From Escherichia coli (GTDB lineage Bacteria; Pseudomonadota; Gammaproteobacteria; Enterobacterales; Enterobacteriaceae): a stretch of 64,000 nucleotides of DNA. A program made the position numbers and the translations under genes. Location: assembly GCF_044324785.1 (NCBI RefSeq), contig NZ_CP172127.1; one strand, 5' to 3'. This document shows positions 1-64,000 of the stretch, one piece after another. The notes under the pieces are model-generated. The model had not been told where the DNA came from and searched no databases. It saw nothing but the letters and a program-made list of their open reading frames with translations. Positions within the stretch are counted from its first letter, which is position 1, and every line of letters starts with the position of its first letter.

Positions 1-1
1 A

Positions 2-682
2 ACGCGCGAGCAACGCTGGAAATACCTTTCCACTGCCAAACTAAAAGCCGCGCCGGGCAGCCAGGCCGCGTACTCCAACCTCGCATTCGATCTGCTGGCA
101 GATGCACTGGCGAATGCGTCCGGCAAGCCTTATACCCAGTTGTTTGAAGAGCAGATTACCCGTCCATTGGGGATGAAAGACACCACCTACACCCCCTCGC
201 CGGATCAGTGCCGCCGTTTAATGGTTGCTGAGCGCGGTGCCAGTCCGTGCAATAACACGCTGGCGGCAATTGGCAGCGGCGGAGTCTATTCCACGCCTGG
301 CGATATGATGCGCTGGATGCAGCAGTATTTGTCATCTGATTTTTATCAGCGCAGTAACCAGGCAGATCGCATGCAGACGTTGATTTATCAGCGAGCGCAG
401 TTTACAAAAGTGATTGGCATGGATGTCCCCGGCAAAGCGGATGCGCTTGGTTTAGGCTGGGTATATATGGCCCCGAAAGAGGGTCGTCCAGGGATTATTC
501 AGAAGACAGGTGGTGGTGGCGGTTTCATTACCTATATGGCGATGATCCCGCAGAAGAACATTGGCGCATTTGTGGTGGTCACTCGTTCGCCATTGACGCG
601 CTTTAAAAATATGAGCGATGGCATCAATGACCTGGTGACCGAACTGAGCGGGAATAAACCGTTGGTCATCCCCGCGTCCTGA
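2..682 (+). CDS. ampH: Penicillin-binding protein AmpH, C-terminal part (5' end lies outside the window)
   Basis: Open frame runs from the window edge to TGA at 680-682; position relative to yaiV/yaiT matches K-12 synteny. Identity rests mainly on synteny. Confidence 0.7.
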   Translation, partial: TREQRWKYLSTAKLKAAPGSQAAYSNLAFDLLADALANASGKPYTQLFEEQITRPLGMKDTTYTPSPDQCRRLMVAERGASPCNNTLAAIGSGGVYSTPGDMMRWMQQYLSSDFYQRSNQADRMQTLIYQRAQFTKVIGMDVPGKADALGLGWVYMAPKEGRPGIIQKTGGGGGFITYMAMIPQKNIGAFVVVTRSPLTRFKNMSDGINDLVTELSGNKPLVIPAS

Positions 683-1365
<683 letters not shown>

Positions 1366-1379
1366 AACCTATTTCTTCA

Positions 1380-4301
<2,922 letters not shown>

Positions 4302-4452
4302 TTGTCATCCCTCCTCAGGGACGTAATAAGTTGATCCATCAATTATCAATGCATAGAAAACATATTATGTTTCGCGTTGACGATTATGCGGCGTTATAGA
4401 GGAATGGTTCAATTATTCTTTCCCCTAAGTCCGATTGCGGACATATATAAAG

Positions 4453-5647
<1,195 letters not shown>

Positions 5648-6025
5648 AAAGCACGTGAACACACACACAGAAAGAAATAACAAAAACACAATATTTCAAT
5701 ACGTTAATGAAAGCGTTAATTTTAAAACATAGACCATGAAAATATAAAACAACCATAACAGACAAATAATGTATCAATAAGCAATGAACTTTAAGTTATT
5801 CACTTTTTGAAAACGTCACCAAATCCCCAAAAACAATAATCTATGGCTATAAATAAAAATTAAAAATATTTTCAATGAATATAAATTTATTGCTATTTCT
5901 ATTACAAAGATGTCCTGGCCTCTCTTTCATTCTCTTCTTGTCAACATCGCGACAACTTTCGTAAAACATCCCCACCCTGCTTCAGGTATACTATGCCCCT
6001 CGATTCCACAAACATCAGGCAGACC

Positions 6026-7000
6026 ATGACAGACTTAATCCAACGCCCTCGTCGCCTGCGCAAATCTCCTGCGCTGCGCGCTATGTTTGAAGAGACAACA
6101 CTTAGCCTTAACGACCTGGTGTTGCCGATCTTTGTTGAAGAAGAAATTGACGACTACAAAGCCGTTGAAGCCATGCCAGGCGTGATGCGCATTCCTGAGA
6201 AACATCTGGCACGCGAAATTGAACGCATCGCCAACGCCGGTATTCGTTCCGTGATGACTTTCGGCATCTCTCACCATACCGATGAAACCGGCAGCGACGC
6301 CTGGCGGGAAGATGGACTGGTGGCGCGTATGTCGCGCATCTGCAAGCAGACTGTGCCAGAAATGATCGTCATGTCAGACACTTGTTTCTGTGAATACACT
6401 TCTCACGGTCACTGCGGTGTGCTGTGCGAGCATGGCGTCGACAACGACGCGACTCTGGAAAATTTAGGCAAGCAAGCCGTGGTTGCAGCTGCTGCAGGCG
6501 CAGACTTCATCGCCCCTTCCGCCGCGATGGACGGCCAGGTACAGGCAATTCGCCAGGCGCTGGACGCTGCGGGCTTTAAAGACACGGCGATTATGTCGTA
6601 TTCGACCAAGTTCGCCTCCTCCTTTTATGGCCCGTTCCGTGAAGCTGCCGGCAGCGCATTAAAAGGCGACCGCAAAAGCTATCAGATGAACCCAATGAAC
6701 CGTCGTGAGGCGATTCGTGAGTCACTGCTGGATGAAGCCCAGGGCGCAGACTGCCTGATGGTTAAACCTGCTGGAGCGTACCTCGACATCGTGCGTGAGC
6801 TGCGTGAACGTACTGAATTGCCGATTGGCGCGTATCAGGTGAGCGGTGAGTACGCGATGATTAAGTTCGCCGCGCTGGCGGGTGCTATAGATGAAGAGAA
6901 AGTCGTGCTCGAAAGCTTAGGTTCGATTAAGCGTGCGGGTGCGGATCTGATTTTCAGCTACTTTGCGCTGGATTTGGCTGAGAAGAAGATTCTGCGTTAA
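6026..7000 (+). CDS. hemB: Porphobilinogen synthase (delta-aminolevulinate dehydratase), 324 aa
   Basis: Protein [27 protein letters not shown]… recognised as HemB. Start placed at ATG 6026 rather than the ORF-track start 5993, giving 324 aa. Confidence 0.9.
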
Positions 7001-7008
7001 TGTTCATT

Positions 7009-7032
7009 ATGCCGGGTTATCCAACCCGGCAT
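7009..7032. terminator. Hairpin between convergent hemB and tauD (possible bidirectional terminator)
   Basis: Perfect inverted repeat ATGCCGGGTT / AACCCGGCAT with 4-nt loop, followed by TTCCCCC; no clean U-tract. Confidence 0.4.
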
Positions 7033-7039
7033 TTCCCCC

Positions 7040-7891
7040 TTACCCCGCCCGATAAAACGGTTTATCCCCAAGGATCGTCGCCCGATGCATTATCCGCCGC
7101 TGTGGCAGGTAATCCGCATTGGCATAGTGCTGGGTTACGCGGTTATCCCAAATCGCAATATCATTTGGTTGCCAGCGCCAGCGCACCTGAAACTCCGGTT
7201 TGGTGATGTGGGCAAACAAAAAACCTAACAAGGCTTCGCTCTCTTTCTCGCTGACATCAACAATTCGCGTGGTAAAGCCTTCATTCACAAACAGCGCCTG
7301 TTTACCGCTCACCGGATGCGTTCGCACCACCGGATGTAGCAACGGCGGATTTTTCGCGACCGCCTCGCGCCAGCGTTGATGCTCCTCCTCCGTTTTGCGG
7401 TATTTGTATTCCGGGAACGATTTACGGAAATCATGCTCCGCACGCAGCCCGCTCAACAGCTGGCGGAAGGGAACAGAGAGCGCCTCATAGGCCGCAATGC
7501 CGCTGGTCCAGAGCGTATCGCCGCCGGTTGAGGGTAACTCTTTCGCCGCCAGAATCGCCCCAGCAGGAGGCGTTTCAATAAATGTCACATCGGTATGCCA
7601 GTTGTCGTTATCCGGCGGATTATCGTTATGAGTATCCAGTACGATAATCTCGTCAACCCCTTCGGCATGAGGGTAAACAGGATGAATATGCAGTTCGCCA
7701 AAACGTTGGGCCAGCGCGCGTTGCTGCTGCGGCGTAATGGCCTGTTCACGCAGAAACACCACCTGATGGCGCAGTACCGCATGGTAAAGCTGTTCAAACT
7801 GGTTATCACTTAACGGGCGCGTCAGGTCAGCACCCGTAATTTGTGCGCCAATATACGGCCCCAGCGGGGTAATGCTCAGACGTTCACTCAT
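7040..7891 (-). CDS. tauD: Taurine dioxygenase (alpha-ketoglutarate dependent), 283 aa
   Basis: Recognised by sequence; last gene of the tauABCD operon. Confidence 0.9.
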
Positions 7892-8715
7892 TGTACTTCT
7901 CCATGCCAGGGCGTCAGGCGGCGCTGTAACGCGCGCAGACCCAGTTCTAAAAGAAAGGCGATAATCGCAATCACCGCGATCCCCGCCAGCACCACGTCAG
8001 TCGCGAGAAATTCACCCGCTGACTGAACCATAAATCCTAAACCGCGCGTCGCGGCAATCAGCTCCGCCGCCACCAGCGTAGACCAGCCCACACCCAGACC
8101 AATACGTAATCCGGTGAGGATTTCCGGCAGCGCGCCGGGCAAAATGACAAACCACAGCACCTGCGCACGGCTGGCACCCAGAGACTGGGCGGCACGAATG
8201 CGAACCTGCTGCGCGCTTTTCACCCCCGCCAGCGCCGACATCGCCACCGGTGCAAAAATCGCTAAATAGATCAGTAAGATCTTCGAGGTTTCGCCAATAC
8301 CAAACCAGATCACCATCAGCGGCAAATAAGCCAGCGGCGGCACCGGACGATAAAGCTCGATTATCGGATCCAGAATGCCGCGCACCGTCGGGCTTAGCCC
8401 CATGGCGATCCCGACCGGAATACCGATCAACACCGCCGCGAGTAGCGCCAGCAAAATGCGCGTCAGGCTGGCGGCCAGATGCTGCCACAAGGTGGCGTCC
8501 ATAAATCCTTGAGGTCCGGCAATAGTAAGCAGTTTTGCCAGTACCTGTTGCGGCGGCGGTAAAAACAGCGGGCTAATCAGTTGCAGCGCCGCCACTGCCC
8601 ACCATACAGTGAGTAAAATCGCTAACGTGCCAATGCTTAAGGTCACCTGACGCGAGAGCGGCCAGCGCCATTTCAGCCGACGCGAATGCAGTTTTTCATT
8701 GATGAGCACACTCAT
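7888..8715 (-). CDS. tauC: Taurine ABC transporter permease, 275 aa
   Basis: Polytopic membrane protein; 4-bp overlap with tauD and tauB typical of the tau operon. Confidence 0.9.
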
Positions 8716-9479
8716 GAGAATGCCTCCCGTTGCTCAAATACGCGGCTTAAAACATATTCGCGCATGGCGATGAATTGTGGATCGGACTTGATGCTGCGGC
8801 TCGGTTCCCCGGCAACAAAGCGGCGGGCGAAGTTGAGCGGCAGCCGCTCCAGCACACGGCCAGGGCCGGGTGAAAGCAGAACCAGTTCGGTTGCCATAAA
8901 CACCGCTTCTTCTATATCGTGGGTAATCAACAGCACCTGCTTACCTGTCTCCTGCCAGAGTTTCAGCAGCAGAGTTTGCATCTGGTCGCGGGTGAAGGCG
9001 TCCAGCGCACCAAACGGTTCGTCGAGTAATAACAGCTGGGGATTCGCCGCCAGCGCGCGGGCAATCCCCACCCGCTGACGTTGACCGCCGGAAAGCTGCC
9101 AGATGTAGCGTTTTTCTGCCCCTTCCAGCCCCACTTTTTTCAGCATATGGTGCGCGATTTCCAGTCGCTGCATTTTCTCAACACCTGCCAGTTGCAGGCC
9201 GAACGCCACGTTGTCCCGTACATTGCGCCACGGTAGCAGCCCTTCATTCTGAAAAACTACGCCACGCTCTGCTCCCGGCCCCTCAATGCGTTTGCCCGCC
9301 AGTTGAATACTGCCGTGCTGATAAGGCACAAAACCGGCAATCAGATTCAGCAGGGTGGTTTTACCGCAGCCGGACGGCCCCAGCACCACCAGTAGCTCGC
9401 CGCTTTCCAGCGTCAGGTTGATATCTTCCAGCGCCGGTTTGCCGCCATAATCGGCATAGAGATGAGAGATTTGCAGCAT
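8712..9479 (-). CDS. tauB: Taurine ABC transporter ATP-binding protein, 255 aa
   Basis: Walker [10 protein letters not shown] and ABC signature LSGGQRQRV visible. Confidence 0.9.
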
Positions 9480-9491
9480 CTGCGCCTCCTT

Positions 9492-10454
9492 TTATTGCAC
9501 GAAGCGCGAGGTAACGTACTGGCTGTAATCGTTCGCTACAGCCGGGACTTTGCCCTGCTCTTTCAAAAACTGCGCGGTGTCGATGATCGCTTTGTTCACC
9601 GGTCCGATCAGTTCTGCCGTTTGCTGCTGCGGCGTCAGATAGGTATTCCCCTTCACCAGCCCCGGAACGTCACCTTCAGGCACGCCGCTTAACCGCGCCA
9701 GTTTGCTGATGTTTTCAGGCTGTTTCAGCCACGCGTCTGGGTTAGCAATGTACGGTTGCTGAGCATCGATGGCGCTTTTGGCGAACGCTTTCACGACCTC
9801 TGGATGTTTCTCGGCAAAATCTTTGCGCACCACCCAGACGTCCAGTGTCGGCGCGCCCCACAGCCCGACCTGTTCAGAATCGGTCAGCACCTTGCCGTCT
9901 TTTTCCAGGGCGTTAACCGCCGGTGCCCAGACATAAGCACCATCAATGTCTCCCCGTTGCCATGCGGCGATAATCGCGGGTGGCTGCAGGTTCACTATCT
10001 CCACTTGTCCGGGTTTTATACCCCAGTGTTTCAGCGCCGCCAGCAGGCTGTAGTGGGTGGTGGAGATAAACGGTACGGCGATGCGTTTGCCAATCAGATC
10101 TTCCGGTTTGCTGATAGTTTTCTTTACCACCAGCGCTTCGGAGTTACCCAGTTTTGACGCCAGCAAGAAGACTTCAATCGGCACCTGTTGGCTGGCTGCA
10201 ACCGCTAATGGGCTGGAACCGAGGTTGCCGATTTGCACGTCGCCTGAAGCCAGCGCCCGCACGATGCTGGCTCCGCTGTCAAACTTACGCCAGTCAACGC
10301 TCGCCCCACTCTCTTTAGCAAAGGTGTTATCAGCCTGAGCCACTTTCGCCGGTTCAGCGGAGGTTTGATAGGCCACGGTGACGTTCACCGCCTGTGCCTG
10401 AAAAGCGATGAATGCCAGTGCGGCAAGAAGTGTGTTACGCGATGAAATTGCCAT
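9492..10454 (-). CDS. tauA: Taurine ABC transporter periplasmic binding protein, 320 aa
   Basis: Start placed at ATG 10454 (MAISSRNTLLAALAFIAFQAQA signal peptide); the ORF-track start 10511 is an upstream extension. Confidence 0.85.
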   Translation of the reverse strand: MAISSRNTLLAALAFIAFQAQAVNVTVAYQTSAEPAKVAQADNTFAKESGASVDWRKFDSGASIVRALASGDVQIGNLGSSPLAVAASQQVPIEVFLLASKLGNSEALVVKKTISKPEDLIGKRIAVPFISTTHYSLLAALKHWGIKPGQVEIVNLQPPAIIAAWQRGDIDGAYVWAPAVNALEKDGKVLTDSEQVGLWGAPTLDVWVVRKDFAEKHPEVVKAFAKSAIDAQQPYIANPDAWLKQPENISKLARLSGVPEGDVPGLVKGNTYLTPQQQTAELIGPVNKAIIDTAQFLKEQGKVPAVANDYSQYVTSRFVQ

Positions 10455-11060
10455 GATTGTCTGCTCCCCTGTCTTGTTATAGGAGCAGTATTCAGGAATA
10501 AAAACATTCATTAAAAGAATTAGTCGTTATCGCACAGATGATTTTATTCTTAGCAAAAAAGCGGCAAAGGAAAGATTAAATATGCAATTACACCCACTCT
10601 GACAATTCAGTAAGTTACTGCACTTCATTTTATTAATGCATAAACAAGCAGATTATAATGTCTTTTATTTTATTAACAGCAATACATATAATGAAACCAT
10701 CATATTCACATCGCATATATAACTGTGTCATTCTCAATCAACCACATAATATATTCACATCATGTATATAATCCATATTTGCGCATAGAACATATTTTTA
10801 AATGTAATTAATTGACAAACTAAATCACATCTAAATACAATATATAAAACAAAATAACTATACAAACCAAACACACAAACACTTAACATATGAACTACAT
10901 AAAAGATTACGCAGTCGTATCCACGTACCTGAAAGCCCCTTATTTTTCAGCTATCAGTAATTTTTAACACTTAAATATTAGCATCTATCTGCGCCAGAGA
11001 TTACGTCTCTGCGGGCATCGTTGTGCTTGTAGTATAATAAATAAAATGGAGTGTCATTAA

Positions 11061-11732
11061 GTGGATAAGGTTTTAGATTCAGCCATCCTTTCTTCAGCAA
11101 ATAAAAGAAAGGGTATCCTTGCTATTGGCGCACATCCTGACGATATAGAATTGGGCTGTGGCGCGTCGCTCGCTCGTCTTGCAAAAAAAGGGTTCTATAT
11201 TGCAGCGGTAGTGATGACATCGGGTAATTCCGGCGTGAGTGAAATAATTAATCGACATCAGGAATCACTCGAAGCATTAAACATTTTGGGGTGTCAACAA
11301 ACTATTCATTTTAATTTTGCTGACACCCGTACTCATTTACAACTTAATGATATGATTTCCGCTCTGGAAGATGTCCTTAAAAAACAAATTCCGTCTGATG
11401 TAGAAATCATTCGTGTATACACCATGCATGATGCTGACCGCCATCAGGATCATCTTGCAGTCTATCAAGCCTCAATGGTTGCCTGTCGCGCTATTCCGCA
11501 AATTCTCGGCTATGAAACGCCAAGTACCTGGCTTTCATTTATGCCACAGGTTTTTGAATCCGTGGAAGAGGAATATTTCACCATTAAACTGGCTGCATTA
11601 AAACAGCATAAGAGCCAGGGCCATCGTGATTATATGCGCCCGGATCGCCTGCGTGCAGTTGCACAATTTCGCGGGCAACAGGTCAATAGCGATCTGGGTG
11701 AAGGCTTTGTAATTCATAAAATGATTCTTTGA
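11061..11732 (+). CDS. yaiS: LmbE/PIG-L-family putative N-acetylglucosaminyl deacetylase, 223 aa
   Basis: Motif AIGAHPDDIELGCG near N-terminus; GTG start at 11061 is the only in-frame start before the domain; TATAAT at 11033-11038 and GGAG at 11047-11050 upstream. Confidence 0.75.
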   Translation: MDKVLDSAILSSANKRKGILAIGAHPDDIELGCGASLARLAKKGFYIAAVVMTSGNSGVSEIINRHQESLEALNILGCQQTIHFNFADTRTHLQLNDMISALEDVLKKQIPSDVEIIRVYTMHDADRHQDHLAVYQASMVACRAIPQILGYETPSTWLSFMPQVFESVEEEYFTIKLAALKQHKSQGHRDYMRPDRLRAVAQFRGQQVNSDLGEGFVIHKMIL

Positions 11733-11741
11733 GCAAATTGC

Positions 11742-12938
11742 ATGAAAACCTGGATATTTATCTGTATGTCCATAGCAATGTTGCTATGGTTTTTAAGTAC
11801 GCTAAAACGTAAACCCAGTCAAAAGAAAGGCTGTATTGACGCCATTATACCTGCGTATAACGAAGGCCCGTGTCTGGCACAGTCACTGGATAATCTGCTG
11901 CGTAACCCTTATTTTTGCCGGGTAATTTGCGTAAACGACGGCTCCACGGACAATACCGAATCGGTCATGGAGGAAGTCAAACGCAAATGGGGCGACCGCT
12001 TTGTTGCCGTCACGCAAAAAAATACCGGTAAAGGTGGTGCGCTGATGAATGGCCTCAATTACGCCACCTGCGACCAGGTTTTTTTAAGTGATGCCGACAC
12101 CTATGTTCCGCCCGATCAAGACGGAATGGGCTATATGCTGGCAGAAATTGAGCGCGGTGCCGATGCCGTAGGCGGCATTCCCTCTACTGCGTTGAAAGGC
12201 GCGGGTCTGTTACCACACATCCGCGCGACCGTAAAGTTGCCGATGATTGTTATGAAGCGCACGCTACAGCAGCTCGTGGGCGGCGCACCGTTTATTATCA
12301 GCGGTGCCTGCGGGATGTTCCGTACTGATGTATTGCGTAAGTTCGGTTTCTCGGATCGTACTAAAGTCGAAGACCTTGATCTCACCTGGACATTGGTGGC
12401 AAACGGCTACCGTATTCGGCAGGCGAATCGCTGCATCGTATACCCGCAGGAATGCAACAGCCCGCGTGAGGAGTGGCGTCGCTGGCGGCGTTGGATTGTG
12501 GGCTACGCGGTCTGTATGCGCCTGCATAAAAGACTTTTATTTAGCCGCTTCGGTATCTTCAGTATATTTCCTATGCTGTTGGTTGTGCTTTATGGCGTTG
12601 GGATTTATCTCACTACCTGGTTTAATGAATTCATCACCACCGGGCCGCATGGTGTGGTGTTGGCAATGTTTCCGCTTATCTGGGTCGGCGTAGTTTGTGT
12701 TATTGGTGCTTTTAGCGCCTGGTTTCATCGTTGCTGGTTGTTGGTGCCTTTAGCGCCGCTTTCCGTTGTGTATGTATTATTAGCTTATGCCATCTGGATT
12801 ATTTATGGACTTATTGCCTTTTTTACTGGACGCGAACCTCAGCGCGACAAACCCACCCGCTATTCCGCACTGGTGGAAGCGTCAACCGCTTATTCCCAAC
12901 CTTCTGCTACAGGAACTGAAAAACTATCTGAAGCTTAA
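11742..12938 (+). CDS. yaiP: Family-2 glycosyltransferase with N-terminal TM helix and C-terminal multi-TM region, 398 aa
   Basis: GT2 motifs NDGSTDNT and SDADTYV; WRRWRRW segment resembling the QxxRW motif of processive synthases; hydrophobic C-terminal third. Confidence 0.8.
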   Translation: MKTWIFICMSIAMLLWFLSTLKRKPSQKKGCIDAIIPAYNEGPCLAQSLDNLLRNPYFCRVICVNDGSTDNTESVMEEVKRKWGDRFVAVTQKNTGKGGALMNGLNYATCDQVFLSDADTYVPPDQDGMGYMLAEIERGADAVGGIPSTALKGAGLLPHIRATVKLPMIVMKRTLQQLVGGAPFIISGACGMFRTDVLRKFGFSDRTKVEDLDLTWTLVANGYRIRQANRCIVYPQECNSPREEWRRWRRWIVGYAVCMRLHKRLLFSRFGIFSIFPMLLVVLYGVGIYLTTWFNEFITTGPHGVVLAMFPLIWVGVVCVIGAFSAWFHRCWLLVPLAPLSVVYVLLAYAIWIIYGLIAFFTGREPQRDKPTRYSALVEASTAYSQPSATGTEKLSEA

Positions 12939-13497
12939 TGTTAAAGAGAAAAACATTCAGATTGCAGACCAGGTAATTATTGATGAAACTGCAGGTGAAG
13001 TTGTTATCGGCGCGAATACCCGTATTTGTCATGGTGCCGTTATTCAGGGTCCGGTAGTGATTGGCGCAAACTGCCTGATAGGTAATTATGCGTTTATTCG
13101 TCCTGACACAATAATCAGCAATGGCGTAAAAATTGGTTTTGCCACCGAAATTAAAAATGCGGTTATTGAAGCGGAATCAACGATTGGTCCGCAATGTTTT
13201 ATTGCTGACTCGGTAGTTGCAAACCAGGCATATTTGGGCGCACAAGTACGTACCAGTAATCATCGTCTGGATGAACAGCCTGTGTCTGTTCGAACTCCAG
13301 AGGGAATTATCGCTACCGGATGCGATAAATTAGGTTGTTATATCGGGCAGCATTCACGCCTTGGCGTACAAGTTATTATTTTGCCCGGGCGAATTATTTC
13401 CCCGAACACGCAACTTGGCCCACGCGTGATTGTAGAACGTAATTTACCTCCCGGAACTTATTCACTCCGACAAGAACTTATCCGTACAGGAGATTAA
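12787..13497 (+). CDS. yaiX: Hexapeptide-repeat (left-handed beta-helix) acyltransferase-like protein, up to 236 aa
   Basis: Repeated [LIV]-G-x4 hexapeptides (VIGANTRICHGAVIQGPVVIGANCLIGNYAFI…). Start uncertain: the only candidate starts (ATG 12787, ATG 12805, TTG 12814) all lie inside the yaiP 3' end in another frame. Confidence 0.65.
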   Translation: MPSGLFMDLLPFLLDANLSATNPPAIPHWWKRQPLIPNLLLQELKNYLKLNVKEKNIQIADQVIIDETAGEVVIGANTRICHGAVIQGPVVIGANCLIGNYAFIRPDTIISNGVKIGFATEIKNAVIEAESTIGPQCFIADSVVANQAYLGAQVRTSNHRLDEQPVSVRTPEGIIATGCDKLGCYIGQHSRLGVQVIILPGRIISPNTQLGPRVIVERNLPPGTYSLRQELIRTGD

Positions 13498-13498
13498 A

Positions 13499-14272
13499 AT
13501 GATAAAACGGACGTTATTAGCGGCGGTCATTTTTAGCGCATTGCCCGCTTATGCCGGGTTAACTTCCATTACCGCGGGCTACGATTTCACCGATTATTCT
13601 GGCGATCATGGCAACCGTAATTTAGCGTATGCTGAACTGGTGGCGAAAGTTGAAAACGCAACGCTGCTTTTTAATCTTTCCCAGGGGCGTCGTGATTATG
13701 AAACTGAACATTTCAATGCCACTCGCGGTCAGGGTGCGGTCTGGTATAAATGGAATAACTGGCTGACAACCCGAACGGGTATTGCCTTTGCGGATAATAC
13801 GCCGGTCTTTGCCCGCCAGGATTTTCGTCAGGATATTAACCTGGCACTGTTGCCAAAAACGCTTTTCACGACCGGTTATCGCTACACGAAATATTACGAT
13901 GATGTCGAAGTCGATGCCTGGCAAGGCGGCGTATCACTCTATACTGGCCCGGTGATCACCAGCTATCGCTATACCCATTATGACTCCAGCGATGCAGGTG
14001 GTAGTTACAGCAATATGATTTCCGTGCGTCTGAATGACCCCCGCGGCACTGGTTATACTCAACTATGGCTAAGCCGCGGCACAGGTGCTTACACCTATGA
14101 CTGGACGCCAGAAACACGCTACGGCAGCATGAAGAGCGTCAGTTTGCAACGTATTCAACCGCTGACTGAGCAACTTAATCTCGGGCTGACGGCAGGTAAA
14201 GTGTGGTACGACACCCCAACCGATGATTATAACGGTCTGCAACTTGCAGCCCATCTGACCTGGAAATTCTGA
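13499..14272 (+). CDS. yaiO: Outer-membrane beta-barrel protein YaiO, 257 aa
   Basis: Signal peptide MIKRTLLAAVIFSALPAYA, C-terminal …LTWKF; AGGAG RBS 7 bp upstream; start 1 bp after yaiX stop. Confidence 0.85.
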   Translation: MIKRTLLAAVIFSALPAYAGLTSITAGYDFTDYSGDHGNRNLAYAELVAKVENATLLFNLSQGRRDYETEHFNATRGQGAVWYKWNNWLTTRTGIAFADNTPVFARQDFRQDINLALLPKTLFTTGYRYTKYYDDVEVDAWQGGVSLYTGPVITSYRYTHYDSSDAGGSYSNMISVRLNDPRGTGYTQLWLSRGTGAYTYDWTPETRYGSMKSVSLQRIQPLTEQLNLGLTAGKVWYDTPTDDYNGLQLAAHLTWKF

Positions 14273-14384
14273 TTCCTTCTGCCGCCCGCTATCCGGGGCG
14301 GCCTTCCCTGCCGATTAGCCCCACCACCTTTCCTCTTTGTTTTCCGACCACATTCACCGGATAAATTTTATTCTCCAGTGTTAT

Positions 14385-14433
14385 ATACTATAGGGGGGTA
14401 TGCATTGACATATAGAATACCCCCCCTATAGTA
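14385..14433 (+). promoter_or_regulatory. frmR promoter and operator: perfect 16-bp inverted repeat with G6/C6 tracts around the -35/-10
   Basis: ATACTATAGGGGGGTA (14385-14400) and TACCCCCCTATAGTAT (14418-14433) are exact reverse complements; TTGACA at 14405-14410 and TATAGT at 14427-14432 lie between/within them. Confidence 0.75.
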
Positions 14434-14460
14434 TATTGCATGCAGATGATGAGGTGCGAA

Positions 14461-14736
14461 ATGCCCAGTACTCCGGAAGAGAAGAAAAAGGTCCTTACTC
14501 GAGTTCGTCGTATTCGGGGGCAGATTGATGCTCTGGAACGGTCGCTGGAGGGTGATGCCGAATGCCGTGCCATACTCCAACAGATCGCTGCCGTTCGGGG
14601 CGCGGCTAACGGGCTGATGGCAGAAGTGCTTGAAAGCCATATCCGGGAAACGTTTGACCGAAATGACTGCTACAGCCGCGAAGTCAGCCAATCCGTTGAC
14701 GACACTATTGAACTGGTTCGTGCCTATCTTAAATAG
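14461..14736 (+). CDS. frmR: Formaldehyde-responsive repressor FrmR (CsoR/RcnR family), 91 aa
   Basis: Protein [30 protein letters not shown]…; RBS GAGGTG 5 bp upstream of ATG 14461. Confidence 0.9.
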
Positions 14737-14740
14737 CTGA

Positions 14741-15880
<1,140 letters not shown>

Positions 15881-15971
15881 TTTCCCGCAGGTTTACCCGT
15901 CCAGTTCAGACGGGGTTCTTAATACTCTCCCCGGGCAGCCGTCCGGGGGATTAACCGTGAGATAATGACTG

Positions 15972-16805
15972 ATGGAACTCATTGAAAAACATGCCAGCTT
16001 TGGCGGCTGGCAAAATGTGTATCGGCATTATTCCCAATCACTGAATTGTGAAATGAATGTCGGCGTCTATCTCCCACCAAAAGCCGCGAATGAAAAATTG
16101 CCGGTACTGTACTGGCTTTCGGGCCTGACCTGTAACGAGCAGAATTTCATTACTAAATCGGGGATGCAGCGTTACGCGGCTGAGCACAACATTATTGTTG
16201 TTGCGCCAGACACCAGTCCACGAGGCAGCCATGTCGCAGATGCCGACCGTTACGATCTCGGGCAAGGTGCCGGGTTTTACCTGAACGCAACGCAAGCGCC
16301 GTGGAATGAACATTACAAAATGTATGATTATATCCACAACGAGCTGCCGGATTTAGTAATGCAACATTTTCCGGCAACGACCAGAAAGTCTATCTCAGGT
16401 CATTCTATGGGTGGGCTGGGCGCGCTGGTGCTGGCGTTACGTAACCCAGATGAATATGTCAGCGTCTCGGCGTTTTCGCCCATTGTCTCCCCATCGCAAG
16501 TACCGTGGGGACAGCAAGCCTTTGCCGCATATCTTGGTGAAAATAAAGATGCCTGGTTGGATTACGATCCGGTGAGTCTTATTTCACAAGGTCAACGCGT
16601 TGCGGAAATCATGGTTGATCAGGGGTTGAGTGATGATTTTTACGCAGAACAGCTGCGGACTCCAAATCTTGAAAAGATCTGCCAGGAGATGAATATCAAG
16701 ACGTTAATCCGTTATCACGAGGGTTACGACCACAGCTATTATTTTGTCTCCAGTTTTATTGGCGAGCATATTGCCTACCACGCCAATAAACTGAATATGC
16801 GTTGA
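15972..16805 (+). CDS. frmB: S-formylglutathione hydrolase, 277 aa
   Basis: Esterase motif GHSMGG; position after frmA. Confidence 0.9.
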   Translation: MELIEKHASFGGWQNVYRHYSQSLNCEMNVGVYLPPKAANEKLPVLYWLSGLTCNEQNFITKSGMQRYAAEHNIIVVAPDTSPRGSHVADADRYDLGQGAGFYLNATQAPWNEHYKMYDYIHNELPDLVMQHFPATTRKSISGHSMGGLGALVLALRNPDEYVSVSAFSPIVSPSQVPWGQQAFAAYLGENKDAWLDYDPVSLISQGQRVAEIMVDQGLSDDFYAEQLRTPNLEKICQEMNIKTLIRYHEGYDHSYYFVSSFIGEHIAYHANKLNMR

Positions 16806-16820
16806 TAATAGTGCACGGCT

Positions 16821-16916
16821 GCCGGATGCGGCGTGAACGCCTTATCCGCCTACATTTCGCCCGCAGGCCGTAGGCATGATAAGACGCGGCAGCGTCGTAT
16901 CAGGCATCTGCGCACG
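16821..16916. repeat. REP/BIME element between frmB and yaiL
   Basis: GCCGGATGCGGCGTGAACGCCTTATCCGCCTAC followed by a second REP-like unit. Confidence 0.8.
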
Positions 16917-16928
16917 ACTTATCTATGT

Positions 16929-17468
16929 TTACCACATCAAATCATCAGGCACTTTGAAGTCGGCATACGGATCGTCTTCATCCTGCTCTTCGGCACTGAG
17001 CGCGCTGTGCAACACAATACTGCTGGCATCACGCTGAGCAATTTTATCGGCAACGCTGGCAGGAATAATGGCGTATTCACCTTCGCTATTGTTATCGACC
17101 AACAAGCGGGCAATCGCCAGACGACCATTAATCAACTGCGCTTGCGTGAGCTTATCGACAAAGATTTTCTTAATCAGATTACCGTCAGTGAAGTTAAAAC
17201 CAATATCGCCATTAGCAATGGTGATTCGGTTCATTTCAATGAGCTGCTTCACCTGAGCTTTATATTCTTTCGCCAACGCCGCTTGTTTTTGCTGCTCGCT
17301 AAGCTGTTTATCACGTTCAAGCTGTGCCTTTTTATTTTCTTCTACCGCCGCCCGAGCTTCACGCGCCTGAACGCGCGATTTTTTCGCCGTTCTCTCGACC
17401 TTCGCCGCTTTTTTGCTGGTGACTAATCCTGCTTTGAGCAACTGCTCTTGTAAGGTAAGTTTTGCCAT
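16929..17468 (-). CDS. yaiL: DUF2058-family protein YaiL, 179 aa
   Basis: Start placed at ATG 17468 (MAKLTLQEQLLKAG…); the ORF-track start 17480 is an upstream TTG. Confidence 0.8.
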   Translation of the reverse strand: MAKLTLQEQLLKAGLVTSKKAAKVERTAKKSRVQAREARAAVEENKKAQLERDKQLSEQQKQAALAKEYKAQVKQLIEMNRITIANGDIGFNFTDGNLIKKIFVDKLTQAQLINGRLAIARLLVDNNSEGEYAIIPASVADKIAQRDASSIVLHSALSAEEQDEDDPYADFKVPDDLMW

Positions 17469-17569
17469 CTTTGTTTCCAAACCCGCTGAATAATTTTTAG
17501 CGAGTATACCTGTAAACGCCGTAGGTGTATTGGGGGCAAGTCCCTTTCGCCCCTACTTAATAAGGCGCG

Positions 17570-18781
17570 TCAGGCATCGGCGCACGGCTGCATTCGTGAT
17601 CTCCGGCTCATCAAAATAAACACCGCCAACCCCGCAACAAGAATACCCGGCGCAGAAGCGGCCATTACGCCAACTGTGCCAGTACCTAATGCCAGCATTT
17701 TCCCGGCCAGTAACGGACCGCTCATAGCCCCCAGACGCCCTACCGCCACGGCTGTTCCCACACCTGTTGCGCGAATCTGCGAACTGTAAAACAACGGTGC
17801 CAGGGCATACAAAACGCTTTGCCCACCTGTCGCAAACAACCCCGCGACGAATCCCGCCAGCAACATACCGTTAAATGACGACACCGTTCCCAGCGCCAGC
17901 AGCGAAGCTAACATGCCGCTATAAATCAGTAGCGACATGGTTACTGGACGCAGCTTATCCATCAATGCGCCCAACATTAACGTCCCGCTTGCCGCACCCA
18001 TTTGCAGTGCAAACATCACCCCTGCCGCCTGCGATGGCTGGAATCCTTGCTCCACCAAAAGCAGCGGTAGCCAGTTGATCAACATGTAGACCACCAGCAG
18101 AGTGAAGAAATAACACAACCACAGCAGCAGCGTCGCGGTTGCCGTTTCTGGCGCAAATAACGCACGCAGTGGTGGCGCAGCCTGTTTTTCGCCAGCGAAA
18201 ACCGCCGACTCCGGCAGCCAGCGCATTAATAGCGGCACCAGAATCAACGGCACCACACCACCTACCCAAAACACCGTTTGCCATGCTAAGTTTGCCCCCG
18301 CGAAACCCAGCGTCGCCGCCAGCGCCGCGCCAATGGGGACACCGCAATACATCAGGCTCACTGCCGTCCCACGAAAACGTGGCCCCGCGGCTTCAGACGT
18401 CAGGGCGATCAGATTCGGCAACGCCGCCCCCAGCCCGACACCGGTCATCAGCCGCGCAAAGACCAGCGAGGGAAAATCCCAGGCAATCGCCGTTGCCAGT
18501 GAGAACAAACCAAACAGCGCAACTGAGCCAATCAAAATTCGCTTGCGACCATAACGGTCCGCCAGCATTCCGCCAACCAACGCGCCGGGTAGCAAACCGA
18601 GTATTCCGGCGCTGAATATCCAGCCCATTTGCATTTTATCGAGTGCAAAAGCCTGGGCGATGCCACCCGCCGCAATGCCAGCCGCCTGAAGATCCAGCCC
18701 TTCCATCAGAGCGACCAAAAAACAAAGCCCGATAGTCAGCATCAGGCGGGATGAAGATGATGAAGGGGTACGAGTCGACAT
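17570..18781 (-). CDS. mhpT: 3-hydroxyphenylpropionate transporter (MFS), 403 aa
   Basis: Start placed at ATG 18781 (MSTRTPSSSSSRL…); 12-TM MFS-like hydrophobicity. Confidence 0.85.
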   Translation of the reverse strand: MSTRTPSSSSSRLMLTIGLCFLVALMEGLDLQAAGIAAGGIAQAFALDKMQMGWIFSAGILGLLPGALVGGMLADRYGRKRILIGSVALFGLFSLATAIAWDFPSLVFARLMTGVGLGAALPNLIALTSEAAGPRFRGTAVSLMYCGVPIGAALAATLGFAGANLAWQTVFWVGGVVPLILVPLLMRWLPESAVFAGEKQAAPPLRALFAPETATATLLLWLCYFFTLLVVYMLINWLPLLLVEQGFQPSQAAGVMFALQMGAASGTLMLGALMDKLRPVTMSLLIYSGMLASLLALGTVSSFNGMLLAGFVAGLFATGGQSVLYALAPLFYSSQIRATGVGTAVAVGRLGAMSGPLLAGKMLALGTGTVGVMAASAPGILVAGLAVFILMSRRSRMQPCADA

Positions 18782-18874
18782 AAGATGAACCTCGTTGCGA
18801 GTGCAGGTGAATCGCGACTGATACATTGCCAGCCACGTAATCAGAACCATTTAATGACTGCCTACGGGCGAAAT

Positions 18875-18909
18875 GTAGGCCGGACAAGACGTTTACGCCG
18901 CATCCGGCA
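18875..18909. repeat. REP element between mhpE and mhpT
   Basis: GTAGGCCGGACAAGACGTTTACGCCGCATCCGGCA. Confidence 0.75.
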
Positions 18910-18956
18910 GTCGTGTTGGGATGGGCATACAAAATGCACGTTCTCGGCAGTCATCA

Positions 18957-19966
18957 TTATTTGTTGTTGCGCAGATCCAGCGCCACGTCGACGATCATAT
19001 CCTCCTGGCCGCCAACCATCCGGCGTTTGCCCAGCTCAACGAGAATATCCACCGCGCTTAAGCCATAACGCGCCGCCGCCGTTTCACAGTGACGCAGGAA
19101 GCTCGAGTAAACACCAGCGTATCCCAGCGCCAGCGTTTCGCGATCGACTCGTACCGGTCGATCCTGCAACGGACGCACCAGGTCGTCAGCGGCATCCATT
19201 AACGCATAGAGATCGGTCCCATGCTGCCAACCCAGTTTATCCGCGGCGGCAATAAACACTTCCAGCGGCGCGTTACCTGCGCCCGCGCCCATTCCCGCGA
19301 GACTGGCATCGATTCGGTCGCAGCCCTCTTCCACCGCCGCGATAGAGTTCGCCACGCCAAGACTCAGGTTATGGTGAGCGTGCATGCCGGTTTGCGTTTC
19401 TGGTTTCAGCACTGCTTTCAGAGCGCGGAAACGGTCACGGATATCGCTCATGTTCATCGCACCGCCAGAATCCACCACATAAATACAGGTCGCACCGTAG
19501 CCTTCCATCAGCTTTGCCTGCTTTGCGAGATTCTCCGGCGTGGTCATATGGCTCATCATCAGAAAACCAACGGTGTCCATTCCGAGCTCGCGGGCATACT
19601 GAATATGCTGGGCGGAAACATCGGCTTCGGTACAGTGCGTTGCCACACGAACCACCCGCGCGCCAGCCTGCCAGGCATTTTTCAAATCGTGAATAGTGCC
19701 GATTCCAGGCAGCAACAACGTCGCGATTTTGGCGTGCTTCACCACATCCGCCGCTGCTTCAATCCATTCAAGGTCGCTATGTGCGCCGAAACCATAGTTA
19801 AAGCTGGACCCCTGCAAACCGTCGCCATGGGCCACTTCAATCGAATCCACGCGGGCATCGTCCAGTGCTTTGGCAATCTGGCGAACGTTTTCCAGCGAAT
19901 ACTGATGACGAATGGCGTGCATACCGTCACGCAACGTGACGTCCGAGATATATAGTTTTTTACCGT

Positions 19967-19970
<4 letters not shown>
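18957..19970 (-). CDS. mhpE: 4-hydroxy-2-oxovalerate aldolase, 337 aa
   Basis: Recognised by sequence and operon position. Confidence 0.9.
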
Positions 19971-21732
<1,762 letters not shown>

Positions 21733-22599
21733 TTAAGGGCGTGCGAGGAAATTCAGCACCAGTTGATTGAAAGCGTCGGCATGTTCCCACTGCGCCCAGT
21801 GACCACAGTCGCGGAAGATATGCAGTTCAGAACCGGCAATGCCGGACAGCAGACGCAGACCCGCATCCATCGGCACAAAGCGGTCGTTGCGCCCCCAGAC
21901 AATCAGGGTTTGCGCTTTGATTTCCGCCAGACGTGGGCCAAAATCCGGGAACTGTTTCGGATTGGCTTCCAGGCTCTTAACGAAGTTTTCCAGGTGATCG
22001 CGGCGCGACAGCATATTATTCAGGCGCGCTTCAAACAGGGCGTCGGTCAAATCGCTGGTATCAAAAACGAAGATATCCATCATCAGCTTCAGGTTTTCGA
22101 TAGTCGGCTGACGATAAAGCTGATTCAGTCGCTTAATACCTTCGGTTGGCATCGGCGTAAACAAACTCATGCCGCCCGTACCACCGCCCATCAGCACCAG
22201 TTTGCCGACGCGCTCCGGCCAGTTAAGGGTGAACGCCACAGAACTATGGCCGCCCATCGAGTTGCCCAGCAGGTGGATTTTGGCGATATCCAGTTGATCC
22301 ACCACGCTTTTCAGGATTCGTGCATTAAGATCCGATCGCGAACCATTATTAACGATCGAATCGCTCTTACCCCAACCCGGGCAATCCAGCAGGATCACCC
22401 GGTAGCCCGCCTCTACCAGCGGATCGATATTGCGGCTGAAGTTCGCCCAGCCAGTAGCACCCGGGCCGGAACCGTGCAGCAGGACAACGGTTTCGTCGCC
22501 TTGTCCGCAGTCATTAAAATGGATGCGCAGCGTTTTACCCGCTTCTTCTACATTCAGAAAACGGCTGGTGGCGGCTTCGGTTTGTGGCTGATAACTCAT
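21733..22599 (-). CDS. mhpC: 2-hydroxy-6-ketonona-2,4-dienedioate hydrolase (alpha/beta hydrolase), 288 aa
   Basis: GNSMGG nucleophile elbow. Start placed at ATG 22599 ([10 protein letters not shown]…); an upstream ATG at 22662 would give 309 aa. Confidence 0.85.
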
Positions 22600-22616
22600 C
22601 ATCTTCTCCTGCATAT

Positions 22617-23561
22617 TCAGTTCTCTGTTCTGGCGCTTAACGAGCCAAATCCGGCAATCCACTCCGGGATTGGGCGGTAATAACGCCCTTCGCTACGCCA
22701 GTTGCCAAACGCAGAAATAGCGGCAAAAGCGGCGACCCAGGTTTTGATTTCATGTGTCGACTTTCCGGCAATGACGGAAAGCTCTTCGTTACTGACGGCA
22801 TCCAGTTCCTGTATGCGTCCCTGCTCCAGCAAAGTCATGAACTGGTTATCCCAAATCGGGTTGAGCGGATGCAGCGTTCTCTGATCCTCAACAAACTTCT
22901 CAGCGGCGCTAATCACCCGTTGCTGACGCAATTCGCGCTCACTGGCGGGTAAATCTTTCCCGCTCCCCAATAGACGGTCGCGCATATGGGCATCGGCTTT
23001 CGCCAGTTCTGGCACCGGCGGCTGATGGGAAAGCCCACCGGACCCAAGGAACAGCACGCGTTTATTGAGAGTGCTGGTGAAACGTCCAATGGCTTCCCCC
23101 AACATGCGGGTACGCTGGAAACCGGGCAACGGCGTGGCGACACCGTTGATGAACACAGGCAGAACCGGCACCTTATCCAGCCCACCGAGCAGGAACTCCA
23201 GCGGCTGGGCGAACCCGTGGTCCACCTGCATACAGTAAGAAACGGCAAGATCGATCCCGCTCTTCATGACGGCATGCGCACAGGCCTCCGCCAGCTCCAC
23301 AGGCACGGGCAGCTCACCTGCCGCACTGCCGAAATCACCAATTGCCGTCGCTCCAACGCCTAAACAGAACGGTGGCATCACGTCATAGAAAAAGCCGTTG
23401 TAGTGATCTGGCGCAAACAGCACCACCAGTTCAGGGGAGAAAGCCGCAATACGCTCGCGGGCGCTGGCAATCACGCCATTGACCTCATCGAGTACCTCTT
23501 GCGCCGGGTCGATATACCCCACCAACGGCGAGTGGGAAAGACAGTGAAGATAAGCGTGCAT
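22617..23561 (-). CDS. mhpB: 3-(2,3-dihydroxyphenyl)propionate extradiol dioxygenase, 314 aa
   Basis: Recognised by sequence and operon position. Confidence 0.9.
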
Positions 23562-23562
23562 A

Positions 23563-25227
23563 TCAGGCTACCTTTTCGACAGAAACGTCGGCATCAGGGC
23601 GGGTCAGCGTCATTACCGACGCCAGTTTATTCAGCGTATTGCCCAGGGTTTGCGGAATGGCGGTGGCGGCAACAAAGCGATCCGGGCGCATCACCACCAG
23701 CGAAGCATTGTGTTGCGCGAACCAGCTACGCAGGCGACCTTGCGTATCGCCCACGCGTAGTACGCCGTCGTGGTTATCCTGTGCGGTATGAATTTGCACT
23801 TCCGGCACCACCTGAATGAAGCGTGTGCCCAACGCGCGCCACTGCTGGATTTGCTCGTCGCTCATCCCCCACAGTGGATTGCATCCCCAGCCAATTACCG
23901 CGAAGTTCGCGCCGATCGCGTTATCGAGCAGCGTCACGTCGCCGTTTTCCAGCGTGACTTTCGGCTGAATAAACATCTTGCCGACCGGAGAGTGCTTCGC
24001 TTCAGCCTCACGCACCAGCGCACCGCCGTAATATTGCGGCATCGGCTTGAAGCGCATTTCGAGGAAGTAGCGTTTTACTGGCGGCAGATAATTCAGCAGC
24101 CAGGAAATGCCGTCACGTAACGTACCCTGCCAGCGTTTCGGCGGAGCCAGCACGTTGCCCGCCGTCACAGACAGGTCAATCATCGCTTTGGCGTGATCGC
24201 GACGTTCTTGTTGATAGGTATCGAGCAGCGCATCGCGGGCTTTCCCCTGGATAACCAACGCCAGTTTCCATGCGAGGTTAAAGGCGTCGCGCATACCACT
24301 GTTATAGCCCTGCCCCTGCCACACCGGCATGATGTGCGCGGCATCGCCCGCCAGCAGTACGCGATCAATACGAAAACGTTGCGCCAGTCGCGCGTTGTGG
24401 GTGTAGACACGCTGGCGAATCAATTCAACATTGTCCGGATTAGGCAGCACTTTGCTTAACAGCTTGCGCATATTTTGCGGCTCACGCAGCTGTTCTTCGG
24501 TTTCTCCCGGCATCACCATAAATTCAAAGCGACGTACCGCATGAGGCAGCGCGGCAGAAACATACGGGCGCACCGGATCACAACACAAATAGATATGCGG
24601 CGTACTTAACGGATCGTTGGCGATATCTACCACAATCCACTGATTTGGCGCAGTTTTACCTTCAAACGGCACATTCAGGGTGCGACGGACAAAACTTGCC
24701 CCACCATCACAGGCCACCAGCCACTGGGCTTTGACCGTTTCCCGCTGCCCTTCTTCCGTTTTCAGGTGCAAGGTCACTTCGTCATCTTGCTGGCTGAAGG
24801 CCTCCAGCTCGCGGGAAAACAGGCAGCGCACATTCGGAAAACGCGACAATCCTTCCAGCATCACCGCATCGACCTGAGGCTGAATAAAGGCGTTACGGCG
24901 CGGCCAGCCAAATTCATCGGTCATTGGCTGAATATCAGCAAAACAGCGACCTTTTGGGGTGAGAAAACGCATCGCGTGCCACGGCGTAGTGTGCGGCAGA
25001 ACATTATCGACCAGGCCAACCGACTGCATGGTGCGCAGCGCCTCGTCATCAATACCAATCGCACGCGGGTAGTCGATCAACTTATCGAGTTTCTCCACCA
25101 CCAGCACGTCAATGCCCATCTGGCCGAGATAGTTCGCCATCATCAGCCCGACCGGACCGGCACCAGCGATCGCCACCTGAACGCTATGGTTAACAGCAGG
25201 CTGGATGTCAGGGTGTTGTATTGCCAT
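23563..25227 (-). CDS. mhpA: 3-(3-hydroxyphenyl)propionate hydroxylase (FAD monooxygenase), 554 aa
   Basis: FAD-binding motif [13 protein letters not shown] near N-terminus. Confidence 0.9.
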
Positions 25228-25417
25228 TTCAGTACCTCACGACTCGGACAAAATGCCGTTGCGCGCACAGTACAGCGCAACTTATTTTGTTAAAAACATG
25301 TAAATGATTTTTTATTGTGCGCTCAGTATAGGAAGGGTGTTTTCGGCTACAATCAAAACATGCCCGAATGTGCACCAGGTGCACCACGTTGTTTTAACTA
25401 TAGAAATGTCAATTAAT

Positions 25418-26251
25418 ATGCAGAACAATGAGCAGACGGAATACAAAACCGTGCGCGGCTTAACCCGCGGTCTAATGTTATTAAATATGTTAAATAAACT
25501 TGACGGCGGTGCCAGCGTCGGGCTGCTGGCGGAACTCAGCGGCCTGCATCGCACCACTGTGCGGCGACTGCTGGAGACGCTGCAGGAAGAGGGATATGTC
25601 CGGCGTAGTCCCTCCGATGACAGTTTCCGTTTGACCATCAAAGTGCGGCAATTAAGCGAAGGATTTCGTGACGAACAGTGGATTTCTGCACTGGCGGCCC
25701 CGCTGCTGGGCGATCTGTTGCGCGAAGTGGTTTGGCCAACAGATGTGTCCACCCTGGATGTTGATGCAATGGTGGTACGCGAAACCACCCACCGTTTCAG
25801 CCGCTTATCCTTTCACCGGGCAATGGTCGGGCGACGGTTACCGCTTCTGAAAACCGCCTCGGGCCTGACCTGGCTGGCCTTTTGCCCGGAACAAGAACGC
25901 AAGGAATTAATCGAAATGTTAGCCACCCGTCCCGGTGATGACTATCAACTGGCACGGGAACCGTTAAAACTGGAAGCCATTCTGGCGCGGGCGCGCAAAG
26001 AGGGGTACGGACAGAACTACCGCGGCTGGGATCAAGAAGAAAAGATCGCCTCTATTGCCGTACCGCTGCGCAGTGAACAACGGGTGATTGGCTGTCTGAA
26101 TCTGGTGTATATGGCGAGCGCAATGACCATTGAACAGGCAGCGGAAAAGCATCTTCCGGCGCTACAACGGGTGGCAAAACAGATCGAAGAAGGGGTTGAA
26201 TCGCAGGCTATTCTGGTGGCCGGACGGCGAAGCGGCGTGCATTTACGTTGA
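25418..26251 (+). CDS. mhpR: IclR-family activator of the mhp operon, 277 aa
   Basis: Start placed at ATG 25418 (MQNNEQTEYKTVRGL…); divergent from mhpA across 25228-25417. Confidence 0.85.
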   Translation: MQNNEQTEYKTVRGLTRGLMLLNMLNKLDGGASVGLLAELSGLHRTTVRRLLETLQEEGYVRRSPSDDSFRLTIKVRQLSEGFRDEQWISALAAPLLGDLLREVVWPTDVSTLDVDAMVVRETTHRFSRLSFHRAMVGRRLPLLKTASGLTWLAFCPEQERKELIEMLATRPGDDYQLAREPLKLEAILARARKEGYGQNYRGWDQEEKIASIAVPLRSEQRVIGCLNLVYMASAMTIEQAAEKHLPALQRVAKQIEEGVESQAILVAGRRSGVHLR

Positions 26252-26327
26252 CACCATCGAATGGCGCAAAACCTTTCGTGGTATGGCATGATAGCGCCCG
26301 GAAGAAAGTCAATTCAGGGTGGTGAAT

Positions 26328-27410
26328 GTGAAACCAGTAACGCTATACGATGTCGCAGAGTATGCCGGTGTCTCTTATCAGACCGTTTCCCGCGTGGTGA
26401 ACCAGGCCAGCCACGTTTCTGCGAAAACGCGGGAAAAAGTGGAAGCGGCGATGGCGGAGCTGAATTACATTCCCAACCGCGTGGCACAACAACTGGCGGG
26501 CAAGCAGTCGTTGCTGATTGGCGTTGCCACCTCCAGTCTGGCCCTGCACGCGCCGTCGCAAATTGTCGCGGCGATTAAATCTCGCGCCGATCAACTGGGT
26601 GCCAGCGTGGTGGTGTCGATGGTAGAACGAAGCGGCGTCGAAGCCTGTAAAGCGGCGGTGCACAATCTTCTCGCGCAACGCGTCAGTGGGCTGATCATTA
26701 ACTATCCGCTGGATGACCAGGATGCCATTGCTGTGGAAGCTGCCTGCACTAATGTTCCGGCTTTATTTCTTGATGTCTCTGACCAGACACCCATCAACAG
26801 TATTATTTTCTCCCATGAAGACGGTACGCGACTGGGCGTGGAGCATCTGGTCGCATTGGGTCACCAGCAAATCGCGCTGTTAGCAGGTCCATTAAGTTCT
26901 GTCTCGGCGCGTCTGCGTCTGGCGGGCTGGCATAAATATCTCACTCGCAATCAAATTCAGCCGATAGCGGAACGGGAAGGCGACTGGAGCGCCATGTCCG
27001 GTTTTCAACAAACCATGCAAATGCTGAATGAGGGCATCGTCCCCACTGCGATGCTGGTTGCCAACGATCAGATGGCGCTGGGCGCAATGCGCGCCATTAC
27101 CGAGTCCGGGCTGCGCGTTGGTGCGGATATCTCGGTAGTGGGATACGACGATACCGAAGACAGCTCGTGTTATATCCCGCCGTTAACCACCATCAAACAG
27201 GATTTTCGCCTGCTGGGGCAAACCAGCGTGGACCGCTTGCTGCAACTCTCTCAGGGCCAGGCGGTGAAGGGCAATCAGCTGTTGCCCGTCTCACTGGTGA
27301 AAAGAAAAACCACCCTTCCGCCCAATACGCAAACCGCTTCTCCCCAGGCGTTGGCAGATTCTTTAATGCAGCTGGCGCGACAAATTTCCCGACTGGAAAG
27401 CGGGCAGTGA
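26328..27410 (+). CDS. lacI: Lactose operon repressor LacI, 360 aa
   Basis: GTG start at 26328 (MKPVTLYDVAEYAGVSYQTVSRVVNQ…). The C-terminus carries substitutions relative to my recollection of K-12. Confidence 0.95.
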   Translation: MKPVTLYDVAEYAGVSYQTVSRVVNQASHVSAKTREKVEAAMAELNYIPNRVAQQLAGKQSLLIGVATSSLALHAPSQIVAAIKSRADQLGASVVVSMVERSGVEACKAAVHNLLAQRVSGLIINYPLDDQDAIAVEAACTNVPALFLDVSDQTPINSIIFSHEDGTRLGVEHLVALGHQQIALLAGPLSSVSARLRLAGWHKYLTRNQIQPIAEREGDWSAMSGFQQTMQMLNEGIVPTAMLVANDQMALGAMRAITESGLRVGADISVVGYDDTEDSSCYIPPLTTIKQDFRLLGQTSVDRLLQLSQGQAVKGNQLLPVSLVKRKTTLPPNTQTASPQALADSLMQLARQISRLESGQ

Positions 27411-27423
27411 GCGCAACGCAATT
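27403..27423 (+). promoter_or_regulatory. lac auxiliary operator O3
   Basis: GGCAGTGAGCGCAACGCAATT overlapping the lacI stop. Confidence 0.8.
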
Positions 27424-27444
27424 AATGTGAGTCAGCTCACTCAT
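27423..27444 (+). promoter_or_regulatory. CAP (CRP) binding site of the lac promoter
   Basis: TAATGTGAGTCAGCTCACTCAT with TGTGA…TCAC half-sites. Confidence 0.85.
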
Positions 27445-27458
27445 TAGGCACCCCAGGC

Positions 27459-27488
27459 TTTACACTTTATGCGTCCGGCTCGTATGTT
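27459..27488 (+). promoter_or_regulatory. lac promoter (-35 TTTACA, -10 TATGTT)
   Basis: TTTACA at 27459-27464 and TATGTT at 27483-27488, 18-bp spacer. Confidence 0.85.
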
Positions 27489-27494
27489 GTGTGG

Positions 27495-30607
<3,113 letters not shown>

Positions 30608-30613
30608 TAATAA

Positions 30614-31912
<1,299 letters not shown>

Positions 31913-31977
31913 GCAATCAATGTCGGATGCGGCGCGAGCGCCTTATCCGACCAACATATCAGGACGGAATGATCGCA

Positions 31978-32589
31978 ATGAACATGCCAATGACCGAAAG
32001 AATAAAAGCAGGCAAGCTATTTACCGATATGTGCGAAGGCTTACCGGAAAAAAGACTTCGTGGGAAAACGTTAATGTATGAGTTTAATCACTCGCATCCA
32101 TCAGAAGTTGAAAAAAGAGAAAGCCTGATTAAAGAAATGTTTGCCACGGTAGGGGAAAACGCCTGGGTAGAACCTCCCGTCTATTTCTCTTACGGTTCCA
32201 ACATCCATATAGGCCGCAATTTTTATGCAAATTTTAATTTAACCATTGTCGATGACTACACGGTAACAATCGGTGATAACGTACTGATTGCACCCAACGT
32301 TACTCTTTCCGTTACGGGACACCCGGTACACCATGAATTAAGAAAAAACGGTGAGATGTACTCTTTTCCGATAACGATTGGCAATAACGTCTGGATCGGA
32401 AGTCATGTGGTTATTAATCCAGGCGTCACCATCGGGGATAATTCTGTTATTGGCGCGGGTAGTGTCGTCACAAAAGACATTCCACCAAACGTCGTGGCTG
32501 CTGGCGTTCCTTGTCGGGTTATTCGCGAAATAAACGACCGGGATAAGCACTATTATTACAAAGATTATAAAGTTGAGCCTTCAGTTTAA
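31978..32589 (+). CDS. lacA: Galactoside O-acetyltransferase, 203 aa
   Basis: Start placed at ATG 31978 (MNMPMTERI…); hexapeptide repeats. The ORF-track start 31927 reads through a REP-like lacY-lacA spacer. Confidence 0.9.
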   Translation: MNMPMTERIKAGKLFTDMCEGLPEKRLRGKTLMYEFNHSHPSEVEKRESLIKEMFATVGENAWVEPPVYFSYGSNIHIGRNFYANFNLTIVDDYTVTIGDNVLIAPNVTLSVTGHPVHHELRKNGEMYSFPITIGNNVWIGSHVVINPGVTIGDNSVIGAGSVVTKDIPPNVVAAGVPCRVIREINDRDKHYYYKDYKVEPSV

Positions 32590-32606
32590 ATAAGCACTGA
32601 AATAAA

Positions 32607-32636
32607 TGTCGGATGCGCCACTGGGCACATCCGACA
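32607..32636. terminator. Hairpin between convergent lacA and cynX
   Basis: TGTCGGATGCGCC / GGCACATCCGACA, 13-bp stem with one mismatch and a 4-nt loop; REP-like. Confidence 0.45.
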
Positions 32637-32676
32637 ATAATTCACTCTTCCAATATCTGGCGAAACAAGCGTCGCA

Positions 32677-33831
32677 TCATGCCTCTTTGACCCACAGCGG
32701 CGGAAAACGTGCTGGTGCAAAACGCAGGGTTATGATCATCAGCCCAACGACGCACAGCGCATGAAATGCCCAGTCCATCAGGTAATTGCCGCTGATACTA
32801 CGCAGCACGCCAGAAAACCACGGGGCAAGCCCGGCGATGATAAAACCGATCCCCTGCATAAACGCCACCAGCTTGCCAGCAATAGTCGGTTGCACAGAGT
32901 GATCGAGAGCCAGCAGCAAACAGAGCGGAAATGCGCCACCCAGACCTAACCCACACACCATCGCCCACAATACCGGCAATTGCAGCGGCAGCCAGATAAG
33001 GCCGCAGAAACCCACCAGTTGTAACGCCAGTGCCAGCATTAAAAGTTTCCGCCGATCCTGATGGCGAGCCATAGCAGGCATCAGCAATGCCCCTGCTGCT
33101 TGCCCAAGCGTCATCAATGCCAGCAAGGAACCGCTGTACTGCGCGCTGGCACCAATCTCAATATAGAAAGCGGGTAACCAGGCAATCAGGCTGGCGTAAC
33201 CGCCGTTAATCAGACCGAAGTAAACACCCAGCGTCCACGCGCGGGGAGTAAATACCACGCGAACCGGAGTGGTTGTTGTCTTGTGAGAAGAGGCGACCTC
33301 GCGGGCGTTTTGCCTCCACCAGGCAAAGAGCGCAACAACGGCAGGCAGCGCCCACCAGGCGAGTGTTTGATACCAGGTTTCGCTATGTTGAACTAACCAG
33401 GGCGTAATGGCGGCACCAAGTCCACCGCCGCCCATCAGAGCCGCGGACCACAGCCCCATCACCAGTGGCGTACGGTGCTGAAACCGCCGCTTAATTACCG
33501 AAGGCATCACCGCCTGAATGATGCCAATCCCCACTCCACCAAGCAGTGCGCTGCTAAGCAGCAGCGCACTTTGGGGGTAAAGCTCACGCATCAATGCACC
33601 GACGGCAATCAGTAACAAACTGATGGCGACGCTGCGACGTTCGCTGACATGCTGATGAAGCCAGCTTCCGGCCAGCGCCAGCCCGCCCATGGTAACCACC
33701 GGCAGAGCGGTCAACAGGGCAGCCACGCTAAAGCTCATTCCGCTTGCCTGGCGCAATTGCGGTAGCAGTGGCCCGACGGAGGTGAGCAGTGGTCGCATAT
33801 TAAGACCAATCAGCACCAGAACCAGCAGCAT
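32677..33831 (-). CDS. cynX: Cyanate transporter (MFS), 384 aa
   Basis: Start placed at ATG 33831 (MLLVLVLIGLNMRP…). Confidence 0.85.
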   Translation of the reverse strand: MLLVLVLIGLNMRPLLTSVGPLLPQLRQASGMSFSVAALLTALPVVTMGGLALAGSWLHQHVSERRSVAISLLLIAVGALMRELYPQSALLLSSALLGGVGIGIIQAVMPSVIKRRFQHRTPLVMGLWSAALMGGGGLGAAITPWLVQHSETWYQTLAWWALPAVVALFAWWRQNAREVASSHKTTTTPVRVVFTPRAWTLGVYFGLINGGYASLIAWLPAFYIEIGASAQYSGSLLALMTLGQAAGALLMPAMARHQDRRKLLMLALALQLVGFCGLIWLPLQLPVLWAMVCGLGLGGAFPLCLLLALDHSVQPTIAGKLVAFMQGIGFIIAGLAPWFSGVLRSISGNYLMDWAFHALCVVGLMIITLRFAPARFPPLWVKEA

Positions 33832-33863
33832 CGTGAACGTCTTTTGATGGTTACGCATGGCTG

Positions 33864-34352
<489 letters not shown>

Positions 34353-34363
34353 TTAAAATAAGG

Positions 34364-35023
34364 TTACGCTGCGGTCGGTTGGCGTAGCGGTATGGCACAA
34401 ACGCGAGGATTAGCGGCCAGTGGCACAAACTGGCGGGTTGCGCCGTCAAAAGCTGCGATGCTGCCGCTTTCAATGTCGTAGACCCAGCCGTGCAGGGCGA
34501 TCCGCCCCTCTTCGAGCGCCAGGCGCACCGATGGATGAGTTTGCAAATTAGCCAACTGAGCAATGACGTTTTCACGTACCATCGCCGCAGCTTTTGACGG
34601 TAAATCGGGAAGCGGGCGCGCCTCATTAACGACGCGGGCTGAATCGGCATAACGCAGCCAGTGGGAGACGGCAGGCATATGGTCCATGCACTGACAGCTG
34701 GCAATGGCGGTCATCGCGCCACAGTTGGAATGACCGCAAATCACAATGTCAGATACCCGAAGCGCAGCGACGGCATACTCCACCGAAGCAGAAACGCCAC
34801 CGGGTTCCGGCCCGTAGGAAGGGACGATATTGCCCGCGTTGCGAATAACGAACAGATCGCCAGGCTCACGTTGCGTCACCAGCTCAGGGACCAGACGGCT
34901 GTCGGAGCAGGAGATAAAAAGGGTGCGCGGGCTTTGCTGTGTCGCCAGCTGTTTAAACAAGGCTTCCCGCTTCGGAAATGCCTCGCGCTGGAATTTAAGG
35001 AATCCATCAATAATCTCTTTCAC
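34364..35023 (-). CDS. cynT: Carbonic anhydrase, 219 aa
   Basis: Beta-carbonic anhydrase motifs (CSDSR, HxxCG). Confidence 0.95.
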
Positions 35024-35132
35024 CGTTAACCTCTGTCTGTCTCTGGAATGAGAGGCAGACTACTCGCCGATTGTCATAAGGTAAAAGTCTCATTTATGAT
35101 GAGTTCTATTGGATTTACTTATAGGTTGGCGA

Positions 35133-36032
35133 ATGCTCTCTCGACATATCAATTATTTTCTTGCCGTGGCTGAACATGGCAGCTTCACCCGTGCAGCCAG
35201 TGCGTTGCACGTCTCCCAGCCAGCACTTTCCCAGCAGATTCGCCAGTTAGAGGAGAGTTTAGGCGTGCCGCTGTTTGACCGTAGCGGGCGAACGATTCGT
35301 CTCACTGATGCAGGAGAAGTCTGGCGACAGTACGCCAGCCGGGCTTTACAGGAACTGGGGGCGGGTAAACGGGCGATTCATGATGTTGCCGATCTGACGC
35401 GAGGATCGCTGCGTATCGCCGTCACTCCCACCTTTACAAGCTACTTTATCGGCCCTTTAATGGCGGATTTCTATGCGCGCTACCCCGGCATCACGCTCCA
35501 GCTACAGGAAATGTCGCAGGAGAAAATCGAAGATCTGCTTTGCCGCGACGAGCTGGACGTTGGGATTGCCTTCGCGCCTGTGCATTCGCCGGAGCTGGAG
35601 GCAATTCCTTTACTGACAGAAAGTTTAGCTTTAGTCGTGGCGCAATATCATCCGCTGGCTGCCTGTGAACAGGTGGCGTTGAGTCGCTTGCATGATGAAA
35701 AACTGGTCCTGCTCAGCGCGGAATTTGCCACCAGAGAGCAAATTGACCACTACTGTGAGAAAGCGGGGCTACATCCACAGGTGGTCATTGAGGCGAACTC
35801 AATTAGCGCGGTTCTGGAGCTGATTCGCCGCACTTCCCTTTCCACATTGTTGCCAGCAGCGATTGCCACACAACATGACGGGCTTAAAGCTATATCCCTT
35901 GCCCCACCGTTACTGGAGAGAACGGCGGTTTTGTTGCGGCGGAAAAATAGCTGGCAGACAGCCGCCGCGAAGGCATTTTTACACATGGCGTTGGAGGAAT
36001 GTGCGGATGTTGGCGAGAATGAATCACGGTAG
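35133..36032 (+). CDS. cynR: LysR-family regulator of the cyn operon, 299 aa
   Basis: Start placed at ATG 35133 ([22 protein letters not shown]…); divergent from cynT. Confidence 0.9.
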
Positions 36033-36054
36033 CCACTGACACAGGTCAGTGGCT
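36031..36054. terminator. Perfect 10-bp stem hairpin between convergent cynR and codA
   Basis: AGCCACTGAC-acag-GTCAGTGGCT; overlaps the cynR TAG stop codon. Confidence 0.5.
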
Positions 36055-36071
36055 CTTCAACGCAGAGGAAA

Positions 36072-37355
36072 TTACCGTTTGTAATCGATGGCTTCTGGCT
36101 GCTCCAGATATACGGTGGTTTGTGCTGGTTGGGTGCTGGCAATCACCTTACCGCCACGTACCGAATAGCGCACCGGAACCTGACGGCGCAGCGCATCAAA
36201 CCCATTTTCAGCCGGCAGGATAATCAGGTTGGCGCTGTTTCCGGCGGCAATGCCGTAATCCTGCAAATTCAACGTCCTGGCGCTATGGTGGGTGATTAAA
36301 TTCAGGCCGTCGTTAATCTGCCCGTAGCCCATCAACTGACAAACATGCAGCCCCATATGCAGCACTTGCAGCATATTCGCCGTTCCCAGTGGATACCACG
36401 GATCGAAGACATCATCGTGACCAAAGCAGACGTTAATGCCGGACTCCAGCATCTCTTTAACGCGCGTGATGCCGCGACGTTTTGGATAGGTATCGAAACG
36501 TCCTTGCAGATGAATATTGACCAGCGGGTTGGCGACAAAGTTAATACCGGACATTTTCAGCAAACGGAACAAGCGTGAGGTATACGCCCCGTTATAGGAG
36601 TGCATTGCCGTAGTGTGGCTAGCGGTGACTCGCGCGCCCATGCCTTCACGGTGCGCCAGGGCAGCAACGGTTTCGACAAAGCGCGACTGCTCGTCATCGA
36701 TCTCATCACAGTGAACGTCGATGAGACGGTCGTATTTTTGCGCCAGGGCGAAGGTTTTATGCAGCGACTCCACGCCGTATTCGCGGGTAAATTCAAAATG
36801 CGGAATCGCCCCCACTACGTCTGCCCCTAAGCGTAACGCCTCTTCCAGCAACGCTTCACCGTTGGGATACGACAAAATCCCTTCCTGCGGGAAGGCGACG
36901 ATTTGCAGATCAATCCACGGCGCGACTTCCTGCTTCACTTCCAGCATTGCTTTCAGCGCGGTCAGCGTTGCATCCGAAACATCGACATGGGTACGTACAT
37001 GCTGAATGCCGTTGGCAATCTGCCATTTCAGCGTTTGCCATGCGCGTTGTTTCACATCGTCATGGGTTAATAACGCTTTGCGCTCGGCCCAGCGTTCAAT
37101 GCCTTCGAACAGCGTGCCGGACTGATTCCAGTTCGGTTGTCCGGCGGTTTGCGTGGTGTCCAGGTGAATATGCGGCTCCACAAACGGCGGTAAAACTAAA
37201 CCTTGTTCGGCATCCAGGCTGTTTTCTGTTACGGGCATCACACCAGATTGCGTATCAATGGCGCTGATTTTTCCGTCGTGAAGATGAATCTGCCACAGCC
37301 CCTCTTTGCCGGGTAACCGGGCGTTAATAATTGTTTGTAAAGCGTTATTCGACAC
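36072..37355 (-). CDS. codA: Cytosine deaminase, 427 aa
   Basis: GTG start at 37355 preceded by GGAGG 6 nt upstream ([16 protein letters not shown]…). Confidence 0.9.
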
Positions 37356-38604
37356 TGTTAGCCTCCACATGCGTCATTGCTGCTGTCGTTTTACGATTCA
37401 AAATCGGGTTAAGGATCAGATAGCTCAGCGCGCCACCTAATACCGCGTTGACCGGAACAATTCCCGGTAACCAGTGGCCTGCGGCAATCCCCAGCGCGAC
37501 CGCCAGAATTGCCACCCAATTGACACTCATCATACGCGTGGTCGCAAAGTGCTCATAGCGGCGACGGTTCATCAGATAGTCAGCGATGATCACGCCCCCT
37601 ACCGGAGGAATAGCTGCCGAAAGGAAGGTCAGCCAGCCGACAAAATTGTTATACAGCCATAGTGCGCAGACCGTACCGATAATACCGTTGATTACCGAAA
37701 GGGTTTTGCTCGACATCCCGGTAATGTTGGCGAAACCTAAGCCCGACGCATAGAGCGCGTTATCGTTGGTGGTCCAGATATTCAGCCCCAGCACCACAAT
37801 CGCAGGCAGCAGCAGACCCTGAGCAATCATCACATCAGAGATATCCGCCATCCCCAGTGCCGCCGCGCCCGCTGCACCGAAAATAAACATCAACGAGTTG
37901 CCGAGGAAAAAGGCCACCATCGCCACCAGCACCGCCAGTTTGGCATTGCGACCAAACCGGACAAAGTCAGCGGTGAGCGTGCCCGCGCTGATAAATGACC
38001 CCACAACCAGCGCCAGTGCGACATTGAAATCTAACGGTTGTGCGGGAACGACCGCTTTTAATGCGTCCAGGCCGCCCATGCCATTAACAGCCAGCCACAC
38101 GGAATAACCGCCAAGGCAGGCGATAGCCGGAACCGCAATCACCGAAAGAACCGTCAGCGCCGAAATGCCAAAGAAGACGGTGACGGTCATCAGTAAACCG
38201 GAGACGGCAATCAGCAAATTAATATCCAGCCCGGTTGCCTTGCCCACCGGAATAGCAAACATCGCCACGCCAACGCCAAACCAGCCGACCTGAGTGCCGC
38301 CCAGCAGCAGTGAAGGCAGCCATGAGCCTTTAACACCAAACGAGAAGCGAGCAAGAAGATGAGTGGTCAGGCCGGTTTTTGCGCCAATGTAACCAAGAAA
38401 TGAAGTGTAAATACCGAGGAGAAGATTACCGATGAGGACTGCGAGGAAGAAATCATGATAGCTAAGACCGGTTCCGAGAGTGCCGCCGGTCCACATACTG
38501 GCGGAAAAGAAGGTTAATCCCAGCATGACGAACGTCAATGCCAATACCCCTTTCCGCGCCGACTGCGGGACTGGCCCCTGGCTAAAGTTGTTATCTTGCG
38601 ACAC
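37345..38604 (-). CDS. codB: Cytosine permease (NCS1 family), 419 aa
   Basis: Polytopic membrane protein; 11-nt overlap with the codA start. Confidence 0.9.
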
Positions 38605-38767
38605 GAAATTCCCCCTTTTTGCTGTTTGAAACCCAAAAAATCCGCCGCATTCTATTCATCTGAAGATAAAAAGCAATCGTTTTCGTGGGGAAATATATTT
38701 TTTATATGAATGAGTGCAAAAAGGTGGGGGAAAAATTATCGGTGTAAAAACAGTGGGTAGCCATAAT

Positions 38768-38836
38768 AAGACGCGGTAAGCGTCGCATCAGGCATCGGCG
38801 CATGGTGTCGGATGCGCCAGGCGACGCATCCGACAA
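38768..38836. repeat. REP-like element(s) between prpE and codB
   Basis: GCGTCGCATCAGGCATCGGCGCATGGTGTCGGATGCGCCAGGCGACGCATCCGACA. Confidence 0.7.
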
Positions 38837-38840
38837 TAAC

Positions 38841-40727
38841 CTACTCTTCCATCGCCTGGCGGATCTGATCCAACGACGCAGGATCATCAATGGTCGTCAG
38901 ATCCCCAGGATCGCGTCCTTCACAAATCGCCTGGATCGTGCGGCGCAGCATTTTTCCGGATCGCGTTTTCGGCAATTGCGAGACAAACCAGACGTGCGCC
39001 GGGCGACCAAAGTTGCCAATCTGGCTGTCCACCAGCGCCATAATCGCCTTCTCTTGCGAATGCGCCACATCACGATCTTCCAGACTGTCGCTCTCTTTCG
39101 GAATGACAAACGCCACCGCCACCTGCCCTTTCAGCGCATCTTTCACCCCAACCACCGCCACTTCGGCAACGCCCGGATGACTGGAGATACTCTCTTCAAT
39201 CTCGCGCGTCCCCAGCCGATGCCCGGCAACGTTAATCACATCGTCAGTGCGCCCGAGAATAAAGTGATAACCGTCAGCATCGCGGATACCCCAGTCAAAA
39301 GTGGCGTACACCGGACGGGAAAACAGCGACCAGTACGTCTTCACAAAGCGGTCGTCGTCGCCCCAAATGGTCTGAATACACCCCGGCGGCAGCGGCCCTT
39401 CCACCACCAGCATCCCTTTCTCGTTGACCCCGCACGGTTCGCCGGTAACTTCATTGAGCAACTGCACGTTGTAGCCATACATCGGCACGCCGGGGCTTCC
39501 CAGACGCGTCGGCCTGTCGTCCAGACCGCGAGCAATCGCCATAATCGGCCAGCCGGATTCGGTCTGCCAGTAGTTGTCGATGACCGGCACATCCAGCGTA
39601 TTGCTCACCCAACTGGCGGTCGGCTCGTCCAGCGGTTCTCCAGCCAGATAGAGCACTTCCAGCGACGAGAGATCGTGTTTGCGAATTTCAGCGGTAGGGA
39701 ATTTTTTCAGCACGCGAATGGCGGTCGGCGCTGAGAACATCCGGCTAACCTGATATTTCTCGACGATTTTCCACCACACACCGCAGTCCGGCCAGGTCGG
39801 CAATCCTTCGTAAACGATAGTCGCCATCCCCGCCAGCAGCGGCGCGTAGACGATATACGAATGCCCCACCACCCAGCCGATATCCGAAGCACAAAAGAAC
39901 ACACCGCCCGCTTTGCCGCCAAAAATGGTTTCCATCGAGGTCGCCAGCGCCACCGCATATCCGCCAACGTCACGCTGCACGCCTTTAGGTTTGCCGGTCG
40001 TGCCGGAGGTGTAGAGAATGCAGGAGGTTTCGTTGGATTCCAGCCACGCCACCGGTACCCGCGCGCCGATGTGTTGATGGCGCAACGACGCGAAATCGAC
40101 ATCCCGCCCGCTGACGCGTGCCATTTTCGCCAGCCCGCGATCCACCAGCAAAACATGGCGTGGCTGGTGCTGCGCCTGACTTATCGCATCGTCGAGCAAT
40201 TTTTTATAGGGAATGATTTTGCCACCGCGCGCTCCGGCATCAGCCGAGACAATCAGCACCGGTTTAGCATCATCAATTCGCGCCGCCACGCTGTGCGAGG
40301 CAAATCCACCAAACACCACCGAGTGAATAGCGCCAATGCGCGCGCAGGCCAGCAGAGTAATATGCGCTTCGGCAATCATCGGCATATACACCAGCACCCG
40401 ATCGCCACGCTGCACGCCCAATGAACGCAACATTGAGGCCACCGCGTTCACTTCGTCATGCAGCTGACGAAAGGTAAAGGTGCGCTCTTCTTCTGTTTCC
40501 GAAGAGACGGCAATCAGCGCCAGCGCCTCTGGCTGTTTCTCCAGCCAGCGGTCGATAGCGTTGTGACACAAGTTGGTTCGGCCTTCACAAAACCAACGGG
40601 CAAACGGCGGGTTGCTGTGGTCGAGCGTTTGCGTAAAGGGCGTCTGCCAGTCAATACGCCGGGCCTGCTCGGCCCAGAACTGCTCCGGTTCGTTAATCGA
40701 ACGCTGATAAAATTCGCTAAAAGACAT
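38841..40727 (-). CDS. prpE: Propionyl-CoA synthetase, 628 aa
   Basis: AMP-binding motif YTSGTTGKPKG. Confidence 0.9.
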   Translation of the reverse strand: MSFSEFYQRSINEPEQFWAEQARRIDWQTPFTQTLDHSNPPFARWFCEGRTNLCHNAIDRWLEKQPEALALIAVSSETEEERTFTFRQLHDEVNAVASMLRSLGVQRGDRVLVYMPMIAEAHITLLACARIGAIHSVVFGGFASHSVAARIDDAKPVLIVSADAGARGGKIIPYKKLLDDAISQAQHQPRHVLLVDRGLAKMARVSGRDVDFASLRHQHIGARVPVAWLESNETSCILYTSGTTGKPKGVQRDVGGYAVALATSMETIFGGKAGGVFFCASDIGWVVGHSYIVYAPLLAGMATIVYEGLPTWPDCGVWWKIVEKYQVSRMFSAPTAIRVLKKFPTAEIRKHDLSSLEVLYLAGEPLDEPTASWVSNTLDVPVIDNYWQTESGWPIMAIARGLDDRPTRLGSPGVPMYGYNVQLLNEVTGEPCGVNEKGMLVVEGPLPPGCIQTIWGDDDRFVKTYWSLFSRPVYATFDWGIRDADGYHFILGRTDDVINVAGHRLGTREIEESISSHPGVAEVAVVGVKDALKGQVAVAFVIPKESDSLEDRDVAHSQEKAIMALVDSQIGNFGRPAHVWFVSQLPKTRSGKMLRRTIQAICEGRDPGDLTTIDDPASLDQIRQAMEE

Positions 40728-40766
40728 AATGCTCTCCTGTTGAACTTACGCCTTACCGCCGTTTAC

Positions 40767-42218
40767 TTAAATGACGTACAGGTCGAGATACTCATTGACC
40801 GGCATCTGTTCCAGGCGAGTTCTGTCGAGAGAAACCTCCAGAATGCGCTGTTGCTGGCGAGTCGGGAACTGGCGCGCGAGATTGATTTTGAATTTATCGA
40901 CCAGTTTCGGAATACCATCCTGACGGCGGCGAGCATGACCAATGGGGTACTCCACCACCACTTCTTCAAATCGTGTGCCGTCGGTGAACTCAAGGGTAAT
41001 GGCATTGGCGATGGCGCGTTTTTCCGGGTCGTGGTAGTCAGCAGTAAATGCCGGATCTTCAAAGCAATTGATCTTCTCGCGCAGGGCGTCAATGCGTTTA
41101 TCTTGCGCAACGTTGTCCTCGTAATCTGCCGCCGTTAAGCGCCCGAATAGCAGCGGGATCGCCACCATGTACTGAATGCAGTGGTCGCGGTCAGCCGGGT
41201 TATTGAGCGGCCCTTTTTTGTCGATGATGCGAATACAGGCTTCGTGGGTGCGAATGGTCACTTTTTCGATATCCGCCGCCGTTTTGCCTGCTGCCTGCAT
41301 CTGTTCATAGAGCGTCATCGCCGCTTCAACTGCCGTCTGGGAGTGGAACTCCGCCGGGAAGGAGATTTTGAACAGCACATTTTCCATGACGTAAGAACCG
41401 TACGGGCGCTGGAAGCGGAACGACTCACCTTTAAAGGAGACGTCGTAGAAGCCCCACACAGGCGCAGTCAGGGCTGACGGGTAACCCATTTCGCCCGTTT
41501 TCGCCATCAGTGCCAGACGTACCGCGCGGGAAGTGGCATCGCCCGCCGCCCAGGATTTACGCGTGCCGGTGTTCGGCGCATGGCGATAGGTGCGCAGCGA
41601 CTGACCGTCCACCCACGCCAGCGAAACGGCGTTGAGAATTTCCTCGCGGGTCAGGCCGAGCATTTCGGCGACCACGGCGGTGGAAGCCACTTTCACTAAC
41701 AGAACATGGTCGAGGCCGACGCGGTTAAAGGAGTTTTCCAGCGCGATGCAGCCCTGAATTTCATGGGCTTTAATCATTGCGGTCAGCACCTGCTTCATGG
41801 TCAACGGCGCTTTGCCGCTGGCGACCGCGTTGCGCGAAAGCCAGTCCGCCGTTGCCAGAATGCCGCCGAGGTTGTCGGAAGGATGGCCCCACTCCGCCGC
41901 CAGCCAGGTATCGTTGAAATCGAGCCAACGGATCATCGCGCCGATGTTAAATGCCGCCTGGACGGGGTCGAGCTGGAACTGAGTTCCGGGGACGCGCACG
42001 CCGTTAGGTACGACGGTGCCAGGAACAATTGGCCCCAGCAGTTTTTTACAGGCCGGGTATTCGAGAGCTTCAAGACCGCAGCCGAGCGTGTCGAGCAGGC
42101 AGTAATGTGCGGTCTCGTAGGCCACTCTGGAGCTGATTTCGTAGTTCATGACGTAATCGACGATATCAACGATTTCACGATCAAATTCCGGGCGGATGTT
42201 GTTGATTTGAGCTGACAT
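40767..42218 (-). CDS. prpD: 2-methylcitrate dehydratase, 483 aa
   Basis: Recognised by sequence and operon position. Confidence 0.9.
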
Positions 42219-42251
42219 TGGGTACGTTTCCTTATTGTTATTCGTAGAGGT

Positions 42252-43421
42252 TTACTGGCGCTTATCCAGCGCGACAAACTGGCGGTCTTCCGGTCCAACA
42301 TAATTGGCGGAAGGACGGATAATTTTGTTGTCCTGACGTTGTTCGATAATGTGCGCAGCCCAGCCAGTGACACGGGCGATAACAAACAGTGGTGTGAACA
42401 TCTCGGTGGGAACACCCATCATGTTGTAGGAAACAGCGGAGAACCAGTCGAGATTGGGGAACATCTTTTTGCTCTCCCACATCACCGTTTCCAGGCGATC
42501 GGCGATGTTGTACATCTTCAGCGAGCCGCCTTCCTGCGAGAGCTGCTTCGCCACGCGTTTGATCACCTGATGACGCGGGTCGGCGATGGTATAAACCGGA
42601 TGACCAAAACCAATGACCACTTCTTTGTTTTCCACCCGCTTGCGGATATCGGCTTCGGCTTCGTCCGGCGTTTCGTAGCGTTGCTGGATCTCCAGCGACA
42701 CTTCATTCGCTCCGCCGTGTTTCGGCCCGCGCAGTGCGCCAATTGCGCCAATAATGGCTGAGTACATATCAGAGCCGGTGCCCGCAATCACCCGGCTGGT
42801 AAAGGTGGAGGCGTTAAACTCGTGTTCGGCGTACAGCACCAGCGAAATATGCATCGCCTTTTCCCAGCTTTGCGACGGCTTTTCGCCATGCAGCAGATGC
42901 AGGAAGTGACCGCCGATGGAGTCGTCATCGGTTTCCGGCTGAATGCGTTCGCCGTTGTGGCTGTAGTGATACCAGTAGAGAAGAATCGAGCTAAGTGACG
43001 CCAGCAGTTTGTCGGCAATATCCCGCGCACCAGAAACGGTGTGCCCCTCTTTTTCTGGCAGCGTGCAGCCGAGCGCGGAAACGCCTGTGCGCATGATATC
43101 CATCGGGTGCGACGCCGCGGGTAAGGCTTCCAGCACGGTACGCACGTTAGCTGGTAAACCGCGCAGGGCTTTCAGTTTTGTTTTGTAAGCGGCGAGTTCG
43201 TCACGGGTCGGCAGTTTGCCGTGGATCAGCAGATGCGCCACTTCTTCAAATTCGCAATGTTCCGCCAGATCAAGAATATCGTAACCACGGTAATGCAAGT
43301 CATTGCCACTTTTACCCACGGTGCAGAGCGCCGTATTGCCCGCCGGAACGCCAGAAAGTGCTACCGATTTTTTCGGTTTAATGACATGGGTACTGTTTTG
43401 CAGGATCGTTGTGTCGCTCAT
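42252..43421 (-). CDS. prpC: 2-methylcitrate synthase, 389 aa
   Basis: Citrate-synthase family; operon position. Confidence 0.9.
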
Positions 43422-43465
43422 ATTGTCCTCGTCATTTGTAGGGTCGAGATATTTTTCGTTGTGTT

Positions 43466-44356
43466 TTATTTCACCTGGCTACGGGCAAACAGGTCGTCGA
43501 GCTTCTCTTCGTACTGGTAGTAGTTGATGCTTTCGTACAGCTCGTTGCGGGTCTGCATGGTGTCGATGACGCTTTTCTGCGTCCCTTCCTGACGCAGGAC
43601 GTTGTAGACATGCTCAGCGGCGCGGTTCATGGCGCGGAACGCTGAAAGTGGGTACAGCGCCATTGCGACATGGGCGCTGCGTAATTCGTCGGTGGTAAAC
43701 AGCGGTGTTGCGCCAAATTCGGTGATGTTGGCGAGGATCGGCACCTGCACCGCATCGGCAAACTGGCGGTACATGGCGAGTTCGGTAATCGCCTCCGGGA
43801 ACAACATCTCGGCACCCGCTTCAACATAGGCCTGCGCACGCTCAATCGCCGCATCCAGCCCCTCTACCGCCAGCGCATCGGTGCGCGCCATGATCACAAA
43901 ATCAGGATCGGTTTTCGCATCCACCGCCGCGCGGATCCGATCCACCATTTCTTCTTTCGAGACGATCGCTTTATTCGGGCGATGACCGCAACGTTTCGCA
44001 CCAACCTGATCTTCAATATGCAATCCTGCCGCACCGGCTTTAATCATCGATTTCACGGTGCGCGCCACGTTAAAAGCAGAAGAACCAAAACCGATATCCG
44101 CATCCACCAGCAGCGGCAGCGAACAAACGTCGGTGATACGGCGAATATCTGTCAGCACGTCATCAAGAGTAGAAATACCGAGATCGGGCAGCCCCAGCGA
44201 CCCTGCCGCCACGCCACCGCCGGAGAGATAAATTGCCTGATATCCGGCACGCTGCGCCAACAGCGCATGGTTGGCGTTGATGGTGCCGACAATCTGTAAT
44301 GGATTTTCTTTAGTCAGTGCAGCGCGAAACGCTTTACCTGGAGAGTGTAGAGACAT
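43466..44356 (-). CDS. prpB: 2-methylisocitrate lyase, 296 aa
   Basis: Recognised by sequence and operon position. Confidence 0.9.
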
Positions 44357-44402
44357 AGCCCATCCTTTGTTATCAACTTGTTATTTGCGTTGATAAACAC
44401 AA

Positions 44403-44418
44403 AGCAAGGGGTGTGCCA
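44403..44418 (-). promoter_or_regulatory. Sigma54 (-24/-12) promoter for prpBCDE
   Basis: Minus strand reads TGGCAC-ACCCC-TTGC, an exact match to TGGCAC-N5-TTGC; sits between prpR and prpB. Confidence 0.7.
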
Positions 44419-44594
44419 CAATTGCCTTAATAAAATTAAATGTTTAATTTCAATTTGTTAGCAATATAGTCATGAAGTAATCCGCAAATATGCGTTTCAG
44501 TTAACGTTTCAGGCAATGTTTCACCGCGTTTCATTGCAACAATTATGAAACAAGACTAAACCCAATATTCGGTTTCTTAACTTTGCGGTGCGCT

Positions 44595-46181
44595 ATGGCA
44601 CATCCACCACGGCTGAATGACGACAAACCGGTTATCTGGACGGTATCTGTAACGCGGCTGTTCGAGCTGTTTCGCGATATCAGCCTCGAGTTTGATCATC
44701 TGGCGAACATTACCCCTATCCAGCTTGGCTTTGAAAAAGCGGTGACCTACATCCGCAAGAAACTGGCAAGCGAACGCTGTGACGCCATCATCGCTGCTGG
44801 CTCTAACGGCGCATATCTTAAAAGCCGCCTGTCAGTGCCAGTTATTTTGATTAAACCGAGCGGCTACGATGTGTTACAGGCACTGGCAAAAGCCGGAAAA
44901 CTCACCTCTTCTATCGGCGTTGTGACTTATCAGGAAACTATTCCGTCGCTGGTGGCGTTTCAAAAAACCTTTAATTTGCGCCTCGACCAACGTAGCTACA
45001 TTACCGAAGAAGACGCGCGCGGGCAGATTAACGAGCTGAAAGCTAACGGCACCGAAGCGGTGGTCGGCGCGGGGCTGATTACCGATTTGGCAGAAGAAGC
45101 CGGAATGACCGGAATTTTTATCTATTCCGCCGCCACCGTGCGCCAGGCATTCAGCGATGCGCTGGATATGACGCGCATGTCGTTACGCCATAACACTCAC
45201 AATGCCACCCGTAACGCCCTGCGTACTCGTTACGTGCTGGGCGATATGCTCGGTCAATCATCACAGATGGAACAGGTACGGCAGACTATTATGCTGTATG
45301 CCCGCTCCAGTGCGGCGGTGTTGATTGAAGGGGAAACGGGGACGGGCAAAGAGCTGGCGGCCCAGGCGATTCATCGGGAATATTTTGCCCGCCACGATGC
45401 GCGACAGGGCAAAAAGTCGCATCCGTTTGTTGCCGTCAACTGCGGGGCGATTGCCGAATCGCTGCTGGAAGCAGAGCTGTTTGGCTATGAGGAAGGGGCG
45501 TTTACCGGCTCGCGACGCGGAGGACGCGCCGGACTGTTCGAAATTGCCCACGGCGGCACGCTGTTTCTTGACGAGATAGGCGAAATGCCTCTGCCATTGC
45601 AGACTCGGCTGTTACGAGTGCTGGAAGAAAAAGAGGTCACTCGCGTCGGCGGGCATCAGCCTGTTCCGGTGGATGTGCGGGTCATTAGCGCCACCCACTG
45701 CAATCTGGAAGAAGATATGCGGCAAGGGAAGTTTCGCCGTGACCTGTTTTATCGGCTGAGTATTTTGCGTCTGCAATTGCCACCACTGCGCGAGCGGGTG
45801 GCGGATATTCTTCCGCTGGCGGAAAGCTTTTTGAAAGTGTCTCTGGCGGCGCTCTCCGCCCCGTTTTCTGCCGCATTACGCCAGGGATTACAGGCAAGCG
45901 AAACCGTGCTGGTGCACTACGACTGGCCGGGCAATATTCGTGAACTGCGCAATATGATGGAGCGACTGGCGCTGTTTTTAAGTGTGGAACCGACGCCGGA
46001 TTTAACGCCGCAATTTTTGCAGCTGCTACTGCCGGAGCTGGCGCGCGAGTCGGCGAAAATTCCCGCTCCACGCTTACTGACACCACAACAGGCACTGGAG
46101 AAATTTAAAGGCGATAAAACAGCAGCGGCGAATTATTTAGGCATAAGCCGGACGACGTTCTGGCGGCGGCTGAAAAACTGA
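44595..46181 (+). CDS. prpR: Sigma54-dependent activator of the prp operon, 528 aa
   Basis: AAA+ sigma54-interaction motifs ([14 protein letters not shown]); start placed at ATG 44595. Confidence 0.9.
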
Positions 46182-46184
46182 ACT

Positions 46185-46216
46185 GCCGAATGCAGCGCGA
46201 ACGCTTTATCCGGCAT
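46185..46216. repeat. REP element downstream of prpR
   Basis: GCCGAATGCAGCGCGAACGCTTTATCCGGCAT. Confidence 0.7.
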
Positions 46217-46281
46217 AAATTTCAATAGATGATGATCACCGATAAACTTACGCATCGGGGATGTTTACATAGGTTTCAGAA

Positions 46282-46557
46282 TTACTTCTTCTTATAAATA
46301 TTTGCCGTACCGTGAATCTTATTGTCAGTTTGACCAGAGGTCAGCACCAACACATCAGCCCCTTTTTCATCGGCTTTTTTGATTAAATCTTCTTTTGCAT
46401 CTGCAGTCGACATTTCATTACTGGTTGAAATATCACCTATTTTTTCATATTGCGATTCAACTTTTTCAAATTCCGCTTTGGTCATCAATTCAGCGGCATA
46501 GACATTGGTAACGGCAAACGCTAACGCACCGACTAACATTTTAGAGATTATTTTCAT
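46282..46557 (-). CDS. yahO: DUF1471-family periplasmic protein YahO, 91 aa
   Basis: Signal peptide [21 protein letters not shown]. Confidence 0.85.
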
Positions 46558-46703
46558 ATTACGGCTCCAGAGTTGTTATCACACTATCACCCACCGACAT
46601 TATTGGGTTGATTAATAATTAGTTCAGTCAGGGCATAAACGCCAGTAACCGGAAATAAGACACTTTGTGATCTCTCTCGCACCCCATTATTTTTGGTAGA
46701 AAT

Positions 46704-47375
46704 ATGATGCAGTTAGTTCACTTATTTATGGATGAAATCACTATGGATCCTTTGCATGCCGTTTACCTGACCGTAGGACTGTTCGTGATTACTTTTTTTA
46801 ATCCGGGAGCCAATCTCTTTGTGGTAGTACAAACCAGCCTGGCTTCCGGTCGACGCGCAGGAGTGCTGACCGGACTGGGCGTGGCGCTGGGCGATGCATT
46901 TTATTCCGGGTTGGGTTTGTTTGGTCTTGCAACGCTAATTACGCAGTGTGAGGAGATTTTTTCGCTTATCAGAATCGTCGGCGGCGCTTATCTCTTATGG
47001 TTTGCGTGGTGCAGCATGCGCCGCCAGTCAACACCGCAAATGAGCACACTACAACAACCGATTAACGCCCCCTGGTATGTCTTTTTTCGCCGCGGATTAA
47101 TTACCGATCTCTCTAACCCGCAAACCGTTTTATTTTTTATCAGTATTTTCTCAGTAACATTAAATGCCGAAACACCAACATGGGCACGTTTAATGGCCTG
47201 GGCGGGGATTGTGCTCGCATCAGTTATCTGGCGCGTTTTTCTTAGTCAGGCGTTTTCTTTGCCCGCAGTGCGTCGTGCTTATGGGCGTATGCAACGCGTT
47301 GCCAGTCGGGTTATTGGTGCAATTATTGGTGTATTCGCGCTACGCCTGATTTACGAAGGGGTGACGCAGCGGTGA
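46704..47375 (+). CDS. yahN: LysE/RhtB-family amino-acid exporter, 223 aa
   Basis: Six-TM hydrophobic profile typical of the family. Confidence 0.85.
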   Translation: MMQLVHLFMDEITMDPLHAVYLTVGLFVITFFNPGANLFVVVQTSLASGRRAGVLTGLGVALGDAFYSGLGLFGLATLITQCEEIFSLIRIVGGAYLLWFAWCSMRRQSTPQMSTLQQPINAPWYVFFRRGLITDLSNPQTVLFFISIFSVTLNAETPTWARLMAWAGIVLASVIWRVFLSQAFSLPAVRRAYGRMQRVASRVIGAIIGVFALRLIYEGVTQR

Positions 47376-47391
47376 GCAGATAATTTACTCT

Positions 47392-47637
47392 CTACGTAAT
47401 CAACCTGATTTGCCGAATCCCGACCATCGGCGATGATAGCCCCCGTAATGCGTGGTCCTTATTTCCGATAAGTTTACTTGAGTCTTTAGCTTCCCATTTC
47501 AGCCCACTCTCCCCTGTGTGGGCTTTTTTCATTGCTCTGACCCGTCCTGAATAGCCAAACAATGGCAATGTTCCACTTTGCAGGGATGATAATAAGGGGA
47601 TCTGATTCAGAAGAGTTTTGAAAAGTTGGACCGCCAT
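47392..47637 (-). CDS. yahM: Small uncharacterised protein, about 81 aa (YahM-like)
   Basis: Short ORF at the K-12 yahM position; start (47637 versus 47667) and coding status not established. Confidence 0.4.
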   Translation of the reverse strand: MAVQLFKTLLNQIPLLSSLQSGTLPLFGYSGRVRAMKKAHTGESGLKWEAKDSSKLIGNKDHALRGLSSPMVGIRQIRLIT

Positions 47638-48049
47638 CGAGGCCTCGAACCCCGTACCATACAACAATCCTGGTTGTCGTCTGCTCTTCCTGATGAGCTA
47701 ATGGCGGTTTTTGATATGAGCCTTACAGCATATTTTCTGTCAGGCTTGAGTGCGATGCGTAAGATACAGAAAAGACCCCACACAAACATGATGGAATTAT
47801 GATTTTTTTCATATGAATGTCAACCCACACATTCACAAAACATCTGCATGAGATCATTTTTTATACACCGTATAGCTGCGAAACCACTGCTGATGCTTTT
47901 TTAAGCGAAGTGTCGCCGATCACAACAAAATATCGGCGAAAAAAGAGATGGAATGCCAGTTGGCATACAGATATACAGATGAAATGATTACCTGCATTGC
48001 GATTCACTCTCTGGTGGAATAACAACTTGCAGGTGGAACCCTTTCTGAA

Positions 48050-48865
48050 CTAAAGAGTGTAGCGGATTTTAACGTGCTTATTTACAGGATAATATCTGTC
48101 ACCTAATTCCTGCACTCTATTAGATATCCATTCATTTAATCGCGCATCATCTCTGTATGTTTTTACGTCCAGAACAGAGAGCAATAACCTCACCAGTGAT
48201 TCAGGAAAAACAGGGTAGATATTTTTTAAGTGTAATAATAATCCATGCGCAAGCGCCTGCTTAATGGGCGCGTCGGTCTCCGGGATAGACGACATTTCGC
48301 TAAGCCACTTTTCCACATGCATACACTCTTTCCCTTTAGGGAAAAGTCTCAGCAAAGGCATATGGTGTTCAAGAAGAATACATTTGCAATCTGTTCGCAC
48401 TGAATCGATAAACTGCACTAATTTCTTAAGCCCGGTAAAGCGTCCAGCCTGCACGTTTGCTTTAATATCAAGAAACGCATCATCCTGGTCATATACCCAA
48501 ACTGTCCCTTTTTGATTTTCAAGTATGCGAAAAACAAACTTAACCGGGTGATCAGGGTAATCCATCCAGTCATAAAACCCAGGGAAATCATTAAACTGCA
48601 CATTTATGGTGAGTGCGTTATCGTCTGACCACTCACAGTCTCGTACGGCAGCCATGAGATGAATGAGTTTGTCGTCATCGACTAAATCATCACGACAATC
48701 ATAAGGATAATCATAATATTGTTTAATCAAAACCTTGAATATATCGACACAGGAGACCAGGGAGCTTTTGATATCCTCTGATAACTGATTGTTTTTAACC
48801 GTATTAAGTATGCTTTGTTGCGTATATGGCATCAAATTATTGTGCGGAGCTTTTAATGATATCAT
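48050..48865 (-). CDS. yahL: Uncharacterised protein YahL, 271 aa, low-GC gene
   Basis: 271-aa ORF with no domain I recognise; markedly AT-rich coding sequence. Confidence 0.75.
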   Translation of the reverse strand: MISLKAPHNNLMPYTQQSILNTVKNNQLSEDIKSSLVSCVDIFKVLIKQYYDYPYDCRDDLVDDDKLIHLMAAVRDCEWSDDNALTINVQFNDFPGFYDWMDYPDHPVKFVFRILENQKGTVWVYDQDDAFLDIKANVQAGRFTGLKKLVQFIDSVRTDCKCILLEHHMPLLRLFPKGKECMHVEKWLSEMSSIPETDAPIKQALAHGLLLHLKNIYPVFPESLVRLLLSVLDVKTYRDDARLNEWISNRVQELGDRYYPVNKHVKIRYTL

Positions 48866-49107
48866 CGCGATCTCTCTTAAATAAAAATAAACGTCGCAGA
48901 TAATAAAGCCCTGATTAAACCAGGCACTATCAGAAATCGCTCATAACGAACGTGTGAAGTATTGTGTACTGGAGGGAGTTAATTTAACAATTTGAATTTA
49001 CGTTATAGGTTTTACTGCTACTTTGATATTATTTCGCTCTCCTTAACTAAAAAGTTAAGTGGAGAGCGAAGTTAATATGTTAAACCACAGGGTATTTATT
49101 AATTTTT

Positions 49108-50157
49108 TCAGTCTGTTAGTGTGCGATTATCGATAACAAAACGATATTTCACATCTCCTCGCAGCATTCGCTCATAGGCTTCATTAATTTGATCGGCCCG
49201 AATCATCTCTATATCAGCCACGATGCCATGTTCGGCGCAAAAATCGAGCATCTCCTGTGTTTCTGGAATGCCGCCAATCATAGAACCGGCTATCGCACGG
49301 CGTTTCATGATCAGGTTGAAAACTTCCGGTGATTTATGCGGTGTCGCAGGCGCACCAACCAGCGTCATGGTGCCATCACGCTTCAGCAAGGTGGTAAAAT
49401 CGTCGAGATTATGTGGCGCAGCTACTGTATTCAAAATGAAATCGAAACTCTTGAGATGAGCCGCCATCTCATCGGCATTGCGTGAGTTAACAACTTCATC
49501 GGCCCCCAGGGCTTTTGCCGCTTCGCGTTTTGCCTCAGAAGTGGTAAATGCCACCACATGCGCCCCCATCGCGTGGGCCAGCTTAATCCCCATATGTCCC
49601 AGACCGCCGATGCCAACCACGCCCACTTTTTTACCCGGCCCGGCCTGCCAGTGACGTAGCGGCGAGTATGTGGTGATCCCTGCACACAATAAAGGAGCCA
49701 CCGCCGCCAGCTGCTCTTGCGGGTGACGAATACGCAGAACATATCGCTCATGAACGACGATCTGTTGTGAGTAGCCGCCCAGCGTATGGCCCGGTTCGTC
49801 CGGCGTCGGCGAGTTATAGGTGCCGGTCATGTGATCACAGTAGTTTTCCAGCCCGTCTTCACACTCTTCGCAATGTTTACAACTGTCGACAATACAGCCG
49901 ACACCGACCAGATCGCCCGGCGCATATTTTTCTACCTGATCACCAACGGCTACCACGCGCCCTACAATTTCATGGCCCGGCACGCAGGGATAAACCGTCC
50001 CCGCCCACTCGGAACGGACCTGGTGGAGATCGGAATGGCAGACGCCACAGTAAGCGATTTCGATTTTGACATCATTCGGTCCCGGTTCACGCCGGGTGAT
50101 ATCCATCGGTTCAAGTGGTTGTTTAGCGGAATATGCACCAACAGCTTTGATCTTCAT
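49108..50157 (-). CDS. yahK: NADPH-dependent aldehyde reductase (zinc-type ADH), 349 aa
   Basis: Motifs GHEIVG and GVVGIGGLGH. Confidence 0.9.
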   Translation of the reverse strand: MKIKAVGAYSAKQPLEPMDITRREPGPNDVKIEIAYCGVCHSDLHQVRSEWAGTVYPCVPGHEIVGRVVAVGDQVEKYAPGDLVGVGCIVDSCKHCEECEDGLENYCDHMTGTYNSPTPDEPGHTLGGYSQQIVVHERYVLRIRHPQEQLAAVAPLLCAGITTYSPLRHWQAGPGKKVGVVGIGGLGHMGIKLAHAMGAHVVAFTTSEAKREAAKALGADEVVNSRNADEMAAHLKSFDFILNTVAAPHNLDDFTTLLKRDGTMTLVGAPATPHKSPEVFNLIMKRRAIAGSMIGGIPETQEMLDFCAEHGIVADIEMIRADQINEAYERMLRGDVKYRFVIDNRTLTD

Positions 50158-50243
50158 TGTGTTTACTCCTGATTAGCTATGTGTATTTGGCGACGCCTGA
50201 TATGTCATCGCGGCAAAACGCGTCCATTGAATATAGCCAATAT

Positions 50244-51230
50244 TTAAACCACCCGATCCAGCCCCAACATGCCGCGAGCCTGAATGAAACAGAGCAGCAA
50301 CGTTCCCCATAAGGCCATCGTCAGGTAGGGGCTTATACCGAGAATATTGAAGCCGCTTTCAATAATTTGCAGAAGAAACAGCGCCAGCACCATACCAATT
50401 ATCCGCCCGCTGCCGCCGTCCGGATTAACCCCGCCGAGTACTGCCGCGAGGATTGACACCAGCAAGTACGATTCGCCATAAGAGGCCTTAGCCGAGTTGA
50501 GTTTCGACATCATCAAAAATGCCGCTACCGCACAAAGCAAGGCGGAAATGACATACACCCATATCAGCACCCGACGAGTGTTAATACCGGAGTAAAGTGT
50601 TGCTCGTTCGTTAGAACCAATCAGATAAATGGCTTTACCGAGCGGCGTTTTCTCCAGCAATATCCACAGTCCCAGCGCCACTGCGGTAAACAACCACATC
50701 GGTAGCGGAATACCGAACCACTGTGCATGATTCAACCACAGCACCCATGAGGGATAATTGGCAATGGCGCTACCACCTGTCACCAGAATATTTATCCCTT
50801 TGAGCAACGTCATCATCCCAAGCGTTGCAAGAATTGGCGACACTCGAATACCAGCAATCAATACGCCGTTACATAAACCGATTATCACCGCCGCGCCAGC
50901 GCCCGCCAGTAACGTAGCGACAACCGTAGCAATACCCGGTGGATACTGAGTCGCCACCCACGCCATCACCAGTGAACAGGCGTTAGCAGTGGCTATAATT
51001 GACAAGTTAATGCCACCGCAAAGCATGGTCACCGCCATAGCCAACGCCAGAATGCCCAGCACGGGCATTTGCGAAGCGACGGACTGGAAATTACTTATCG
51101 ACCAGAAAATCTCCGGCATAGTAATGCTGAAGGCGGCAACAGTTAGCACCAGCAGGCCGATCAAGTAAAACTCAACGTTATTACGCCACGATTTTTTCAT
51201 AGCAGACTCCGGTTCTGATGCTGACTCCAC
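50244..51230 (-). CDS. Sugar-type ABC transporter permease (RbsC/LsrD-like), 328 aa
   Basis: Polytopic hydrophobic protein of the monosaccharide-permease type; overlaps the upstream permease by 34 nt. Confidence 0.75.
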   Translation of the reverse strand: MESASEPESAMKKSWRNNVEFYLIGLLVLTVAAFSITMPEIFWSISNFQSVASQMPVLGILALAMAVTMLCGGINLSIIATANACSLVMAWVATQYPPGIATVVATLLAGAGAAVIIGLCNGVLIAGIRVSPILATLGMMTLLKGINILVTGGSAIANYPSWVLWLNHAQWFGIPLPMWLFTAVALGLWILLEKTPLGKAIYLIGSNERATLYSGINTRRVLIWVYVISALLCAVAAFLMMSKLNSAKASYGESYLLVSILAAVLGGVNPDGGSGRIIGMVLALFLLQIIESGFNILGISPYLTMALWGTLLLCFIQARGMLGLDRVV

Positions 51231-52168
51231 GCCGTGGCGCTAATGCTGGCAACGATGATGATGCCGGTGATCAATGTTTGCCAGTAAGACGAGACTCCCA
51301 ATAAATTTAGCCCGTTTTGCATTACTGCCAACAACACCACGCCGAGCAAAGTACCGGTTAACGTGCCGCGCCCGCCGAGCAAACTAGTGCCGCCAAGCAC
51401 CACCGCAGCCAGTACTGTCAGCTCATAACCCAGAAGAGAATCGGGGGCGACAGTCATCACCGTCCACGACTGCACTACACCCGCAGCACCAGACATCAAT
51501 CCCATATAGCCGTAGACGAAAAGTTGCAGTTTCAGCACGCTAAAGCCGATGCGACTGGCTGATTCACGGTTCCCGCCAAGGGCATAAATTTTGCGCCCTA
51601 CACTGGTGAAATTCATGATAAACGCTGTTAGCAGCACCACCGTAATCATGGCGATCAGCGGTAGACCAAGGCCATAGTCATAGCCATCAGCATCGGTGTA
51701 CTTGAACAACATTACCCCCTGCTCAAACCACGGCGGAAAGTCGTACAGCCACACACCTTTACTCAACCATAACAGCAGGCCATAGAAAATATTCAGCGTC
51801 GAGATAGTGATGATGATAGAAGGCACCCGTAGGCGATTAACCAGTAAGGCGTTTATTAAGCCAAGTAAAATGCCGATGCCGCCCGCCAGTGCAAACGCGA
51901 CAGCGAAGTTGCCACCAATTTTTTGCAGCAACAGCACCATGCCGTATTGCGCAATGATGGTCATTGCCGGAAACGAAATATCAATTCCACCGGAAATCAA
52001 CACCACAAACAAACCACAGGCGAGAATAGTCAACATGGCATAGTTATTGGCGAGATCGTACAAATTACCGAATGTCAGAAACTCGTCGCTGCGCCAGGCA
52101 AGGCCGACAAACAGCCCCACAATCAGTAATGCCAGCCAGAATTCATGACGTTTTTTCAGTTCAGCCAT
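51197..52168 (-). CDS. Sugar-type ABC transporter permease (RbsC/LsrC-like), 323 aa
   Basis: Polytopic hydrophobic protein; 8-nt overlap with the ATPase gene. Confidence 0.75.
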   Translation of the reverse strand: MAELKKRHEFWLALLIVGLFVGLAWRSDEFLTFGNLYDLANNYAMLTILACGLFVVLISGGIDISFPAMTIIAQYGMVLLLQKIGGNFAVAFALAGGIGILLGLINALLVNRLRVPSIIITISTLNIFYGLLLWLSKGVWLYDFPPWFEQGVMLFKYTDADGYDYGLGLPLIAMITVVLLTAFIMNFTSVGRKIYALGGNRESASRIGFSVLKLQLFVYGYMGLMSGAAGVVQSWTVMTVAPDSLLGYELTVLAAVVLGGTSLLGGRGTLTGTLLGVVLLAVMQNGLNLLGVSSYWQTLITGIIIVASISATAWSQHQNRSLL

Positions 52169-53660
52169 TTACCACCTCCGCAATCCTGGCCTGAGAACTG
52201 CTGTCAGGCAGGAAGCTATGGGTGATCTGACCTTTCTGCATTACCAAAATCCGGTGGCTTTGATACCACGCTTCTTCAATTTCATCGCAGATCATCAATA
52301 CCGCAATGCCATGAGCCGCCAGATCGCTGATAATGCCGTATATTCCTGCTTTGTTGGCGATATCAACACCGACTGTCGGGCTATCGAGAATCAACAGTCG
52401 TGGCCCAATCGCCAGCCATTTGGCGATCGATACTCGCTGCGCGTTACCCCCGGAAAGCGTACTCACCGGGAGATGTGGGTCAGAGACTTTGATGGTCAAT
52501 GCCTTGATTAGCCTGTCCACCAGGTCACGCACTTTAGCTTCACTCAGAAAGCCGAAGCGATCTTTTACCTTGTGAAAAACAGTGCTAATGATGTTGTCTT
52601 CAATAGATTGCGCCATCACCAAACCGCGCGACATGCGATCTTCCGAAACATAACCAATACCGTGGCGGATGGCGTCCTGGTTACTATGCAGTGTAACCGG
52701 CTGACCGTTGATGAGGATCTCACCAGCATCCGGTCGGGTCATACCAAACAGACTCAGACATAATTCCGTGCGCCCCGCACCAAGCAGGCCAACAATCGAC
52801 ACCACTTCGCCCGCTTCCACCCGCAAGTTAATATTTTGATATTCCCCATGACGACTTAAATTACGCACCTCCAGCACTGGGGTGCTGGATTTTCCCTGCC
52901 ACAACTCTCGTACCTGATATTCGAACTCCTGGCCGGTCATCAGAAAACTGAGTTGTTTTGTGGTCATCTCTGCGGCCGGAAAGGTCCCGACCAGCTCACC
53001 ATCTTTCAGCACTGAAATACGGTCGGAAACTTCCATCACTTCTTCCAGACGATGACTGACGAAGACCACGCAGATCCCGCGTTCCCGCAATTGATGCACC
53101 ACCTGTAATAACCCTTGCACTTCCTGATGGGTCAGCGAAGCGGTTGGTTCATCCATCACGATCAACCGTGCGTCCTGCGCCAGTGCACGGCAAATTGCCA
53201 CCAGCTGACAGCGGGCAATTGAAAGCTCAGAAACGAGCGTATCCAGAGGCAATGTGACGTTAATACTGGTCATTGCCGCCTGCGCCACCTCACGCAGACG
53301 ACGTCGGTTAACAAACAGACCGTGGTGATAGTGATTCACGGCGATATTCTCCCAGACACTCAGGTTAGGAAATAAAGAGAGGTCCTGATAAATCACCTGA
53401 ATCCCCTGCGCCACCGAAGCGGCGGGTGTCAGCTTTGACCAGTTTTTCCCACCAAGCGTAATTTCCGCCCCCTCATCCGGGCGATAAACACCGGACATAA
53501 TTTTAATCAACGTCGATTTACCACAGCCGTTTTGCCCGGCAAGGCAGTGCACCTCACCCGACATAAAGTCGAGAGAAACATCGCGCAGCGCTCGCGTGGC
53601 ATGAAACGTTTTGTTGATATGACGAAGGGAAAGGAAGGTTTCCATAGCATCCCCTGGCAA
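52161..53660 (-). CDS. Two-domain ABC transporter ATP-binding protein (RbsA/LsrA-like), 499 aa
   Basis: Two Walker A motifs (GQNGCGKST and GLLGAGRTE) and signature LSGGNAQRV. Confidence 0.85.
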   Translation of the reverse strand: MPGDAMETFLSLRHINKTFHATRALRDVSLDFMSGEVHCLAGQNGCGKSTLIKIMSGVYRPDEGAEITLGGKNWSKLTPAASVAQGIQVIYQDLSLFPNLSVWENIAVNHYHHGLFVNRRRLREVAQAAMTSINVTLPLDTLVSELSIARCQLVAICRALAQDARLIVMDEPTASLTHQEVQGLLQVVHQLRERGICVVFVSHRLEEVMEVSDRISVLKDGELVGTFPAAEMTTKQLSFLMTGQEFEYQVRELWQGKSSTPVLEVRNLSRHGEYQNINLRVEAGEVVSIVGLLGAGRTELCLSLFGMTRPDAGEILINGQPVTLHSNQDAIRHGIGYVSEDRMSRGLVMAQSIEDNIISTVFHKVKDRFGFLSEAKVRDLVDRLIKALTIKVSDPHLPVSTLSGGNAQRVSIAKWLAIGPRLLILDSPTVGVDIANKAGIYGIISDLAAHGIAVLMICDEIEEAWYQSHRILVMQKGQITHSFLPDSSSQARIAEVVNG

Positions 53661-53693
53661 TAAGAATCGGGGCTTTCGCCCCGAAGAAATGGA

Positions 53694-54680
53694 TTAATAA
53701 AGTGAGTCGATATTGTCTTTGTTGACCAGTAATACCTTATGGAAACGGATAATTCGCTTATCCATATCTACGTCGGCCTTACCGAGATTCTCCATTTCTA
53801 ATCCAGGTTTGATCTCTTCACCCTTCAGCAACGTGCTGGCGACGGCCGCGAGTGCGTAACCTGCAGAGGCCGGATCGTAAGTAATCCCTTCGGTGATATC
53901 ACCACTTTTAATCAGTGATGCCGCCTGTGAAGGGATCATCATGCCATAGACTGCGACTTTATTTTTCGCCCGTTTCTCTTTCACTGCACGTCCCGCGCCA
54001 ATCGGACCGTTTGAACCAAAGGAGACAACCGCTTTCAAGTCAGGATAGGTTTTCATGAGGTCCAGTGTGGTACGACGTGAGTCATCCACACTCTCGGCAA
54101 CCGGCATGCGGCGGGTAACTTCATGCATATCCGGGTAATGCTCTTTCTGGTATTTCACCAGCAAGTCAGCCCATAAGTTATGCTGCGGCACGGTCAAACT
54201 ACCCACGTAAATCACATAGCCGCCCTTGCCACCCATGCGTTTCGCCATATGCTCAACATATTCAGCGGCAAATTTTTCGTTATCAATGATTTCGATATCC
54301 CAGTTAGCACTTGGCTGACCGGGGGATTCGTTGGTCAGAACCACAATTCCGGCATCTCGCGCTTTTTTGAATACCGGTTCCAGCACGTTGGCATCGTTTG
54401 GCACAATTGTAATTGCATTAACCTTACGGGCGATTAAATCCTCAATAATTTTAACTTGTTGCGGAGCATCAGTACTTGAAGGCCCCACCTGTGACGCATT
54501 AACACCAAAGGCTTTACCCGCCTCAACCACACCTTCGCCCATGCGATTAAACCACGGCATACCATCGACTTTAGAGATATTCACCACGACTTTTTCCGCT
54601 GCCTGGAGCGGCGCAGAAATTAGCGCAGCGCCTAATAACAGCGAAGACACCATATTGATAACAAAACGTTTATTCATCAT
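53694..54680 (-). CDS. Periplasmic sugar-binding protein (LsrB/RbsB-type), 328 aa
   Basis: Signal peptide MMNKRFVINMVSSLLLGAALISAPLQA; C-terminus …FHKVLLVNKDNIDSLY resembles the LsrB C-terminus as I recall it. Confidence 0.7.
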   Translation of the reverse strand: MMNKRFVINMVSSLLLGAALISAPLQAAEKVVVNISKVDGMPWFNRMGEGVVEAGKAFGVNASQVGPSSTDAPQQVKIIEDLIARKVNAITIVPNDANVLEPVFKKARDAGIVVLTNESPGQPSANWDIEIIDNEKFAAEYVEHMAKRMGGKGGYVIYVGSLTVPQHNLWADLLVKYQKEHYPDMHEVTRRMPVAESVDDSRRTTLDLMKTYPDLKAVVSFGSNGPIGAGRAVKEKRAKNKVAVYGMMIPSQAASLIKSGDITEGITYDPASAGYALAAVASTLLKGEEIKPGLEMENLGKADVDMDKRIIRFHKVLLVNKDNIDSLY

Positions 54681-54930
54681 TTCAGCCTCATTGCAGGGTA
54701 GTCAGGAAGTGTTCGCCCAAATTAGCGCGCTGGAGAGAATAAGAATTTTCGAATATTTTTATGCAGAATAAACAGCCCTATTTCAGGCAGCTATTAAAAA
54801 TTTGGTTATAAATATGGACAAAACGGGCAGCAATAATAAGTGTGACACTCATCACGTAAAAAATAGCAAAATAAACAAAATTAGCGATATTTTATGTTTG
54901 TGAGCTTATTTCGCGTAGAAAAATAGTTAT

Positions 54931-55341
54931 CTACACAACGTCAATAAGGGCATATTCTTCAAAGATAACGTCCATTTCGGGTGAATAGCATCCTTCTGCC
55001 TGGAAAAAACGACGGTGTTCATTACGCCAATATTCAAGACTGAGGTCACCTTCACCTTCCTTACGGGCAAGCTCCGCGGTGACATCAGAAAAGCGCAGTA
55101 AATGCAGGCCAATCACTCTGATAACACAGACAGGCTCACCACGGCTATTTTCTACAATCTTATACTCACCAATCATCGGAAATGCGTTGTCTTCAATACA
55201 TCCCGCCAGCGAACCACAGGAAGCTGTTTTAACACCTGTCGCAATCAACGTTGCGAGGTGATCGGCCAACGCTGCTGAATCGCCAAAAGTACAAAAGGAA
55301 GCATGGGGATATTTTTGTGAGATTTTTTCTTTTATGGTCAT
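54931..55341 (-). CDS. Small cytoplasmic protein, possible ASCH/PUA-like domain, about 136 aa
   Basis: Segment TGVKTASCGSL resembles the ASCH G-x-K-T motif; start (55341 versus 55374) uncertain. Confidence 0.45.
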   Translation of the reverse strand: MTIKEKISQKYPHASFCTFGDSAALADHLATLIATGVKTASCGSLAGCIEDNAFPMIGEYKIVENSRGEPVCVIRVIGLHLLRFSDVTAELARKEGEGDLSLEYWRNEHRRFFQAEGCYSPEMDVIFEEYALIDVV

Positions 55342-55637
55342 GAGAATATTTTCGCGATTACGGAAAAAAATCACATCTTAATTACTGTAGATAACCATCA
55401 GCAAGAGGATCATTGGTTTTCCTATGTTTAATCTTTTTTATCCGAAGCAGGTCACATTTATGGCTTGATAAATACCTTTGTTAAAACTCACTTTTGTGTA
55501 TTTCTCTCAAATAATCCCCTGGAAATTATGCCGGGAGATTATAAAGTTCAGGATCATTCATTAACAAACCATTCCCGCCCCACTCCCTGGGGCTTAAATC
55601 TCTTACGATTCACCGTTGCAGACATATCAAATGCGCA

Positions 55638-57020
55638 TCAACCTGCCACACTCCCCCACACCAGTTGCCCTTTATGGAACGTCGCCGTTCTCGGCGAGAT
55701 ACGCGCCACCGCCTCGGCGGAACAGGAGGCGTCCACCAGCACAAAGCTGGCGTCATCCTGCGCTTTAGGCCACACACGCTCGCCTTTTTCGTTGAGCGGC
55801 AATACATCGCCAGTGGCTAAAAACAGCGAACGGGAGAGGTTCTGTTCGTTAGGACGAATATAGAGCTGCGCGTAGAGATTGGCTTTTTCCAGCATGTCGC
55901 CCAGGCCGTAAGGCGACCAGTGGTCGATAACGCTGTCGGTGCCGGTCATCACTTTTACGCCTTTGTCGTGCAGTTGTTTAAGCGGCATATGTAGCGTGCC
56001 GATCGGCACCGTCGAGGCGATAGAAATTTGCTGCGCCGCCATCCGGTGCGCCAGTTCATCTACCTGTTGCTCATTGAGCGTTGCCAACGCAAAGGCGTGA
56101 CTGATGGTCAGCTTGCCCTTCAGTTGCGGCGTTTTCTCCACTGTTTCAACCATATAATTGATGGCCGCCACGCCTGCCGGAGTGGTTTCATGCAGGTGAA
56201 TATCGACGCCTTTGTCGTAGTCCAGCGCAATCTGGAACATGGTGTCGAGGGATTTTTCCATCGCGCCATCAACACTGGTTGGGTCCAGCCCGCCGACGTA
56301 ATGCGCCCCTGCCTGCATCGCTTCGCGCATTAAGGGTTCCGATTTCGACAGCAGCAAACCGTGCTGCGGGAAGGCGACGATTTCACACTCGAAGCCCGCC
56401 TGACGTCGCGCCAGCACCGCCTGCAAATTTTGCAGATTTTTCAGGCCGGAAACCGGTTCGATATTGCAGTGGCTGCGGGCAATGGTAGTGCCTTTCGACT
56501 GCAATAAATCGATCAGTTTTTCCGCCCTTTCCTGAGTGTACGGTTGCAACTCCGGCAGCATTTTCTGCTCGAGTTTGATCATGTCCTGGATGGTGGTGCC
56601 TGCCGGGCGATTGAGCGAGCGCCACGGCCCGCCGTAAAAGGTTTTGTCGAGATGAATATGCATGTCGCGGGTGGTGGGCAGCATCAGCTTACCGCCAGCG
56701 TCATAGTGCGGCAGCGTGGCGTCCGGATGCTGCTTGTTCTCGCGCAGGGCAACAATTTTGCCGTTCTGAATCTCTACGGTCTGGTGCGCCGTGCGGGTCT
56801 GTACCGCCACACCGTTTTCGTAGTCAAAACCGGTTTCCAGCAGCACGTTGTCGAGATAGTAGTGCGGGTCAGTGATTTTCATGGTGTTATTCGCGTCGCA
56901 GTTTAGGGTGCCAGAGACTGCCGCATGGGCGAGCGGCACAGAGGTACCAAACAGCGCGGCGGCGGTGACCATCTTACCGCTCTGGCTCAGAAACTCACGG
57001 CGGCTATTGTTTTTTTTCAT
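55638..57020 (-). CDS. yahJ: Amidohydrolase-superfamily deaminase with Tat signal peptide, 460 aa
   Basis: Twin-arginine motif SRREFLSQ followed by a hydrophobic stretch and AHA; metal-dependent hydrolase features (HIHLDKT, HLHE). Confidence 0.85.
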   Translation of the reverse strand: MKKNNSRREFLSQSGKMVTAAALFGTSVPLAHAAVSGTLNCDANNTMKITDPHYYLDNVLLETGFDYENGVAVQTRTAHQTVEIQNGKIVALRENKQHPDATLPHYDAGGKLMLPTTRDMHIHLDKTFYGGPWRSLNRPAGTTIQDMIKLEQKMLPELQPYTQERAEKLIDLLQSKGTTIARSHCNIEPVSGLKNLQNLQAVLARRQAGFECEIVAFPQHGLLLSKSEPLMREAMQAGAHYVGGLDPTSVDGAMEKSLDTMFQIALDYDKGVDIHLHETTPAGVAAINYMVETVEKTPQLKGKLTISHAFALATLNEQQVDELAHRMAAQQISIASTVPIGTLHMPLKQLHDKGVKVMTGTDSVIDHWSPYGLGDMLEKANLYAQLYIRPNEQNLSRSLFLATGDVLPLNEKGERVWPKAQDDASFVLVDASCSAEAVARISPRTATFHKGQLVWGSVAG

Positions 57021-57029
57021 CTTACGTCC

Positions 57030-57980
57030 TTACGTTTTAATAATATGTGTGCCTGTTTCGCCGCGCAGCGCCGCAGGCAGGCATTCCGGCGTGGTGATAA
57101 TCACTTCTTTGCCGCCCTGCTCCAGGAACGTCAGGCTGGCGATGATTTTTGGCAACATGCTGCCAGGCGGGAAATGCCCTTCCTGCATATAGCGGGTCAT
57201 GGTGGCAATATCCACCCGATCCAGCGCCTGCTGCTGCGGCTTGCCAAAGTGAATACACACTTTTTCGACGCCGGTGGTGATCACCAGAATGTCGGCGTGA
57301 ATTTCACGGGCCAATAGCGCGGTAGAGAGATCTTTGTCGATAACCGCGTCCACGCTTTGGTAATCCCCCGCTTCACTGCACACCACCGGAATTCCACCGC
57401 CGCCCGCGCCAATCACCACAAAACCTTGTTGGATCAGCGCCTTAATGGCAGGTGCTTCGACAATACGTTTCGGTTCCGGCGAGGCGACCACGCGGCGATA
57501 GCCCCGTCCGGCATCTTCAACAAAACGCCAGTCAGGATTTGCCTTTTGTAATTCGTCACGCTGGCTGTCACTAAAGAATGCGCCGATGGGCTTGGTGGGA
57601 TGAGCAAATCCCGGATCGTTTTTATCCACTTCCACCTGAGTCACCACGGTGACGGCTTTTTTCTCGCCGTGACGCGCCAGCCGGTTGTTCAGCGCCTGTT
57701 GGATCAGATAGCCAATGCCGCCTTGCGTATCCGCCACACAGTTCGCCAGCGGCGTTAAGGGCAGCCCTTCGCGCTCGTGGGCAATCTCCGCGCGGCGTAA
57801 ATCCAAACCGACCTGCGGCCCGTTGCCGTGGGTCAGCACAATGTCGTAATCGGAAGCCAGCATTTCCAGCACCGTATCGGCCACGGCTTTCACCGCCTCC
57901 GCCTGATGCTCAATCGACTGGCTGGCGTTATCTTTGATAATGCTGTTGCCACCAATGGCAACGACCACAAGTTCTTTCAT
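57030..57980 (-). CDS. yahI: Carbamate kinase-like protein, 316 aa
   Basis: Amino-acid-kinase fold motifs (VVAIGGNS, ITHGNGPQVG). Confidence 0.85.
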   Translation of the reverse strand: MKELVVVAIGGNSIIKDNASQSIEHQAEAVKAVADTVLEMLASDYDIVLTHGNGPQVGLDLRRAEIAHEREGLPLTPLANCVADTQGGIGYLIQQALNNRLARHGEKKAVTVVTQVEVDKNDPGFAHPTKPIGAFFSDSQRDELQKANPDWRFVEDAGRGYRRVVASPEPKRIVEAPAIKALIQQGFVVIGAGGGGIPVVCSEAGDYQSVDAVIDKDLSTALLAREIHADILVITTGVEKVCIHFGKPQQQALDRVDIATMTRYMQEGHFPPGSMLPKIIASLTFLEQGGKEVIITTPECLPAALRGETGTHIIKT

Positions 57981-58028
57981 GTTGTTATGTCCGCTACAGA
58001 GGGTGATGGGGTTATGACCAACGCCAGA

Positions 58029-58204
58029 CTGCCTGATGCGCTACGCTTATCAGGCCTAGAATTCTCGTGCCATTCGTAGGCCGGATAAGGCGTTCACGCC
58101 GCATCCGGCAATGGTGACAAATGCCTGATGCGCTACGCTTATCAGGCCTACAGATTCTCGCGCCACTCGTAGGCCGGATAAGGCGTTCACGCCGCATCCG
58201 GCAA
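58029..58204. repeat. BIME: tandem pair of about 95-bp units, each with two REP sequences
   Basis: Two near-identical units containing GCCTGATGCGCTACGCTTATCAGGCCTA and GTAGGCCGGATAAGGCGTTCACGCCGCATCCGGCA. Confidence 0.85.
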
Positions 58205-58225
58205 AGACAACGCGCACTTTGCAGG

Positions 58226-59503
58226 TCAGACGCCGTAACGTTCGCACCAGCCAAGAATGGCTTTTTCGAAGCAGGCGAATGGTGGATGCACAATGCCCGC
58301 GCCAATCATGCCGATGCCCGCATCTTTATGAGCGATGGCGGTGTTGATCACTGGCAGAATGCCGCTACTGCCCACGCGGGTGATGTCGATTGCCGACGGC
58401 ACGCCCATAAAACCGAGCAGCGGAATGGTGACGTTGGGGTTTTCGCCGAGAGTGATTTCGCGCATCTGACGGGAGAAATCGATAGCTTCTTCCACCGTAC
58501 CGCCCACCAGCGCGACGATTGCAGGCGCGGTCGCCATAGCAAATCCGCCAATACCGTAGGTTTCGGTGATGGCACTGTCGCCAATATCCAATCCAGAATC
58601 TTCCGGCTTATAACCGGCAAACATCGGGCCGATCACCTGCTGCGCCGGACCGGAGAAGTAGTCGCTGCTGGCGACAAACTCAAACACTTCGCGCTGTTGC
58701 TCGACGGAATAGCCCGCCTGAATAATCCCCGGCGTCAGCGCCTGAATCAGCAACGTAGTCCCGGCGTTATTGCGGTTATGGCATTCATCGCCCATATGCA
58801 GCGCCTGCGCCAGCATCAAGCGCAGATCGATCTCGCCGATAATTTTCATTGCGTCACGCAGCATTGGCCCCTGCACATCGCGCATCCAGTTGAGGCGGTC
58901 AATCACGCTCTGGTCGTTAGCGCCCATACGCAAAATCTTCGCCATCTGCTCGCTCATGTTGGTATAAGCGATGTTGCCGTAGGTTTTGTTTTTTACGATG
59001 TGCATAAACATCGAGGCCGAGGTAACACCCGCCATCGATCCCACACAGTCGTGTTCGTGGCACGGCGAGAAGGTGATCTCCCCGGAGGCCGCCAGGTCAG
59101 CCGCCTCGTCGAGATCTTTCGCCAGTCCTTCGAACACCAGCGCTCCGGTGACCGCGCCTTTCATCGCGCCGCACATTTTTTCCCAGGTGATCGGCGGCCC
59201 GGCGTGAAGAATGGTTTTCGGCGTCATGCCCGGCACCACGTTAATCGCCTGATCAAAACCAATCAGCACCGGATGTGACTGAATAATGCGCTCCAGAGCC
59301 TGCTGATTAGCGGCGGCGATTTTGTCTGCCAGCGGCGAATCGGCAATGTTATCCAGCGCCTGCACCACCTGCATATTGCCCTGCCCCGGCGGCGTCCAGT
59401 CGAGTTGGGTCACTTCTACATGCTGCTTTTTCAGGTCATCGCTAAACATGGCGATGCCGACGTTAATAACGTTCAACGGTTGGCTAAACAGTGACTGGCT
59501 CAT
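58226..59503 (-). CDS. yahG: DUF1116-family protein YahG, 425 aa
   Basis: Start ATG overlaps the yahF stop (ATGA); I recall the K-12 protein as longer, so the N-terminus is uncertain. Confidence 0.75.
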   Translation of the reverse strand: MSQSLFSQPLNVINVGIAMFSDDLKKQHVEVTQLDWTPPGQGNMQVVQALDNIADSPLADKIAAANQQALERIIQSHPVLIGFDQAINVVPGMTPKTILHAGPPITWEKMCGAMKGAVTGALVFEGLAKDLDEAADLAASGEITFSPCHEHDCVGSMAGVTSASMFMHIVKNKTYGNIAYTNMSEQMAKILRMGANDQSVIDRLNWMRDVQGPMLRDAMKIIGEIDLRLMLAQALHMGDECHNRNNAGTTLLIQALTPGIIQAGYSVEQQREVFEFVASSDYFSGPAQQVIGPMFAGYKPEDSGLDIGDSAITETYGIGGFAMATAPAIVALVGGTVEEAIDFSRQMREITLGENPNVTIPLLGFMGVPSAIDITRVGSSGILPVINTAIAHKDAGIGMIGAGIVHPPFACFEKAILGWCERYGV

Positions 59504-61050
59504 CAGGCTTCCTCCCCTTTGCAGATAAATTCACGCGCCAGCAATCCGGTATTGGTGCTACTGCTGGCCAGAATCACTCCGCCATCAAGCAGCATCTGGC
59601 TTTGTTGTTCTAACGATGGCGTATCGAGATCGGTACCCAGAACATAGGCGAGAATGATCAACTCGCGCCCTTCGGCAGCGGCGATCGCTTTCGCCTCTTT
59701 GATCGCCTCGATGGTGGAACCGACCGGATCTTCATGCGATCCAAACCCGAGCACAAAATCCATCACGATCACCGCCACTTCTGGATCGCGCGCTTCTTCG
59801 ATCAACCGGCTGATACGGTTGGTGGGGTCAATCATTGGATGCGGCTTGCCGTTGGTGAAGTCGTCATCGCCAAAGTCGAGGAAGGTGTGTTTGATGCTGC
59901 GGTTGATATCTTGCAGGCGGAATTCAGGATCGGGCTGAATGTTGCTGTAGACATCGCCATGTTTTTCCATCACCGCGAACATGGTTTCGTCACACAGCGT
60001 ACCGCCGCAGAACAGGCCACGAATGTATTTCTGTTGCGGCTTCAGGCGAGCGCGCACGTCAGCAATCAATGGCTGGTTCAGGGTATGCAGATCGAGATGT
60101 TCCTGTTTCACGCCGGAGAGCATCACCGCTTTCAGCGCCGCTTCTTTGCTGCCGCGGGCAAACTTTAGCCCCTGCTCATCCACTGGCGTTTCGCCACGAC
60201 CGAGGAAGCAGACCACCACCGGCTTGCGGCAGGCGCGTGCGCGTTCCAGCACTTTGCGGGCCACCGCAGGCGCAGGCGGTTTGGAGATAAGCACAATAAT
60301 TTCAGTTTGCGGATCGTTTTCCAGCATCCCGATGGCGTCGAGCATCATCAGGCCGCCGATTTTCTCGCTCAGGTCGCGCCCGCCGGTGCCGATCAGTTGC
60401 GAAACGCCGCCGCCAAATTCATGGATACGGACGCTCAGCTCCTGGCTACCGGTGCCGGATGCGCCAACAATGCCGATGTTGCCGCGACGCACGGCGTTAC
60501 CAAAGCAGAGCGCCGCGCCGTTGATAATCGCCGTACCGCAGTCTGGCCCCATCATCAGCAGCCCTTTTTCGTGGGCCAACTGTTTGAGCGCCAGTTCATC
60601 TTCAACTGAGACGTTATCGGAAAACAGCATCACGTTAAGATCGTTTTGCAGCGCCTGACGCGCTTCGCGAGCGGCAAACAGACCGTTGACCGAAATCACC
60701 GCCAGGTTACTTTCCGGGATATGCTTTTTGGCGCTGGCAATAGTGGCATAGCGTGCTTCATGTGAACCAGTTTGAGCTTTGCTGTTGAACAGTTCTTCAA
60801 TCTCCACCAGCAACTGCTCGTTGTCCGCACCCGCTTTGCCGTTGATGACAATCATCAGGTCACCGTTTTTCGCCTGCTCCAGTTCCGGCGTCAGCAGTCC
60901 TAAATTCTTCAGCACGCCTTTGTTCATTTCGGTCGCCATCGCCACAAATGCCTGCTCGACGCCGTCGAGTTTATTTGCACGCGTGGAGATAGACATCAGC
61001 GAGACAGAATCAAAATAGGTATTCGGTTTAATGACTATTTTAACTGACAT
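59503..61050 (-). CDS. yahF: FdrA-family protein (NDP-forming acyl-CoA synthetase-like), 515 aa
   Basis: CoA-binding/succinyl-CoA-ligase-alpha-like features. Confidence 0.85.
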   Translation of the reverse strand: MSVKIVIKPNTYFDSVSLMSISTRANKLDGVEQAFVAMATEMNKGVLKNLGLLTPELEQAKNGDLMIVINGKAGADNEQLLVEIEELFNSKAQTGSHEARYATIASAKKHIPESNLAVISVNGLFAAREARQALQNDLNVMLFSDNVSVEDELALKQLAHEKGLLMMGPDCGTAIINGAALCFGNAVRRGNIGIVGASGTGSQELSVRIHEFGGGVSQLIGTGGRDLSEKIGGLMMLDAIGMLENDPQTEIIVLISKPPAPAVARKVLERARACRKPVVVCFLGRGETPVDEQGLKFARGSKEAALKAVMLSGVKQEHLDLHTLNQPLIADVRARLKPQQKYIRGLFCGGTLCDETMFAVMEKHGDVYSNIQPDPEFRLQDINRSIKHTFLDFGDDDFTNGKPHPMIDPTNRISRLIEEARDPEVAVIVMDFVLGFGSHEDPVGSTIEAIKEAKAIAAAEGRELIILAYVLGTDLDTPSLEQQSQMLLDGGVILASSSTNTGLLAREFICKGEEA

Positions 61051-61903
61051 AATTCCCTCCGTAGGTTTGGCTCAGCGCACAACCATCGGCCATGCCATAC
61101 AGCATGTCGCAGCCGGAACTGGAGCCAATATGTTTAATTTTTTCTATTGCCTGAGTTGCGTTCCCAGGGATGTCATAAATAATGTTATGAATAAAACGAT
61201 GAATATTTTCCCGGCAGCGTTGTTGTAATGCGGCTTCCAGCGTTATGGCACTTAATAACGTGGTATTATTTCTGCCGCGTTGCAGACCGAGATAAAATTC
61301 CTCTTTGTATTTTTCCGCCGGATGTCCGGAAATAAATAAAATAAGCGCCAGACCTGTTAAATAATCGTCAGCTGATGGCGTAAGGCCAATCCCTAAGCCC
61401 ATCATACTGGCGACTGCTGAGGCGATATTTTGTTTATCGTTTACGGCCTGAATAACTGCCCGTCGTTTAATATGTAATTCTTTATTTAACGCCTGATAAA
61501 ACGGATTATCGCCGCAATAATTAAACAGGGTTTCATTTTCCCCCAGGTGCTGATGAATAATGTCATGCCACTGTTGCCAGGCGATAAGGTGAAAATTCAC
61601 AGCGGTCATTTGCAAGGTTGGGGACAGCCAACGCCGACAACGACTCATCTCTATATGAAGATGTTGACCAACCGTAATGCCTTGATCGTCAAACTGAACC
61701 TTATCACCATGCCGGAACAGACCATCAAAGTGAGTGAGTGCCAACCGACAACTGTTTGGCGCATTGTCATACTCTTCACAAAGCAGCGTCAGCAACTGCT
61801 GGCGGGCCGGAAGTGCGATATTTACCGCTCTGGCAAAGACCTGTTCAACCTGTCCTTGCCCCCGCTGTGCCAGAAAATCCGCATCCGCAGTTAGCGCCCA
61901 CAC
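61040..61903 (-). CDS. yahE: DUF2877-family protein YahE, 287 aa
   Basis: 11-nt overlap with yahF; synteny. Confidence 0.8.
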   Translation of the reverse strand: MWALTADADFLAQRGQGQVEQVFARAVNIALPARQQLLTLLCEEYDNAPNSCRLALTHFDGLFRHGDKVQFDDQGITVGQHLHIEMSRCRRWLSPTLQMTAVNFHLIAWQQWHDIIHQHLGENETLFNYCGDNPFYQALNKELHIKRRAVIQAVNDKQNIASAVASMMGLGIGLTPSADDYLTGLALILFISGHPAEKYKEEFYLGLQRGRNNTTLLSAITLEAALQQRCRENIHRFIHNIIYDIPGNATQAIEKIKHIGSSSGCDMLYGMADGCALSQTYGGNYVS

Positions 61904-61942
61904 ACACCGTCTTTCTGGTGTGTCGATAACAAGCCTCCCGGT

Positions 61943-62548
61943 TTATGCACCTGCGGCAATCAGCAACTGCGCAATCTCTTCAAAGCCTCGTTCCCGCGCC
62001 AGTTCCAGCGGCGTTTTGCCATATTTATCCGTCATGTGCGGGCTGGCACCGTGTTCAAGCAATAACTGGACAATCGCCTGCTGTTTAATCCCGCCATCAT
62101 TAAGCACAATTGCTTCCAGTAGCGGCGTCCAGCCAACATAGTTGGTCTGGTTAACGTTAATCTCCGTATGCGCCAAAAGCTCTTTTACAATACTTAAATG
62201 GCCTTTTTCACAGGCAGGCGTCAGGCCGACACCGCCAAAACGGGTGACGCAATTAAGATCGGGTTTAGCCGGTAAAATAATCCGTAACAGGGTTAAATCG
62301 CCGGTCAGGCAGCTAATTAAAAAAGGATTTGAACATATTTGATCTTGCTTATTAATATCCGCTCCGGCATCAATTAATGCCTGAACGCAAGCATATTGCT
62401 GATATAAACTTGCCAGCGTAATTGCCGTTTTTCCCTGACGATCGCAGGTATTAATATCGACACCCAGCGCAAGGCAGGTTTTTACTTTATCGATATCACC
62501 CTGTTGCGCAGCCAATAAATAGTCGGCAGGTAGATTTTTTATAGTCAT
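61943..62548 (-). CDS. yahD: Ankyrin-repeat protein, 201 aa
   Basis: Repeated ankyrin signatures (G-TPL…A…GH…V…LL..GAD/GAS). Confidence 0.85.
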   Translation of the reverse strand: MTIKNLPADYLLAAQQGDIDKVKTCLALGVDINTCDRQGKTAITLASLYQQYACVQALIDAGADINKQDQICSNPFLISCLTGDLTLLRIILPAKPDLNCVTRFGGVGLTPACEKGHLSIVKELLAHTEINVNQTNYVGWTPLLEAIVLNDGGIKQQAIVQLLLEHGASPHMTDKYGKTPLELARERGFEEIAQLLIAAGA

Positions 62549-62805
62549 TCACATTCCCCTGGTTTTTGTGGCTGTTTTCGATGAATTGAGAATAGCAACG
62601 ATAATCTGATAAAAGAACCCGCTTAAATTTAATTCGCCGTATTTCGCCTTTTTGTTGAATGATGTTCAACAATCTTTTCGCAGTGTGCGGTAGTGCAATA
62701 TTTGTTTCTTTGACCCGATACCCTTTCACTCAATCAGGTTTTATTTCTCTATAGTCTGCACATGTAAGAGTAGCTTTCGTCCATGTCTAACCAGAGGGGA
62801 ACAAG

Positions 62806-63303
62806 ATGAACGGACTCACGGCAACGGGTGTCACCGTCGGTATTTGTGCAGGGCTTTGGCAGTTAGTGTCTTCACATGTTGGGCTCTCTCAGGGATGGGA
62901 ATTATTAGGAACCATTGGCTTCGTCGCCTTTTGCAGTTTTTATGCCGCAGGCGGCGGTAAATCGGGGTTTATCAGAAGTCTGGCGGTTAATTATTCCGGG
63001 ATGGTGTGGGCGTTTTTCGCCGCGCTGGCTGCCGGCTGGCTGGCCTCGGTGAGTGGATTGTCCACGTTCTGGGCGAGCGTGATTATGACTGTACCCTTCT
63101 CGGCGGTGGTGGTCTGGCAAGGACGTTTCGGTTTATTGTCTTTTATTCCCGGAGGCTTTCTCGGCATGACGCTATTTTTTGCCAGCGGGATGAACTGGAC
63201 AGTGACATTACTGGGTTTTCTGGCGGGTAACTGCGTGGGGATAATTTCAGAATATGGCGGACAAAAATTAAGCGAAGCGACGACTAAACGCGACGGGTAT
63301 TAA
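62806..63303 (+). CDS. yahC: Inner-membrane protein YahC, 165 aa
   Basis: Four to five hydrophobic helices; divergent from yahD. Confidence 0.8.
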   Translation: MNGLTATGVTVGICAGLWQLVSSHVGLSQGWELLGTIGFVAFCSFYAAGGGKSGFIRSLAVNYSGMVWAFFAALAAGWLASVSGLSTFWASVIMTVPFSAVVVWQGRFGLLSFIPGGFLGMTLFFASGMNWTVTLLGFLAGNCVGIISEYGGQKLSEATTKRDGY

Positions 63304-63394
63304 AAGTTATTCAAAAATGATTATCTATCTTTAACCGATACCTCTACAGTCATGGCTGGAGAAATTCATATTCGATAATGGCGGGAATGGTTTA

Positions 63395-64000
63395 ATGAAC
63401 TCAATTTTTACCGAAGAGAATCTGTTGGCATTTACTACCGCTGCGCGTTTTGGCAGTTTCAGTAAAGCCGCAGAAGAGTTGGGTTTAACCACTTCCGCCA
63501 TTAGCTACACCATCAAGCGAATGGAAACAGGGCTGGATGTGGTGCTGTTCACTCGCAGTACCCGAAGCATTGAGTTAACGGAGTCCGGGCGTTATTTTTT
63601 CCGCAAAGCTACCGACCTGCTGAATGATTTTCACGCCATCAAACGCAGCATCGATACTATTTCGCAGGGTATAGAAGCACGGGTGCGCATTTGTATTAAC
63701 CAACTGCTTTATACGCCCAAACACACCGCACGCTTATTACAGGTACTGAAAAAGCAGTTTCCAACCTGCCAGATTACCGTGACGACCGAAGTGTATAACG
63801 GCGTCTGGGATGCGATTATTAATAATCAGGCGAATATTGCTATCGGCGCGCCCGACACACTGCTGGACGGCGGCGGCATTGATTACACGGAGATTGGCGC
63901 AATTCGCTGGGCTTTTGCTATCGCCCCGGATCACCCATTAGCCTTTGTGCCGGAGCCGATCGCCGAAAGCCAACTGCGTCTCTATCCTAATATCATGGTG
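63395..64000 (+). CDS. yahB: LysR-family transcriptional regulator, N-terminal part (3' end lies outside the window)
   Basis: ATG 63395; N-terminal LysR HTH (FTTAARFGSFSKAAEELGLTTSAISYTIKRME); open to the window end. Confidence 0.8.
   Translation, partial: MNSIFTEENLLAFTTAARFGSFSKAAEELGLTTSAISYTIKRMETGLDVVLFTRSTRSIELTESGRYFFRKATDLLNDFHAIKRSIDTISQGIEARVRICINQLLYTPKHTARLLQVLKKQFPTCQITVTTEVYNGVWDAIINNQANIAIGAPDTLLDGGGIDYTEIGAIRWAFAIAPDHPLAFVPEPIAESQLRLYPNIMV

Follow-up and report, generated by a model that had tools for sequence, protein, structure and literature searches.

A palindrome downstream of the sigma-54 promoter of prpBCDE in Escherichia coli, possibly half of an ArcA operator

The leader of prpB in Escherichia coli contains a perfect inverted repeat between the sigma-54 promoter and the start codon, which raises the question of whether this palindrome has a regulatory role and which factor would read it. 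We analysed a 64,000-nucleotide stretch of the E. coli chromosome (hereafter the window) that includes the divergent prpR-prpBCDE control region. An initial annotation had proposed PrpR-dependent sigma-54 transcription of prpBCDE and, for the palindrome, an IHF site, a site for another regulator or an RNA hairpin. Our preferred reading, to which we give a probability of about 0.5, is that the "palindrome" of this control region is half of a predicted operator for phosphorylated ArcA (ArcA~P) at about +9 to +26 of the prpB promoter; the palindrome as such would then probably not be the functional unit. The elements of the region are listed here by their position in the window.

43466-44356, minus strand: prpB coding sequence (2-methylisocitrate lyase), with the A of its ATG at 44356; from the ORF list, the RefSeq annotation of identical E. 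coli DNA and Pfam PEP_mutase/ICL
44363-44367, minus strand: Shine-Dalgarno sequence AAGGA of prpB, read from the sequence 6 nt before the ATG and kept as (A/G)AGGA in the enteric alignment
44367-44384, plus strand (opposite prpB): candidate ArcA-type box TTGTTATCAACTTGTTAT, a matrix match at about +9 to +26 of the prpB promoter
44370-44377: promoter-distal arm of the inverted repeat, TTATCAAC on the plus strand and GTTGATAA in the sense of the prpB mRNA, within the ArcA-type box
44389-44396: promoter-proximal arm, GTTGATAA on the plus strand and TTATCAAC in the mRNA sense, spanning the predicted start; its conserved core ATCAAC runs from 44394 to 44389
44392, minus strand: predicted start of prpB transcription, placed 12 nt downstream of the C in the -12 GC, which leaves 36 nt to the ATG
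44404-44418, minus strand: sigma-54 -24/-12 element TGGCAC-ACCCC-TTGC, from pattern match, ChIP-seq, SELEX and alignment
44448-44460, plus strand: predicted IHF-like core TTTCAATTTGTTA, which differs from WATCAANNNNTTR at one position and lies between the PrpR sites and the promoter, centred at about -62
44493-44551, plus strand: PrpR enhancer of four direct GTTTCA half-sites and one inverted (repeats D2, D6, I10 and I11), with the inverted pair GTTTCAT-N10-ATGAAAC at 44528-44551
44536-44553, minus strand: second ArcA-matrix match TTGTTTCATAATTGTTGC (16.2 bits), overlapping PrpR half-sites and the -35 to -18 region of the prpR promoter
44571, plus strand: prpR transcription start, 24 nt before the ATG, mapped in K-12 (347691; Kim 2012, Table S1) and transferred through the K-12 alignment
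44595-46181, plus strand: prpR (sigma-54 enhancer-binding protein), with its ATG at 44595; from the ORF list, RefSeq and the Pfam domains PrpR_N, Sigma54_activat (E = 1e-65) and HTH_8

The promoter can be settled largely from published data. TGGCACACCCCTTGC (TGGCAC-N5-TTGC) occurs at 44404-44418 on the minus strand, with exact spacing of the GG and GC doublets, and is the sole match in the window; the annotation had the motif and strand right and began it at 44403, which takes in the next T. The pattern by itself is not rare (0.32 matches expected, and at least one in 26 of 100 shuffles), so the reality of the element rests on its context, its conservation and the published occupancy of the identical K-12 sequence. 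The context is the spacer between the prpB ATG at 44356 and the prpR ATG at 44595. The element (alignment positions T63-T78) is invariant in 26 enteric species, and a -24/-12 match is found upstream of prpB in 80 of 80 loci, betaproteobacteria included, with two outliers at 204 nt (L066) and 104 nt (L042) before the ATG, well beyond the rest. Regarding occupancy, the 17-mer GTGGCACACCCCTTGCT is sigma-54 ChIP-seq peak OS01 of E. coli K-12 (Bonocora 2015), genomic SELEX also gave a peak between prpR and prpB (Shimada 2021), and in Salmonella sigma-54 binds the orthologous promoter, which is 45-fold dependent on it (Samuels 2013). In our alignment the 17-mer and the predicted start are identical between the window and K-12, which differ by a single base from the -24 element to the prpB ATG. 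The data published on the identical sequence thus show that sigma-54 RNA polymerase binds the element at 44404-44418, and this half of the locus was already known because that same 17-mer is bound by sigma-54 in the K-12 ChIP-seq data.

Upstream of the promoter, the GTTTCA array at 44493-44551 fits the published PrpR consensus CGTTTCATGAAACG. Once activated by 2-methylcitrate, PrpR acts from this array, some 100-160 bp upstream, and IHF is needed between array and promoter, prpBCDE expression being reported to require it; the predicted IHF-like core TTTCAATTTGTTA, at about -62, would occupy the position expected for it. The proposal of PrpR-dependent sigma-54 transcription was therefore right, and is already documented by ChIP-seq, SELEX, the dependence seen in Salmonella and the domains of PrpR. 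The window promoter is the PrpR/sigma-54 promoter of E. coli K-12 and Salmonella enterica LT2 with no substantive difference, and it shares with them the PrpR half-sites, the IHF-like site and the divergent prpR.

The start at 44392 matters for what follows. It derives from the rule used by Bonocora (2015), 12 nt after the -12 GC, and is not a mapped start; the distance given there for prpB is 36. Table S1 of Kim 2012 has the prpR start and none for prpB, the part of the Cappable-seq GTF and SMRT-Cappable-seq supplements available to us has no start near K-12 347860-347889 or 348640-348669, and EcoCyc lists the prpB promoter as predicted. A scan of 44300-44650 for sigma-70 promoters and terminators returned none.

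The inverted repeat itself is present as annotated, its arms (44370-44377 and 44389-44396) being complementary at 8 of 8 positions across a spacer of 11 nt (repeat I6). By itself it could be due to chance: when the intergenic region was shuffled with its dinucleotides kept, 370 of 2000 sequences (18.5%) had a perfect inverted repeat of 8 bp whose loop measured 3-30 nt. Its 6-bp core, ATCAAC/GTTGAT, varies little or not at all among 21 species of Escherichia, Citrobacter and Kluyvera, and is absent from Salmonella, Pseudocitrobacter and more distant Enterobacterales. Within E. coli, strain EC0430 has ATTAAC (C to T) in the proximal arm.

Among the three suggestions made for the palindrome, a regulator other than IHF fits best, with the correction that the conserved unit is an ArcA-type direct repeat and not the palindrome as such. 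On the plus strand the leader holds an invariant block, TGTTA-N6-TGTTA (44368-44383), whose TGTTA repeats at 44368-44372 and 44379-44383 lie 11 bp apart, centre to centre. We built an ArcA matrix from 115 of the 128 published ChIP-verified boxes (Park et al. 2013), so that it only approximates the published one; on this scale the candidate box TTGTTATCAACTTGTTAT scores 16.1 bits, and the ChIP-verified boxes have a mean of 15.8 and a range of 9.1-21 bits. Sites of at least 15 bits number four in the 64 kb (both strands), two of them in the 239-bp spacer. Two sites in the spacer arose in 3 of 5000 shuffles and one site of at least 16 bits in the leader alone in 12 of 5000, and the exact TGTTA-N6-TGTTA is unique in the window (0.09 expected). 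With the boxes of fumC, gadE, nupC and astC (Park et al. 2013) the prpB box has in common two TGTTA repeats 11 bp apart and an average score, and its first repeat, TTGTTATC, recurs in the ChIP-verified boxes of fumC, gadE and nupC.

All 7 diverse E. coli strains compared have this block unchanged, and in orthologous prpB leaders a box scoring 12-20 bits is present at a distance of 9-14 nt from the ATG, always on the antisense strand. Scores are 16.8 and 19.3 bits in Salmonella, 16.9 and 18.4 in Pseudocitrobacter, 12.2 in Morganella and 12.9-20.1 in most Providencia (in one species the best match lies 19 nt out), and most Xenorhabdus and Photorhabdus have a box in matching place and orientation; in all these genera the spacer differs and there is no palindrome. 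Across the orthologous boxes, positions 2-5, 13-14 and 17 are conserved at 96-100% versus 48-84% for spacer positions 7-12, the conservation of the repeats being inflated because the same ArcA matrix picked the boxes. The taxonomic distribution of ArcA served as background in judging this conservation. Betaproteobacterial prpB leaders have no ArcA box (all below 5.5 bits), nor does the Shimwellia leader (-0.1 bits). The matrix is not fully specific, because it also matches PrpR half-site arrays, including betaproteobacterial enhancers, in bacteria some of which, to our knowledge, have no ArcA. In Xenorhabdus and Photorhabdus the second repeat of the box, TGAAAC, is itself a PrpR half-site, and the second match in the spacer, TTGTTTCATAATTGTTGC, may be a mere look-alike of the PrpR half-site array.

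Upstream of prpR, the matrix of Park et al. 2013 had already predicted an ArcA site scoring at least 15 bits, and prpR was 2.9-fold up in their ΔarcA strain (p = 0.0014). Their ΔarcA list does not contain prpBCDE, but the operon is uninduced in glucose without propionate, and they report no ArcA ChIP peak in the prpR/prpB spacer under anaerobic growth on glucose. The literature we searched contains no study tying ArcA to prp, no reported ArcA effect on prpBCDE itself and no ArcA footprint data for the spacer. The prpB box resembles the rest of the regulon in that its target, as for most members, is an oxidative carbon-catabolic operon, and differs in having no ChIP peak in the published experiment and in its placement: it lies downstream of the +1 of a sigma-54 promoter, whereas at most ArcA-repressed targets the box overlaps the -35, -10 or +1 of a sigma-70 promoter. 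The vector pPro24 apparently keeps the native leader only to ...ACAAG, judging from the primer, and is still propionate-inducible; the distal arm is therefore not needed for activation. The TAACAA beside the Shine-Dalgarno sequence could instead be a feature of the mRNA, which counts against the ArcA reading. A third ArcA repeat at the proximal arm (cGTTGAT) was rejected because it lies 9 bp (E. coli) or 10 bp (Citrobacter and Kluyvera) from the second repeat, and ArcA does not protect repeats spaced even 12 bp apart (Park 2013). The conservation of ATCAAC at -2 to +4, in Escherichia, Citrobacter and Kluyvera only, is left unexplained by an ArcA box.

Other regulators were considered for the leader by eye and set aside: a DnaA box has 2 mismatches, the half-sites for Fur are wrongly arranged, and CRP, PurR, CytR, PhoP, CpxR and TorR match poorly. 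For FNR, ATCAA is present, and the partner half-site is without the critical G, the match leaning on the TTT of the promoter; PhoB reaches 12 of 18 positions without the C of CTGTCAT, and PrpR would meet GTTATC, not GTTTCA. A literature search for sRNA control of prpB gave cases in Neisseria only.

What the proximal arm might contribute brings in readings at the RNA level. The repeat could indeed pair, as the annotation supposed, and an mRNA starting at 44394-44396, 2-4 nt upstream of the rule position, would begin with an AUCAAC...GUUGAU stem-loop; we consider this unlikely, and the role it would have in Escherichia, Citrobacter and Kluyvera, shielding the 5' end from decay or tuning translation, is doubtful to the same degree. 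The arms are invariant around a spacer of 10, 11 or 12 nt and variable sequence, which suits an RNA loop over a dimeric protein site, and the first base of the conserved block is A44394, a purine that follows the -12 C by 10 nt. Folding of the full stem gives -6.2 kcal/mol (z = -8.1 versus shuffles; -3.9 for the 6-bp core), the EC0430 change, the sole arm variant seen within E. coli, would make a G·U pair, both arms are lost together in Salmonella, and in Shimwellia this place is taken by another palindrome (-6.3 kcal/mol). A stem in the sigma-54 transcript is nevertheless doubtful because the rule-of-thumb start falls inside the 5' arm: an mRNA from 44392 loses 4 of the 8 nt of that arm and retains 4 bp at -0.9 kcal/mol. 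Among mapped sigma-54 starts a distance of 12-13 nt from the GC is commoner than one of 10, which also speaks against it. No compensatory changes occur in the 21 species that have the helix, double-sided changes being found only in outgroups without it, and one species, Citrobacter sp. R56, has a broken pair. The hairpin is absent from Salmonella, Pseudocitrobacter, Providencia, Morganella and Photorhabdus, its stem is weak and AU-rich, and it matches no Rfam family (a scan of 44250-44700 gave only a chance HLE match, E = 0.62, 17 bits versus a 60-bit threshold). Bacterial mRNAs of the ompA type carry stabilising stem-loops at the extreme 5' end; prpB would share this position and the variable loop length if its start were at 44394-44396, but the predicted start drops half of the 5' arm, and the prpB stem, at -3.9 to -6.2 kcal/mol, is weak and lacks covariation. 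A larger fold, with the repeat as the apex of a longer dyad (44354-44370 versus 44399-44415) that would pair the CT-rich sigma-54 core with the Shine-Dalgarno sequence and AUG, strikes us as very unlikely. Transcripts from upstream would fold and stay untranslated and sigma-54 transcripts, starting inside the 5' half, would stay open, a behaviour that we likewise regard as very improbable. Complementarity over 17 nt (76%) does flank the repeat (I1), and the predicted fold of RNA that begins at the -24 element, which contains CCC:GGG and CUUUGU:ACAAAG pairs, reaches -21.5 kcal/mol, at z = -2 to -4 in most tested species of Escherichia, Citrobacter and Kluyvera (-1.4 in one Citrobacter amalonaticus) and mostly about 0 to -2 elsewhere. 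A preprint (bioRxiv 10.1101/086108) reports CT-rich anti-Shine-Dalgarno insulation in sigma-54 promoters, and the pyrimidine-rich prpB core ACCCCTTGCTTTGT is likewise complementary to the Shine-Dalgarno sequence and start codon; for prpB the predicted change in accessibility is modest (the mean unpaired probability of the Shine-Dalgarno sequence falls from 0.45 to 0.23), and no source of read-through was identified. No same-strand promoter is evident upstream, prpR is divergent, so that read-through would have to cross 1.6 kb of antisense prpR, and a pyrimidine-rich -12 region together with a purine-rich Shine-Dalgarno sequence would by themselves produce some of the complementarity.

The repeat might also be a chance palindrome in an AT-rich leader, conserved by short divergence time and translation-initiation constraints and with no separate regulatory function. 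Its frequency in shuffles (18.5%), its retention in closely related genera only and the working of pPro vectors without the distal arm agree with this, but both arms and TAACAA are fixed in the 21 species in which the 6 nt before ATCAAC and the 5-6 after vary freely, and the direct-repeat pair persists across genera with diverged spacers; we hold the absence of such a function to be quite unlikely. A second IHF site is highly improbable. Here TATCAACTTGTTA (44371-44383) would bind IHF downstream of the promoter, bend the DNA and modulate sigma-54 transcription. It does match the core WATCAANNNNTTR exactly, as IHF sites such as lambda attP H' do, and it lies in a 78% direct repeat (D1, 44366-44383) whose other copy, the upstream IHF-like site, is 77 bp away and points the same way. 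The exact core is, however, common (7 in the window versus 2.4 expected), and this one, at about +10 to +22, is downstream of +1 and not between enhancer and promoter, misplaced for sigma-54 looping and without an A/T tract 5' of the core. By inspection it is lost in Salmonella (1 mismatch in arizonae, 2 in diarizonae), Pseudocitrobacter and Providencia, though the TGTTA repeats remain, so that it is unconserved outside the Escherichia/Citrobacter/Kluyvera clade, and the match arises largely from TGTTA-N6-TGTTA having TCAAC in its spacer. Finally, the 40 bp from the -12 to the Shine-Dalgarno sequence may be doubly coded, its distal half being an ArcA~P operator in the DNA across Enterobacterales and the same bases pairing with the start region in the RNA of Escherichia, Citrobacter and Kluyvera. 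A constraint on DNA and RNA at once would account for two arms that stay fixed and do not covary; we find this combination quite improbable, and no less so its RNA half, which would be a stabilising hairpin at the 5' end (with +1 at 44394-44396) or else the top of a hairpin silencing read-through transcripts.

Under the ArcA operator that we favour, the plus-strand ArcA box would consist of the distal arm and the adjoining TAACAA. In anaerobic or microaerobic cells a dimer of phosphorylated ArcA would bind at about +9 to +26 and hinder open-complex formation or promoter escape, which we infer would repress the sigma-54 promoter from a downstream operator. The second possible ArcA site, over the prpR promoter, would add to this repression. 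The respiration-dependent methylcitrate cycle would in this way be switched off together with known targets of ArcA repression, the TCA-cycle and beta-oxidation genes.

The promoter half of this locus brings nothing new, and the candidate ArcA operator is a modest addition to the known regulation. The effect of ArcA is likely modest, and a site had already been flagged computationally for prpR in 2013. If real, the operator would exemplify repression of a sigma-54 promoter from a site downstream of it, and those who work with pPro-type prpR-PprpB expression constructs or propionate biosensors might choose to keep or remove this sequence according to oxygen supply. It would also link oxygen and redox sensing directly to the methylcitrate cycle in enteric bacteria.

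prpB starts at 44356 on the minus strand and prpR at 44595 on the plus strand, so the region analyzed, part of the E. coli chromosome, is exactly the 238-bp spacer between these divergent genes. The 351 bases around it are 100% identical to strain CFSAN061763, where they are annotated as prpB / prpR; of 5426 complete E. coli genomes, 5219 contain them. A single base (G for C at -6) separates the window from K-12 MG1655 between the -24 element and the prpB start codon, and published K-12 data are therefore directly applicable. The prpR start, mapped at K-12 347691 (Kim 2012), corresponds to 44571 in the window.

Features of the prpB/prpR spacer and its flanking genes
44356..43466, minus strand: prpB, product matching PEP_mutase/ICL
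44367-44384, plus strand: ArcA-type box TTGTTATCAACTTGTTAT, 16.1 bits (training mean 15.8)
44370-44377 and 44389-44396: inverted repeat arms TTATCAAC / GTTGATAA, fully complementary, 11-nt spacer
44404-44418, minus strand: sigma-54 -24/-12 element TGGCACACCCCTTGC, sole match in the window
44448-44460: IHF core with one mismatch, near -62
44493-44551: PrpR half-sites, four direct and one inverted GTTTCA, upstream of the sigma-54 element
44536-44553, minus strand: second ArcA-matrix match TTGTTTCATAATTGTTGC, 16.2 bits
44595, plus strand: ATG of prpR, product with PrpR_N, a sigma-54 interaction domain (E = 1e-65) and HTH_8

The PrpR-dependent sigma-54 promoter proposed in the initial annotation is borne out. 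The bare pattern, exact here, is not rare (0.32 expected in the window; 26 of 100 shuffles contain one), so the element's reality rests on other evidence. The identical 17-mer GTGGCACACCCCTTGCT is the K-12 sigma-54 ChIP-seq peak OS01, for which transcription was predicted to begin 36 nt upstream of prpB (Bonocora 2015, PMC4591121); genomic SELEX with RpoN holoenzyme selected the prpR/prpB spacer (Shimada 2021, PMC8743547); and in Salmonella the orthologous TGGCATAGCCTTTGCTTT is bound by sigma-54 and prpBCDE is 45-fold sigma-54-dependent (Samuels 2013, PMC3844500). The GTTTCA half-sites agree with the published PrpR enhancer consensus CGTTTCATGAAACG (PMC4987338). Sigma-54 holoenzyme occupies 44404-44418, and PrpR, IHF and sigma-54 are needed for expression. 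The element is invariant across the 26 enteric species aligned, and a match lies upstream of prpB in 80/80 fetched orthologous loci, betaproteobacteria included, usually 54-90 nt from the ATG (104 nt in locus L042, 204 nt in L066). This promoter of prpB was correctly called and is already known. The direct GTTTCA copies are spaced by 12, 12 and 10-11 bp, and the array, with its inverted copy, extends up to the prpR promoter (start ~44571, K-12), an overlap that suggests PrpR autoregulation.

The inverted repeat is present as described, with perfectly complementary arms, and is unremarkable by itself: when the spacer is dinucleotide-shuffled, a comparable repeat turns up 18.5% of the time. Its core, ATCAAC / GTTGAT, is retained in 21 Escherichia, Citrobacter and Kluyvera species (sole exceptions one ATTCAAC and one GCTGAT), in which the six bases 5' of ATCAAC and the five or six 3' of it vary freely and the arms lie 10, 11 or 12 nt apart. 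Among the orthologous leaders compared, those of Salmonella arizonae and diarizonae, Pseudocitrobacter, Providencia, Morganella, Xenorhabdus and Photorhabdus do not carry the repeat. In E. coli EC0430 (locus L082), ATTAAC replaces ATCAAC in the promoter-proximal arm and one nucleotide is deleted between this arm and the -12 element; the ArcA-type box is unchanged. Shimwellia pseudoproteus (L069, ~2455-2485) carries another palindrome, ATTGCG-N14-CGCAAT (-6.3 kcal/mol as RNA), likewise between the -12 element and the Shine-Dalgarno.

We find the palindrome better described, from its sequence and conservation, as half of a candidate ArcA operator, one flagged computationally before. The most invariant stretch of the leader, TAACAAGTTGATAAC(A), adjoins the Shine-Dalgarno and reads TGTTA-TCAACT-TGTTA on the plus strand, with TGTTA direct repeats 11 bp apart; Park et al. 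2013 (PMC3798270) describe ArcA boxes as two direct repeats at such spacing. A weight matrix built from the 115 readable boxes of Table S3 of that study and run over the whole window returned just four sites of at least 15 bits on both strands of the 64 kb, two of them in the prpB/prpR spacer. Shuffling the spacer yields a site of at least 16 bits in 2.1% of trials and two such sites in 0.06%; shuffling the 47-nt leader yields one in 0.24%. Exact TGTTA-N6-TGTTA occurs once in the window (0.09 expected), and TTGTTATC also opens the ChIP-verified ArcA boxes of fumC, gadE and nupC. The second match overlaps PrpR half-sites and the prpR -35..-18 region; matches of its type also occur at betaproteobacterial PrpR enhancers, which indicates that TGTTTC half-site arrays at 10-12 bp spacing mimic ArcA direct repeats and that 44536-44553 may be such a look-alike rather than an ArcA site. 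Elsewhere in the window, which spans the mhpR-mhpA region, the published, ChIP-verified mhpA box TTGTTAAAAACATGTAAA (25287-25304, 19.8 bits) belongs to the training set and served as a positive control. Outside the 115 matrix boxes, ATGTAGTTCATATGTTAA (10883-10900, minus strand, 15.7 bits) lies within the divergent spacer of ORFs 9492-10511 (minus) and 11061-11732 (plus).

The prpB leaders of all 80 orthologous loci were scored with the same matrix. An antisense-strand box sits 9-14 nt upstream of the start codon in Escherichia, Citrobacter and Kluyvera (12.4-17.2 bits), Salmonella (ATGCTATTAAATTGTTAA, 16.8 bits; ATGTTAGTAAATTGTTAC, 19.3 bits), Pseudocitrobacter (16.9 and 18.4 bits), Morganella (12.2 bits), most Providencia (12.9-20.1 bits; the best match of P. 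burhodogranariea is 19 nt out) and most Xenorhabdus and Photorhabdus (11-15 bits). Salmonella and Pseudocitrobacter lack the palindrome but retain the box, or have a better one. Conservation across 25 distinct boxes is 96-100% at repeat positions against 48-84% at spacer positions, a contrast overstated because this matrix also served to select the boxes. Among enterics Shimwellia is an exception, its L069 leader showing no ArcA-like box by the matrix (-0.1 bits). Betaproteobacterial leaders, among them those of Janthinobacterium, Massilia and Duganella, stay under 5.5 bits; these bacteria are not known to have ArcA. In Photorhabdus and Xenorhabdus leaders (L024, L027, L029, L031, L035, L041 and others; ~2455-2495), TTGTTA(C/T)-N5-ATGAAAC stands just upstream of prpB, its ATGAAAC being a PrpR half-site downstream of the sigma-54 promoter; in several, an extra TGTTA 22 bp from the first gives three repeats in 11-bp phase, with ATGAAAC in the middle.

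The initial annotation had offered an IHF site, another regulator's site or an RNA hairpin for the palindrome. An exact IHF core is present in the leader, but the window holds 7 such cores where 2.4 are expected, the position of this one relative to the promoter is wrong (downstream), and it is not conserved where the TGTTA repeats are; the core seems rather to result incidentally from the ArcA-type repeat and its TCAAC spacer. We consider a hairpin in the prpB leader unlikely. Folding energies are -6.2 kcal/mol for all 8 bp of the stem and -3.9 kcal/mol for its conserved 6 bp, but the start predicted by the sigma-54 rule (12 nt after the C of GC), C44392, falls inside the 5' arm and would leave the transcript with CAAC...GUUG (-0.9 kcal/mol). 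No mapped prpB start was found in the accessible parts of Kim 2012 Table S1 and the Cappable-seq and SMRT-Cappable-seq supplements. Loop length does vary between species, the lone E. coli variant (ATTAAC, strain EC0430) would pair as G·U, and conservation starts precisely at a purine, A44394, a possible true start. Against this, pair counts on the alignment gave no compensatory changes in helix-bearing species, the few cells with both sides changed deriving from outgroups that do not fold, and no Rfam family matched. A double constraint, the 3' arm as DNA operator and the 5' arm as its RNA complement, could fix both arms and would also explain the missing covariation.

In another, improbable reading the repeat would be the apex of a longer insulating dyad, in which the CT-rich promoter core ACCCCTTGCTTTGT pairs with its complement in the Shine-Dalgarno and start codon of prpB, resembling the insulation reported for sigma-54 promoters (bioRxiv 10.1101/086108). 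An imperfect 17-nt dyad (44354-44370 and 44399-44415, 76% complementary) flanks the palindrome. RNA from the -24 element or farther upstream folds to -21.5 kcal/mol. Most of the Escherichia, Citrobacter and Kluyvera species tested give z values from -2 to -4, one Citrobacter amalonaticus gives -1.4, and other genera mostly fall between about 0 and -2; the predicted drop in Shine-Dalgarno accessibility is nonetheless modest (0.45 to 0.23), and no source of read-through is evident.

Of the suggestion of a regulator site, then, the distal arm stands, as half of the candidate ArcA operator; the palindrome as such probably does not, and the second arm is clade-specific. The ArcA reading leaves unexplained why ATCAAC, at -2..+4 and cut by the predicted prpB start, is invariant in three genera with variable spacer length. 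As a third ArcA repeat it would be out of phase (9-10 bp), and even a repeat at 12-bp spacing was left unprotected (Park et al. 2013, PMC3798270); it is also unsuited as the site of a dimeric palindrome-binding protein.

The candidate ArcA operator bears on published data. During anaerobic growth on glucose prpR is 2.9-fold higher in ΔarcA (Table S5), and it is one of seven operons for which the matrix gave a site of 15 bits or more and ChIP gave no signal (Park et al. 2013, PMC3798270). The site had thus been predicted before, and that ChIP, the only in vivo test available, was negative for binding. prpBCDE is absent from the ΔarcA list of that study, as expected of an uninduced, catabolite-repressed operon. 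Literature searches pairing ArcA with the prp genes turned up nothing further. The pPro24 primer ACAAGCTAGCAGGAGG (PMC10101121) indicates that this vector retains the native leader only to ...ACAAG and so lacks the distal arm and one of the ArcA repeats; pPro24 is strongly propionate-inducible, so the element is dispensable for activation, as expected of a negative or modulatory site.

In the mechanism we propose, a reduced quinone pool would lead ArcB to phosphorylate ArcA, and an ArcA~P dimer on both TGTTA repeats (~+9..+26) may hinder open-complex formation or promoter escape. At most ArcA-repressed targets the boxes overlap the stretch bound by RNA polymerase (Park et al. 2013, PMC3798270), whereas prpB is transcribed by sigma-54 polymerase and has its box downstream of +1. 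Bound ArcA~P, together with reduced prpR expression, would keep the methylcitrate cycle off without respiration, which would fit the logic of the ArcA regulon, the repression of carbon-oxidation pathways (Park et al. 2013, PMC3798270).

What the first reader, a model, noticed from the sequence alone, without database searches (positions are those of the whole stretch)
47376..49107. Low-GC islet (yahL and yahM region) between core genes yahN and yahK
The yahL coding sequence and its flanks are markedly more AT-rich than the neighbouring genes. YahL (271 aa) has no domain I recognise, and about 400 bp of apparently non-coding sequence (47640-48050) lies downstream of it. This is the signature of horizontally acquired, possibly H-NS-silenced DNA.
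Basis: seen in the sequence. Interest (0 to 1): 0.35.

Follow-up and report, generated by a model that had tools for sequence, protein, structure and literature searches.

The report
Foreign yahL islet with phage tRNA relic
The AT-rich patch is real and is old foreign DNA found only in Escherichia: an H-NS-silenced orphan gene (yahL) sits next to a gap that is not empty but holds a promoter and a phage-derived tRNA-like element, which is identical in every Escherichia lineage examined.

Summary
Window 47376-49107 has 40.3% GC against 51.9% for the whole window (1st percentile), and yahL has the lowest GC3 of 46 long ORFs.

- prpR-yahO-yahN is syntenic in Citrobacter and Salmonella, but synteny ends right after yahN.
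- YahL has no relative outside Escherichia and matches no known domain or fold.
- Published RNA-seq shows yahL about 21-fold up in a delta-hns strain.
- yahL is a real gene (dN/dS 0.155) and has been inherited vertically since a deep Escherichia split.
- About 25% of complete E. coli genomes lack yahL. 1073 of them share one clean 835-bp deletion junction; CFT073 and an ST95 strain are among the yahL-less genomes.

The "non-coding 400 bp" is the most interesting part.
- It holds a near-consensus promoter and an 81-nt tRNA-like element (47627-47707, minus strand).
- The element is homologous to the argN tRNA of lambdoid/Stx phages.
- It is 81/81 identical in eight loci from five lineages (E. 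coli, three divergent Escherichia lineages, E. albertii), while flanks differ by 8-20%.
- The two ORFs annotated over it, xtpA and yahM, are broken in most outgroups.

The same breakpoint (47845/47846) borders different cargo in different lineages, including a Zorya system.

The genes are mostly known; the tRNA-like and XtpA link is probably already published.

The parts
48050..48865 (-). yahL, a 271-aa orphan protein gene: AT-rich, H-NS-repressed, restricted to Escherichia.
   Evidence: - ORF and annotation.
- GC 0.397, GC3 0.408.
- No Pfam, NCBIfam, PADLOC or PHROG family.
- dN/dS 0.155 with dS 0.71, equal to the flanks.
- Present in 4075 of 5426 E. coli genomes.
- Delta-hns log fold change 4.39.
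48037..48871 (.). 835-bp segment (yahL CDS plus 13 bp after the stop and 6 bp before the ATG) missing in yahL-less E. coli such as CFT073.
   Evidence: - BLAST of CFT073 against the window: 46200-48036 joins directly to 48872-50200 (alignment).
- The identical junction is present in 1073 of 5426 genomes.
- No flanking repeats.
48872..49030 (-). yahL upstream region; the yahL-yahK spacer it belongs to (48866-49107) is the most AT-rich stretch measured (about 33% GC). It is kept in yahL-less strains, including the AAGAGAG ribosome-binding site.
49032..49078 (-). Strong hairpin just downstream of yahK, the presumed yahK terminator.
   Evidence: Fold energy -22.9 kcal/mol, z = -7.8. A diverged homologous hairpin is present in Escherichia sp. 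E1V33.
47846..48036 (-). Spacer downstream of yahL. It belongs to the yahL-bearing layer: present in E. coli, including CFT073, and in the L006 lineage, but absent in E. albertii, E1V33 and MOD1-EC5350.
47796..47823 (-). Sigma-70 promoter-like site, TTGACA-16-CATAAT (11 of 12 matches), probably the published yahM promoter.
   Evidence: - Scan.
- Conserved in E1V33, MOD1-EC5350 and E. albertii.
- Reg-Seq preprint 10.1101/2025.05.13.653802 confirms a yahM transcription start site with IHF as repressor.
47627..47707 (-). tRNA-like element: 7-bp acceptor stem plus CCA, canonical D and T arms, aberrant anticodon arm. It is derived from the lambdoid-phage argN tRNA.
   Evidence: - ARAGORN. It is the only call in the window, with 0 calls in 40 shuffles.
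- Cloverleaf is the minimum-free-energy fold.
- 75-85% identical to the phage argN position.
- 81/81 identical in eight loci from five lineages.
- Present in 5195 of 5426 E. coli genomes, 4782 at 99% identity or more.
- Not matched by the Rfam tRNA model.
47607..47789 (-). ORF annotated in MG1655 as xtpA (b4845, 60 aa, 'putative transcriptional regulator'); it runs across the tRNA-like element.
   Evidence: - Annotation.
- The ATG-initiated ORF has TAG at codon 4 in E. albertii, MOD1-EC5350 and the L006 lineage.
47392..47637 (-). yahM ORF (81 aa). Its ATG lies inside the 3' acceptor strand of the tRNA-like element. It is not conserved as an ORF.
   Evidence: Premature stops or frameshifts in O157, CFT073, the L006 lineage, E1V33 and E. 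albertii.
47501..47529 (+). Terminator-like hairpin plus T-run for the convergent yahN gene, lying inside the yahM ORF.
   Evidence: Fold energy -13.3 kcal/mol, z = -4.2; sequence.

Best explanation
The low-GC patch is a composite of foreign DNA found only in Escherichia. It sits at the point where the conserved prpR-yahO-yahN block ends. It has two layers.

Layer 1 (window 47618-47845) is a promoter, a leader and an 81-nt tRNA-like element descended from the argN tRNA of lambdoid/Stx phages.
- It is present in E. coli, E. albertii and three divergent Escherichia lineages.
- Its sequence is invariant, which implies selection on the nucleotide sequence (RNA or DNA) rather than on the overlapping xtpA and yahM reading frames.
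- It is transcribed from its own sigma-70 promoter and does not depend on H-NS.

Layer 2 (about 47846-49030) is yahL with its AT-rich flanks.
- yahL is an orphan protein gene kept silent by H-NS under laboratory conditions.
- It evolves under moderate purifying selection.
- It was inherited vertically since before E. coli diversified, then lost once by a clean 835-bp deletion now carried by about 20% of sequenced E. coli.

The boundary between the layers (47845/47846) is a hotspot where different lineages carry different cargo.

Shown: composition, distribution, selection, phage homology, H-NS derepression (from the literature).
Inferred: horizontal origin of yahL, deletion rather than insertion polarity, and RNA-level function of the tRNA-like element.
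Unknown: the biochemical function of YahL.
For: - Composition.
- Gene identities.
- Synteny ends after yahN. Citrobacter and Salmonella loci have prpR (most also yahO) and yahN, then unrelated genes: a TonB-dependent receptor, an AraC regulator, a DosC-like cyclase.
- YahL has no relatives outside Escherichia, apart from P0026 (24% identity), which lies in a 30-38% GC island. That island also carries an IS256 fragment, an inverse autotransporter, a SicA-like chaperone and a SipB/SseC-like translocator.
- yahL dN/dS is 0.155 against 0.02-0.06 for the flanks. Its dS of 0.71 matches yahN (0.72) and yahK (0.68).
- H-NS: delta-hns log fold change 4.39, P = 8.7e-21; yahM 0.72, not significant.
- YahL protein is below 1 ppm in wild type.
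- RNA polymerase holoenzymes bind inside yahL in genomic SELEX.
- Deletion allele.
- tRNA-like element.
- Promoter.
- ORF decay.
- Variable cargo at the same breakpoint: yahJ in E. albertii, yahK in E1V33, Zorya ZorC/ZorD in MOD1-EC5350.
Against: - No integrase, insertion-sequence end, target-site duplication or inverted repeat flanks yahL. No donor was found: no phage match, and the only plasmid-collection matches to the remote homologue P0026 are yahL itself on F-prime-like or chromosome-sized records. Horizontal origin of yahL is therefore inferred from composition and distribution only.
- Similarity to phage DNA stops about 10 nt outside the tRNA-like element. The apparent ileZ remnant upstream was not significant.
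- I had no H-NS ChIP data, so binding itself is not shown. Derepression in delta-hns could be indirect.
- Rfam's tRNA model does not recognise the element.
- MG1655 annotates a protein (XtpA) over the element. I could not read the source of that annotation.
Confidence: 0.75

Rival explanations
1. yahL arose de novo from AT-rich intergenic DNA within Escherichia and was never transferred. The low GC simply reflects its non-genic ancestry.
For: - No homologue outside Escherichia in about 15 billion proteins.
- No mobile-element scars.
- No known fold or domain.
- Very low expression.
- dN/dS is several times higher than in the neighbours.
Against: - A full-length 24%-identical homologue (P0026; pairwise E = 1e-19, library E = 9e-12) sits at an unrelated locus inside another AT-rich island. 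The family is therefore older than this locus and has moved.
- The protein is 271 aa with a coherent predicted alpha/beta-plus-helical architecture (pTM 0.62).
- dN/dS of 0.155 is not neutral.
Confidence: 0.1
2. The invariance of the 81-nt block is caused by selection on the protein XtpA (annotated as a putative transcriptional regulator) or on YahM translation initiation, not on an RNA. The tRNA resemblance is only a historical relic.
For: - MG1655 RefSeq annotates xtpA b4845 across the element.
- The ORF is intact in all E. coli examined and in E1V33.
- Database proteins from E. albertii and MOD1-EC5350 keep the peptide KTAISSSGRADDNQDCCMVRGSRPRWRSNFS.
Against: - There are no synonymous differences in 27 codons, in lineages where neighbouring genes have dS 0.6-0.86.
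- The ATG-initiated ORF has TAG at codon 4 in E. albertii, MOD1-EC5350 and the L006 lineage. The database ORFs in E. albertii and MOD1-EC5350 start at ATC.
- The N-terminal half differs at 10 of 27 residues in E1V33.
- The conserved block starts about 10 nt before the tRNA-like 5' end and stops 1-2 nt after CCA.
- The only common E. coli variant, in O157, turns a G-U pair of the T stem into G-C.
- yahM is broken in five lineages.
Confidence: 0.25
3. The low GC is a functional property of core Escherichia DNA, for example regulatory curvature or a nucleoid-protein binding platform, and not evidence of foreign origin.
For: - yahO is 37% GC yet conserved and syntenic in Citrobacter and Salmonella.
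- The yahM promoter is bound by IHF.
Against: - yahL is absent from every non-Escherichia locus, absent from three Escherichia lineages (a fourth, MOD1-EC7003, keeps only an IS-disrupted 3' fragment), and absent from 25% of E. coli.
- The GC3 deficit affects the coding sequence itself.
Confidence: 0.05

Closest known systems
H-NS-silenced xenogeneic genes of E. coli (AT-rich orphan genes such as those studied by Singh 2014 and Forrest 2022)
   Same: - AT-rich relative to the genome and restricted to one lineage.
- Strongly derepressed in delta-hns.
- Promiscuous RNA polymerase binding inside the gene.
- Negligible protein level in wild type.
   Different: - Forrest et al.'s own table classes it as not horizontally acquired.
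- It is a single-gene islet with no mobility genes.
- It is old: its dS equals that of the flanks across a deep Escherichia split.
- It is under purifying selection.
ileZ-argN-argO tRNA cluster of lambdoid/Stx phages (933W, VT2-Sakai, phiP27)
   Same: - The chromosomal element aligns with argN over the acceptor stem, D arm, T arm and CCA (75-85% identity).
- It shares the 27-nt replacement of the anticodon and variable region with the unannotated middle element of phiP27 and mEp460.
   Different: - It stands alone, with no ileZ, argO, Q or stx context.
- It has no 7-nt anticodon loop with U33, and the Rfam tRNA model does not score it.
- It is chromosomal and fixed in Escherichia, and invariant, whereas the phage copies vary.
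tRNA genes as anchors of genomic-island integration hotspots
   Same: A tRNA-shaped element sits at the edge of a segment whose content differs between lineages: yahJ, yahK, yahL plus yahK plus an ABC transporter, or Zorya.
   Different: - The variable DNA lies on the 5' (promoter) side, not at the 3' end where integrases act.
- There is no integrase and no duplicated partial tRNA copy in the window.
E. coli/Shigella 'conserved signature protein' YahL (Gupta laboratory qPCR marker, PMC11057252)
   Same: It is the same gene, and restriction to E. coli/Shigella is confirmed at the protein level.
   Different: - It is not universally conserved: 1351 of 5426 complete genomes have no yahL.
- The qPCR amplicon lies inside the 835-bp deleted segment.

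Membership tests
Horizontally acquired, H-NS-silenced (xenogeneic) DNA | Base composition clearly more AT-rich than the host genome | tested here: met
   GC is 0.403 against 0.519 for the window, at the 1st percentile. yahL GC3 is 0.408 against a mean of 0.599 (sd 0.062).
Horizontally acquired, H-NS-silenced (xenogeneic) DNA | Patchy or lineage-restricted distribution, with absence from syntenic loci of relatives | tested here: met
   - Absent after yahN in Citrobacter, Salmonella and Edwardsiella.
- Absent in E. albertii, E1V33 and MOD1-EC5350.
- Absent in 25% of E. coli.
Horizontally acquired, H-NS-silenced (xenogeneic) DNA | Derepression when hns is deleted | tested here: met
   From the literature, not computed here: log fold change 4.39, P = 8.7e-21, in PMC8894471 Supplementary Data 2.
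Horizontally acquired, H-NS-silenced (xenogeneic) DNA | Physical H-NS occupancy (ChIP) | not testable with these tools
   The supplements of the ChIP papers were not held as text, or did not list yahL.
Horizontally acquired, H-NS-silenced (xenogeneic) DNA | Identifiable donor or mobility signature (integrase, insertion sequence, att repeats) | tested here: not met
   - No flanking repeats.
- No phage match to YahL, and no plasmid match to its homologue P0026 other than yahL on chromosome-derived records.
- The only phage-related piece is the tRNA-like element.
tRNA (Rfam RF00005) | Scores against the tRNA covariance model | tested here: not met
   No tRNA hit even at E <= 10 on 141 nt or at E <= 1 on 4.3 kb.
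tRNA (Rfam RF00005) | Cloverleaf with a 7-bp acceptor stem, D arm, T arm (GTTCGA) and 3' CCA | tested here: met
   ARAGORN call. The minimum-free-energy and centroid folds are both a four-arm cloverleaf. Sequence.
tRNA (Rfam RF00005) | Canonical 5-bp anticodon stem with a 7-nt loop, U33 and a purine at position 37 | tested here: not met
   - The minimum-free-energy fold has a 7-bp stem and a 6-nt loop.
- ARAGORN's register gives the loop CAGGATT, with A at position 33 and U at position 37, and 4 extra nt after the D arm.
Lambdoid-phage argN tRNA lineage | Sequence homology to phage argN, closer than to host tRNAs | tested here: met
   - 84.9% identity over 82 nt to phiP27 (E = 1e-17), with 269 phage records hit.
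- In E. coli genomes the query finds a median of 1 place per genome, so it does not match host tRNA genes.
Lambdoid-phage argN tRNA lineage | Phage context (Q, ileZ, argO, stx or lysis genes) | tested here: not met
   No flanking similarity. Alignment of the leader to ileZ is no better than shuffled sequence.
Type III secretion effector or accessory protein (considered for YahL) | Genetic linkage to a type III secretion system, or a secretion or chaperone requirement | tested here: inconclusive
   Only the remote homologue P0026 is linked, to a SicA-like chaperone and a SipB/SseC-like translocator. yahL itself is not. Secretion cannot be tested here.

The most novel reading that the evidence does not exclude
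The selected product of the 'empty' yahL-yahM gap is the RNA, not a protein. A pseudo-tRNA of the phage argN lineage was captured before E. coli and E. albertii diverged. It is expressed from its own IHF-controlled promoter and has been kept nucleotide-perfect as a stable tRNA-shaped RNA. It may act as a processing substrate, or as a decoy or regulator that uses the acceptor and T-arm surfaces. The XtpA and YahM reading frames are lineage-specific by-products. The same module marks a hotspot where Escherichia lineages swap cargo: yahL, an ABC transporter, Zorya.
Probability: 0.35. Interest if true: 0.6.

Novelty: already known. Interest (0 to 1): 0.35.

Why it matters
As stated, the finding is textbook: an AT-rich, H-NS-silenced orphan gene in the best-annotated bacterial genome. 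Three points add value.

1. yahL has been proposed as a universal E. coli/Shigella qPCR marker, yet a quarter of complete genomes lack it. These include the uropathogenic strain CFT073 and an ST95 strain. 1073 genomes share one deletion allele that removes the amplicon.

2. Both protein genes annotated on top of it, yahM and xtpA, fail a simple conservation test. This bears on how that locus should be interpreted experimentally.

3. The locus is a clean natural example of layered acquisition at one chromosomal breakpoint. A defence system (Zorya) occupies the same slot in another Escherichia lineage.

Tried and rejected
- **YahL related to DUF2686 (YjiC/YjfZ), the other E. coli-specific proteins of similar length.** BLASTP E = 4.6, so there is no relation at the sequence level.
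- **P0009 and P0010 as distant YahL homologues.** They are an assembly chimera and a frameshifted long-read assembly of ordinary yahL.
- **Profile search with YahL plus P0026.** No new members.
- **Phage origin of yahL or yahM.** tblastn of YahL against phages gave no match, and neither protein has a significant PHROG hit.
- **The leader upstream of the tRNA-like element as a decayed ileZ.** The MAFFT alignment looked suggestive, but the Smith-Waterman score is below the shuffle mean. Rejected.
- **A small lipoprotein-like ORF (MKKIIIPSCLCG...) at 47723-47812.** It starts inside the promoter spacer and is probably spurious.
- **Partial tRNA-like duplicate marking an island end.** None in the window.
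- **Direct or inverted repeats flanking yahL.** None meaningful.
- **H-NS ChIP evidence.** Supplements were not held or did not list yahL.
- **The source of the xtpA annotation.** No primary paper is in the library.
Full report
**1. What is there**

The window is an E. coli chromosome read in the reverse of K-12 orientation. The best match among 5426 complete genomes is 99.1% identity.

| Feature | Coordinates | Strand |
|---|---|---|
| prpR | 44583-46181 | + |
| yahO | 46282-46557 | - |
| yahN | 46704-47375 | + |
| yahM | 47392-47637 | - |
| spacer (412 bp) | 47638-48049 | |
| yahL | 48050-48865 | - |
| spacer (242 bp) | 48866-49107 | |
| yahK | 49108-50157 | - |

An ABC-transporter cluster follows yahK. 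K-12 lacks it.

**2.

- The finding's span is 40.3% GC against 51.9% for the window. That is the 1st percentile of same-size windows.
- yahL is 39.7% GC and the yahL-yahK spacer 33.1%.
- yahL GC3 (0.408) sits at the bottom of the distribution for 46 long ORFs (mean 0.599, sd 0.062, minimum 0.406).
- One caution: yahO is 37% GC yet conserved in Citrobacter and Salmonella. Composition alone proves nothing.

**3. Distribution**

A scan of species-representative genomes with YahN returned 27 loci.
- Almost all Citrobacter and Salmonella loci keep prpR-yahO-yahN. None has yahM, yahL or yahK after yahN.
- In Salmonella diarizonae, yahN is followed by a TonB-dependent receptor and an AraC regulator. 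In Citrobacter werkmanii it is followed by a DosC-like cyclase.

Within Escherichia the content after yahN differs by lineage:

| Lineage | Content after yahN |
|---|---|
| E. albertii | degraded yahM, a conserved 228-bp module, then yahJ |
| Escherichia sp. E1V33 | the module, then yahK |
| Escherichia sp. MOD1-EC5350 | the module, then a Zorya ZorC/ZorD system |
| A divergent lineage labelled E. coli (L005-L008, L012) | the full yahM-yahL-yahK arrangement plus the ABC transporter |

All non-coli lineages without yahL break homology with the window at the same point, 47845/47846.

**4. yahL**

*Homologues and structure*
- YahL matches no Pfam, NCBIfam, PADLOC or PHROG family and no PDB sequence.
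- An AlphaFold model from a 5-sequence alignment is mediocre (pLDDT 63.9, pTM 0.62). It shows a disordered N-terminus, a five-stranded sheet and a C-terminal helical bundle.
- The model finds no specific structural neighbour.
- Searches of 5.8 billion clusters and 1.84 billion representatives find only Escherichia YahL: alleles at 97%, 87% and 80% identity, plus fragments and assembly artefacts.
- They also find one genuine remote homologue, P0026 (275 aa, 24% identity over the full length, E = 9e-12). A profile search adds nothing.

*The remote homologue P0026*
- P0026 lies in a 30-38% GC island of one unusual E. coli genome.
- Its neighbours are an IS256 fragment, a 1350-aa inverse autotransporter, a SicA-like class II chaperone and a SipB/SseC-like translocator.
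- It is absent from all 5426 complete E. coli genomes.
- So the family has moved between loci and keeps company with horizontally acquired virulence-type DNA. This argues against de novo birth at the yahL locus.

*Selection and silencing*
- Between the window and the divergent lineage, yahL has dN/dS 0.155. Its dS of 0.71 is indistinguishable from yahN (0.72) and yahK (0.68); the neighbours have dN/dS 0.02-0.06.
- yahL is therefore a real coding gene with relaxed but clear constraint, and it has co-diverged with its flanks. The acquisition is old.
- Published data complete the picture:
  - yahL is 21-fold up in delta-hns (log fold change 4.39, P = 8.7e-21), while yahM is unchanged (PMC8894471).
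  - YahL protein is below 1 ppm in wild type.
  - Several RNA polymerase holoenzymes bind inside yahL in genomic SELEX, as is typical of AT-rich foreign genes.
  - YahL has been proposed as an E. coli/Shigella-specific marker (PMC11057252).

**5. Presence/absence polymorphism**

- Only 4075 of 5426 complete E. coli genomes have yahL.
- CFT073 lacks exactly window 48037-48871. That is the coding sequence plus 13 bp after the stop and 6 bp before the ATG. Both AT-rich flanks, and even the yahL ribosome-binding site, are retained.
- The identical junction occurs in 1073 genomes. The yahL-less genomes include CFT073 and an ST95 strain, which from my own knowledge are phylogroup B2.
- A lineage far outside E. 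coli diversity carries yahL at the same site with flank-like dS. The simplest reading is therefore one deletion within E. coli. This polarity is inferred, not proven.
- No repeats flank the segment.

**6. The "non-coding" 412 bp**

*The element*
- ARAGORN calls one tRNA in the whole 64-kb window, at 47627-47707 on the minus strand. It makes no calls in 40 dinucleotide shuffles.
- The element has a perfect 7-bp acceptor stem, U8, a canonical D arm (AGCTCA..GG.AGAGC), a T arm with GGTTCGA, and an encoded CCA.
- Its anticodon region is abnormal, and its minimum-free-energy fold is a cloverleaf.
- Rfam's tRNA model does not score it. This explains why no annotation pipeline reports it.

*Phage ancestry*
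- BLAST against phages hits 269 lambdoid/Stx phage records, at exactly the argN position of the ileZ-argN-argO cluster between Q and stx.
- The element aligns best (85%) with an unannotated degenerate middle element of phiP27 and mEp460. It shares with them a 27-nt replacement of the anticodon and variable region.
- The query does not match host tRNA genes: the median is 1 place per E. coli genome.
- Homology stops about 10 nt outside the element. A suggested ileZ remnant upstream is not significant.

*Promoter and expression*
- The -10 hexamer of a TTGACA-16-CATAAT promoter-like site ends 88 nt upstream of the element's 5' end.
- A Reg-Seq preprint confirms a yahM promoter repressed by IHF.
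- 'yahM' appears in a small-RNA-enriched pool.

**7. Conservation of the element**

- It is 81/81 identical in K-12, CFT073, the divergent lineage, E1V33, MOD1-EC5350 and three E. albertii genomes. Adjacent segments are 80-93% identical, and neighbouring genes have dS 0.6-0.86.
- The invariant block begins about 10 nt before the 5' end and stops just after CCA.
- In E. coli, 4782 genomes match at 99% identity or more. The common variant (O157) changes a G-U pair of the T stem to G-C.
- The two ORFs annotated across it do not behave like conserved genes:
  - yahM is interrupted in O157, CFT073, the divergent lineage, E1V33 and E. albertii.
  - xtpA is b4845 in MG1655, annotated as a 'putative transcriptional regulator'. 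It has TAG at codon 4 in E. albertii, MOD1-EC5350 and the divergent lineage.
  - The database ORFs in E. albertii and MOD1-EC5350 begin at ATC.
- No synonymous change in 27 codons cannot be explained by protein selection alone.
- I conclude that the nucleotide sequence itself is under selection, most likely as an RNA. A dual-function locus is not excluded.

**8. Other anatomy**

- A yahN terminator hairpin (47501-47529, plus strand) lies inside the yahM ORF.
- A strong hairpin follows yahK.

**9. What is known and what is not**

- The genes, the E. coli specificity of YahL and its H-NS dependence are published.
- xtpA is annotated, and the RegulonDB v12 paper contains both 'XtpA' and 'tRNA-like'. 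I could not read it, so the tRNA-like nature of this locus has probably been described.
- I did not find the following stated anywhere:
  - the argN-phage ancestry;
  - the nucleotide-perfect conservation across Escherichia species, contrasted with broken xtpA and yahM frames;
  - the shared breakpoint with variable cargo;
  - the single 835-bp deletion allele.

**10. Verdict**

It is an ordinary kind of object with an interesting small RNA-like passenger.

Noticed in passing
window 50244-55340: A five-gene cluster sits between yahK and yahJ: two ABC permeases, an ATPase, an AI-2-type substrate-binding protein and an ASCH-domain protein. It is present here, in strain N3 and in the divergent Escherichia lineage. 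In K-12 and CFT073 it is reduced to a 75-nt pseudogene remnant. This is a second presence/absence polymorphism next to the islet.
   Followed up: partly
L163:1-4860 (Escherichia sp. MOD1-EC5350): A Zorya type I defence system (ZorC E = 9e-228, ZorD E = 0) ends about 60 bp from the same breakpoint (window 47845/47846) that borders yahL in E. coli. The slot upstream of the tRNA-like module is a variable-cargo hotspot.
   Followed up: partly
window 48160-48271 (inside yahL): The published YahL qPCR marker for E. coli/Shigella (PMC11057252) lies inside the 835-bp segment missing from 1073 complete genomes. 1351 of 5426 genomes have no yahL at all, so the assay should miss CFT073-type and ST95-type strains.
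   Followed up: partly
L009:10001-10828 and 11005-20828: P0026, the only remote YahL homologue, sits in an AT-rich island inserted after yjiG. The island also carries an inverse autotransporter, a SicA-like chaperone and a SipB/SseC-like translocator, resembling an ETT2-associated eip-type locus. It hints at a type III secretion link for the YahL family.
   Followed up: partly
window 46282-46557 (yahO): yahO is as AT-rich (37% GC) as yahL but is conserved and syntenic in Citrobacter and Salmonella. It serves as a control showing that low GC alone does not indicate foreign origin.
   Followed up: yes
window 46157-46215: A weak Rfam hit to naRNA4 (27 bits, E = 0.068) lies just after prpR. The sequence looks like an ordinary REP element.
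   Followed up: no
window ~10360-11900: This is the other deep GC trough of the window: 0.33-0.40 GC, as low as the yahL islet. It was not examined.
   Followed up: no
L034:6637-7399 (Escherichia sp. MOD1-EC7003): In this lineage only the last 48 or so codons of yahL remain, abutting a transposase-like ORF (my reading of the translation; no domain search was run). yahM and the tRNA-like module are deleted. It is the one Escherichia lineage seen without the module.
   Followed up: partly
L164:6235-6295 versus window 48884-48944: A 61-bp piece of the yahL upstream spacer matches (77-79%) a site between yahN and an extra 208-aa ORF in E. albertii. It may be a small dispersed repeat.
   Followed up: no
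L006:6819-6957: The divergent Escherichia lineage carries about 120 extra bp immediately after the yahL stop codon. This is the same point as the left end of the E. coli 835-bp deletion.
   Followed up: no

What the first reader, a model, noticed from the sequence alone, without database searches (positions are those of the whole stretch)
50158..55637. About 5.4 kb between yahK and yahJ carries a sugar-type ABC importer plus an ASCH-like gene, absent from K-12 as I recall
In K-12, yahJ and yahK are adjacent genes (consecutive b-numbers, a few hundred bp apart). Here they are separated by a co-oriented operon encoding a periplasmic binding protein (LsrB/RbsB-like), a tandem-domain ATPase and two permeases, followed by a small ASCH-like protein. 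Being embedded in the yah catabolic cluster, it is a candidate importer for that pathway's unknown substrate.
Basis: partly seen in the sequence, partly recalled or inferred. Interest (0 to 1): 0.6.

Follow-up and report, generated by a model that had tools for sequence, protein, structure and literature searches.

The report
Known Aau pentose importer; K-12 deleted it
The extra 5.5 kb between yahK and yahJ is the already characterised Aau sugar importer of E. coli (D-ribulose and L-arabinose, switched on by AraC) plus a small ASCH gene of unknown function; K-12 lacks both because it deleted them, and the transporter has nothing detectable to do with the neighbouring yah genes.

Summary
Observation confirmed. 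yahK (49108-50157) and yahJ (55638-57020) are 5,480 bp apart here and 376 bp apart in K-12.

The interval holds an ASCH-domain gene followed by an intact four-gene ABC importer operon, all on the minus strand.

The importer is already known. Its binding protein is 326/328 identical to AauA of EHEC (PDB 9I1M, solved with D-ribulose). This is the Aau system (Z0415-9, O-island 17) of Cottam et al. 2024 and 2025. It is AraC- and L-arabinose-induced, binds D-ribulose at 2 µM, and is needed for gut fitness.

- **Not an insertion.** K-12's 376-bp gap still encodes the last 23 codons of aauD and the last 15 codons of the ASCH gene, so it is a two-step deletion scar. About 2,800 of 5,426 complete genomes carry the scar and about 2,200 carry the long allele.
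- **No link to the yah pathway.** Aau orthologues in about 55 other species never sit beside yah genes. Some sit beside araC-araBAD or a pentulose kinase.

Possibly beyond the two Aau papers I read: the promoter has a P_BAD-like CRP-araI1-araI2 layout that is conserved across genera.

The ASCH gene's function remains unknown. Interest is low.

The parts
53694..54680 (-). aauA, the periplasmic substrate-binding protein (328 aa; Sec signal ending ...PLQA/AEK)
   Evidence: 326/328 identical to PDB 9I1M (EHEC AauA with D-ribulose) and 93% identical to Klebsiella 3D02. Pfam Peripla_BP_4, E 6e-63. All six published ligand-contact residues (K37, W43, E118, H167, E196, S223) are present.
52161..53645 (-). 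aauB, the tandem-domain ABC ATPase (494 aa from the PGAP start; the longest ORF starts at 53660)
   Evidence: NCBIfam hits to AraG, YtfR, XylG and RbsA at E 1e-112 to 1e-127, all below the equivalog cut-offs. My pattern scan found a Walker A at residue 37, an LSGG at 397 and LIVMDE at 161. Intact at codon 87, where O157:H7 F6294 has a stop.
51197..52168 (-). aauC, permease 1 (323 aa); overlaps aauB by 8 bp
   Evidence: NCBIfam hits to AraH and RbsC at E 1e-43 to 1e-45. 85-94% identical to orthologues in Klebsiella, Franconibacter and Mangrovibacter.
50244..51200 (-). aauD, permease 2 (318 aa from the PGAP start; the longest ORF starts at 51230)
   Evidence: NCBIfam hits to RbsC, AraH and LsrD at E 1e-42 to 1e-48. 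Its last 72 bp survive in K-12.
53667..53684 (-). GC-rich hairpin between aauA and aauB (TCGGGGCGAAAGCCCCGA followed by a T-rich tail)
   Evidence: Terminator-like site in the scan. A role in raising binding-protein expression relative to the membrane components is inference only.
54765..54856 (-). P_aau, a P_BAD-like promoter: CRP-like CGTGA-N6-TCACA (54856-54841), araI1-like TGCCCGTTTTGTCCATA (54829-54813), araI2-like TAACCAAATTTTTAATA (54808-54792), and -10 TATTCT (54770-54765)
   Evidence: Tandem AraC half-site pair at 21-bp register. The same layout lies upstream of aauA in nearly all 58 Aau-orthologue loci but in none of 22 Rbl-like loci. The CRP core, the TCCATAT box and the I2 bases are invariant in a 9-genome alignment with 48% mean column identity. 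AraC dependence of about 300 bp upstream of aauA was shown experimentally (PMC11127945).
54931..55341 (-). ASCH-domain gene (136 aa; YhfF/COG4405 type), a stand-alone gene of unknown function
   Evidence: Pfam ASCH, E 1e-21. PDB 1T62 and 3S9X at E 6e-19 and 4e-17, both uncharacterised. No NCBIfam family. Present in 2,213 genomes, essentially the same number as carry aau. Homologues at 50-65% identity in Yersinia, Kosakonia and Pseudenterobacter lie in unrelated contexts.
55538..55567 (-). Promoter-like site upstream of the ASCH gene (TTGTTA, 18 nt, TATAAT; 10 of 12)
   Evidence: Consensus scan only; the number of such sites in the region equals chance expectation.
50316..54908 (.). Segment removed by deletion 1 in K-12-type genomes and in Escherichia sp. 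E2593 (aauA, aauB, aauC, most of aauD and the promoter), replaced by about 60 bp of filler
   Evidence: blastn of the K-12 spacer and of E2593 against the window. The two scars align contiguously through the filler at 85% identity.
54979..55576 (.). Segment removed by deletion 2 in K-12-type genomes only (the 5' part of the ASCH gene and its upstream region), replaced by 24 bp of filler
   Evidence: E2593 keeps this segment and an intact ASCH gene.
49108..50157 (-). yahK (NADPH-dependent aldehyde reductase), the flanking gene 86 bp downstream of aauD
   Evidence: The simple scan found no terminator between aauD and yahK.
55638..57020 (-). yahJ (amidohydrolase), the flanking gene and last gene of the yahD-J cluster
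   Evidence: NCBIfam PRK06846 at 716 bits, above its cut-off of 447; annotation.

Best explanation
The segment holds two independent units.

**1. aauABCD, the known accessory arabinose uptake system (Z0415-9, O-island 17).**
- It is a CUT2-type ABC importer.
- Periplasmic AauA captures D-ribulose with high affinity and L-arabinose with low affinity.
- AauA delivers the sugar to the AauC/AauD permease pair. The tandem ATPase AauB powers transport. (These steps are inferred from the general mechanism of CUT2 importers.)
- Transcription starts from a P_BAD-like promoter that AraC with L-arabinose activates, probably together with CRP.
- Imported D-ribulose is phosphorylated by AraC-induced AraB and enters the pentose phosphate pathway.

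**2. A stand-alone ASCH-domain gene of unknown function upstream of the operon.**

The arrangement yahJ-ASCH-aauABCD-yahK is the older state in Escherichia. K-12-type genomes carry a two-step deletion scar. The position next to the yah genes reflects chromosomal history, not shared function.

**Shown experimentally by others:** ligand binding, the crystal structure, AraC dependence, the AraB step and gut fitness.
**Shown here:** identity to AauA, the deletion scar, the lack of yah synteny in other genera, and the conserved CRP/araI layout.
**Inferred:** direct AraC and CRP binding at the mapped sites, and the order of the two deletions.
For: **Identity**
- AauA is 326/328 identical to 9I1M.
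- All six published contact residues are kept.
- The four genes are intact, with overlapping stop and start codons.

**Published function**
- PMC11127945 and PMC12307932.

**Promoter**
- Tandem araI-like half-sites at 54829-54792.
- Nearly all 58 Aau-orthologue loci have an araI-like tandem site with 2-7 mismatches out of 20 specified positions. The 22 Rbl-like loci have 6-10 mismatches.
- The CRP core, araI1 and araI2 are invariant in the cross-genus alignment.

**Deletion rather than insertion**
- The K-12 spacer retains window 50244-50315 (aauD 3' end, 99% identical) and 54931-54978 (ASCH 3' end).
- PGAP itself marks the aauD fragment as a partial pseudogene in BL21.
- Escherichia sp. E2593 has an intact ASCH gene plus the same aau deletion junction.
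- L031 has aauABCD plus an ASCH 3' remnant fused next to pdeL.
- There are no flanking repeats or mobility genes, and GC content is 48-53% across aau.

**Independence from yah**
- No yahF, G, I, J or K and no adjacent ASCH gene lies beside aau in any non-Escherichia locus. The only other ASCH hit is 45% identical and about 10 kb away, in L082.
- In Providencia the neighbours are araC-araBAD, all above their NCBIfam cut-offs. In Actinobacillus the gene downstream is an FGGY-type sugar kinase (weak XylB hit, below cut-off).
Against: - No transport or binding assay exists for this particular allele. It differs from 9I1M at two positions (D201 and E298 here, V and Q there).
- Direct AraC and CRP binding at the mapped sites is a sequence inference. 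The window's own half-sites have 2 and 3 mismatches, and about 1.5 such pairs are expected by chance per 64 kb.
- The approximately 63-bp and 24-bp fillers in the K-12 scar have no identified origin, so the deletion events were not clean.
- The simple scan found no terminator between aauD and yahK, so read-through into yahK cannot be excluded.
Confidence: 0.93

Rival explanations
1. One reading: the transporter imports the unknown substrate of the yahD-J pathway in which it is embedded.
For: - Physical position between yahJ and yahK, in the same orientation.
- The simple scan found no terminator after yahJ or after the ASCH gene.
- The yah cluster has no assigned substrate. YahE, YahF and YahG match the Pfam families AllH, AllF and AllG, which are named after the allFGH oxamic transcarbamylase (PMC11326118). 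They sit with a carbamate-kinase-like gene and an amidohydrolase.
Against: - AauA binds D-ribulose and L-arabinose, and the operon responds only to L-arabinose through AraC (PMC11127945, PMC12307932).
- It has its own P_BAD-like promoter, conserved across genera.
- Orthologues in about 55 other species are never next to yah genes.
- 2,803 E. coli genomes keep the yah genes without aau.
- L031 keeps aau without yahB-yahJ.
- A pathway built on a transcarbamylase-like complex, a carbamate kinase and an amidohydrolase points to a ureido or carbamoyl compound, not to a substrate expected for a CUT2 pentose transporter (inference).
Confidence: 0.03
2. An autoinducer-2 (LsrB-type) importer, as the RefSeq product name 'autoinducer 2 ABC transporter substrate-binding protein' suggests.
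For: - PGAP product name.
- Distant homology to LsrB structures (5GTA, 3T95 and 1TJY, E 1e-21 to 1e-24).
Against: - The NCBIfam LsrB model scores 111 bits against a cut-off of 384.
- Only 1 of the 6 AI-2-contact residues of LsrB is kept. K35 is kept; D116 becomes E, D166 becomes Q, Q167 becomes H, P220 becomes F and A222 becomes S (alignment to 5GTA). The residue list is from my memory of Pereira et al. 2009, and all six residues are present at those numbers in 5GTA.
- No kinase, regulator or other processing gene is annotated adjacent.
- A crystal structure with D-ribulose exists (PMC12307932).
Confidence: 0.01
3. A horizontally acquired island, as the term O-island and the published wording imply: the segment was inserted into the lineage of this strain after it separated from K-12-like lineages.
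For: - Patchy distribution across E. coli. The literature reports enrichment in phylogroups B1, E and D.
- Absent from the top hits for other Escherichia species representatives in the genome scan.
- The closest non-Escherichia orthologues (Klebsiella and Franconibacter, 92%) sit in different contexts.
Against: - Gene remnants of both aauD and the ASCH gene lie in the 'empty' site.
- The same scar is found in a non-coli Escherichia.
- A third, independent deletion variant still carries aau next to yahK (L031).
- No integrase, tRNA, IS element or flanking repeat is present.
- Base composition is native-like.
- An older acquisition by an Escherichia ancestor is not excluded.
Confidence: 0.08

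Closest known systems
Aau (AauABCD; Z0415-Z0419, O-island 17) of EHEC O157:H7. Cottam et al., Nat Commun 2024 (PMC11127945) and 2025 (PMC12307932); PDB 9I1M
   Same: - The same locus: the O157:H7 genome F6294 has the same yahK / four transporter genes / ASCH / yahJ order.
- The same gene order within the operon.
- AauA is 326/328 identical and keeps all ligand-contact residues.
   Different: - The ATPase gene is intact here. In TUV93-0 and O157:H7 F6294 it carries Q87*.
- There are two AauA substitutions away from the binding site.
- The strain is nearest to N3 and EAEC 042, not to O157.
- Neither paper contains the terms 'yah' or 'ASCH' in its text, and the 2024 paper contains no 'remnant'. 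I saw no promoter site map in the passages I read.
Rbl (ROD_24811-61) D-ribulose utilisation locus of Citrobacter rodentium
   Same: - A CUT2 importer with about 60% identical subunits that binds the same sugar.
- Represented here by loci L061-L082 (58-61% AauA identity).
   Different: - Rbl carries its own FGGY pentulose kinase and a KpsF-like isomerase (L063).
- Its upstream regions lack the araI-like tandem site.
- Aau has no dedicated kinase and relies on AraC and AraB.
The araBAD promoter (P_BAD) and the AraC regulon transporters AraFGH and AraE
   Same: - CRP site, then araI1, a 4-bp spacer, then araI2 abutting the -35 region.
- Induced by L-arabinose through AraC.
   Different: - The half-sites are more degenerate in E. 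coli (2 and 3 mismatches to TAGC-N7-TCCATA).
- No araO2-type distal operator was looked for.
- The substrate preference is D-ribulose rather than L-arabinose.
LsrACDB autoinducer-2 importer
   Same: The same transporter class and binding-protein fold, and the same gene types.
   Different: - The binding-site residues differ at 5 of 6 positions.
- It scores below the family cut-off.
- No kinase, regulator or other processing gene is annotated adjacent.
- The ligand is different.
YhfF-type ASCH-domain proteins (PDB 1T62 from Enterococcus faecalis; 3S9X)
   Same: The ASCH fold family. The window protein aligns over most of its length (E 6e-19 and 4e-17).
   Different: None of these has an assigned function. 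The only ASCH enzyme I recall as characterised in E. coli is YqfB, an N4-acylcytidine amidohydrolase, and it was not compared here.

Membership tests
Aau (AauABCD) D-ribulose/L-arabinose ABC importer | Binding protein orthologous to AauA (PDB 9I1M) | tested here: met
   326/328 identical over the full length, E 1e-213.
Aau (AauABCD) D-ribulose/L-arabinose ABC importer | Ligand-contact residues K37, W43, E118, H167, E196 and S223 | tested here: met
   All six are present at the same positions. The residue list comes from PMC12307932.
Aau (AauABCD) D-ribulose/L-arabinose ABC importer | Operon of a binding protein, a tandem ATPase and two permeases at the yahJ/yahK site (O-island 17) | tested here: met
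   ORFs and overlaps. O157:H7 F6294 has the same layout.
Aau (AauABCD) D-ribulose/L-arabinose ABC importer | AraC- and L-arabinose-dependent promoter | tested here: inconclusive
   A conserved araI-like tandem site and a CRP site lie in the 300 bp that the published reporter used. Binding and induction cannot be measured with these tools.
Aau (AauABCD) D-ribulose/L-arabinose ABC importer | D-ribulose transport activity | not testable with these tools
   Needs uptake or growth assays. All four genes are intact, including codon 87 of aauB.
LsrB-type autoinducer-2 receptor/importer | Score above the NCBIfam LsrB equivalog cut-off | tested here: not met
   111 bits against a cut-off of 384.
LsrB-type autoinducer-2 receptor/importer | Six AI-2-contact residues K35, D116, D166, Q167, P220 and A222 | tested here: not met
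   Only K35 is kept; the others are E, Q, H, F and S in the alignment to 5GTA. The residue list is from memory, but it matches the 5GTA sequence at those numbers.
LsrB-type autoinducer-2 receptor/importer | Adjacent lsrK, lsrR, lsrF and lsrG genes | tested here: not met
   The neighbours are the ASCH gene, yahJ and yahK.
RhaS rhamnose, RbsB ribose and AlsB allose binding proteins | Score above the NCBIfam equivalog cut-off | tested here: not met
   RhaS 137 against 342, RbsB 46 against 337, AlsB 50 against 335.
CUT2 family of sugar ABC importers (TC 3.A.1.2) | Peripla_BP_4 binding protein, a single-polypeptide tandem ATPase, and RbsC/AraH-type permeases | tested here: met
   Pfam PF13407, E 6e-63. 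ATPase hits to AraG, XylG and RbsA over residues 5-495. Permease hits to RbsC and AraH at E 1e-43 to 1e-48.
ASCH domain (PF04266) | Pfam domain match | tested here: met
   E 1.1e-21 over residues 38-144 of the 147-aa ORF, covering model positions 5-102 of 103.
Genomic island acquired by horizontal transfer | A clean empty site in genomes that lack it, plus mobility genes, flanking repeats or atypical composition | tested here: not met
   The empty site holds remnants of two genes. There are no flanking repeats and no integrase or IS ORFs. GC content is 48-53% across aau.

The most novel reading that the evidence does not exclude
'O-island 17' is not a gain by EHEC. It is the ancestral Escherichia arrangement.
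- The K-12-type allele is an old two-step deletion whose first step is shared with a non-coli Escherichia (E2593). That makes it a presence/absence polymorphism that crosses species lines.
- Aau is an ancient member of the AraC/CRP regulon, conserved from Vibrio and Pasteurellaceae to E. coli. It is not a foreign transporter that was later wired into AraC control.
- As a weaker add-on, the ASCH gene may be a separate accessory of yahJ rather than of aau.
Probability: 0.6. Interest if true: 0.3.

Novelty: already known. Interest (0 to 1): 0.15.

Why it matters
The transporter matters for gut colonisation by pathogenic E. coli, but that has already been published. This re-examination adds three modest points.
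- It corrects the direction of the event: loss in K-12-type strains, not gain. This bears on how the reported aau-LEE association is read.
- It gives a sequence-level map of a P_BAD-like promoter, conserved across several families, which predicts direct AraC and CRP control.
- It shows that the RefSeq product name 'autoinducer 2 ... binding protein' is misleading.

It also removes a tempting but unsupported link between this importer and the orphan yah pathway.

Tried and rejected
- **NCBIfam scan of the ASCH protein:** no family found.
- **Context of ASCH homologues** in Yersinia canariae, Kosakonia cowanii and Pseudenterobacter: no conserved neighbour that suggests a function.
- **Origin of the ~63-bp and 24-bp fillers in the K-12 scar:** no significant match in the window. 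A local alignment to the ASCH-aauA spacer scored no better than shuffles.
- **Flanking direct or inverted repeats that would mark a mobile element:** only short chance-level matches.
- **Rfam scan of 49000-58500:** nothing in the finding's interval; only naRNA4 in the REP spacer.
- **Consensus promoter and terminator scan:** counts equal chance expectation, so individual sites are weak evidence.
- **Literature search on yahJ, yahK and ABC transporter:** found nothing relevant. The link to Aau came through the PDB sequence match.
- **Considered and rejected:** an AI-2 importer, a rhamnose, ribose or allose importer, and an importer for the yah pathway (see the rival explanations and the membership test).

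Full report
**1. What is there**

The window is E. coli DNA in the reverse orientation relative to K-12. The gene order is prpR, yahO, yahN, yahL, yahK, then the extra segment, then yahJ, yahI, the REP/yahH spacer, yahG and yahF.

The extra segment, 50158-55637, is exactly the yahK-yahJ spacer and is 5,480 bp long. On the minus strand, in transcription order, it holds:
- a 136-aa ASCH-domain gene at 54931-55341 (Pfam PF04266, E 1e-21)
- a 250-bp AT-rich spacer
- four tightly packed genes: a periplasmic binding protein (53694-54680), a tandem ABC ATPase (52161-53645) and two permeases (51197-52168 and 50244-51200)

In K-12 MG1655 the same two genes are 376 bp apart.

**2. Identity of the transporter**

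The binding protein is 326/328 identical to PDB 9I1M and 93% identical to a Klebsiella structural-genomics entry, 3D02.

9I1M is AauA of EHEC, crystallised with D-ribulose (PMC12307932). The locus is the Aau system, Z0415-Z0419 on O-island 17 (PMC11127945). The published findings are:
- It is induced only by L-arabinose, and induction requires AraC.
- AauA binds D-ribulose with a Kd of 2 µM and L-arabinose with a Kd of about 600 µM.
- Imported D-ribulose is phosphorylated by AraB.

All six published contact residues (K37, W43, E118, H167, E196, S223) are present in the window protein.

The ATPase is intact here. In O157:H7 F6294 it carries Q87*. The 2024 paper reports a premature stop at position 259 in TUV93-0, which fits codon 87 if that position is a nucleotide number.

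The transporter is therefore already known and characterised.

**3. It is not an LsrB, RbsB or RhaS orthologue**

RefSeq calls the binding protein 'autoinducer 2 ABC transporter substrate-binding protein'.
- The NCBIfam LsrB model scores 111 bits against a cut-off of 384. RhaS scores 137 against 342, and RbsB 46 against 337.
- In the alignment to E. coli LsrB (5GTA), only K35 of the six AI-2-contact residues is kept.
- No kinase, regulator or other processing gene is annotated adjacent.

**4. Deletion in K-12, not insertion here**

The K-12 spacer aligns to three pieces of the window:
- 50008-50315 at 99% identity, which includes the last 72 bp of aauD
- 54909-54978, which covers the last 48 bp of the ASCH gene plus 22 bp downstream
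- 55577 onward

Translated, the K-12 spacer reads ALWGTLLLCFIQARGMLGLDRVV*. This is identical to the window AauD C-terminus and conserved in Klebsiella and Mangrovibacter AauD. It also reads EMDIIFEEYALIDVV*, the ASCH C-terminus. PGAP itself annotates the aauD fragment as a partial pseudogene in BL21.

K-12 is therefore a scar of two deletions, covering window 50316-54908 and 54979-55576. Each was replaced by short filler of unknown origin, about 63 bp and 24 bp.

Two other Escherichia variants support this reading:
- Escherichia sp. E2593 has yahJ, an intact ASCH gene, about 57 bp of filler, the aauD remnant and then yahK. Its junction aligns contiguously with the K-12 scar.
- A divergent 'E. 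coli' (L031, about 90% DNA identity) has pdeL, an ASCH 3' remnant, aauABCD and then yahK. It has lost yahB-yahJ instead.

There are no flanking repeats, integrase genes or IS elements, and GC content across aau is 48-53%.

In 5,426 complete genomes, 2,803 carry the scar and about 2,205-2,213 carry the long allele. The ASCH gene and aau are almost always present or absent together. The published description as 'horizontally acquired' is not supported at the level of E. coli. An older acquisition by an Escherichia ancestor cannot be excluded.

**5. No functional tie to the yah cluster**

A scan of one genome per species found aauABCD orthologues at 65-92% AauA identity in:
- Klebsiella pneumoniae, Franconibacter, Mangrovibacter, Symbiopectobacterium and Aeromonas
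- Yersinia, Providencia, Budvicia and Limnobaculum
- Pasteurellaceae and Vibrio

It also found a 58-61% group that corresponds to the C. rodentium Rbl type.

tblastn with YahF, YahG, YahI, YahJ, YahK and the ASCH protein found none of them adjacent to aau in any non-Escherichia locus. The only other ASCH hit, in L082, is 45% identical and about 10 kb away.

The neighbours elsewhere are mixed. Where they are informative they point to pentose metabolism:
- araC-araBAD in Providencia, all above their NCBIfam cut-offs
- an FGGY-type sugar kinase in Actinobacillus (weak XylB hit, below its cut-off)
- an FGGY pentulose kinase plus a KpsF-like isomerase in the Rbl group

The yah genes themselves match the Pfam families AllH, AllF and AllG, named after the allFGH oxamic transcarbamylase. 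They sit with a carbamate-kinase-like gene and an amidohydrolase (PMC11326118). This suggests a ureido or carbamoyl substrate rather than a pentose.

**6. Promoter**

The spacer upstream of aauA contains, on the coding strand:
- CGTGA-N6-TCACA at 54856-54841, a CRP-like site
- TGCCCGTTTTGTCCATA at 54829-54813
- a 4-bp spacer
- TAACCAAATTTTTAATA at 54808-54792
- TATTCT at 54770-54765

This is the CRP-araI1-araI2 layout of P_BAD. The P_BAD layout is recalled from established knowledge.

On its own the pair is weak. It has 2 and 3 mismatches, and about 1.5 such pairs are expected by chance in the whole window. The comparative evidence is much stronger:
- Nearly all 58 Aau-type loci have an araI-like tandem site in the same place with 2-7 mismatches, often 0-2 in araI1.
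- The 22 Rbl-type loci score 6-10 mismatches, which is background.
- In a 9-genome alignment with only 48% mean column identity, the invariant columns cluster on the CRP core, the TCCATAT box, the araI2 bases, a few positions near the proposed -10 and the ribosome-binding site.

The published reporter used about 300 bp upstream of aauA, which includes these sites. I saw no such map in the passages I read of the two papers.

**7. The ASCH gene**

It belongs to the YhfF/COG4405 type of ASCH proteins. The closest structures, 1T62 and 3S9X, are uncharacterised.
- It co-occurs with aau in E. coli.
- It persists without aau in E2593. It also follows yahJ in a second divergent Escherichia contig (L091, protein 88% identical). 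That contig ends just after the gene, so the presence or absence of aau there cannot be read.
- It was partly lost while aau persisted in L031.
- Homologues at 50-65% identity elsewhere are stand-alone genes in unrelated contexts.

I treat it as an independent small gene. My best guess from the domain family is a small-molecule or nucleoside amidohydrolase, or an RNA-binding protein. Confidence in that guess is low.

**8. Verdict**

The transporter annotation and its absence from K-12 are right. The insertion reading and the yah-importer hypothesis are not supported.

The system is already known. What remains of possible interest is the direction of the event, the conserved AraC/CRP promoter and the uncharacterised ASCH gene.

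Noticed in passing
window 58226-59503 (yahG), junction near 58643-58653: yahG here is 425 aa instead of 472. An in-frame 141-bp deletion removes K-12 YahG residues 285-331, and an 11-bp repeat sits at the junction. Every best-matching complete genome, including the nearest strains N3 and 042, has the full-length gene.
   Followed up: partly
window 58079-58148 (+): Rfam naRNA4 (RF02564; 78 bits against a gathering score of 59.5) lies in the REP-rich yahI-yahG spacer. The 'yahH' ORFs there translate REP-like repeats.
   Followed up: no
L090 3682-5166 (O157:H7 F6294 aauB): The ATPase gene carries Q87* and PGAP marks it as a pseudogene. This fits the premature stop 'at position 259' reported for TUV93-0 if that number is a nucleotide position. 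The window allele is intact.
   Followed up: yes
L001 8509-8884 (K-12 yahJ-yahK spacer): The deletion scar contains about 63 bp and 24 bp of filler with no match in the window. The longer filler is shared at about 85% identity with Escherichia sp. E2593. Its origin is unknown.
   Followed up: partly
L031 8468-14437: A divergent 'E. coli' (SCPM-O-B-8794, about 90% DNA identity) has pdeL joined to an ASCH 3' remnant followed by aauABCD and yahK. The whole yahB-yahJ block is missing.
   Followed up: partly
window 56920-57020 (YahJ N-terminus): YahJ starts MKKNNSRREFLSQSG...PLAHA, which looks like a twin-arginine export signal. That would place this amidohydrolase in the periplasm.
   Followed up: no
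L003 (SFEK01000152.1): A 4.7-kb contig binned as a 'Bacteroidales' MAG encodes Aau proteins 99-100% identical to those of the window. This is probably binning contamination.
   Followed up: no
window 53694-54680, with the RefSeq annotation in L002 and L090: PGAP names AauA 'autoinducer 2 ABC transporter substrate-binding protein', although it fails the LsrB cut-off and keeps only 1 of 6 AI-2-contact residues.
   Followed up: yes
window 53646-53693: The match to the nearest strain, N3, spans one base fewer than the query. Comparing gene coordinates places the difference in the aauA-aauB spacer, next to the GC-rich hairpin at 53667-53684.
   Followed up: no
L085 7843-8736 and L092 3641-4519: A DUF6998 gene lies within about 2 kb of the ASCH homologue in both Yersinia canariae and Pseudenterobacter timonensis. 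This could be coincidence or a weak association.
   Followed up: no

What the first reader, a model, noticed from the sequence alone, without database searches (positions are those of the whole stretch)
55638..62548. yahD-yahE-yahF-yahG-yahI-yahJ looks like a second carbamoyl-group catabolic pathway with a Tat-exported amidohydrolase
YahF (FdrA family), YahG (DUF1116) and YahI (carbamate kinase-like) parallel the fdrA-ylbE-ylbF-carbamate kinase set of the allantoin regulon, which has been proposed to form an oxamate-transcarbamylase system feeding carbamoyl phosphate to carbamate kinase. YahJ carries a clear twin-arginine signal (SRREFLSQ…AHA), implying a folded, metal-loaded periplasmic deaminase acting before uptake. 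With the adjacent ABC importer this gives a coherent, unassigned uptake-plus-catabolism locus.
Basis: inference. Interest (0 to 1): 0.55.

Follow-up and report, generated by a model that had tools for sequence, protein, structure and literature searches.

The report
Second ureide-to-ATP operon, yahDEFGIJ
This is the E. coli yahDEFGIJ operon, an uncharacterised sister copy of the allantoin-pathway enzymes that split a urea-like compound into carbamoyl phosphate and then make ATP from it. It also encodes an exported deaminase, but the neighbouring ABC transporter is not part of it, and in this strain one core subunit carries a disabling deletion.

Summary
On the minus strand at 55638-62548 lie yahD, yahE, yahF, yahG, yahI and yahJ. 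YahF, YahG, YahE and YahI are clear paralogues of AllF/FdrA, AllG/YlbE, AllH/YlbF and AllK/YbcF (38%, 45%, 25% and 38% identity). The divergent regulator YahB is an AllS paralogue. YahJ carries SRREFL…AHA, and RRxF[LI] is present in 75/75 orthologues. It also keeps every catalytic residue of CodA-type deaminases.

Most of this is already in databases and papers. AllFGH was shown to be oxamate transcarbamylase in 2024, Pfam and RefSeq now name these families AllF/G/H, and YahJ has long been listed as a predicted Tat substrate.

The ABC-importer link is not supported. That cassette is a 5.3-kb indel absent from K-12 and from every other genus's yah locus, and it stands alone elsewhere.

New here:
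- Most genera have a dedicated permease gene between yahG and yahI. Escherichia has REP elements there.
- A Firmicute version swaps in an unrelated deaminase plus allantoin-type genes.
- This window's yahG has a private 141-bp in-frame deletion in its conserved core, so the pathway is probably inactive in this strain.

The substrate remains unknown. It is an ordinary but still unsolved y-gene cluster.

The parts
61943..62548 (-). yahD, a 201-aa cytoplasmic ankyrin-repeat protein and first gene of the operon. It is the hallmark that separates yah-type from all-type modules.
   Evidence: ORF. Only ankyrin-repeat models match it. It is conserved at 67-97% in 70+ loci and at 54% in the Firmicute module L088. 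It has no counterpart in the all regulon.
61040..61903 (-). yahE, an AllH/YlbF-family (former DUF2877) subunit. It overlaps yahF by 11 bp.
   Evidence: Pfam AllH E 3.6e-28. 25% identity to YlbF, E 1e-10. It is the fastest-evolving member (35-64% between genera) and is missing in 21 Enterobacter-clade loci.
59503..61050 (-). yahF, an AllF/FdrA-family subunit with a succinyl-CoA-synthetase-alpha-like fold.
   Evidence: NCBIfam FdrA subfamily 488.7 bits, above the cutoff of 433. 38% identity to FdrA, E 1e-101. Nearest solved structure is PDB 3dmy, FdrA.
58226..59503 (-). yahG, an AllG/YlbE-family (former DUF1116) subunit. Here it is 425 aa instead of 472 because of a 141-bp in-frame deletion (junction about 58643-58653).
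   Evidence: The deletion removes GPTWMAMCKAAMDA…GLPGQWFT, which is Pfam AllG model positions 142-185. Full-length YahG is 45% identical to YlbE, 85-99% conserved across Enterobacterales, and matches PDB 3clq at E 8e-196.
57981..58225 (.). REP/BIME-filled intergenic gap (the spurious 'yahH' of K-12). It occupies the position where most other genera encode a ~516-aa permease.
   Evidence: Two copies each of GCCGGATGCGGCGTGAACGCCTTATCCGGCCTAC and TAGGCCTGATAAGCGTAGCGCATCAGGC. The permease is present at this position in 55/71 complete loci. The y-ome paper notes yahH is 'filled with REP23 sites' (PMC11551758).
57030..57980 (-). yahI, a carbamate kinase paralogue, 9 bp upstream of yahJ.
   Evidence: NF009007 645.7 bits, full length, cutoff 266. 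38% identity to YbcF/AllK, E 1e-57.
55638..57020 (-). yahJ, a CodA/AtzC-type mononuclear amidohydrolase with an N-terminal twin-arginine signal.
   Evidence: NCBIfam PRK06846 716 bits, cutoff 447, with the match starting at residue 49. Nearest solved structures are 6nbo/AtzC, then CodA. H121, H123, Q219, H275, E278, H308 and D362 align with CodA H61, H63, Q156, H214, E217, H246 and D313.
56922..57020 (-). Coding region of the YahJ Tat signal peptide (residues 1-33: MKKNNSRREFLSQSGKMVTAAALFGTSVPLAHA).
   Evidence: It has the S-R-R-x-F-L consensus, a mildly hydrophobic h-region and A-H-A before the predicted cleavage site. RRxF[LI] is present in 75/75 orthologues, from Escherichia to Providencia and Aeromonas.
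62806..63303 (+). yahC, a small DUF1097 inner-membrane protein, divergent from yahD. It is found only in yah loci that lack the permease.
   Evidence: ORF; RefSeq name. Among complete loci, 16 have yahC and no permease, and 55 have the permease and no yahC.
63395..64000 (+). yahB (cut by the window end), a LysR regulator divergent from the operon and paralogous to AllS and PunR.
   Evidence: Translation. Best NCBIfam hits are AllS at 267 bits (cutoff 372) and PunR at 238 bits. It is 77-99% conserved and always divergent from yahD.

Best explanation
yahDEFGIJ, with divergent yahB and yahC, is a paralogous, substrate-distinct version of the allFGHK 'oxamate branch'.

Proposed steps:
1. YahE, YahF and YahG form an AllH/AllF/AllG-type three-subunit carbamoyltransferase, probably with the ankyrin protein YahD as an extra partner. 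It phosphorolyses an N-acyl-urea-type ureide into carbamoyl phosphate plus an amide or amine.
2. YahI, a carbamate kinase, converts carbamoyl phosphate and ADP into ATP, CO2 and NH3.
3. YahJ is loaded with its metal and folded in the cytoplasm, then exported by Tat. In the periplasm it hydrolytically removes an exocyclic amino or alkylamino group (or an amidine) from a 2-oxo N-heterocycle or related compound. This makes the compound that is then taken up.
4. In most genera, uptake is through an operon-encoded 7+7-TM permease.
5. YahB, an AllS/PunR paralogue, is the pathway-specific activator.

The logic is that of the arginine and agmatine deiminase pathways (deiminase, then transcarbamylase, then carbamate kinase), but built from AllFGH parts. 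The substrate is most likely a purine-, pyrimidine- or triazine-derived ureide. It is not oxalurate from allantoin.

Shown: the homologies, conserved synteny, conserved Tat motif and conserved catalytic residues.

Inferred: complex formation, direction of flux, the order YahJ then uptake then YahEFG, and the substrate class.

In this particular strain the pathway is probably dead, because yahG lacks 47 conserved core residues. The neighbouring ABC/ASCH cassette is an independent insertion.
For: - Paralogy of four enzymes plus the regulator to the all set.
- AllFGH is an experimentally proven three-subunit OXTCase co-operonic with catabolic carbamate kinase (PMC11326118).
- Tight gene packing: the E/F overlap is 11 bp, the F/G overlap is 1 bp, and the I-J gap is 9 bp.
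- The order yahB<->D-E-F-G-(permease)-I-J is conserved in about 70 species of Enterobacterales and Aeromonas.
- About 1000-aa AllF-AllG fusion proteins exist.
- A 39%-GC Firmicute module has the same Ank-AllH-AllF-AllG-permease-CK order, with YahG 76%, YahF 64%, YahI 57% and YahD 54% identical. There an unrelated CDA-fold deaminase takes the place of YahJ, next to an allantoin-permease-like NCS1, an allantoate-amidohydrolase-family M20 and a PucR regulator.
- Other AllFG modules sit beside AtzD-like ring-opening and BiuH-like biuret hydrolases and triuret/biuret genes (PMC12625717).
- YahJ retains all CodA catalytic residues, and its nearest structures are AtzC and CodA.
- RRxF[LI] is present in 75/75 orthologues.
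- dN/dS of 0.04-0.12 within E. coli shows the genes are maintained.
- MG1655 ΔallF, ΔallG and ΔallFGH make no oxamate although yah is intact. Yah is therefore not a redundant OXTCase under those conditions.
Against: - No substrate, activity or expression condition is known for any yah gene.
- The cluster has no ring-opening enzyme, so the route from a deaminated heterocycle to an acyclic ureide is unexplained.
- yahE is missing in 21 Enterobacter-clade loci, although AllH was needed for full OXTCase activity.
- The IncF-plasmid copy of the module lacks yahJ, so YahJ may not be obligatory.
- Escherichia lacks the permease, so uptake there is unexplained.
- The Firmicute context (allantoin-type genes) leaves open that yah-type enzymes do use oxalurate.
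Confidence: 0.55

Rival explanations
1. The adjacent ABC importer (50244-54680) is the uptake arm, so ABC plus yahDEFGIJ form one uptake-and-catabolism locus.
For: - The cassette is adjacent and on the same strand, downstream of yahJ.
- Escherichia lacks the operon-encoded permease that other genera have, so some other transporter must serve.
Against: - The cassette is a 5.26-kb indel absent from K-12 and is present in only about 41% of complete E. coli genomes.
- It is not within 10 kb of the yah cluster in any of 80 loci from other species, including the other permease-less genera.
- Its proteins are CUT2 sugar-type: RhaS/LsrB-like binding protein, AraG/YtfR-like ATPase.
- Orthologues at 77-79% identity are self-contained four-gene cassettes next to flagellar/fimbrial or pdu genes.
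- A 10/12 promoter-like site lies in the yahJ-ASCH spacer.
- yah genes are under purifying selection in both the cassette-carrying window strain and cassette-free K-12.
Confidence: 0.08
2. YahEFG-YahI is simply a redundant second oxamate transcarbamylase/carbamate kinase acting on oxalurate, i.e. the same substrate as AllFGHK.
For: - The same three families plus carbamate kinase are present.
- The closest non-enterobacterial yah-type module sits with allantoin-permease-like, allantoate-amidohydrolase-family and PucR genes.
- OXTCase activity was first found in streptococci/enterococci (cited in PMC3364942), and the Enterococcus-like PDB 3clq protein is yah-type.
Against: - MG1655 ΔallF, ΔallG and ΔallFGH produce zero oxamate with yah intact.
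- YahE is only 25% identical to AllH, and YahG 45% to AllG.
- The module has its own extra parts (ankyrin protein, exported deaminase, own permease, own LysR regulator) and no link to all genes in Enterobacterales.
Confidence: 0.15
3. In Escherichia the cluster is a non-functional remnant. Loss of the permease (replaced by REP elements) stranded the enzymes, and alleles such as this window's yahG deletion are steps in decay.
For: - The permease is missing and its site is filled by REP/BIME.
- This window has a private 47-aa deletion in the AllG core.
- Several E. coli yahJ alleles carry different in-frame deletions, and one is a yahI-yahJ fusion.
- The whole cluster reaches 80% coverage or more in only 2950/5426 genomes, which is a lower bound.
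Against: - dN/dS is 0.04-0.12 for yahD, E, F, I and J between two old alleles with dS of 0.17-0.20.
- The intact YahJ cluster has 7034 member sequences, against 1-6 for each deletion allele.
- Permease-less loci are kept in five genera, always with yahC.
- A ΔyahJ ExPEC strain was mildly outcompeted in mice, CI 0.70 (PMC7549933).
Confidence: 0.15
4. The system works anabolically or as a detoxifier. YahI/YahEFG would carbamoylate an amide or amine using carbamoyl phosphate, or YahJ would be a stand-alone periplasmic detoxifying hydrolase unrelated to the cytoplasmic enzymes.
For: - OXTCase was assayed in the carbamoylating direction.
- The plasmid-borne module lacks yahJ.
- Amidohydro_3 enzymes have very diverse amide substrates.
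Against: - yahI and yahJ are 9 bp apart, and this linkage is conserved in all complete loci.
- The Firmicute module has a different deaminase at the same position.
- Neighbours in every context are catabolic: permeases, amidohydrolases, BiuH-like and AtzD-like enzymes.
Confidence: 0.07

Closest known systems
AllFGH oxamate (oxamic) transcarbamylase plus AllK carbamate kinase of the E. coli allantoin regulon (Kim & Kim 2022, 2024)
   Same: - It has the same three protein families (AllF/FdrA, AllG/DUF1116, AllH/DUF2877) and a co-operonic carbamate kinase.
- It has a paralogous LysR activator (AllS versus YahB).
- The expected chemistry is the same: ureide + Pi -> carbamoyl phosphate -> ATP.
   Different: - Identity is only 25-45%.
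- Gene order differs: H-F-G…K versus F-G-H-K.
- A ~45-aa segment at the C-terminus of AllF sits at the N-terminus of YahG.
- The yah set has extra parts: an ankyrin protein, a Tat-exported amidohydrolase and (ancestrally) its own permease.
- It does not substitute for AllFGH in MG1655.
- Its substrate is unknown.
Arginine deiminase and agmatine deiminase pathways (deiminase, catabolic transcarbamylase, carbamate kinase, antiporter)
   Same: The pathway logic is the same: a hydrolytic deamination creates or precedes a ureido compound, phosphorolysis gives carbamoyl phosphate, carbamate kinase gives ATP, and a dedicated transporter sits in the operon.
   Different: - The transcarbamylase is an unrelated fold (AllFGH-type, not the OTC/ATC family).
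- The deaminase is an amidohydrolase-superfamily enzyme, and it is periplasmic.
- The comparison is by analogy from established knowledge and was not tested here.
CodA cytosine deaminase and AtzC N-isopropylammelide isopropylaminohydrolase (mononuclear amidohydrolase-superfamily enzymes)
   Same: - YahJ shares the HxH, Q, H, HxxE, H and D active-site set with CodA.
- It shares the HLDK motif with AtzC and 6nbo.
   Different: - Identity to CodA and AtzC is low: the matches score 61 and 109 bits.
- CodA Asp314 is Ser363 in YahJ.
- YahJ has a 48-residue N-terminal extension carrying a Tat signal, whereas CodA and AtzC are cytoplasmic.
- YahJ falls under its own NCBIfam subfamily, PRK06846.
Uncharacterised Firmicute Ank-AllH-AllF-AllG-NCS1-CK-deaminase-M20 cluster (locus L088; PDB 3clq belongs to the same AllG clade)
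   Same: The core order is the same, including the ankyrin gene. YahG is 76% identical, YahF 64%, YahI 57% and YahD 54%.
   Different: - The deaminase is a 152-aa CDA-fold protein, not an amidohydrolase.
- The transporter is an NCS1 allantoin-permease-like protein.
- The regulator is PucR-type.
- It has an extra allantoate-amidohydrolase-family enzyme.

Membership tests
AllFGH-type carbamoyltransferase (OXTCase family) | Three separate subunits from the AllF (FdrA), AllG (DUF1116) and AllH (DUF2877) families encoded together | tested here: met
   - blastp E-values are 1e-101, 5e-120 and 1e-10.
- NCBIfam FdrA scores 488.7 against a cutoff of 433.
- Pfam AllH matches at E 3.6e-28 and AllG at E 6e-53.
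- Adjacent genes overlap.
AllFGH-type carbamoyltransferase (OXTCase family) | An intact AllG domain in this window's copy | tested here: not met
   A 141-bp in-frame deletion removes Pfam AllG model positions 142-185, a block conserved between YahG and YlbE. All listed complete E. coli genomes have the full sequence.
AllFGH-type carbamoyltransferase (OXTCase family) | A co-operonic catabolic carbamate kinase | tested here: met
   YahI scores 645.7 bits on NF009007 (cutoff 266), but 345.4 on TIGR00746 arcC, just below its cutoff of 358.25. yahI is conserved next to yahG or the permease in all complete loci.
AllFGH-type carbamoyltransferase (OXTCase family) | Catalyses oxalurate + Pi <-> carbamoyl phosphate + oxamate | not testable with these tools
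   There is indirect evidence against functional redundancy: MG1655 ΔallF, ΔallG and ΔallFGH make no oxamate with yah intact (PMC11326118; yah intact in MG1655).
Tat (twin-arginine) exported protein | An N-terminal S/T-R-R-x-F-L-K-type motif, followed by a moderately hydrophobic h-region and an A-x-A cleavage site | tested here: met
   The N-terminus reads SRREFLS…MVTAAALFGTSVPL…AHA|A. RRxF[LI] is present in 75/75 orthologues, with S/T before RR in 64 of them.
Tat (twin-arginine) exported protein | A cofactor-containing passenger that folds before export | tested here: inconclusive
   All metal ligands of a mononuclear amidohydrolase are conserved, which fits the rule. Metal loading before export was not tested.
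Tat (twin-arginine) exported protein | Export depends on TatABC | not testable with these tools
   YahJ is listed as a predicted substrate in PMC3027627 and PMC7549933. From memory only: the YahJ signal peptide was among those tested with reporters by Tullman-Ercek et al. 2007. That paper is not held in the library.
CodA/AtzC-type mononuclear amidohydrolase (hydrolytic deaminase) | HxH, His (β5), HxxE, His (β6) and Asp (β8) metal and catalytic residues, plus the substrate-binding Gln | tested here: met
   YahJ H121, H123, Q219, H275, E278, H308 and D362 align with the CodA residues and are invariant in 6 orthologues. PDB hits are 6nbo at E 4e-44, AtzC at 3e-30 and CodA at 1e-19 to 1e-16.
CodA/AtzC-type mononuclear amidohydrolase (hydrolytic deaminase) | Membership of a characterised equivalog (cytosine deaminase, guanine deaminase and so on) | tested here: not met
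   Cytosine deaminase models score 70-103 bits against cutoffs of 403-483. Only the uncharacterised subfamily PRK06846 passes, at 716 against 447.
AllS-type LysR activator | Scores above the AllS equivalog cutoff | tested here: not met
   YahB scores 267 bits against a cutoff of 372. The next hit is PunR at 238 bits against 345. YahB is therefore a paralogue, not AllS.

The most novel reading that the evidence does not exclude
The yah-type module defines a distinct, horizontally mobile, ATP-yielding pathway for a still unidentified gut-relevant N-heterocycle or ureide.

- The module consists of an ankyrin protein, AllH/F/G, a new UraA-fold permease family, carbamate kinase and an interchangeable deaminase.
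- Candidate substrates are oxidised-purine or pyrimidine products such as biuret-, triuret-, malonurate- or parabanate-type compounds, or an aminopyrimidine/aminotriazine.
- It occurs on chromosomes of many Enterobacterales, on IncF plasmids and in Firmicutes.
- The ankyrin protein would be an obligatory fourth subunit, and the Tat-exported deaminase would prime the substrate outside the cell.
Probability: 0.25. Interest if true: 0.6.

Novelty: new member of a known kind. Interest (0 to 1): 0.3.

Why it matters
E. coli lacks urease. Harvesting carbamoyl groups as carbamoyl phosphate is therefore its only way to obtain nitrogen and one ATP from ureides.

The yah cluster is among the largest blocks of still uncharacterised K-12 genes. 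Showing what it degrades would fill a y-ome gap. It would define the substrate range of the recently discovered AllFGH enzyme class. It would also explain why the module is so strongly conserved (YahG is 85-99% identical across Enterobacterales) and mobile among gut bacteria.

For annotation practice, two points matter:
- The adjacent ABC cassette should not be folded into the pathway.
- This strain's yahG allele should be flagged as probably defective.

Tried and rejected
- **Tullman-Ercek 2007 paper (Tat signal peptides).** I looked for it by DOI and by a remembered PMC id. It is not held.
- **Literature on the yah genes.** Searches for any functional study found only lists, gene tables and one incidental yahF junction in a gemcitabine evolution study.
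- **Sequence-based family assignment of the permease.** It failed in NCBIfam, Pfam and PDB sequence searches. An AlphaFold model from a shallow 9-sequence alignment was poor (pLDDT 59, pTM 0.59). Its Foldseek hits are uniformly UraA/UapA/SVCT/SLC26/AZG 7+7-fold transporters at TM 0.45-0.57, which I treat only as suggestive.
- **Distant YahJ homologues.** The search for homologous proteins on YahJ returned only relatives at 70% identity or more, so I could not examine distant YahJ homologues and their contexts.
- **MetalloBSH preprints that mention AtzC.** I checked whether they bear on YahJ. They concern binuclear YtcJ-like enzymes, a different subfamily, so I rejected the link.
- **The 'decaying remnant' idea for all E. 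coli.** I rejected it after the dN/dS calculation.
- **The promoter/terminator scan.** It gave no more sites than shuffled sequence and was used only as a weak hint.

Full report
**What is there**

The stretch 55638-62548 holds six minus-strand ORFs. Their lengths and order are those of E. coli yahD (201 aa), yahE (287), yahF (515), yahG, yahI (316) and yahJ (460). RefSeq annotation of near-identical genomes agrees. The nearest genome is E. coli N3: 99.97% identical up to 58653 and 99.0% beyond it. Gene packing is tight. yahE and yahF overlap by 11 bp, yahF and yahG overlap by 1 bp, and yahI and yahJ are 9 bp apart. yahC (62806-63303) and the LysR gene yahB (from 63395, cut by the window end) are divergent from the operon.

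**Paralogy with the allantoin set**

Using the K-12 all region, blastp gives the following:

| yah protein | all protein | identity | E-value |
|---|---|---|---|
| YahF | FdrA/AllF | 38% | 1e-101 |
| YahG (K-12 full length) | YlbE/AllG | 45% | 5e-120 |
| YahE | YlbF/AllH | 25% | 1e-10 |
| YahI | YbcF/AllK | 38% | 1e-57 |

- NCBIfam puts YahF in the FdrA subfamily and YahI in a carbamate kinase subfamily, both above cutoff.
- Pfam, which has renamed DUF2877 and DUF1116 to AllH and AllG, matches YahE and YahG.
- YahB's best models are AllS and then PunR, both below cutoff, so it is a paralogue.
- A ~45-residue element at the C-terminus of FdrA lies at the N-terminus of YahG.

Purified AllF-AllG-AllH has OXTCase activity, and all three genes are needed (PMC11326118). 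That paper does not mention yah. Its MG1655 ΔallF, ΔallG and ΔallFGH strains made no oxamate, although MG1655 has an intact yah operon. So Yah is not a redundant OXTCase under anaerobic allantoin growth.

**YahJ**

The N-terminus is MKKNNSRREFLSQSGKMVTAAALFGTSVPLAHA|AV. In 75 orthologues recovered from other species, RRxF[LI] is invariant. S/T precedes it in 64, and G/N/D in the other 11.

The mature part belongs to the uncharacterised NCBIfam subfamily PRK06846. That model starts at YahJ residue 49, so the signal is an add-on. The nearest solved structures are 6nbo and AtzC, followed by CodA. Alignment with CodA shows that H121/H123, Q219, H275, E278, H308 and D362 are conserved. CodA Asp314 is replaced by Ser363.

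YahJ is therefore a competent mononuclear hydrolytic deaminase or aminohydrolase, and it is very probably Tat-exported. This is not new. YahJ is in standard lists of predicted Tat substrates, and a ΔyahJ ExPEC mutant was mildly attenuated, with CI 0.70 (PMC3027627, PMC7549933).

**Comparative genomics**

A scan of one genome per species with YahG gave 475 relatives, of which the best 80 loci were kept. YahG is 85-99% identical from Escherichia to Providencia, Proteus and Aeromonas. tblastn of all window proteins against these loci shows a conserved yahB<->yahD-E-F-G-…-I-J arrangement. Three findings follow.

1. *A permease that Escherichia lacks.* In 55 of 71 complete loci, a ~516-aa membrane protein gene lies between yahG and yahI.
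   - It matches nothing in NCBIfam, Pfam or PDB sequences.
   - A low-confidence model hits only UraA/UapA/SVCT/SLC26/AZG-type 7+7 transporters.
   - One RefSeq record calls it 'xanthine permease'.
   - Two homologues (38% and 32% identical) flank another AllH/F/G-carbamate kinase module.
   - Escherichia, Kluyvera, Raoultella, Pseudocitrobacter and a few others lack it. In the window, two REP/BIME pairs fill that spot (57981-58225). These loci, and only these, have yahC (16 versus 55).
2. *yahE is variable.* It is absent from 21 Enterobacter-clade loci and is the fastest-evolving member.
3. *The ABC cassette is not linked.* None of the 80 loci has the ABC cassette or the ASCH gene nearby.

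**The ABC cassette**

- Relative to K-12, the window has a 5.26-kb insertion (about 50315-55577) carrying an ASCH-domain gene and a four-gene ABC system.
- It is present at 80% coverage or more in 2211/5426 complete genomes.
- Its proteins are CUT2 sugar-type.
- Orthologues at 77-79% identity in Atlantibacter and Yersinia are stand-alone cassettes among unrelated genes.

I conclude that the cassette is an independent module. The 'coherent uptake-plus-catabolism locus' is an accident of adjacency.

**Wider family**

A search of 1.84 billion representative proteins found 3360 AllG relatives. They include many ~1000-aa AllF-AllG fusions.

The closest non-enterobacterial relative is 76% identical to YahG and comes from a 39%-GC contig. 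Its cluster runs:
- a PucR-type regulator (divergent)
- ankyrin, AllH, AllF, AllG
- an NCS1 allantoin-permease-like transporter
- carbamate kinase
- a 152-aa CDA-fold deaminase
- an allantoate-amidohydrolase-family M20 enzyme

PDB 3clq belongs to this clade. So the yah-type core, including the ankyrin gene, is ancient or mobile. The slot held by YahJ is filled there by a non-homologous deaminase, which supports a deaminase role within one pathway.

Other AllFG modules sit next to different enzymes:
- an AtzD-like ring-opening amidohydrolase
- a BiuH-like hydrolase plus UPRTase
- triuret/biuret genes in nitrifiers (PMC12625717)

Within E. coli there are two further copies. One is a yah-like copy with the permease but without yahJ, found on IncF plasmids and islands in 141 genomes. 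The other is a module on the APEC tkt1 island (PMC3349570).

**This strain's allele**

yahG is 425 aa here. A 141-bp in-frame deletion between two GG(A/G)CCGG repeats removes 47 residues that are conserved even in YlbE, corresponding to Pfam AllG positions 142-185. Every top-ranked complete genome matches the junction only as two pieces 141 bp apart. The enzyme is therefore probably inactive in this strain.

This is not general decay. dN/dS between the window and K-12 alleles is 0.04-0.12, at dS 0.17-0.20. Rare yahJ deletion alleles and a yahI-yahJ fusion do exist.

**Mechanism proposed**

1. A Tat-exported YahJ deaminates or dealkylaminates an extracellular N-heterocycle or amidine.
2. The product enters the cell, ancestrally through the operon's permease.
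3. YahEFG, probably with YahD, phosphorolyses a ureide to carbamoyl phosphate.
4. YahI makes ATP from it.
5. YahB regulates the operon.

Three gaps remain: there is no ring-opening step, it is unclear how Escherichia takes up the compound, and the substrate is unknown. No paper characterises the cluster, and it is listed among the uncharacterised y-ome.

**Verdict**

Most of it is already captured by current annotation and literature. The cluster is a new, uncharacterised member of the AllFGH/carbamate kinase kind and is of moderate-to-low surprise. The permease loss, the link between yahC and permease absence, the Firmicute counterpart and the private yahG deletion are the useful additions.

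Noticed in passing
window 58643-58653 (within yahG 58226-59503): There is a private 141-bp in-frame deletion between short GG(A/G)CCGG repeats. It removes 47 conserved residues of the AllG domain. None of the best-matching complete E. coli genomes has this junction.
   Followed up: yes
window 57981-58225; compare L025:11537-13087: The yahG-yahI spacer is filled by two REP/BIME pairs. In 55/71 loci from other species, a ~516-aa permease gene lies at this position. The permease belongs to an unannotated family, possibly with the UraA-like 7+7 fold.
   Followed up: yes
window 62806-63303 (yahC): yahC (DUF1097 membrane protein) occurs only in yah loci that lack the permease: 16 loci have yahC only and 55 have the permease only. 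This could be functional replacement or a single historical event.
   Followed up: partly
window 50315-55577: This is a 5.26-kb indel relative to K-12. It carries an ASCH-domain gene (54931-55341) and a CUT2-type ABC cassette. RefSeq calls the binding protein an 'autoinducer 2' binding protein, although it scores below the LsrB and RhaS cutoffs. It is a stand-alone cassette in other genera.
   Followed up: yes
L035-L062 (Enterobacter, Leclercia, Lelliottia, Silvania loci): These loci have yahD directly followed by yahF, with no yahE/AllH gene, although AllH was needed for full OXTCase activity in E. coli. YahE is also the fastest-evolving protein of the set (35-64% identity between genera).
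   Followed up: partly
L085 (IncF plasmid) and L086 (chromosomal island): 141 of 5426 complete E. coli genomes carry a second yah-like module: LysR<->ankyrin-AllH-FdrA-YlbE-permease-carbamate kinase. It is bounded by IS elements, lacks yahJ and is mostly on plasmids.
   Followed up: partly
window 55638-62548 versus K-12 (L003): Synonymous divergence of the yah genes between this strain and K-12 (dS 0.17-0.20) is more than twice that of neighbouring yahK (0.076). Identity to strain N3 also drops from 99.97% to 99.0% exactly at the deletion junction. This suggests a recombination mosaic of old alleles.
   Followed up: partly
window 56000-61000 versus 61000-63000: GC content is 56-57% across yahJ-yahI-yahG-yahF but only 45-47% across yahE-yahD, so the operon is compositionally heterogeneous.
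   Followed up: no
YahG residues 8-52 (window about 59348-59482): The N-terminal extension of YahG resembles the extreme C-terminus of FdrA/AllF (HMM E 1.3e-4; blastp 29% over 42 aa). A small element has apparently moved across the gene boundary between the two paralogous systems.
   Followed up: partly
proteins P0008, P0009, P0011, P0020, P0034 (E. coli YahJ variants): Several rare E. coli yahJ alleles carry different internal in-frame deletions of 26-46 aa, and one allele is a yahI-yahJ fusion. They resemble the yahG deletion seen in this window.
   Followed up: no
L002:769-2219 (E. coli N3, the closest genome): prpD is annotated as frameshifted in the closest relative N3. I did not check whether the window shares this.
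   Followed up: no

What the first reader, a model, noticed from the sequence alone, without database searches (positions are those of the whole stretch)
58029..58204. Tandemly duplicated BIME between yahI and yahG, with further REP copies at six other intergenic sites
Two near-identical units of about 95 bp, each with a pair of inverted REP sequences, sit between yahI and yahG. Other REP-type palindromes lie between frmB and yaiL, mhpT and mhpE, lacY and lacA, lacA and cynX, codB and prpE, and downstream of prpR. These likely act as mRNA stabilisers, terminators or gyrase/IHF sites and explain several spurious ORF calls.
Basis: partly seen in the sequence, partly recalled or inferred. Interest (0 to 1): 0.2.

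Follow-up and report, generated by a model that had tools for sequence, protein, structure and literature searches.

The report
Known REP/BIME-2 repeat between yahG and yahI
The repeat is an ordinary, already catalogued E. coli intergenic palindromic repeat cluster (a BIME-2, the K-12 element REP23/"yahH"), here with two units, whose unit number varies from zero to five between strains.

Summary
At 58030-58204 there are two ~93-bp tandem units (95% alike). Each unit is a Z2-type REP and an inverted Y-type REP, and these match the published consensus sequences exactly or with one mismatch. This is a textbook BIME-2. It lies in the 245-bp spacer between yahG and yahI, which are co-directional on the minus strand.

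The element is already known. In K-12 it is REP23, with four units, and the dubious ORF yahH lies inside it.

Unit number at this site varies across E. coli: 0, 1, 2, 3, 4 and 5 units, all confirmed by sequence. In an evenly spaced sample of 57 genomes the counts were 7, 24, 6, 2, 14 and 4. The same site is occupied in E. albertii, E. whittamii and Pseudocitrobacter.

Five of the six other REP sites are clear matches. The lacA-cynX hairpin is only marginal.

By analogy with REP325 (yjdM-yjdN), the likely role is stabilising upstream mRNA, partly attenuating downstream transcription, and binding gyrase on DNA. None of this is shown for this locus. No IHF consensus site lies in or beside any REP element. 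Interest is low and the element is already known.

The parts
58030..58059 (+). Z2-type REP of unit 1 (TGCCTGATGCGCTACGCTTATCAGGCCTAG). The last base is G instead of the consensus C.
   Evidence: 29/29 match to the Z2 consensus, E 1.2e-11. One mismatch over the full length. RNA hairpin -12.9 kcal/mol.
58060..58075 (.). Short tail-to-tail linker of unit 1, 16 nt (AATTCTCGTGCCATTC). This is the S-type linker position.
   Evidence: Read from the sequence. The S-linker definition is in PMC3333891.
58076..58110 (-). Y-type REP of unit 1 (TGCCGGATGCGGCGTGAACGCCTTATCCGGCCTAC on the - strand).
   Evidence: 35/35 match to the Y consensus, E 5e-15. RNA hairpin -21.3 kcal/mol, z -5.3.
58111..58121 (.). 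Head-to-head linker between the two units (ATGGTGACAAA). It is conserved at this locus in other strains.
   Evidence: the same linker (aatggtgacaaat, counted with its flanking bases) recurs between units in K-12, O157 and the outgroups.
58122..58151 (+). Z2-type REP of unit 2.
   Evidence: 30/30 match, E 3e-12.
58152..58168 (.). Short tail-to-tail linker of unit 2, 17 nt (AGATTCTCGCGCCACTC). It is identical to the second-unit linker of K-12.
58169..58203 (-). Y-type REP of unit 2. It is the first REP met by the yahG-to-yahI transcript, 22 nt after the yahG stop codon.
   Evidence: 35/35 match, E 5e-15. Distance to the stop codon read from the sequence.
58079..58148 (+). Match to Rfam RF02564 (naRNA4). 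It covers the head-to-head REP pair made of the Y of unit 1 and the Z2 of unit 2.
   Evidence: 78 bits against a gathering score of 59.5 on the + strand. The mRNA (-) strand scores 53.9 bits, below the gathering score.
58056..58247 (-). 63-aa GTG ORF in the YahH reading frame, running through the repeat. It is most likely a spurious call.
   Evidence: It is annotated as a hypothetical protein in strain N3. Its length and start change with unit number, and it is absent where the repeat is absent.
58226..59503 (-). yahG, the upstream gene of the pair. Here it is 425 aa because of a 141-bp in-frame deletion.
57030..57980 (-). yahI (carbamate kinase family), the downstream gene of the pair.
16820..16906 (.). 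REP pair between the convergent genes frmB and yaiL: Y (16820-16853, +, with a one-base deletion in the tail) and Z1 (16870-16906, -), 16 nt apart.
   Evidence: E 1.5e-11 and 6e-11. Sequence.
18875..18909 (-). Single Y-type REP between mhpE and mhpT.
   Evidence: 32/35 match, E 8e-10.
31920..31955 (+). Degenerate Y-like REP between lacY and lacA.
   Evidence: 24/26 match, E 2.4e-6. Sequence.
32607..32638 (+). Palindrome between the convergent genes lacA and cynX. It is only marginally REP-like.
   Evidence: Consensus match E 0.11. Covariance model score 18.9 bits, rough E 0.004.
38755..38796 (-). Z1-like REP just downstream of prpE, in the prpE-codB spacer. A second, weaker hairpin lies at 38816-38838.
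   Evidence: 26/29 match, E 1.4e-4. The second hairpin scores 14 bits.
46183..46217 (+). Degenerate Y-type REP starting 2-3 nt after the prpR stop codon, between the convergent genes prpR and yahO.
   Evidence: 27/31 match, E 9e-6. Gene ends.

Best explanation
The feature is a two-unit BIME-2: a tandem array of Y and Z2 repetitive extragenic palindromes. It sits in the spacer between yahG and yahI. It is the same element that is catalogued as REP23 in E. coli K-12 and that carries the doubtful ORF yahH.

Shown here: its sequence identity, its architecture, and its 0-5 unit polymorphism at one fixed site.

Inferred from work on other REP clusters: it is transcribed as part of a yahD-to-yahJ message on the minus strand. 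There each REP folds into a stable hairpin. The hairpins block 3'-to-5' exonucleases, which protects the upstream yahEFG message. They also cause partial, Rho-assisted attenuation, which lowers read-through into yahIJ. On DNA, the Y units are preferred DNA gyrase binding and cleavage sites.

Unit number probably changes by unequal recombination or replication slippage between the 93-bp units, or through the REP-associated transposase TnpA(REP).
For: Identity and architecture
- Period-93 array, 1.9 copies, 95% identity.
- Exact or near-exact matches to the Y and Z2 consensus in alternating inverted orientation, with 16-17-nt and 13-nt linkers.
- This fits the published BIME-2 definition (PMC3333891).

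Repeat family
- The 1.5-kb query containing the element matches a median of 32 or more places per genome in 5425 of 5426 E. coli genomes.

Hairpins
- Y folds at -21.3 kcal/mol and Z2 at -12.9 kcal/mol. A whole unit folds at about -38 kcal/mol.
- Across ten REPs of the window, 95% of cells are paired and 4 pairs show compensatory changes.

Context
- Both flanking genes are on the minus strand.
- The scan found no intrinsic terminator with a T-run and no promoter-like site on the minus (coding) strand in the spacer.

Known element
- K-12 has 4 units here, with yahH inside.
- Neuhaus 2016 equates yahH with REP23 and describes five repeat blocks in EHEC (PMC4765031). This matches my count of 5 units in O157:H7.

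Polymorphism
- 0, 1, 2, 3, 4 and 5 units were confirmed by sequence.
- Spacer lengths in an evenly spaced sample of 57 genomes give 7, 24, 6, 2, 14 and 4.
- The zero-unit alleles are found in 164 + 488 of 5426 genomes.

Functional analogy
- REP325, a cluster between the tandem genes yjdM and yjdN, stabilises the upstream mRNA and attenuates the downstream gene about 8-10-fold, partly through Rho. REP-containing tandem pairs genome-wide show raised upstream/downstream expression ratios (bioRxiv 10.64898/2026.03.23.713779).
- Gyrase cleavage sites are over-represented in BIME-2 and favour Y units (PMC6379681).
Against: - No expression, RNA-end or gyrase data for this locus were available. The gyrase paper's held supplementary files do not mention yahG, yahH or yahI.
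- The REP literature stresses that effects depend on context, so the size and even the direction of any effect here is unknown.
- About 12% of E. coli genomes lack the element at this site, and unit number varies freely. Any function is therefore dispensable.
- In this strain yahG carries a 47-aa in-frame deletion. The operon may be decaying.
Confidence: 0.9

Rival explanations
1. The repeat encodes a real small protein, YahH. The frame running through the units is translated into a repeat protein whose length follows unit number.
For: - An open frame runs through the repeat on the mRNA strand. It gives a 63-aa GTG ORF here, 106 aa in K-12 and 98 aa in O157.
- Neuhaus 2016 reported ribosome footprints over the EHEC ORF X002 (= yahH): RPKM 56, coverage 0.61 (PMC4765031).
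- A 93-nt unit is a multiple of three, so the frame can persist across units.
Against: - Start codon, length and end all differ between strains.
- The ORF cannot exist in the zero-unit alleles (about 12% of genomes). It shrinks to a remnant in the one-unit alleles, which are the commonest class in the sample.
- One-base differences in linker length (16 vs 17 nt) shift the frame between units.
- The start of the window's ORF lies inside yahG.
- yahH was removed from some annotations because of its structure.
- The conservation seen is that of the REP DNA consensus shared by hundreds of copies, not that of a protein.
Confidence: 0.05
2. The element is a gene for a nucleoid-associated noncoding RNA of the naRNA4 type. 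That RNA would work with HU to condense the chromosome.
For: - Rfam RF02564 (naRNA4) matches 58079-58148 on the + strand at 78 bits, above the gathering score of 59.5.
- Qian 2015 proposed this role for the REP325 RNA (PMC4550694).
Against: - The Rfam model is simply a Y-plus-Z head-to-head REP pair, so a similar REP pair would be expected to match.
- The above-threshold match is on the strand antisense to the yah genes. The mRNA strand scores 53.9 bits, below threshold.
- A 2026 study found that REP325 and naRNA4 do not measurably compact the nucleoid and that REP-REP contacts are not HU-dependent.
Confidence: 0.03
3. The element has no function at this site. It is a selfish or neutral repeat that persists and changes in unit number by recombination, and that is tolerated in a poorly expressed operon.
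For: - Presence or absence and 0-5 unit variation occur with no sign of constraint.
- The element has been replaced by an unrelated 49-bp filler in 12% of genomes.
- yahG itself is damaged in this strain.
- TnpA(REP) cleaves and recombines BIMEs in vitro (PMC3333891).
Against: - The site has stayed occupied across E. albertii, E. whittamii, Escherichia sp. E1V33 and Pseudocitrobacter.
- The Y and Z2 sequences here are perfect consensus copies.
- Once transcribed, hairpins of -13 to -21 kcal/mol will affect RNA decay and read-through whether or not selection acts on that effect.
Confidence: 0.3

Closest known systems
REP23 / yahH locus of E. coli K-12 MG1655 (yahG-yahI spacer), equivalent to ORF X002 of EHEC EDL933
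   Same: - Same genomic site and the same left flank.
- Same Z2 / S-linker / Y units and the same 13-nt inter-unit linker.
- The linker of the window's second unit is identical to that of K-12 unit 2.
   Different: - Two units here, against four in K-12 and five in O157:H7.
- The right junction differs: 22 nt to the yahG stop codon here, against 12 nt in K-12.
- The repeat-encoded ORF is 63 aa here, against 106 aa in K-12.
REP325 (yjdM-yjdN), the model REP cluster and the source of naRNA4
   Same: [quoted passage not shown]
- It lies between two co-directional genes of one operon.
- The Rfam model derived from it matches the window element.
   Different: - Six repeats against two.
- A different locus and different linkers.
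- Its terminator and stabiliser roles were shown experimentally. Nothing has been measured for the yah element.
BIME-1 (Y + Z1 with the long L linker that carries an IHF site)
   Same: Both are built from inverted REP pairs.
   Different: - The yah element uses Z2, not Z1.
- It has 16-17-nt linkers and no IHF consensus.
- It is tandemly repeated, whereas BIME-1 occurs as single copies.

Membership tests
REP (repetitive extragenic palindrome) of E. coli | A 30-40-nt imperfect palindrome that matches the Y, Z1 or Z2 consensus and carries the conserved GTAG/CTAC tetranucleotide at the foot of the stem. | tested here: met
   All four elements match the Y or Z2 consensus at 29/29 to 35/35. CTAC is present in three. 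The fourth reads CTAG.
REP (repetitive extragenic palindrome) of E. coli | Extragenic location and high copy number in the genome. | tested here: met
   All ten clear REPs of the window lie between genes. The region containing the element matches a median of 32 or more places per genome in 5425 of 5426 genomes.
REP (repetitive extragenic palindrome) of E. coli | Hairpin-forming potential, with a mismatch or internal loop in the stem. | tested here: met
   The predicted fold has 7 or 8 pairs, then a mismatch or internal loop, then 4 pairs, at -21.3 kcal/mol for Y. 95% of cells are paired, with compensatory changes in 4 pairs.
BIME-2 | Composed of Y and Z2 REPs in alternating inverse orientation. 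| tested here: met
   The order is Z2 forward, Y reverse, Z2 forward, Y reverse. The definition is in PMC3333891.
BIME-2 | The REP and its inverted partner are separated by a short (S) linker, not the long L linker with an IHF site. | tested here: met
   The linkers are 16 and 17 nt. No IHF consensus lies in the element. I could not compare the linker with the published S, s, l and r motif sequences, because the figures are not held.
BIME-2 | Occurs as multiple tandem copies, with copy number varying between strains at a given locus. | tested here: met
   Two units here. Other genomes have 0 to 5 units at the same site.
BIME-2 | Bound and cleaved by DNA gyrase in vivo. | not testable with these tools
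   This is shown for a subset of BIME-2 elements (PMC6379681). The held supplementary files of that paper do not mention this locus.
naRNA4 (Rfam RF02564) | Sequence and structure match at or above the family's gathering score. | tested here: met
   78 bits against 59.5 on the + strand. The mRNA strand scores 53.9 bits, below the threshold.
naRNA4 (Rfam RF02564) | Expressed as a discrete RNA that associates with HU and the nucleoid. | not testable with these tools
   No expression data are available. The proposed nucleoid function is itself disputed.
BIME-1 | Y plus Z1 REPs with a long L linker that carries an IHF site, present as a single copy. | tested here: not met
   The element has Z2, not Z1. 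Its linkers are short, it has no IHF consensus, and it is tandemly repeated.

The most novel reading that the evidence does not exclude
Unit number at this one site (0 to 5 in natural isolates, with two alternative distances of 12 or 22 nt from the yahG stop codon) could act as a natural, heritable dial. It would set the yahEFG to yahIJ expression ratio differently in different E. coli lineages. This is the kind of strain-level regulatory tuning that the 2026 REP325 study proposes but has not demonstrated at any polymorphic locus.
Probability: 0.25. Interest if true: 0.35.

Novelty: already known. Interest (0 to 1): 0.08.

Why it matters
The finding matters little on its own. It is a correct identification of a catalogued repeat (REP23, a BIME-2).

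Its practical value is for annotation. It explains why yahH-like "hypothetical proteins" of varying length are called inside the yahG-yahI spacer in many genomes.

The allelic series of 0-5 units at one fixed site, in an otherwise conserved operon, could serve as a ready-made natural test set. It would allow a test of whether the number of REP units tunes mRNA stability and read-through.

Tried and rejected
- IHF binding: a scan for WATCAANNNNTTR found 7 sites in the window, none in or beside a REP element. I rejected IHF binding for these elements.
- Intrinsic terminator: no hairpin followed by a T-run lies in the spacer. If the element terminates transcription, it does not do so as a classic intrinsic terminator.
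- Gyrase data for this locus: the held supplementary files of the Topo-Seq paper do not mention yahG, yahH, yahI or REP23.
- Further REPs in the window: a covariance model built from the ten clear REPs, run with filters off, found only the lacA-cynX hairpin (18.9 bits) and the second codB-prpE hairpin (14 bits) outside the training set. A 15-nt consensus match inside lacZ (29368-29382) is a partial palindrome in coding sequence and is not a REP.
- The first fuzzy-regex annotation of REP units under-counted them. I replaced it with a Hamming-distance scan.
- The literature search for the rule about REPs close to stop codons and trans-translation did not retrieve the primary paper. That point rests on my own recollection (Liang and Deutscher, about 2015) and is not used as evidence.
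- The RefSeq feature table for K-12 returned no repeat_region features. The name REP23 therefore comes from PMC4765031 only.

Full report
**What is in the sequence.**

The window is E. coli chromosome running from tauC to yahB. The closest complete genome is strain N3, at 99.9% identity over window 48580-58653.

Tandem Repeats Finder reports one strong array in the whole window, at 58030-58204. It has period 93, 1.9 copies, 95% matches and score 320. Direct-repeat search gives a 51-nt pair at 96% and a 29-nt pair at 100%, spaced 93 and 92 nt apart.

Each unit contains two palindromes in inverted orientation. I compared them with the Y, Z1 and Z2 REP consensus sequences, which I supplied from memory. 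They agree with the description in PMC3333891. The results were:
- 58030-58059 and 58122-58151 (+) match Z2 at 29/29 and 30/30.
- 58076-58110 and 58169-58203 (-) match Y at 35/35 each.
- E-values range from 1e-11 to 5e-15.

**Genomic context.**

The array fills most of the 245-bp spacer between yahI (57030-57980) and yahG (58226-59503). Both genes are on the minus strand, so transcription runs yahG, repeat, yahI. The first REP on the message starts 22 nt after the yahG stop codon. The simple scan found no intrinsic terminator and no promoter-like site on the minus (coding) strand in the spacer.

**What it is.**

Ton-Hoang et al. define BIME-2 as follows: Y and Z2 REPs, the REP and its inverted partner separated by a short S linker, occurring as multiple tandem copies, with copy number that varies between strains at a given locus (PMC3333891). 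Every part of this definition that sequence can test is met here.

The element is also known individually.
- K-12 MG1655 has four such units in the same spacer, with the ORF yahH (b0322) lying inside them.
- Neuhaus et al. equate yahH with REP23 and describe five repeat blocks in EHEC (PMC4765031). I counted five units (ten REPs) in O157:H7 strain H2495.

By direct sequence inspection:

| Units | Strains |
|---|---|
| 0 | SMS-3-5, MS6198, GPEC859 |
| 1 | EC958, CE12-1 |
| 2 | the window, N3, 042, Q5 |
| 3 | E2348/69 |
| 4 | K-12 MG1655 |
| 5 | O157:H7 H2495 |

I then searched with only the flanking 400 bp of each gene. This returns the spacer length in each genome. An evenly spaced sample of 57 full-length hits gave lengths that fall into discrete classes, corresponding to 0, 1, 2, 3, 4 and 5 units in 7, 24, 6, 2, 14 and 4 genomes.

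In the zero-unit alleles the BIME is replaced by a single-copy 49-bp filler with its own small hairpin. Its two sequence variants occur in 164 and 488 of 5426 genomes. Together that is 12%, which agrees with the sample.

The two units of the window are not a fresh duplication. Unit 2 has the same linker as K-12 unit 2. Unit 1 differs from K-12 unit 1 at three positions, while the two window units differ from each other at four positions plus an indel.

The site was already occupied outside E. coli:
- E. albertii has two units.
- E. whittamii has two units, one of them truncated.
- Escherichia sp. E1V33 has at least three and a half units; the locus ends before the array does.
- Two Pseudocitrobacter genomes carry a BIME at the same position.

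**The other REP sites.**

- frmB-yaiL: Y plus inverted Z1, 16820-16906.
- mhpE-mhpT: Y, 18875-18909.
- lacY-lacA: degenerate Y, about 31920-31955.
- prpE-codB: Z1-like, about 38755-38796.
- Just after prpR: degenerate Y, 46183-46217.

I built a covariance model from these ten REPs. Over the alignment, 95% of cells are paired and four pairs show compensatory changes. I ran the model over the whole window with filters off.

Apart from the training sequences, only two hairpins stand out. The lacA-cynX palindrome (32605-32641) scores 18.9 bits, rough E 0.004. A second hairpin in the prpE-codB spacer scores 14 bits. The two resemble each other (TGTCGGATGCGCC...CATCCGACAATAA) and are REP-like at best. 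No other REPs were found, and all clear REPs are intergenic.

**How it most likely works.**

Shown here:
- The REPs on the mRNA strand fold into stable hairpins. Y folds at -21.3 kcal/mol (z -5.3) and Z2 at -12.9 kcal/mol.
- A whole unit can alternatively form one long hairpin of about -38 kcal/mol.
- The whole spacer folds at -106 kcal/mol, against -89 for shuffled sequences.

Inferred from other loci:
- In REP325, a comparable cluster between the tandem genes yjdM and yjdN, the repeat stabilises the upstream message. It also lowers downstream expression about 8-10-fold, in a partly Rho-dependent way.
- Gyrase cleavage sites are enriched in BIME-2 elements and prefer Y units (PMC6379681).
- TnpA(REP) cleaves and recombines BIMEs in vitro. 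That activity, or plain unequal recombination between 93-bp units, would explain the changes in unit number.

None of these activities has been measured at the yah locus. The gyrase paper's held supplementary files do not mention it.

**Rival readings.**

*A real YahH protein.* An open frame does run through the repeat (63 aa here), and ribosome footprints were reported for the EHEC version. However, the start, length and end differ in every strain examined. The ORF is absent in zero-unit strains and reduced to a remnant in one-unit strains. One-base differences in linker length also break the frame. I rate this at about 5%.

*A naRNA4-type nucleoid RNA.* The Rfam naRNA4 model matches at 78 bits. 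That model is simply a head-to-head REP pair. The above-threshold match is antisense to the yah genes, and the nucleoid role of naRNA4 has been contradicted.

*No selected function.* This remains quite possible, given the free presence/absence and copy-number variation and the damaged yahG in this strain.

**Verdict.**

The only mildly useful product of this check is the 0-5 unit allelic series at one fixed site. It could be used to test whether REP number tunes expression.

Noticed in passing
window 58226-59503 (junction at about 58643-58653): yahG is 425 aa here, against 472 aa in strains N3, 042 and K-12. It has a 141-bp in-frame deletion that removes YahG residues 285-331. The junction lies in a short GGnCCGG microhomology. 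Identity to strain N3 drops from 99.9% to the left of the junction to 99.0% to the right, which suggests a recombination breakpoint.
   Followed up: partly
window 50158-55645: The 5.5 kb between yahK and yahJ carries a sugar/AI-2-type ABC transporter (two permeases, an ATPase and a binding protein) and an ASCH-domain gene, as in strain N3. Strains A10 and 042 have only one small hypothetical gene at this position.
   Followed up: partly
L006 1082-1175 (SMS-3-5), L016 501-595 (MS6198), L017 501-595 (GPEC859): In about 12% of E. coli genomes (164 + 488 of 5426) the BIME at this site is replaced by a single-copy 49-bp filler. The filler has its own hairpin (CCCTTCTCCCCAAAAGGGAGAAGG). It is a replacement, not a clean empty site. 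Part of its left end (GAGTRAGGTT) also appears in E. whittamii next to a BIME.
   Followed up: partly
L011 about 3700-4180 (E. albertii NBRC 107761): The two BIME units of E. albertii arose by a 162-bp tandem duplication that also copies the last ~45 nt of yahG, including its stop codon. This is a different event from the internal 93-bp unit amplification seen in E. coli.
   Followed up: no
window 32607-32638 and 38816-38838: Two hairpins share the sequence TGTCGGATGCGCC...CATCCGACAATAA. They score only marginally against a REP model (18.9 and 14 bits). They may be a decayed or separate REP-like subfamily at the 3' ends of genes.
   Followed up: partly
window 58204-58225, compared with L003 (K-12) and L009 (O157): The junction between the BIME and yahG has two haplotypes. 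The window, 042 and EC958 have a 22-nt spacer to the yahG stop codon. K-12, O157, CE12-1 and a Pseudocitrobacter MAG have a 12-nt spacer. From memory, REPs within about 15 nt of a stop codon have been reported to stall ribosomes, so the two haplotypes might differ in their effect on YahG. I did not verify this.
   Followed up: no
window 46181-46217: The degenerate REP after prpR begins only 2-3 nt after the prpR stop codon.
   Followed up: no
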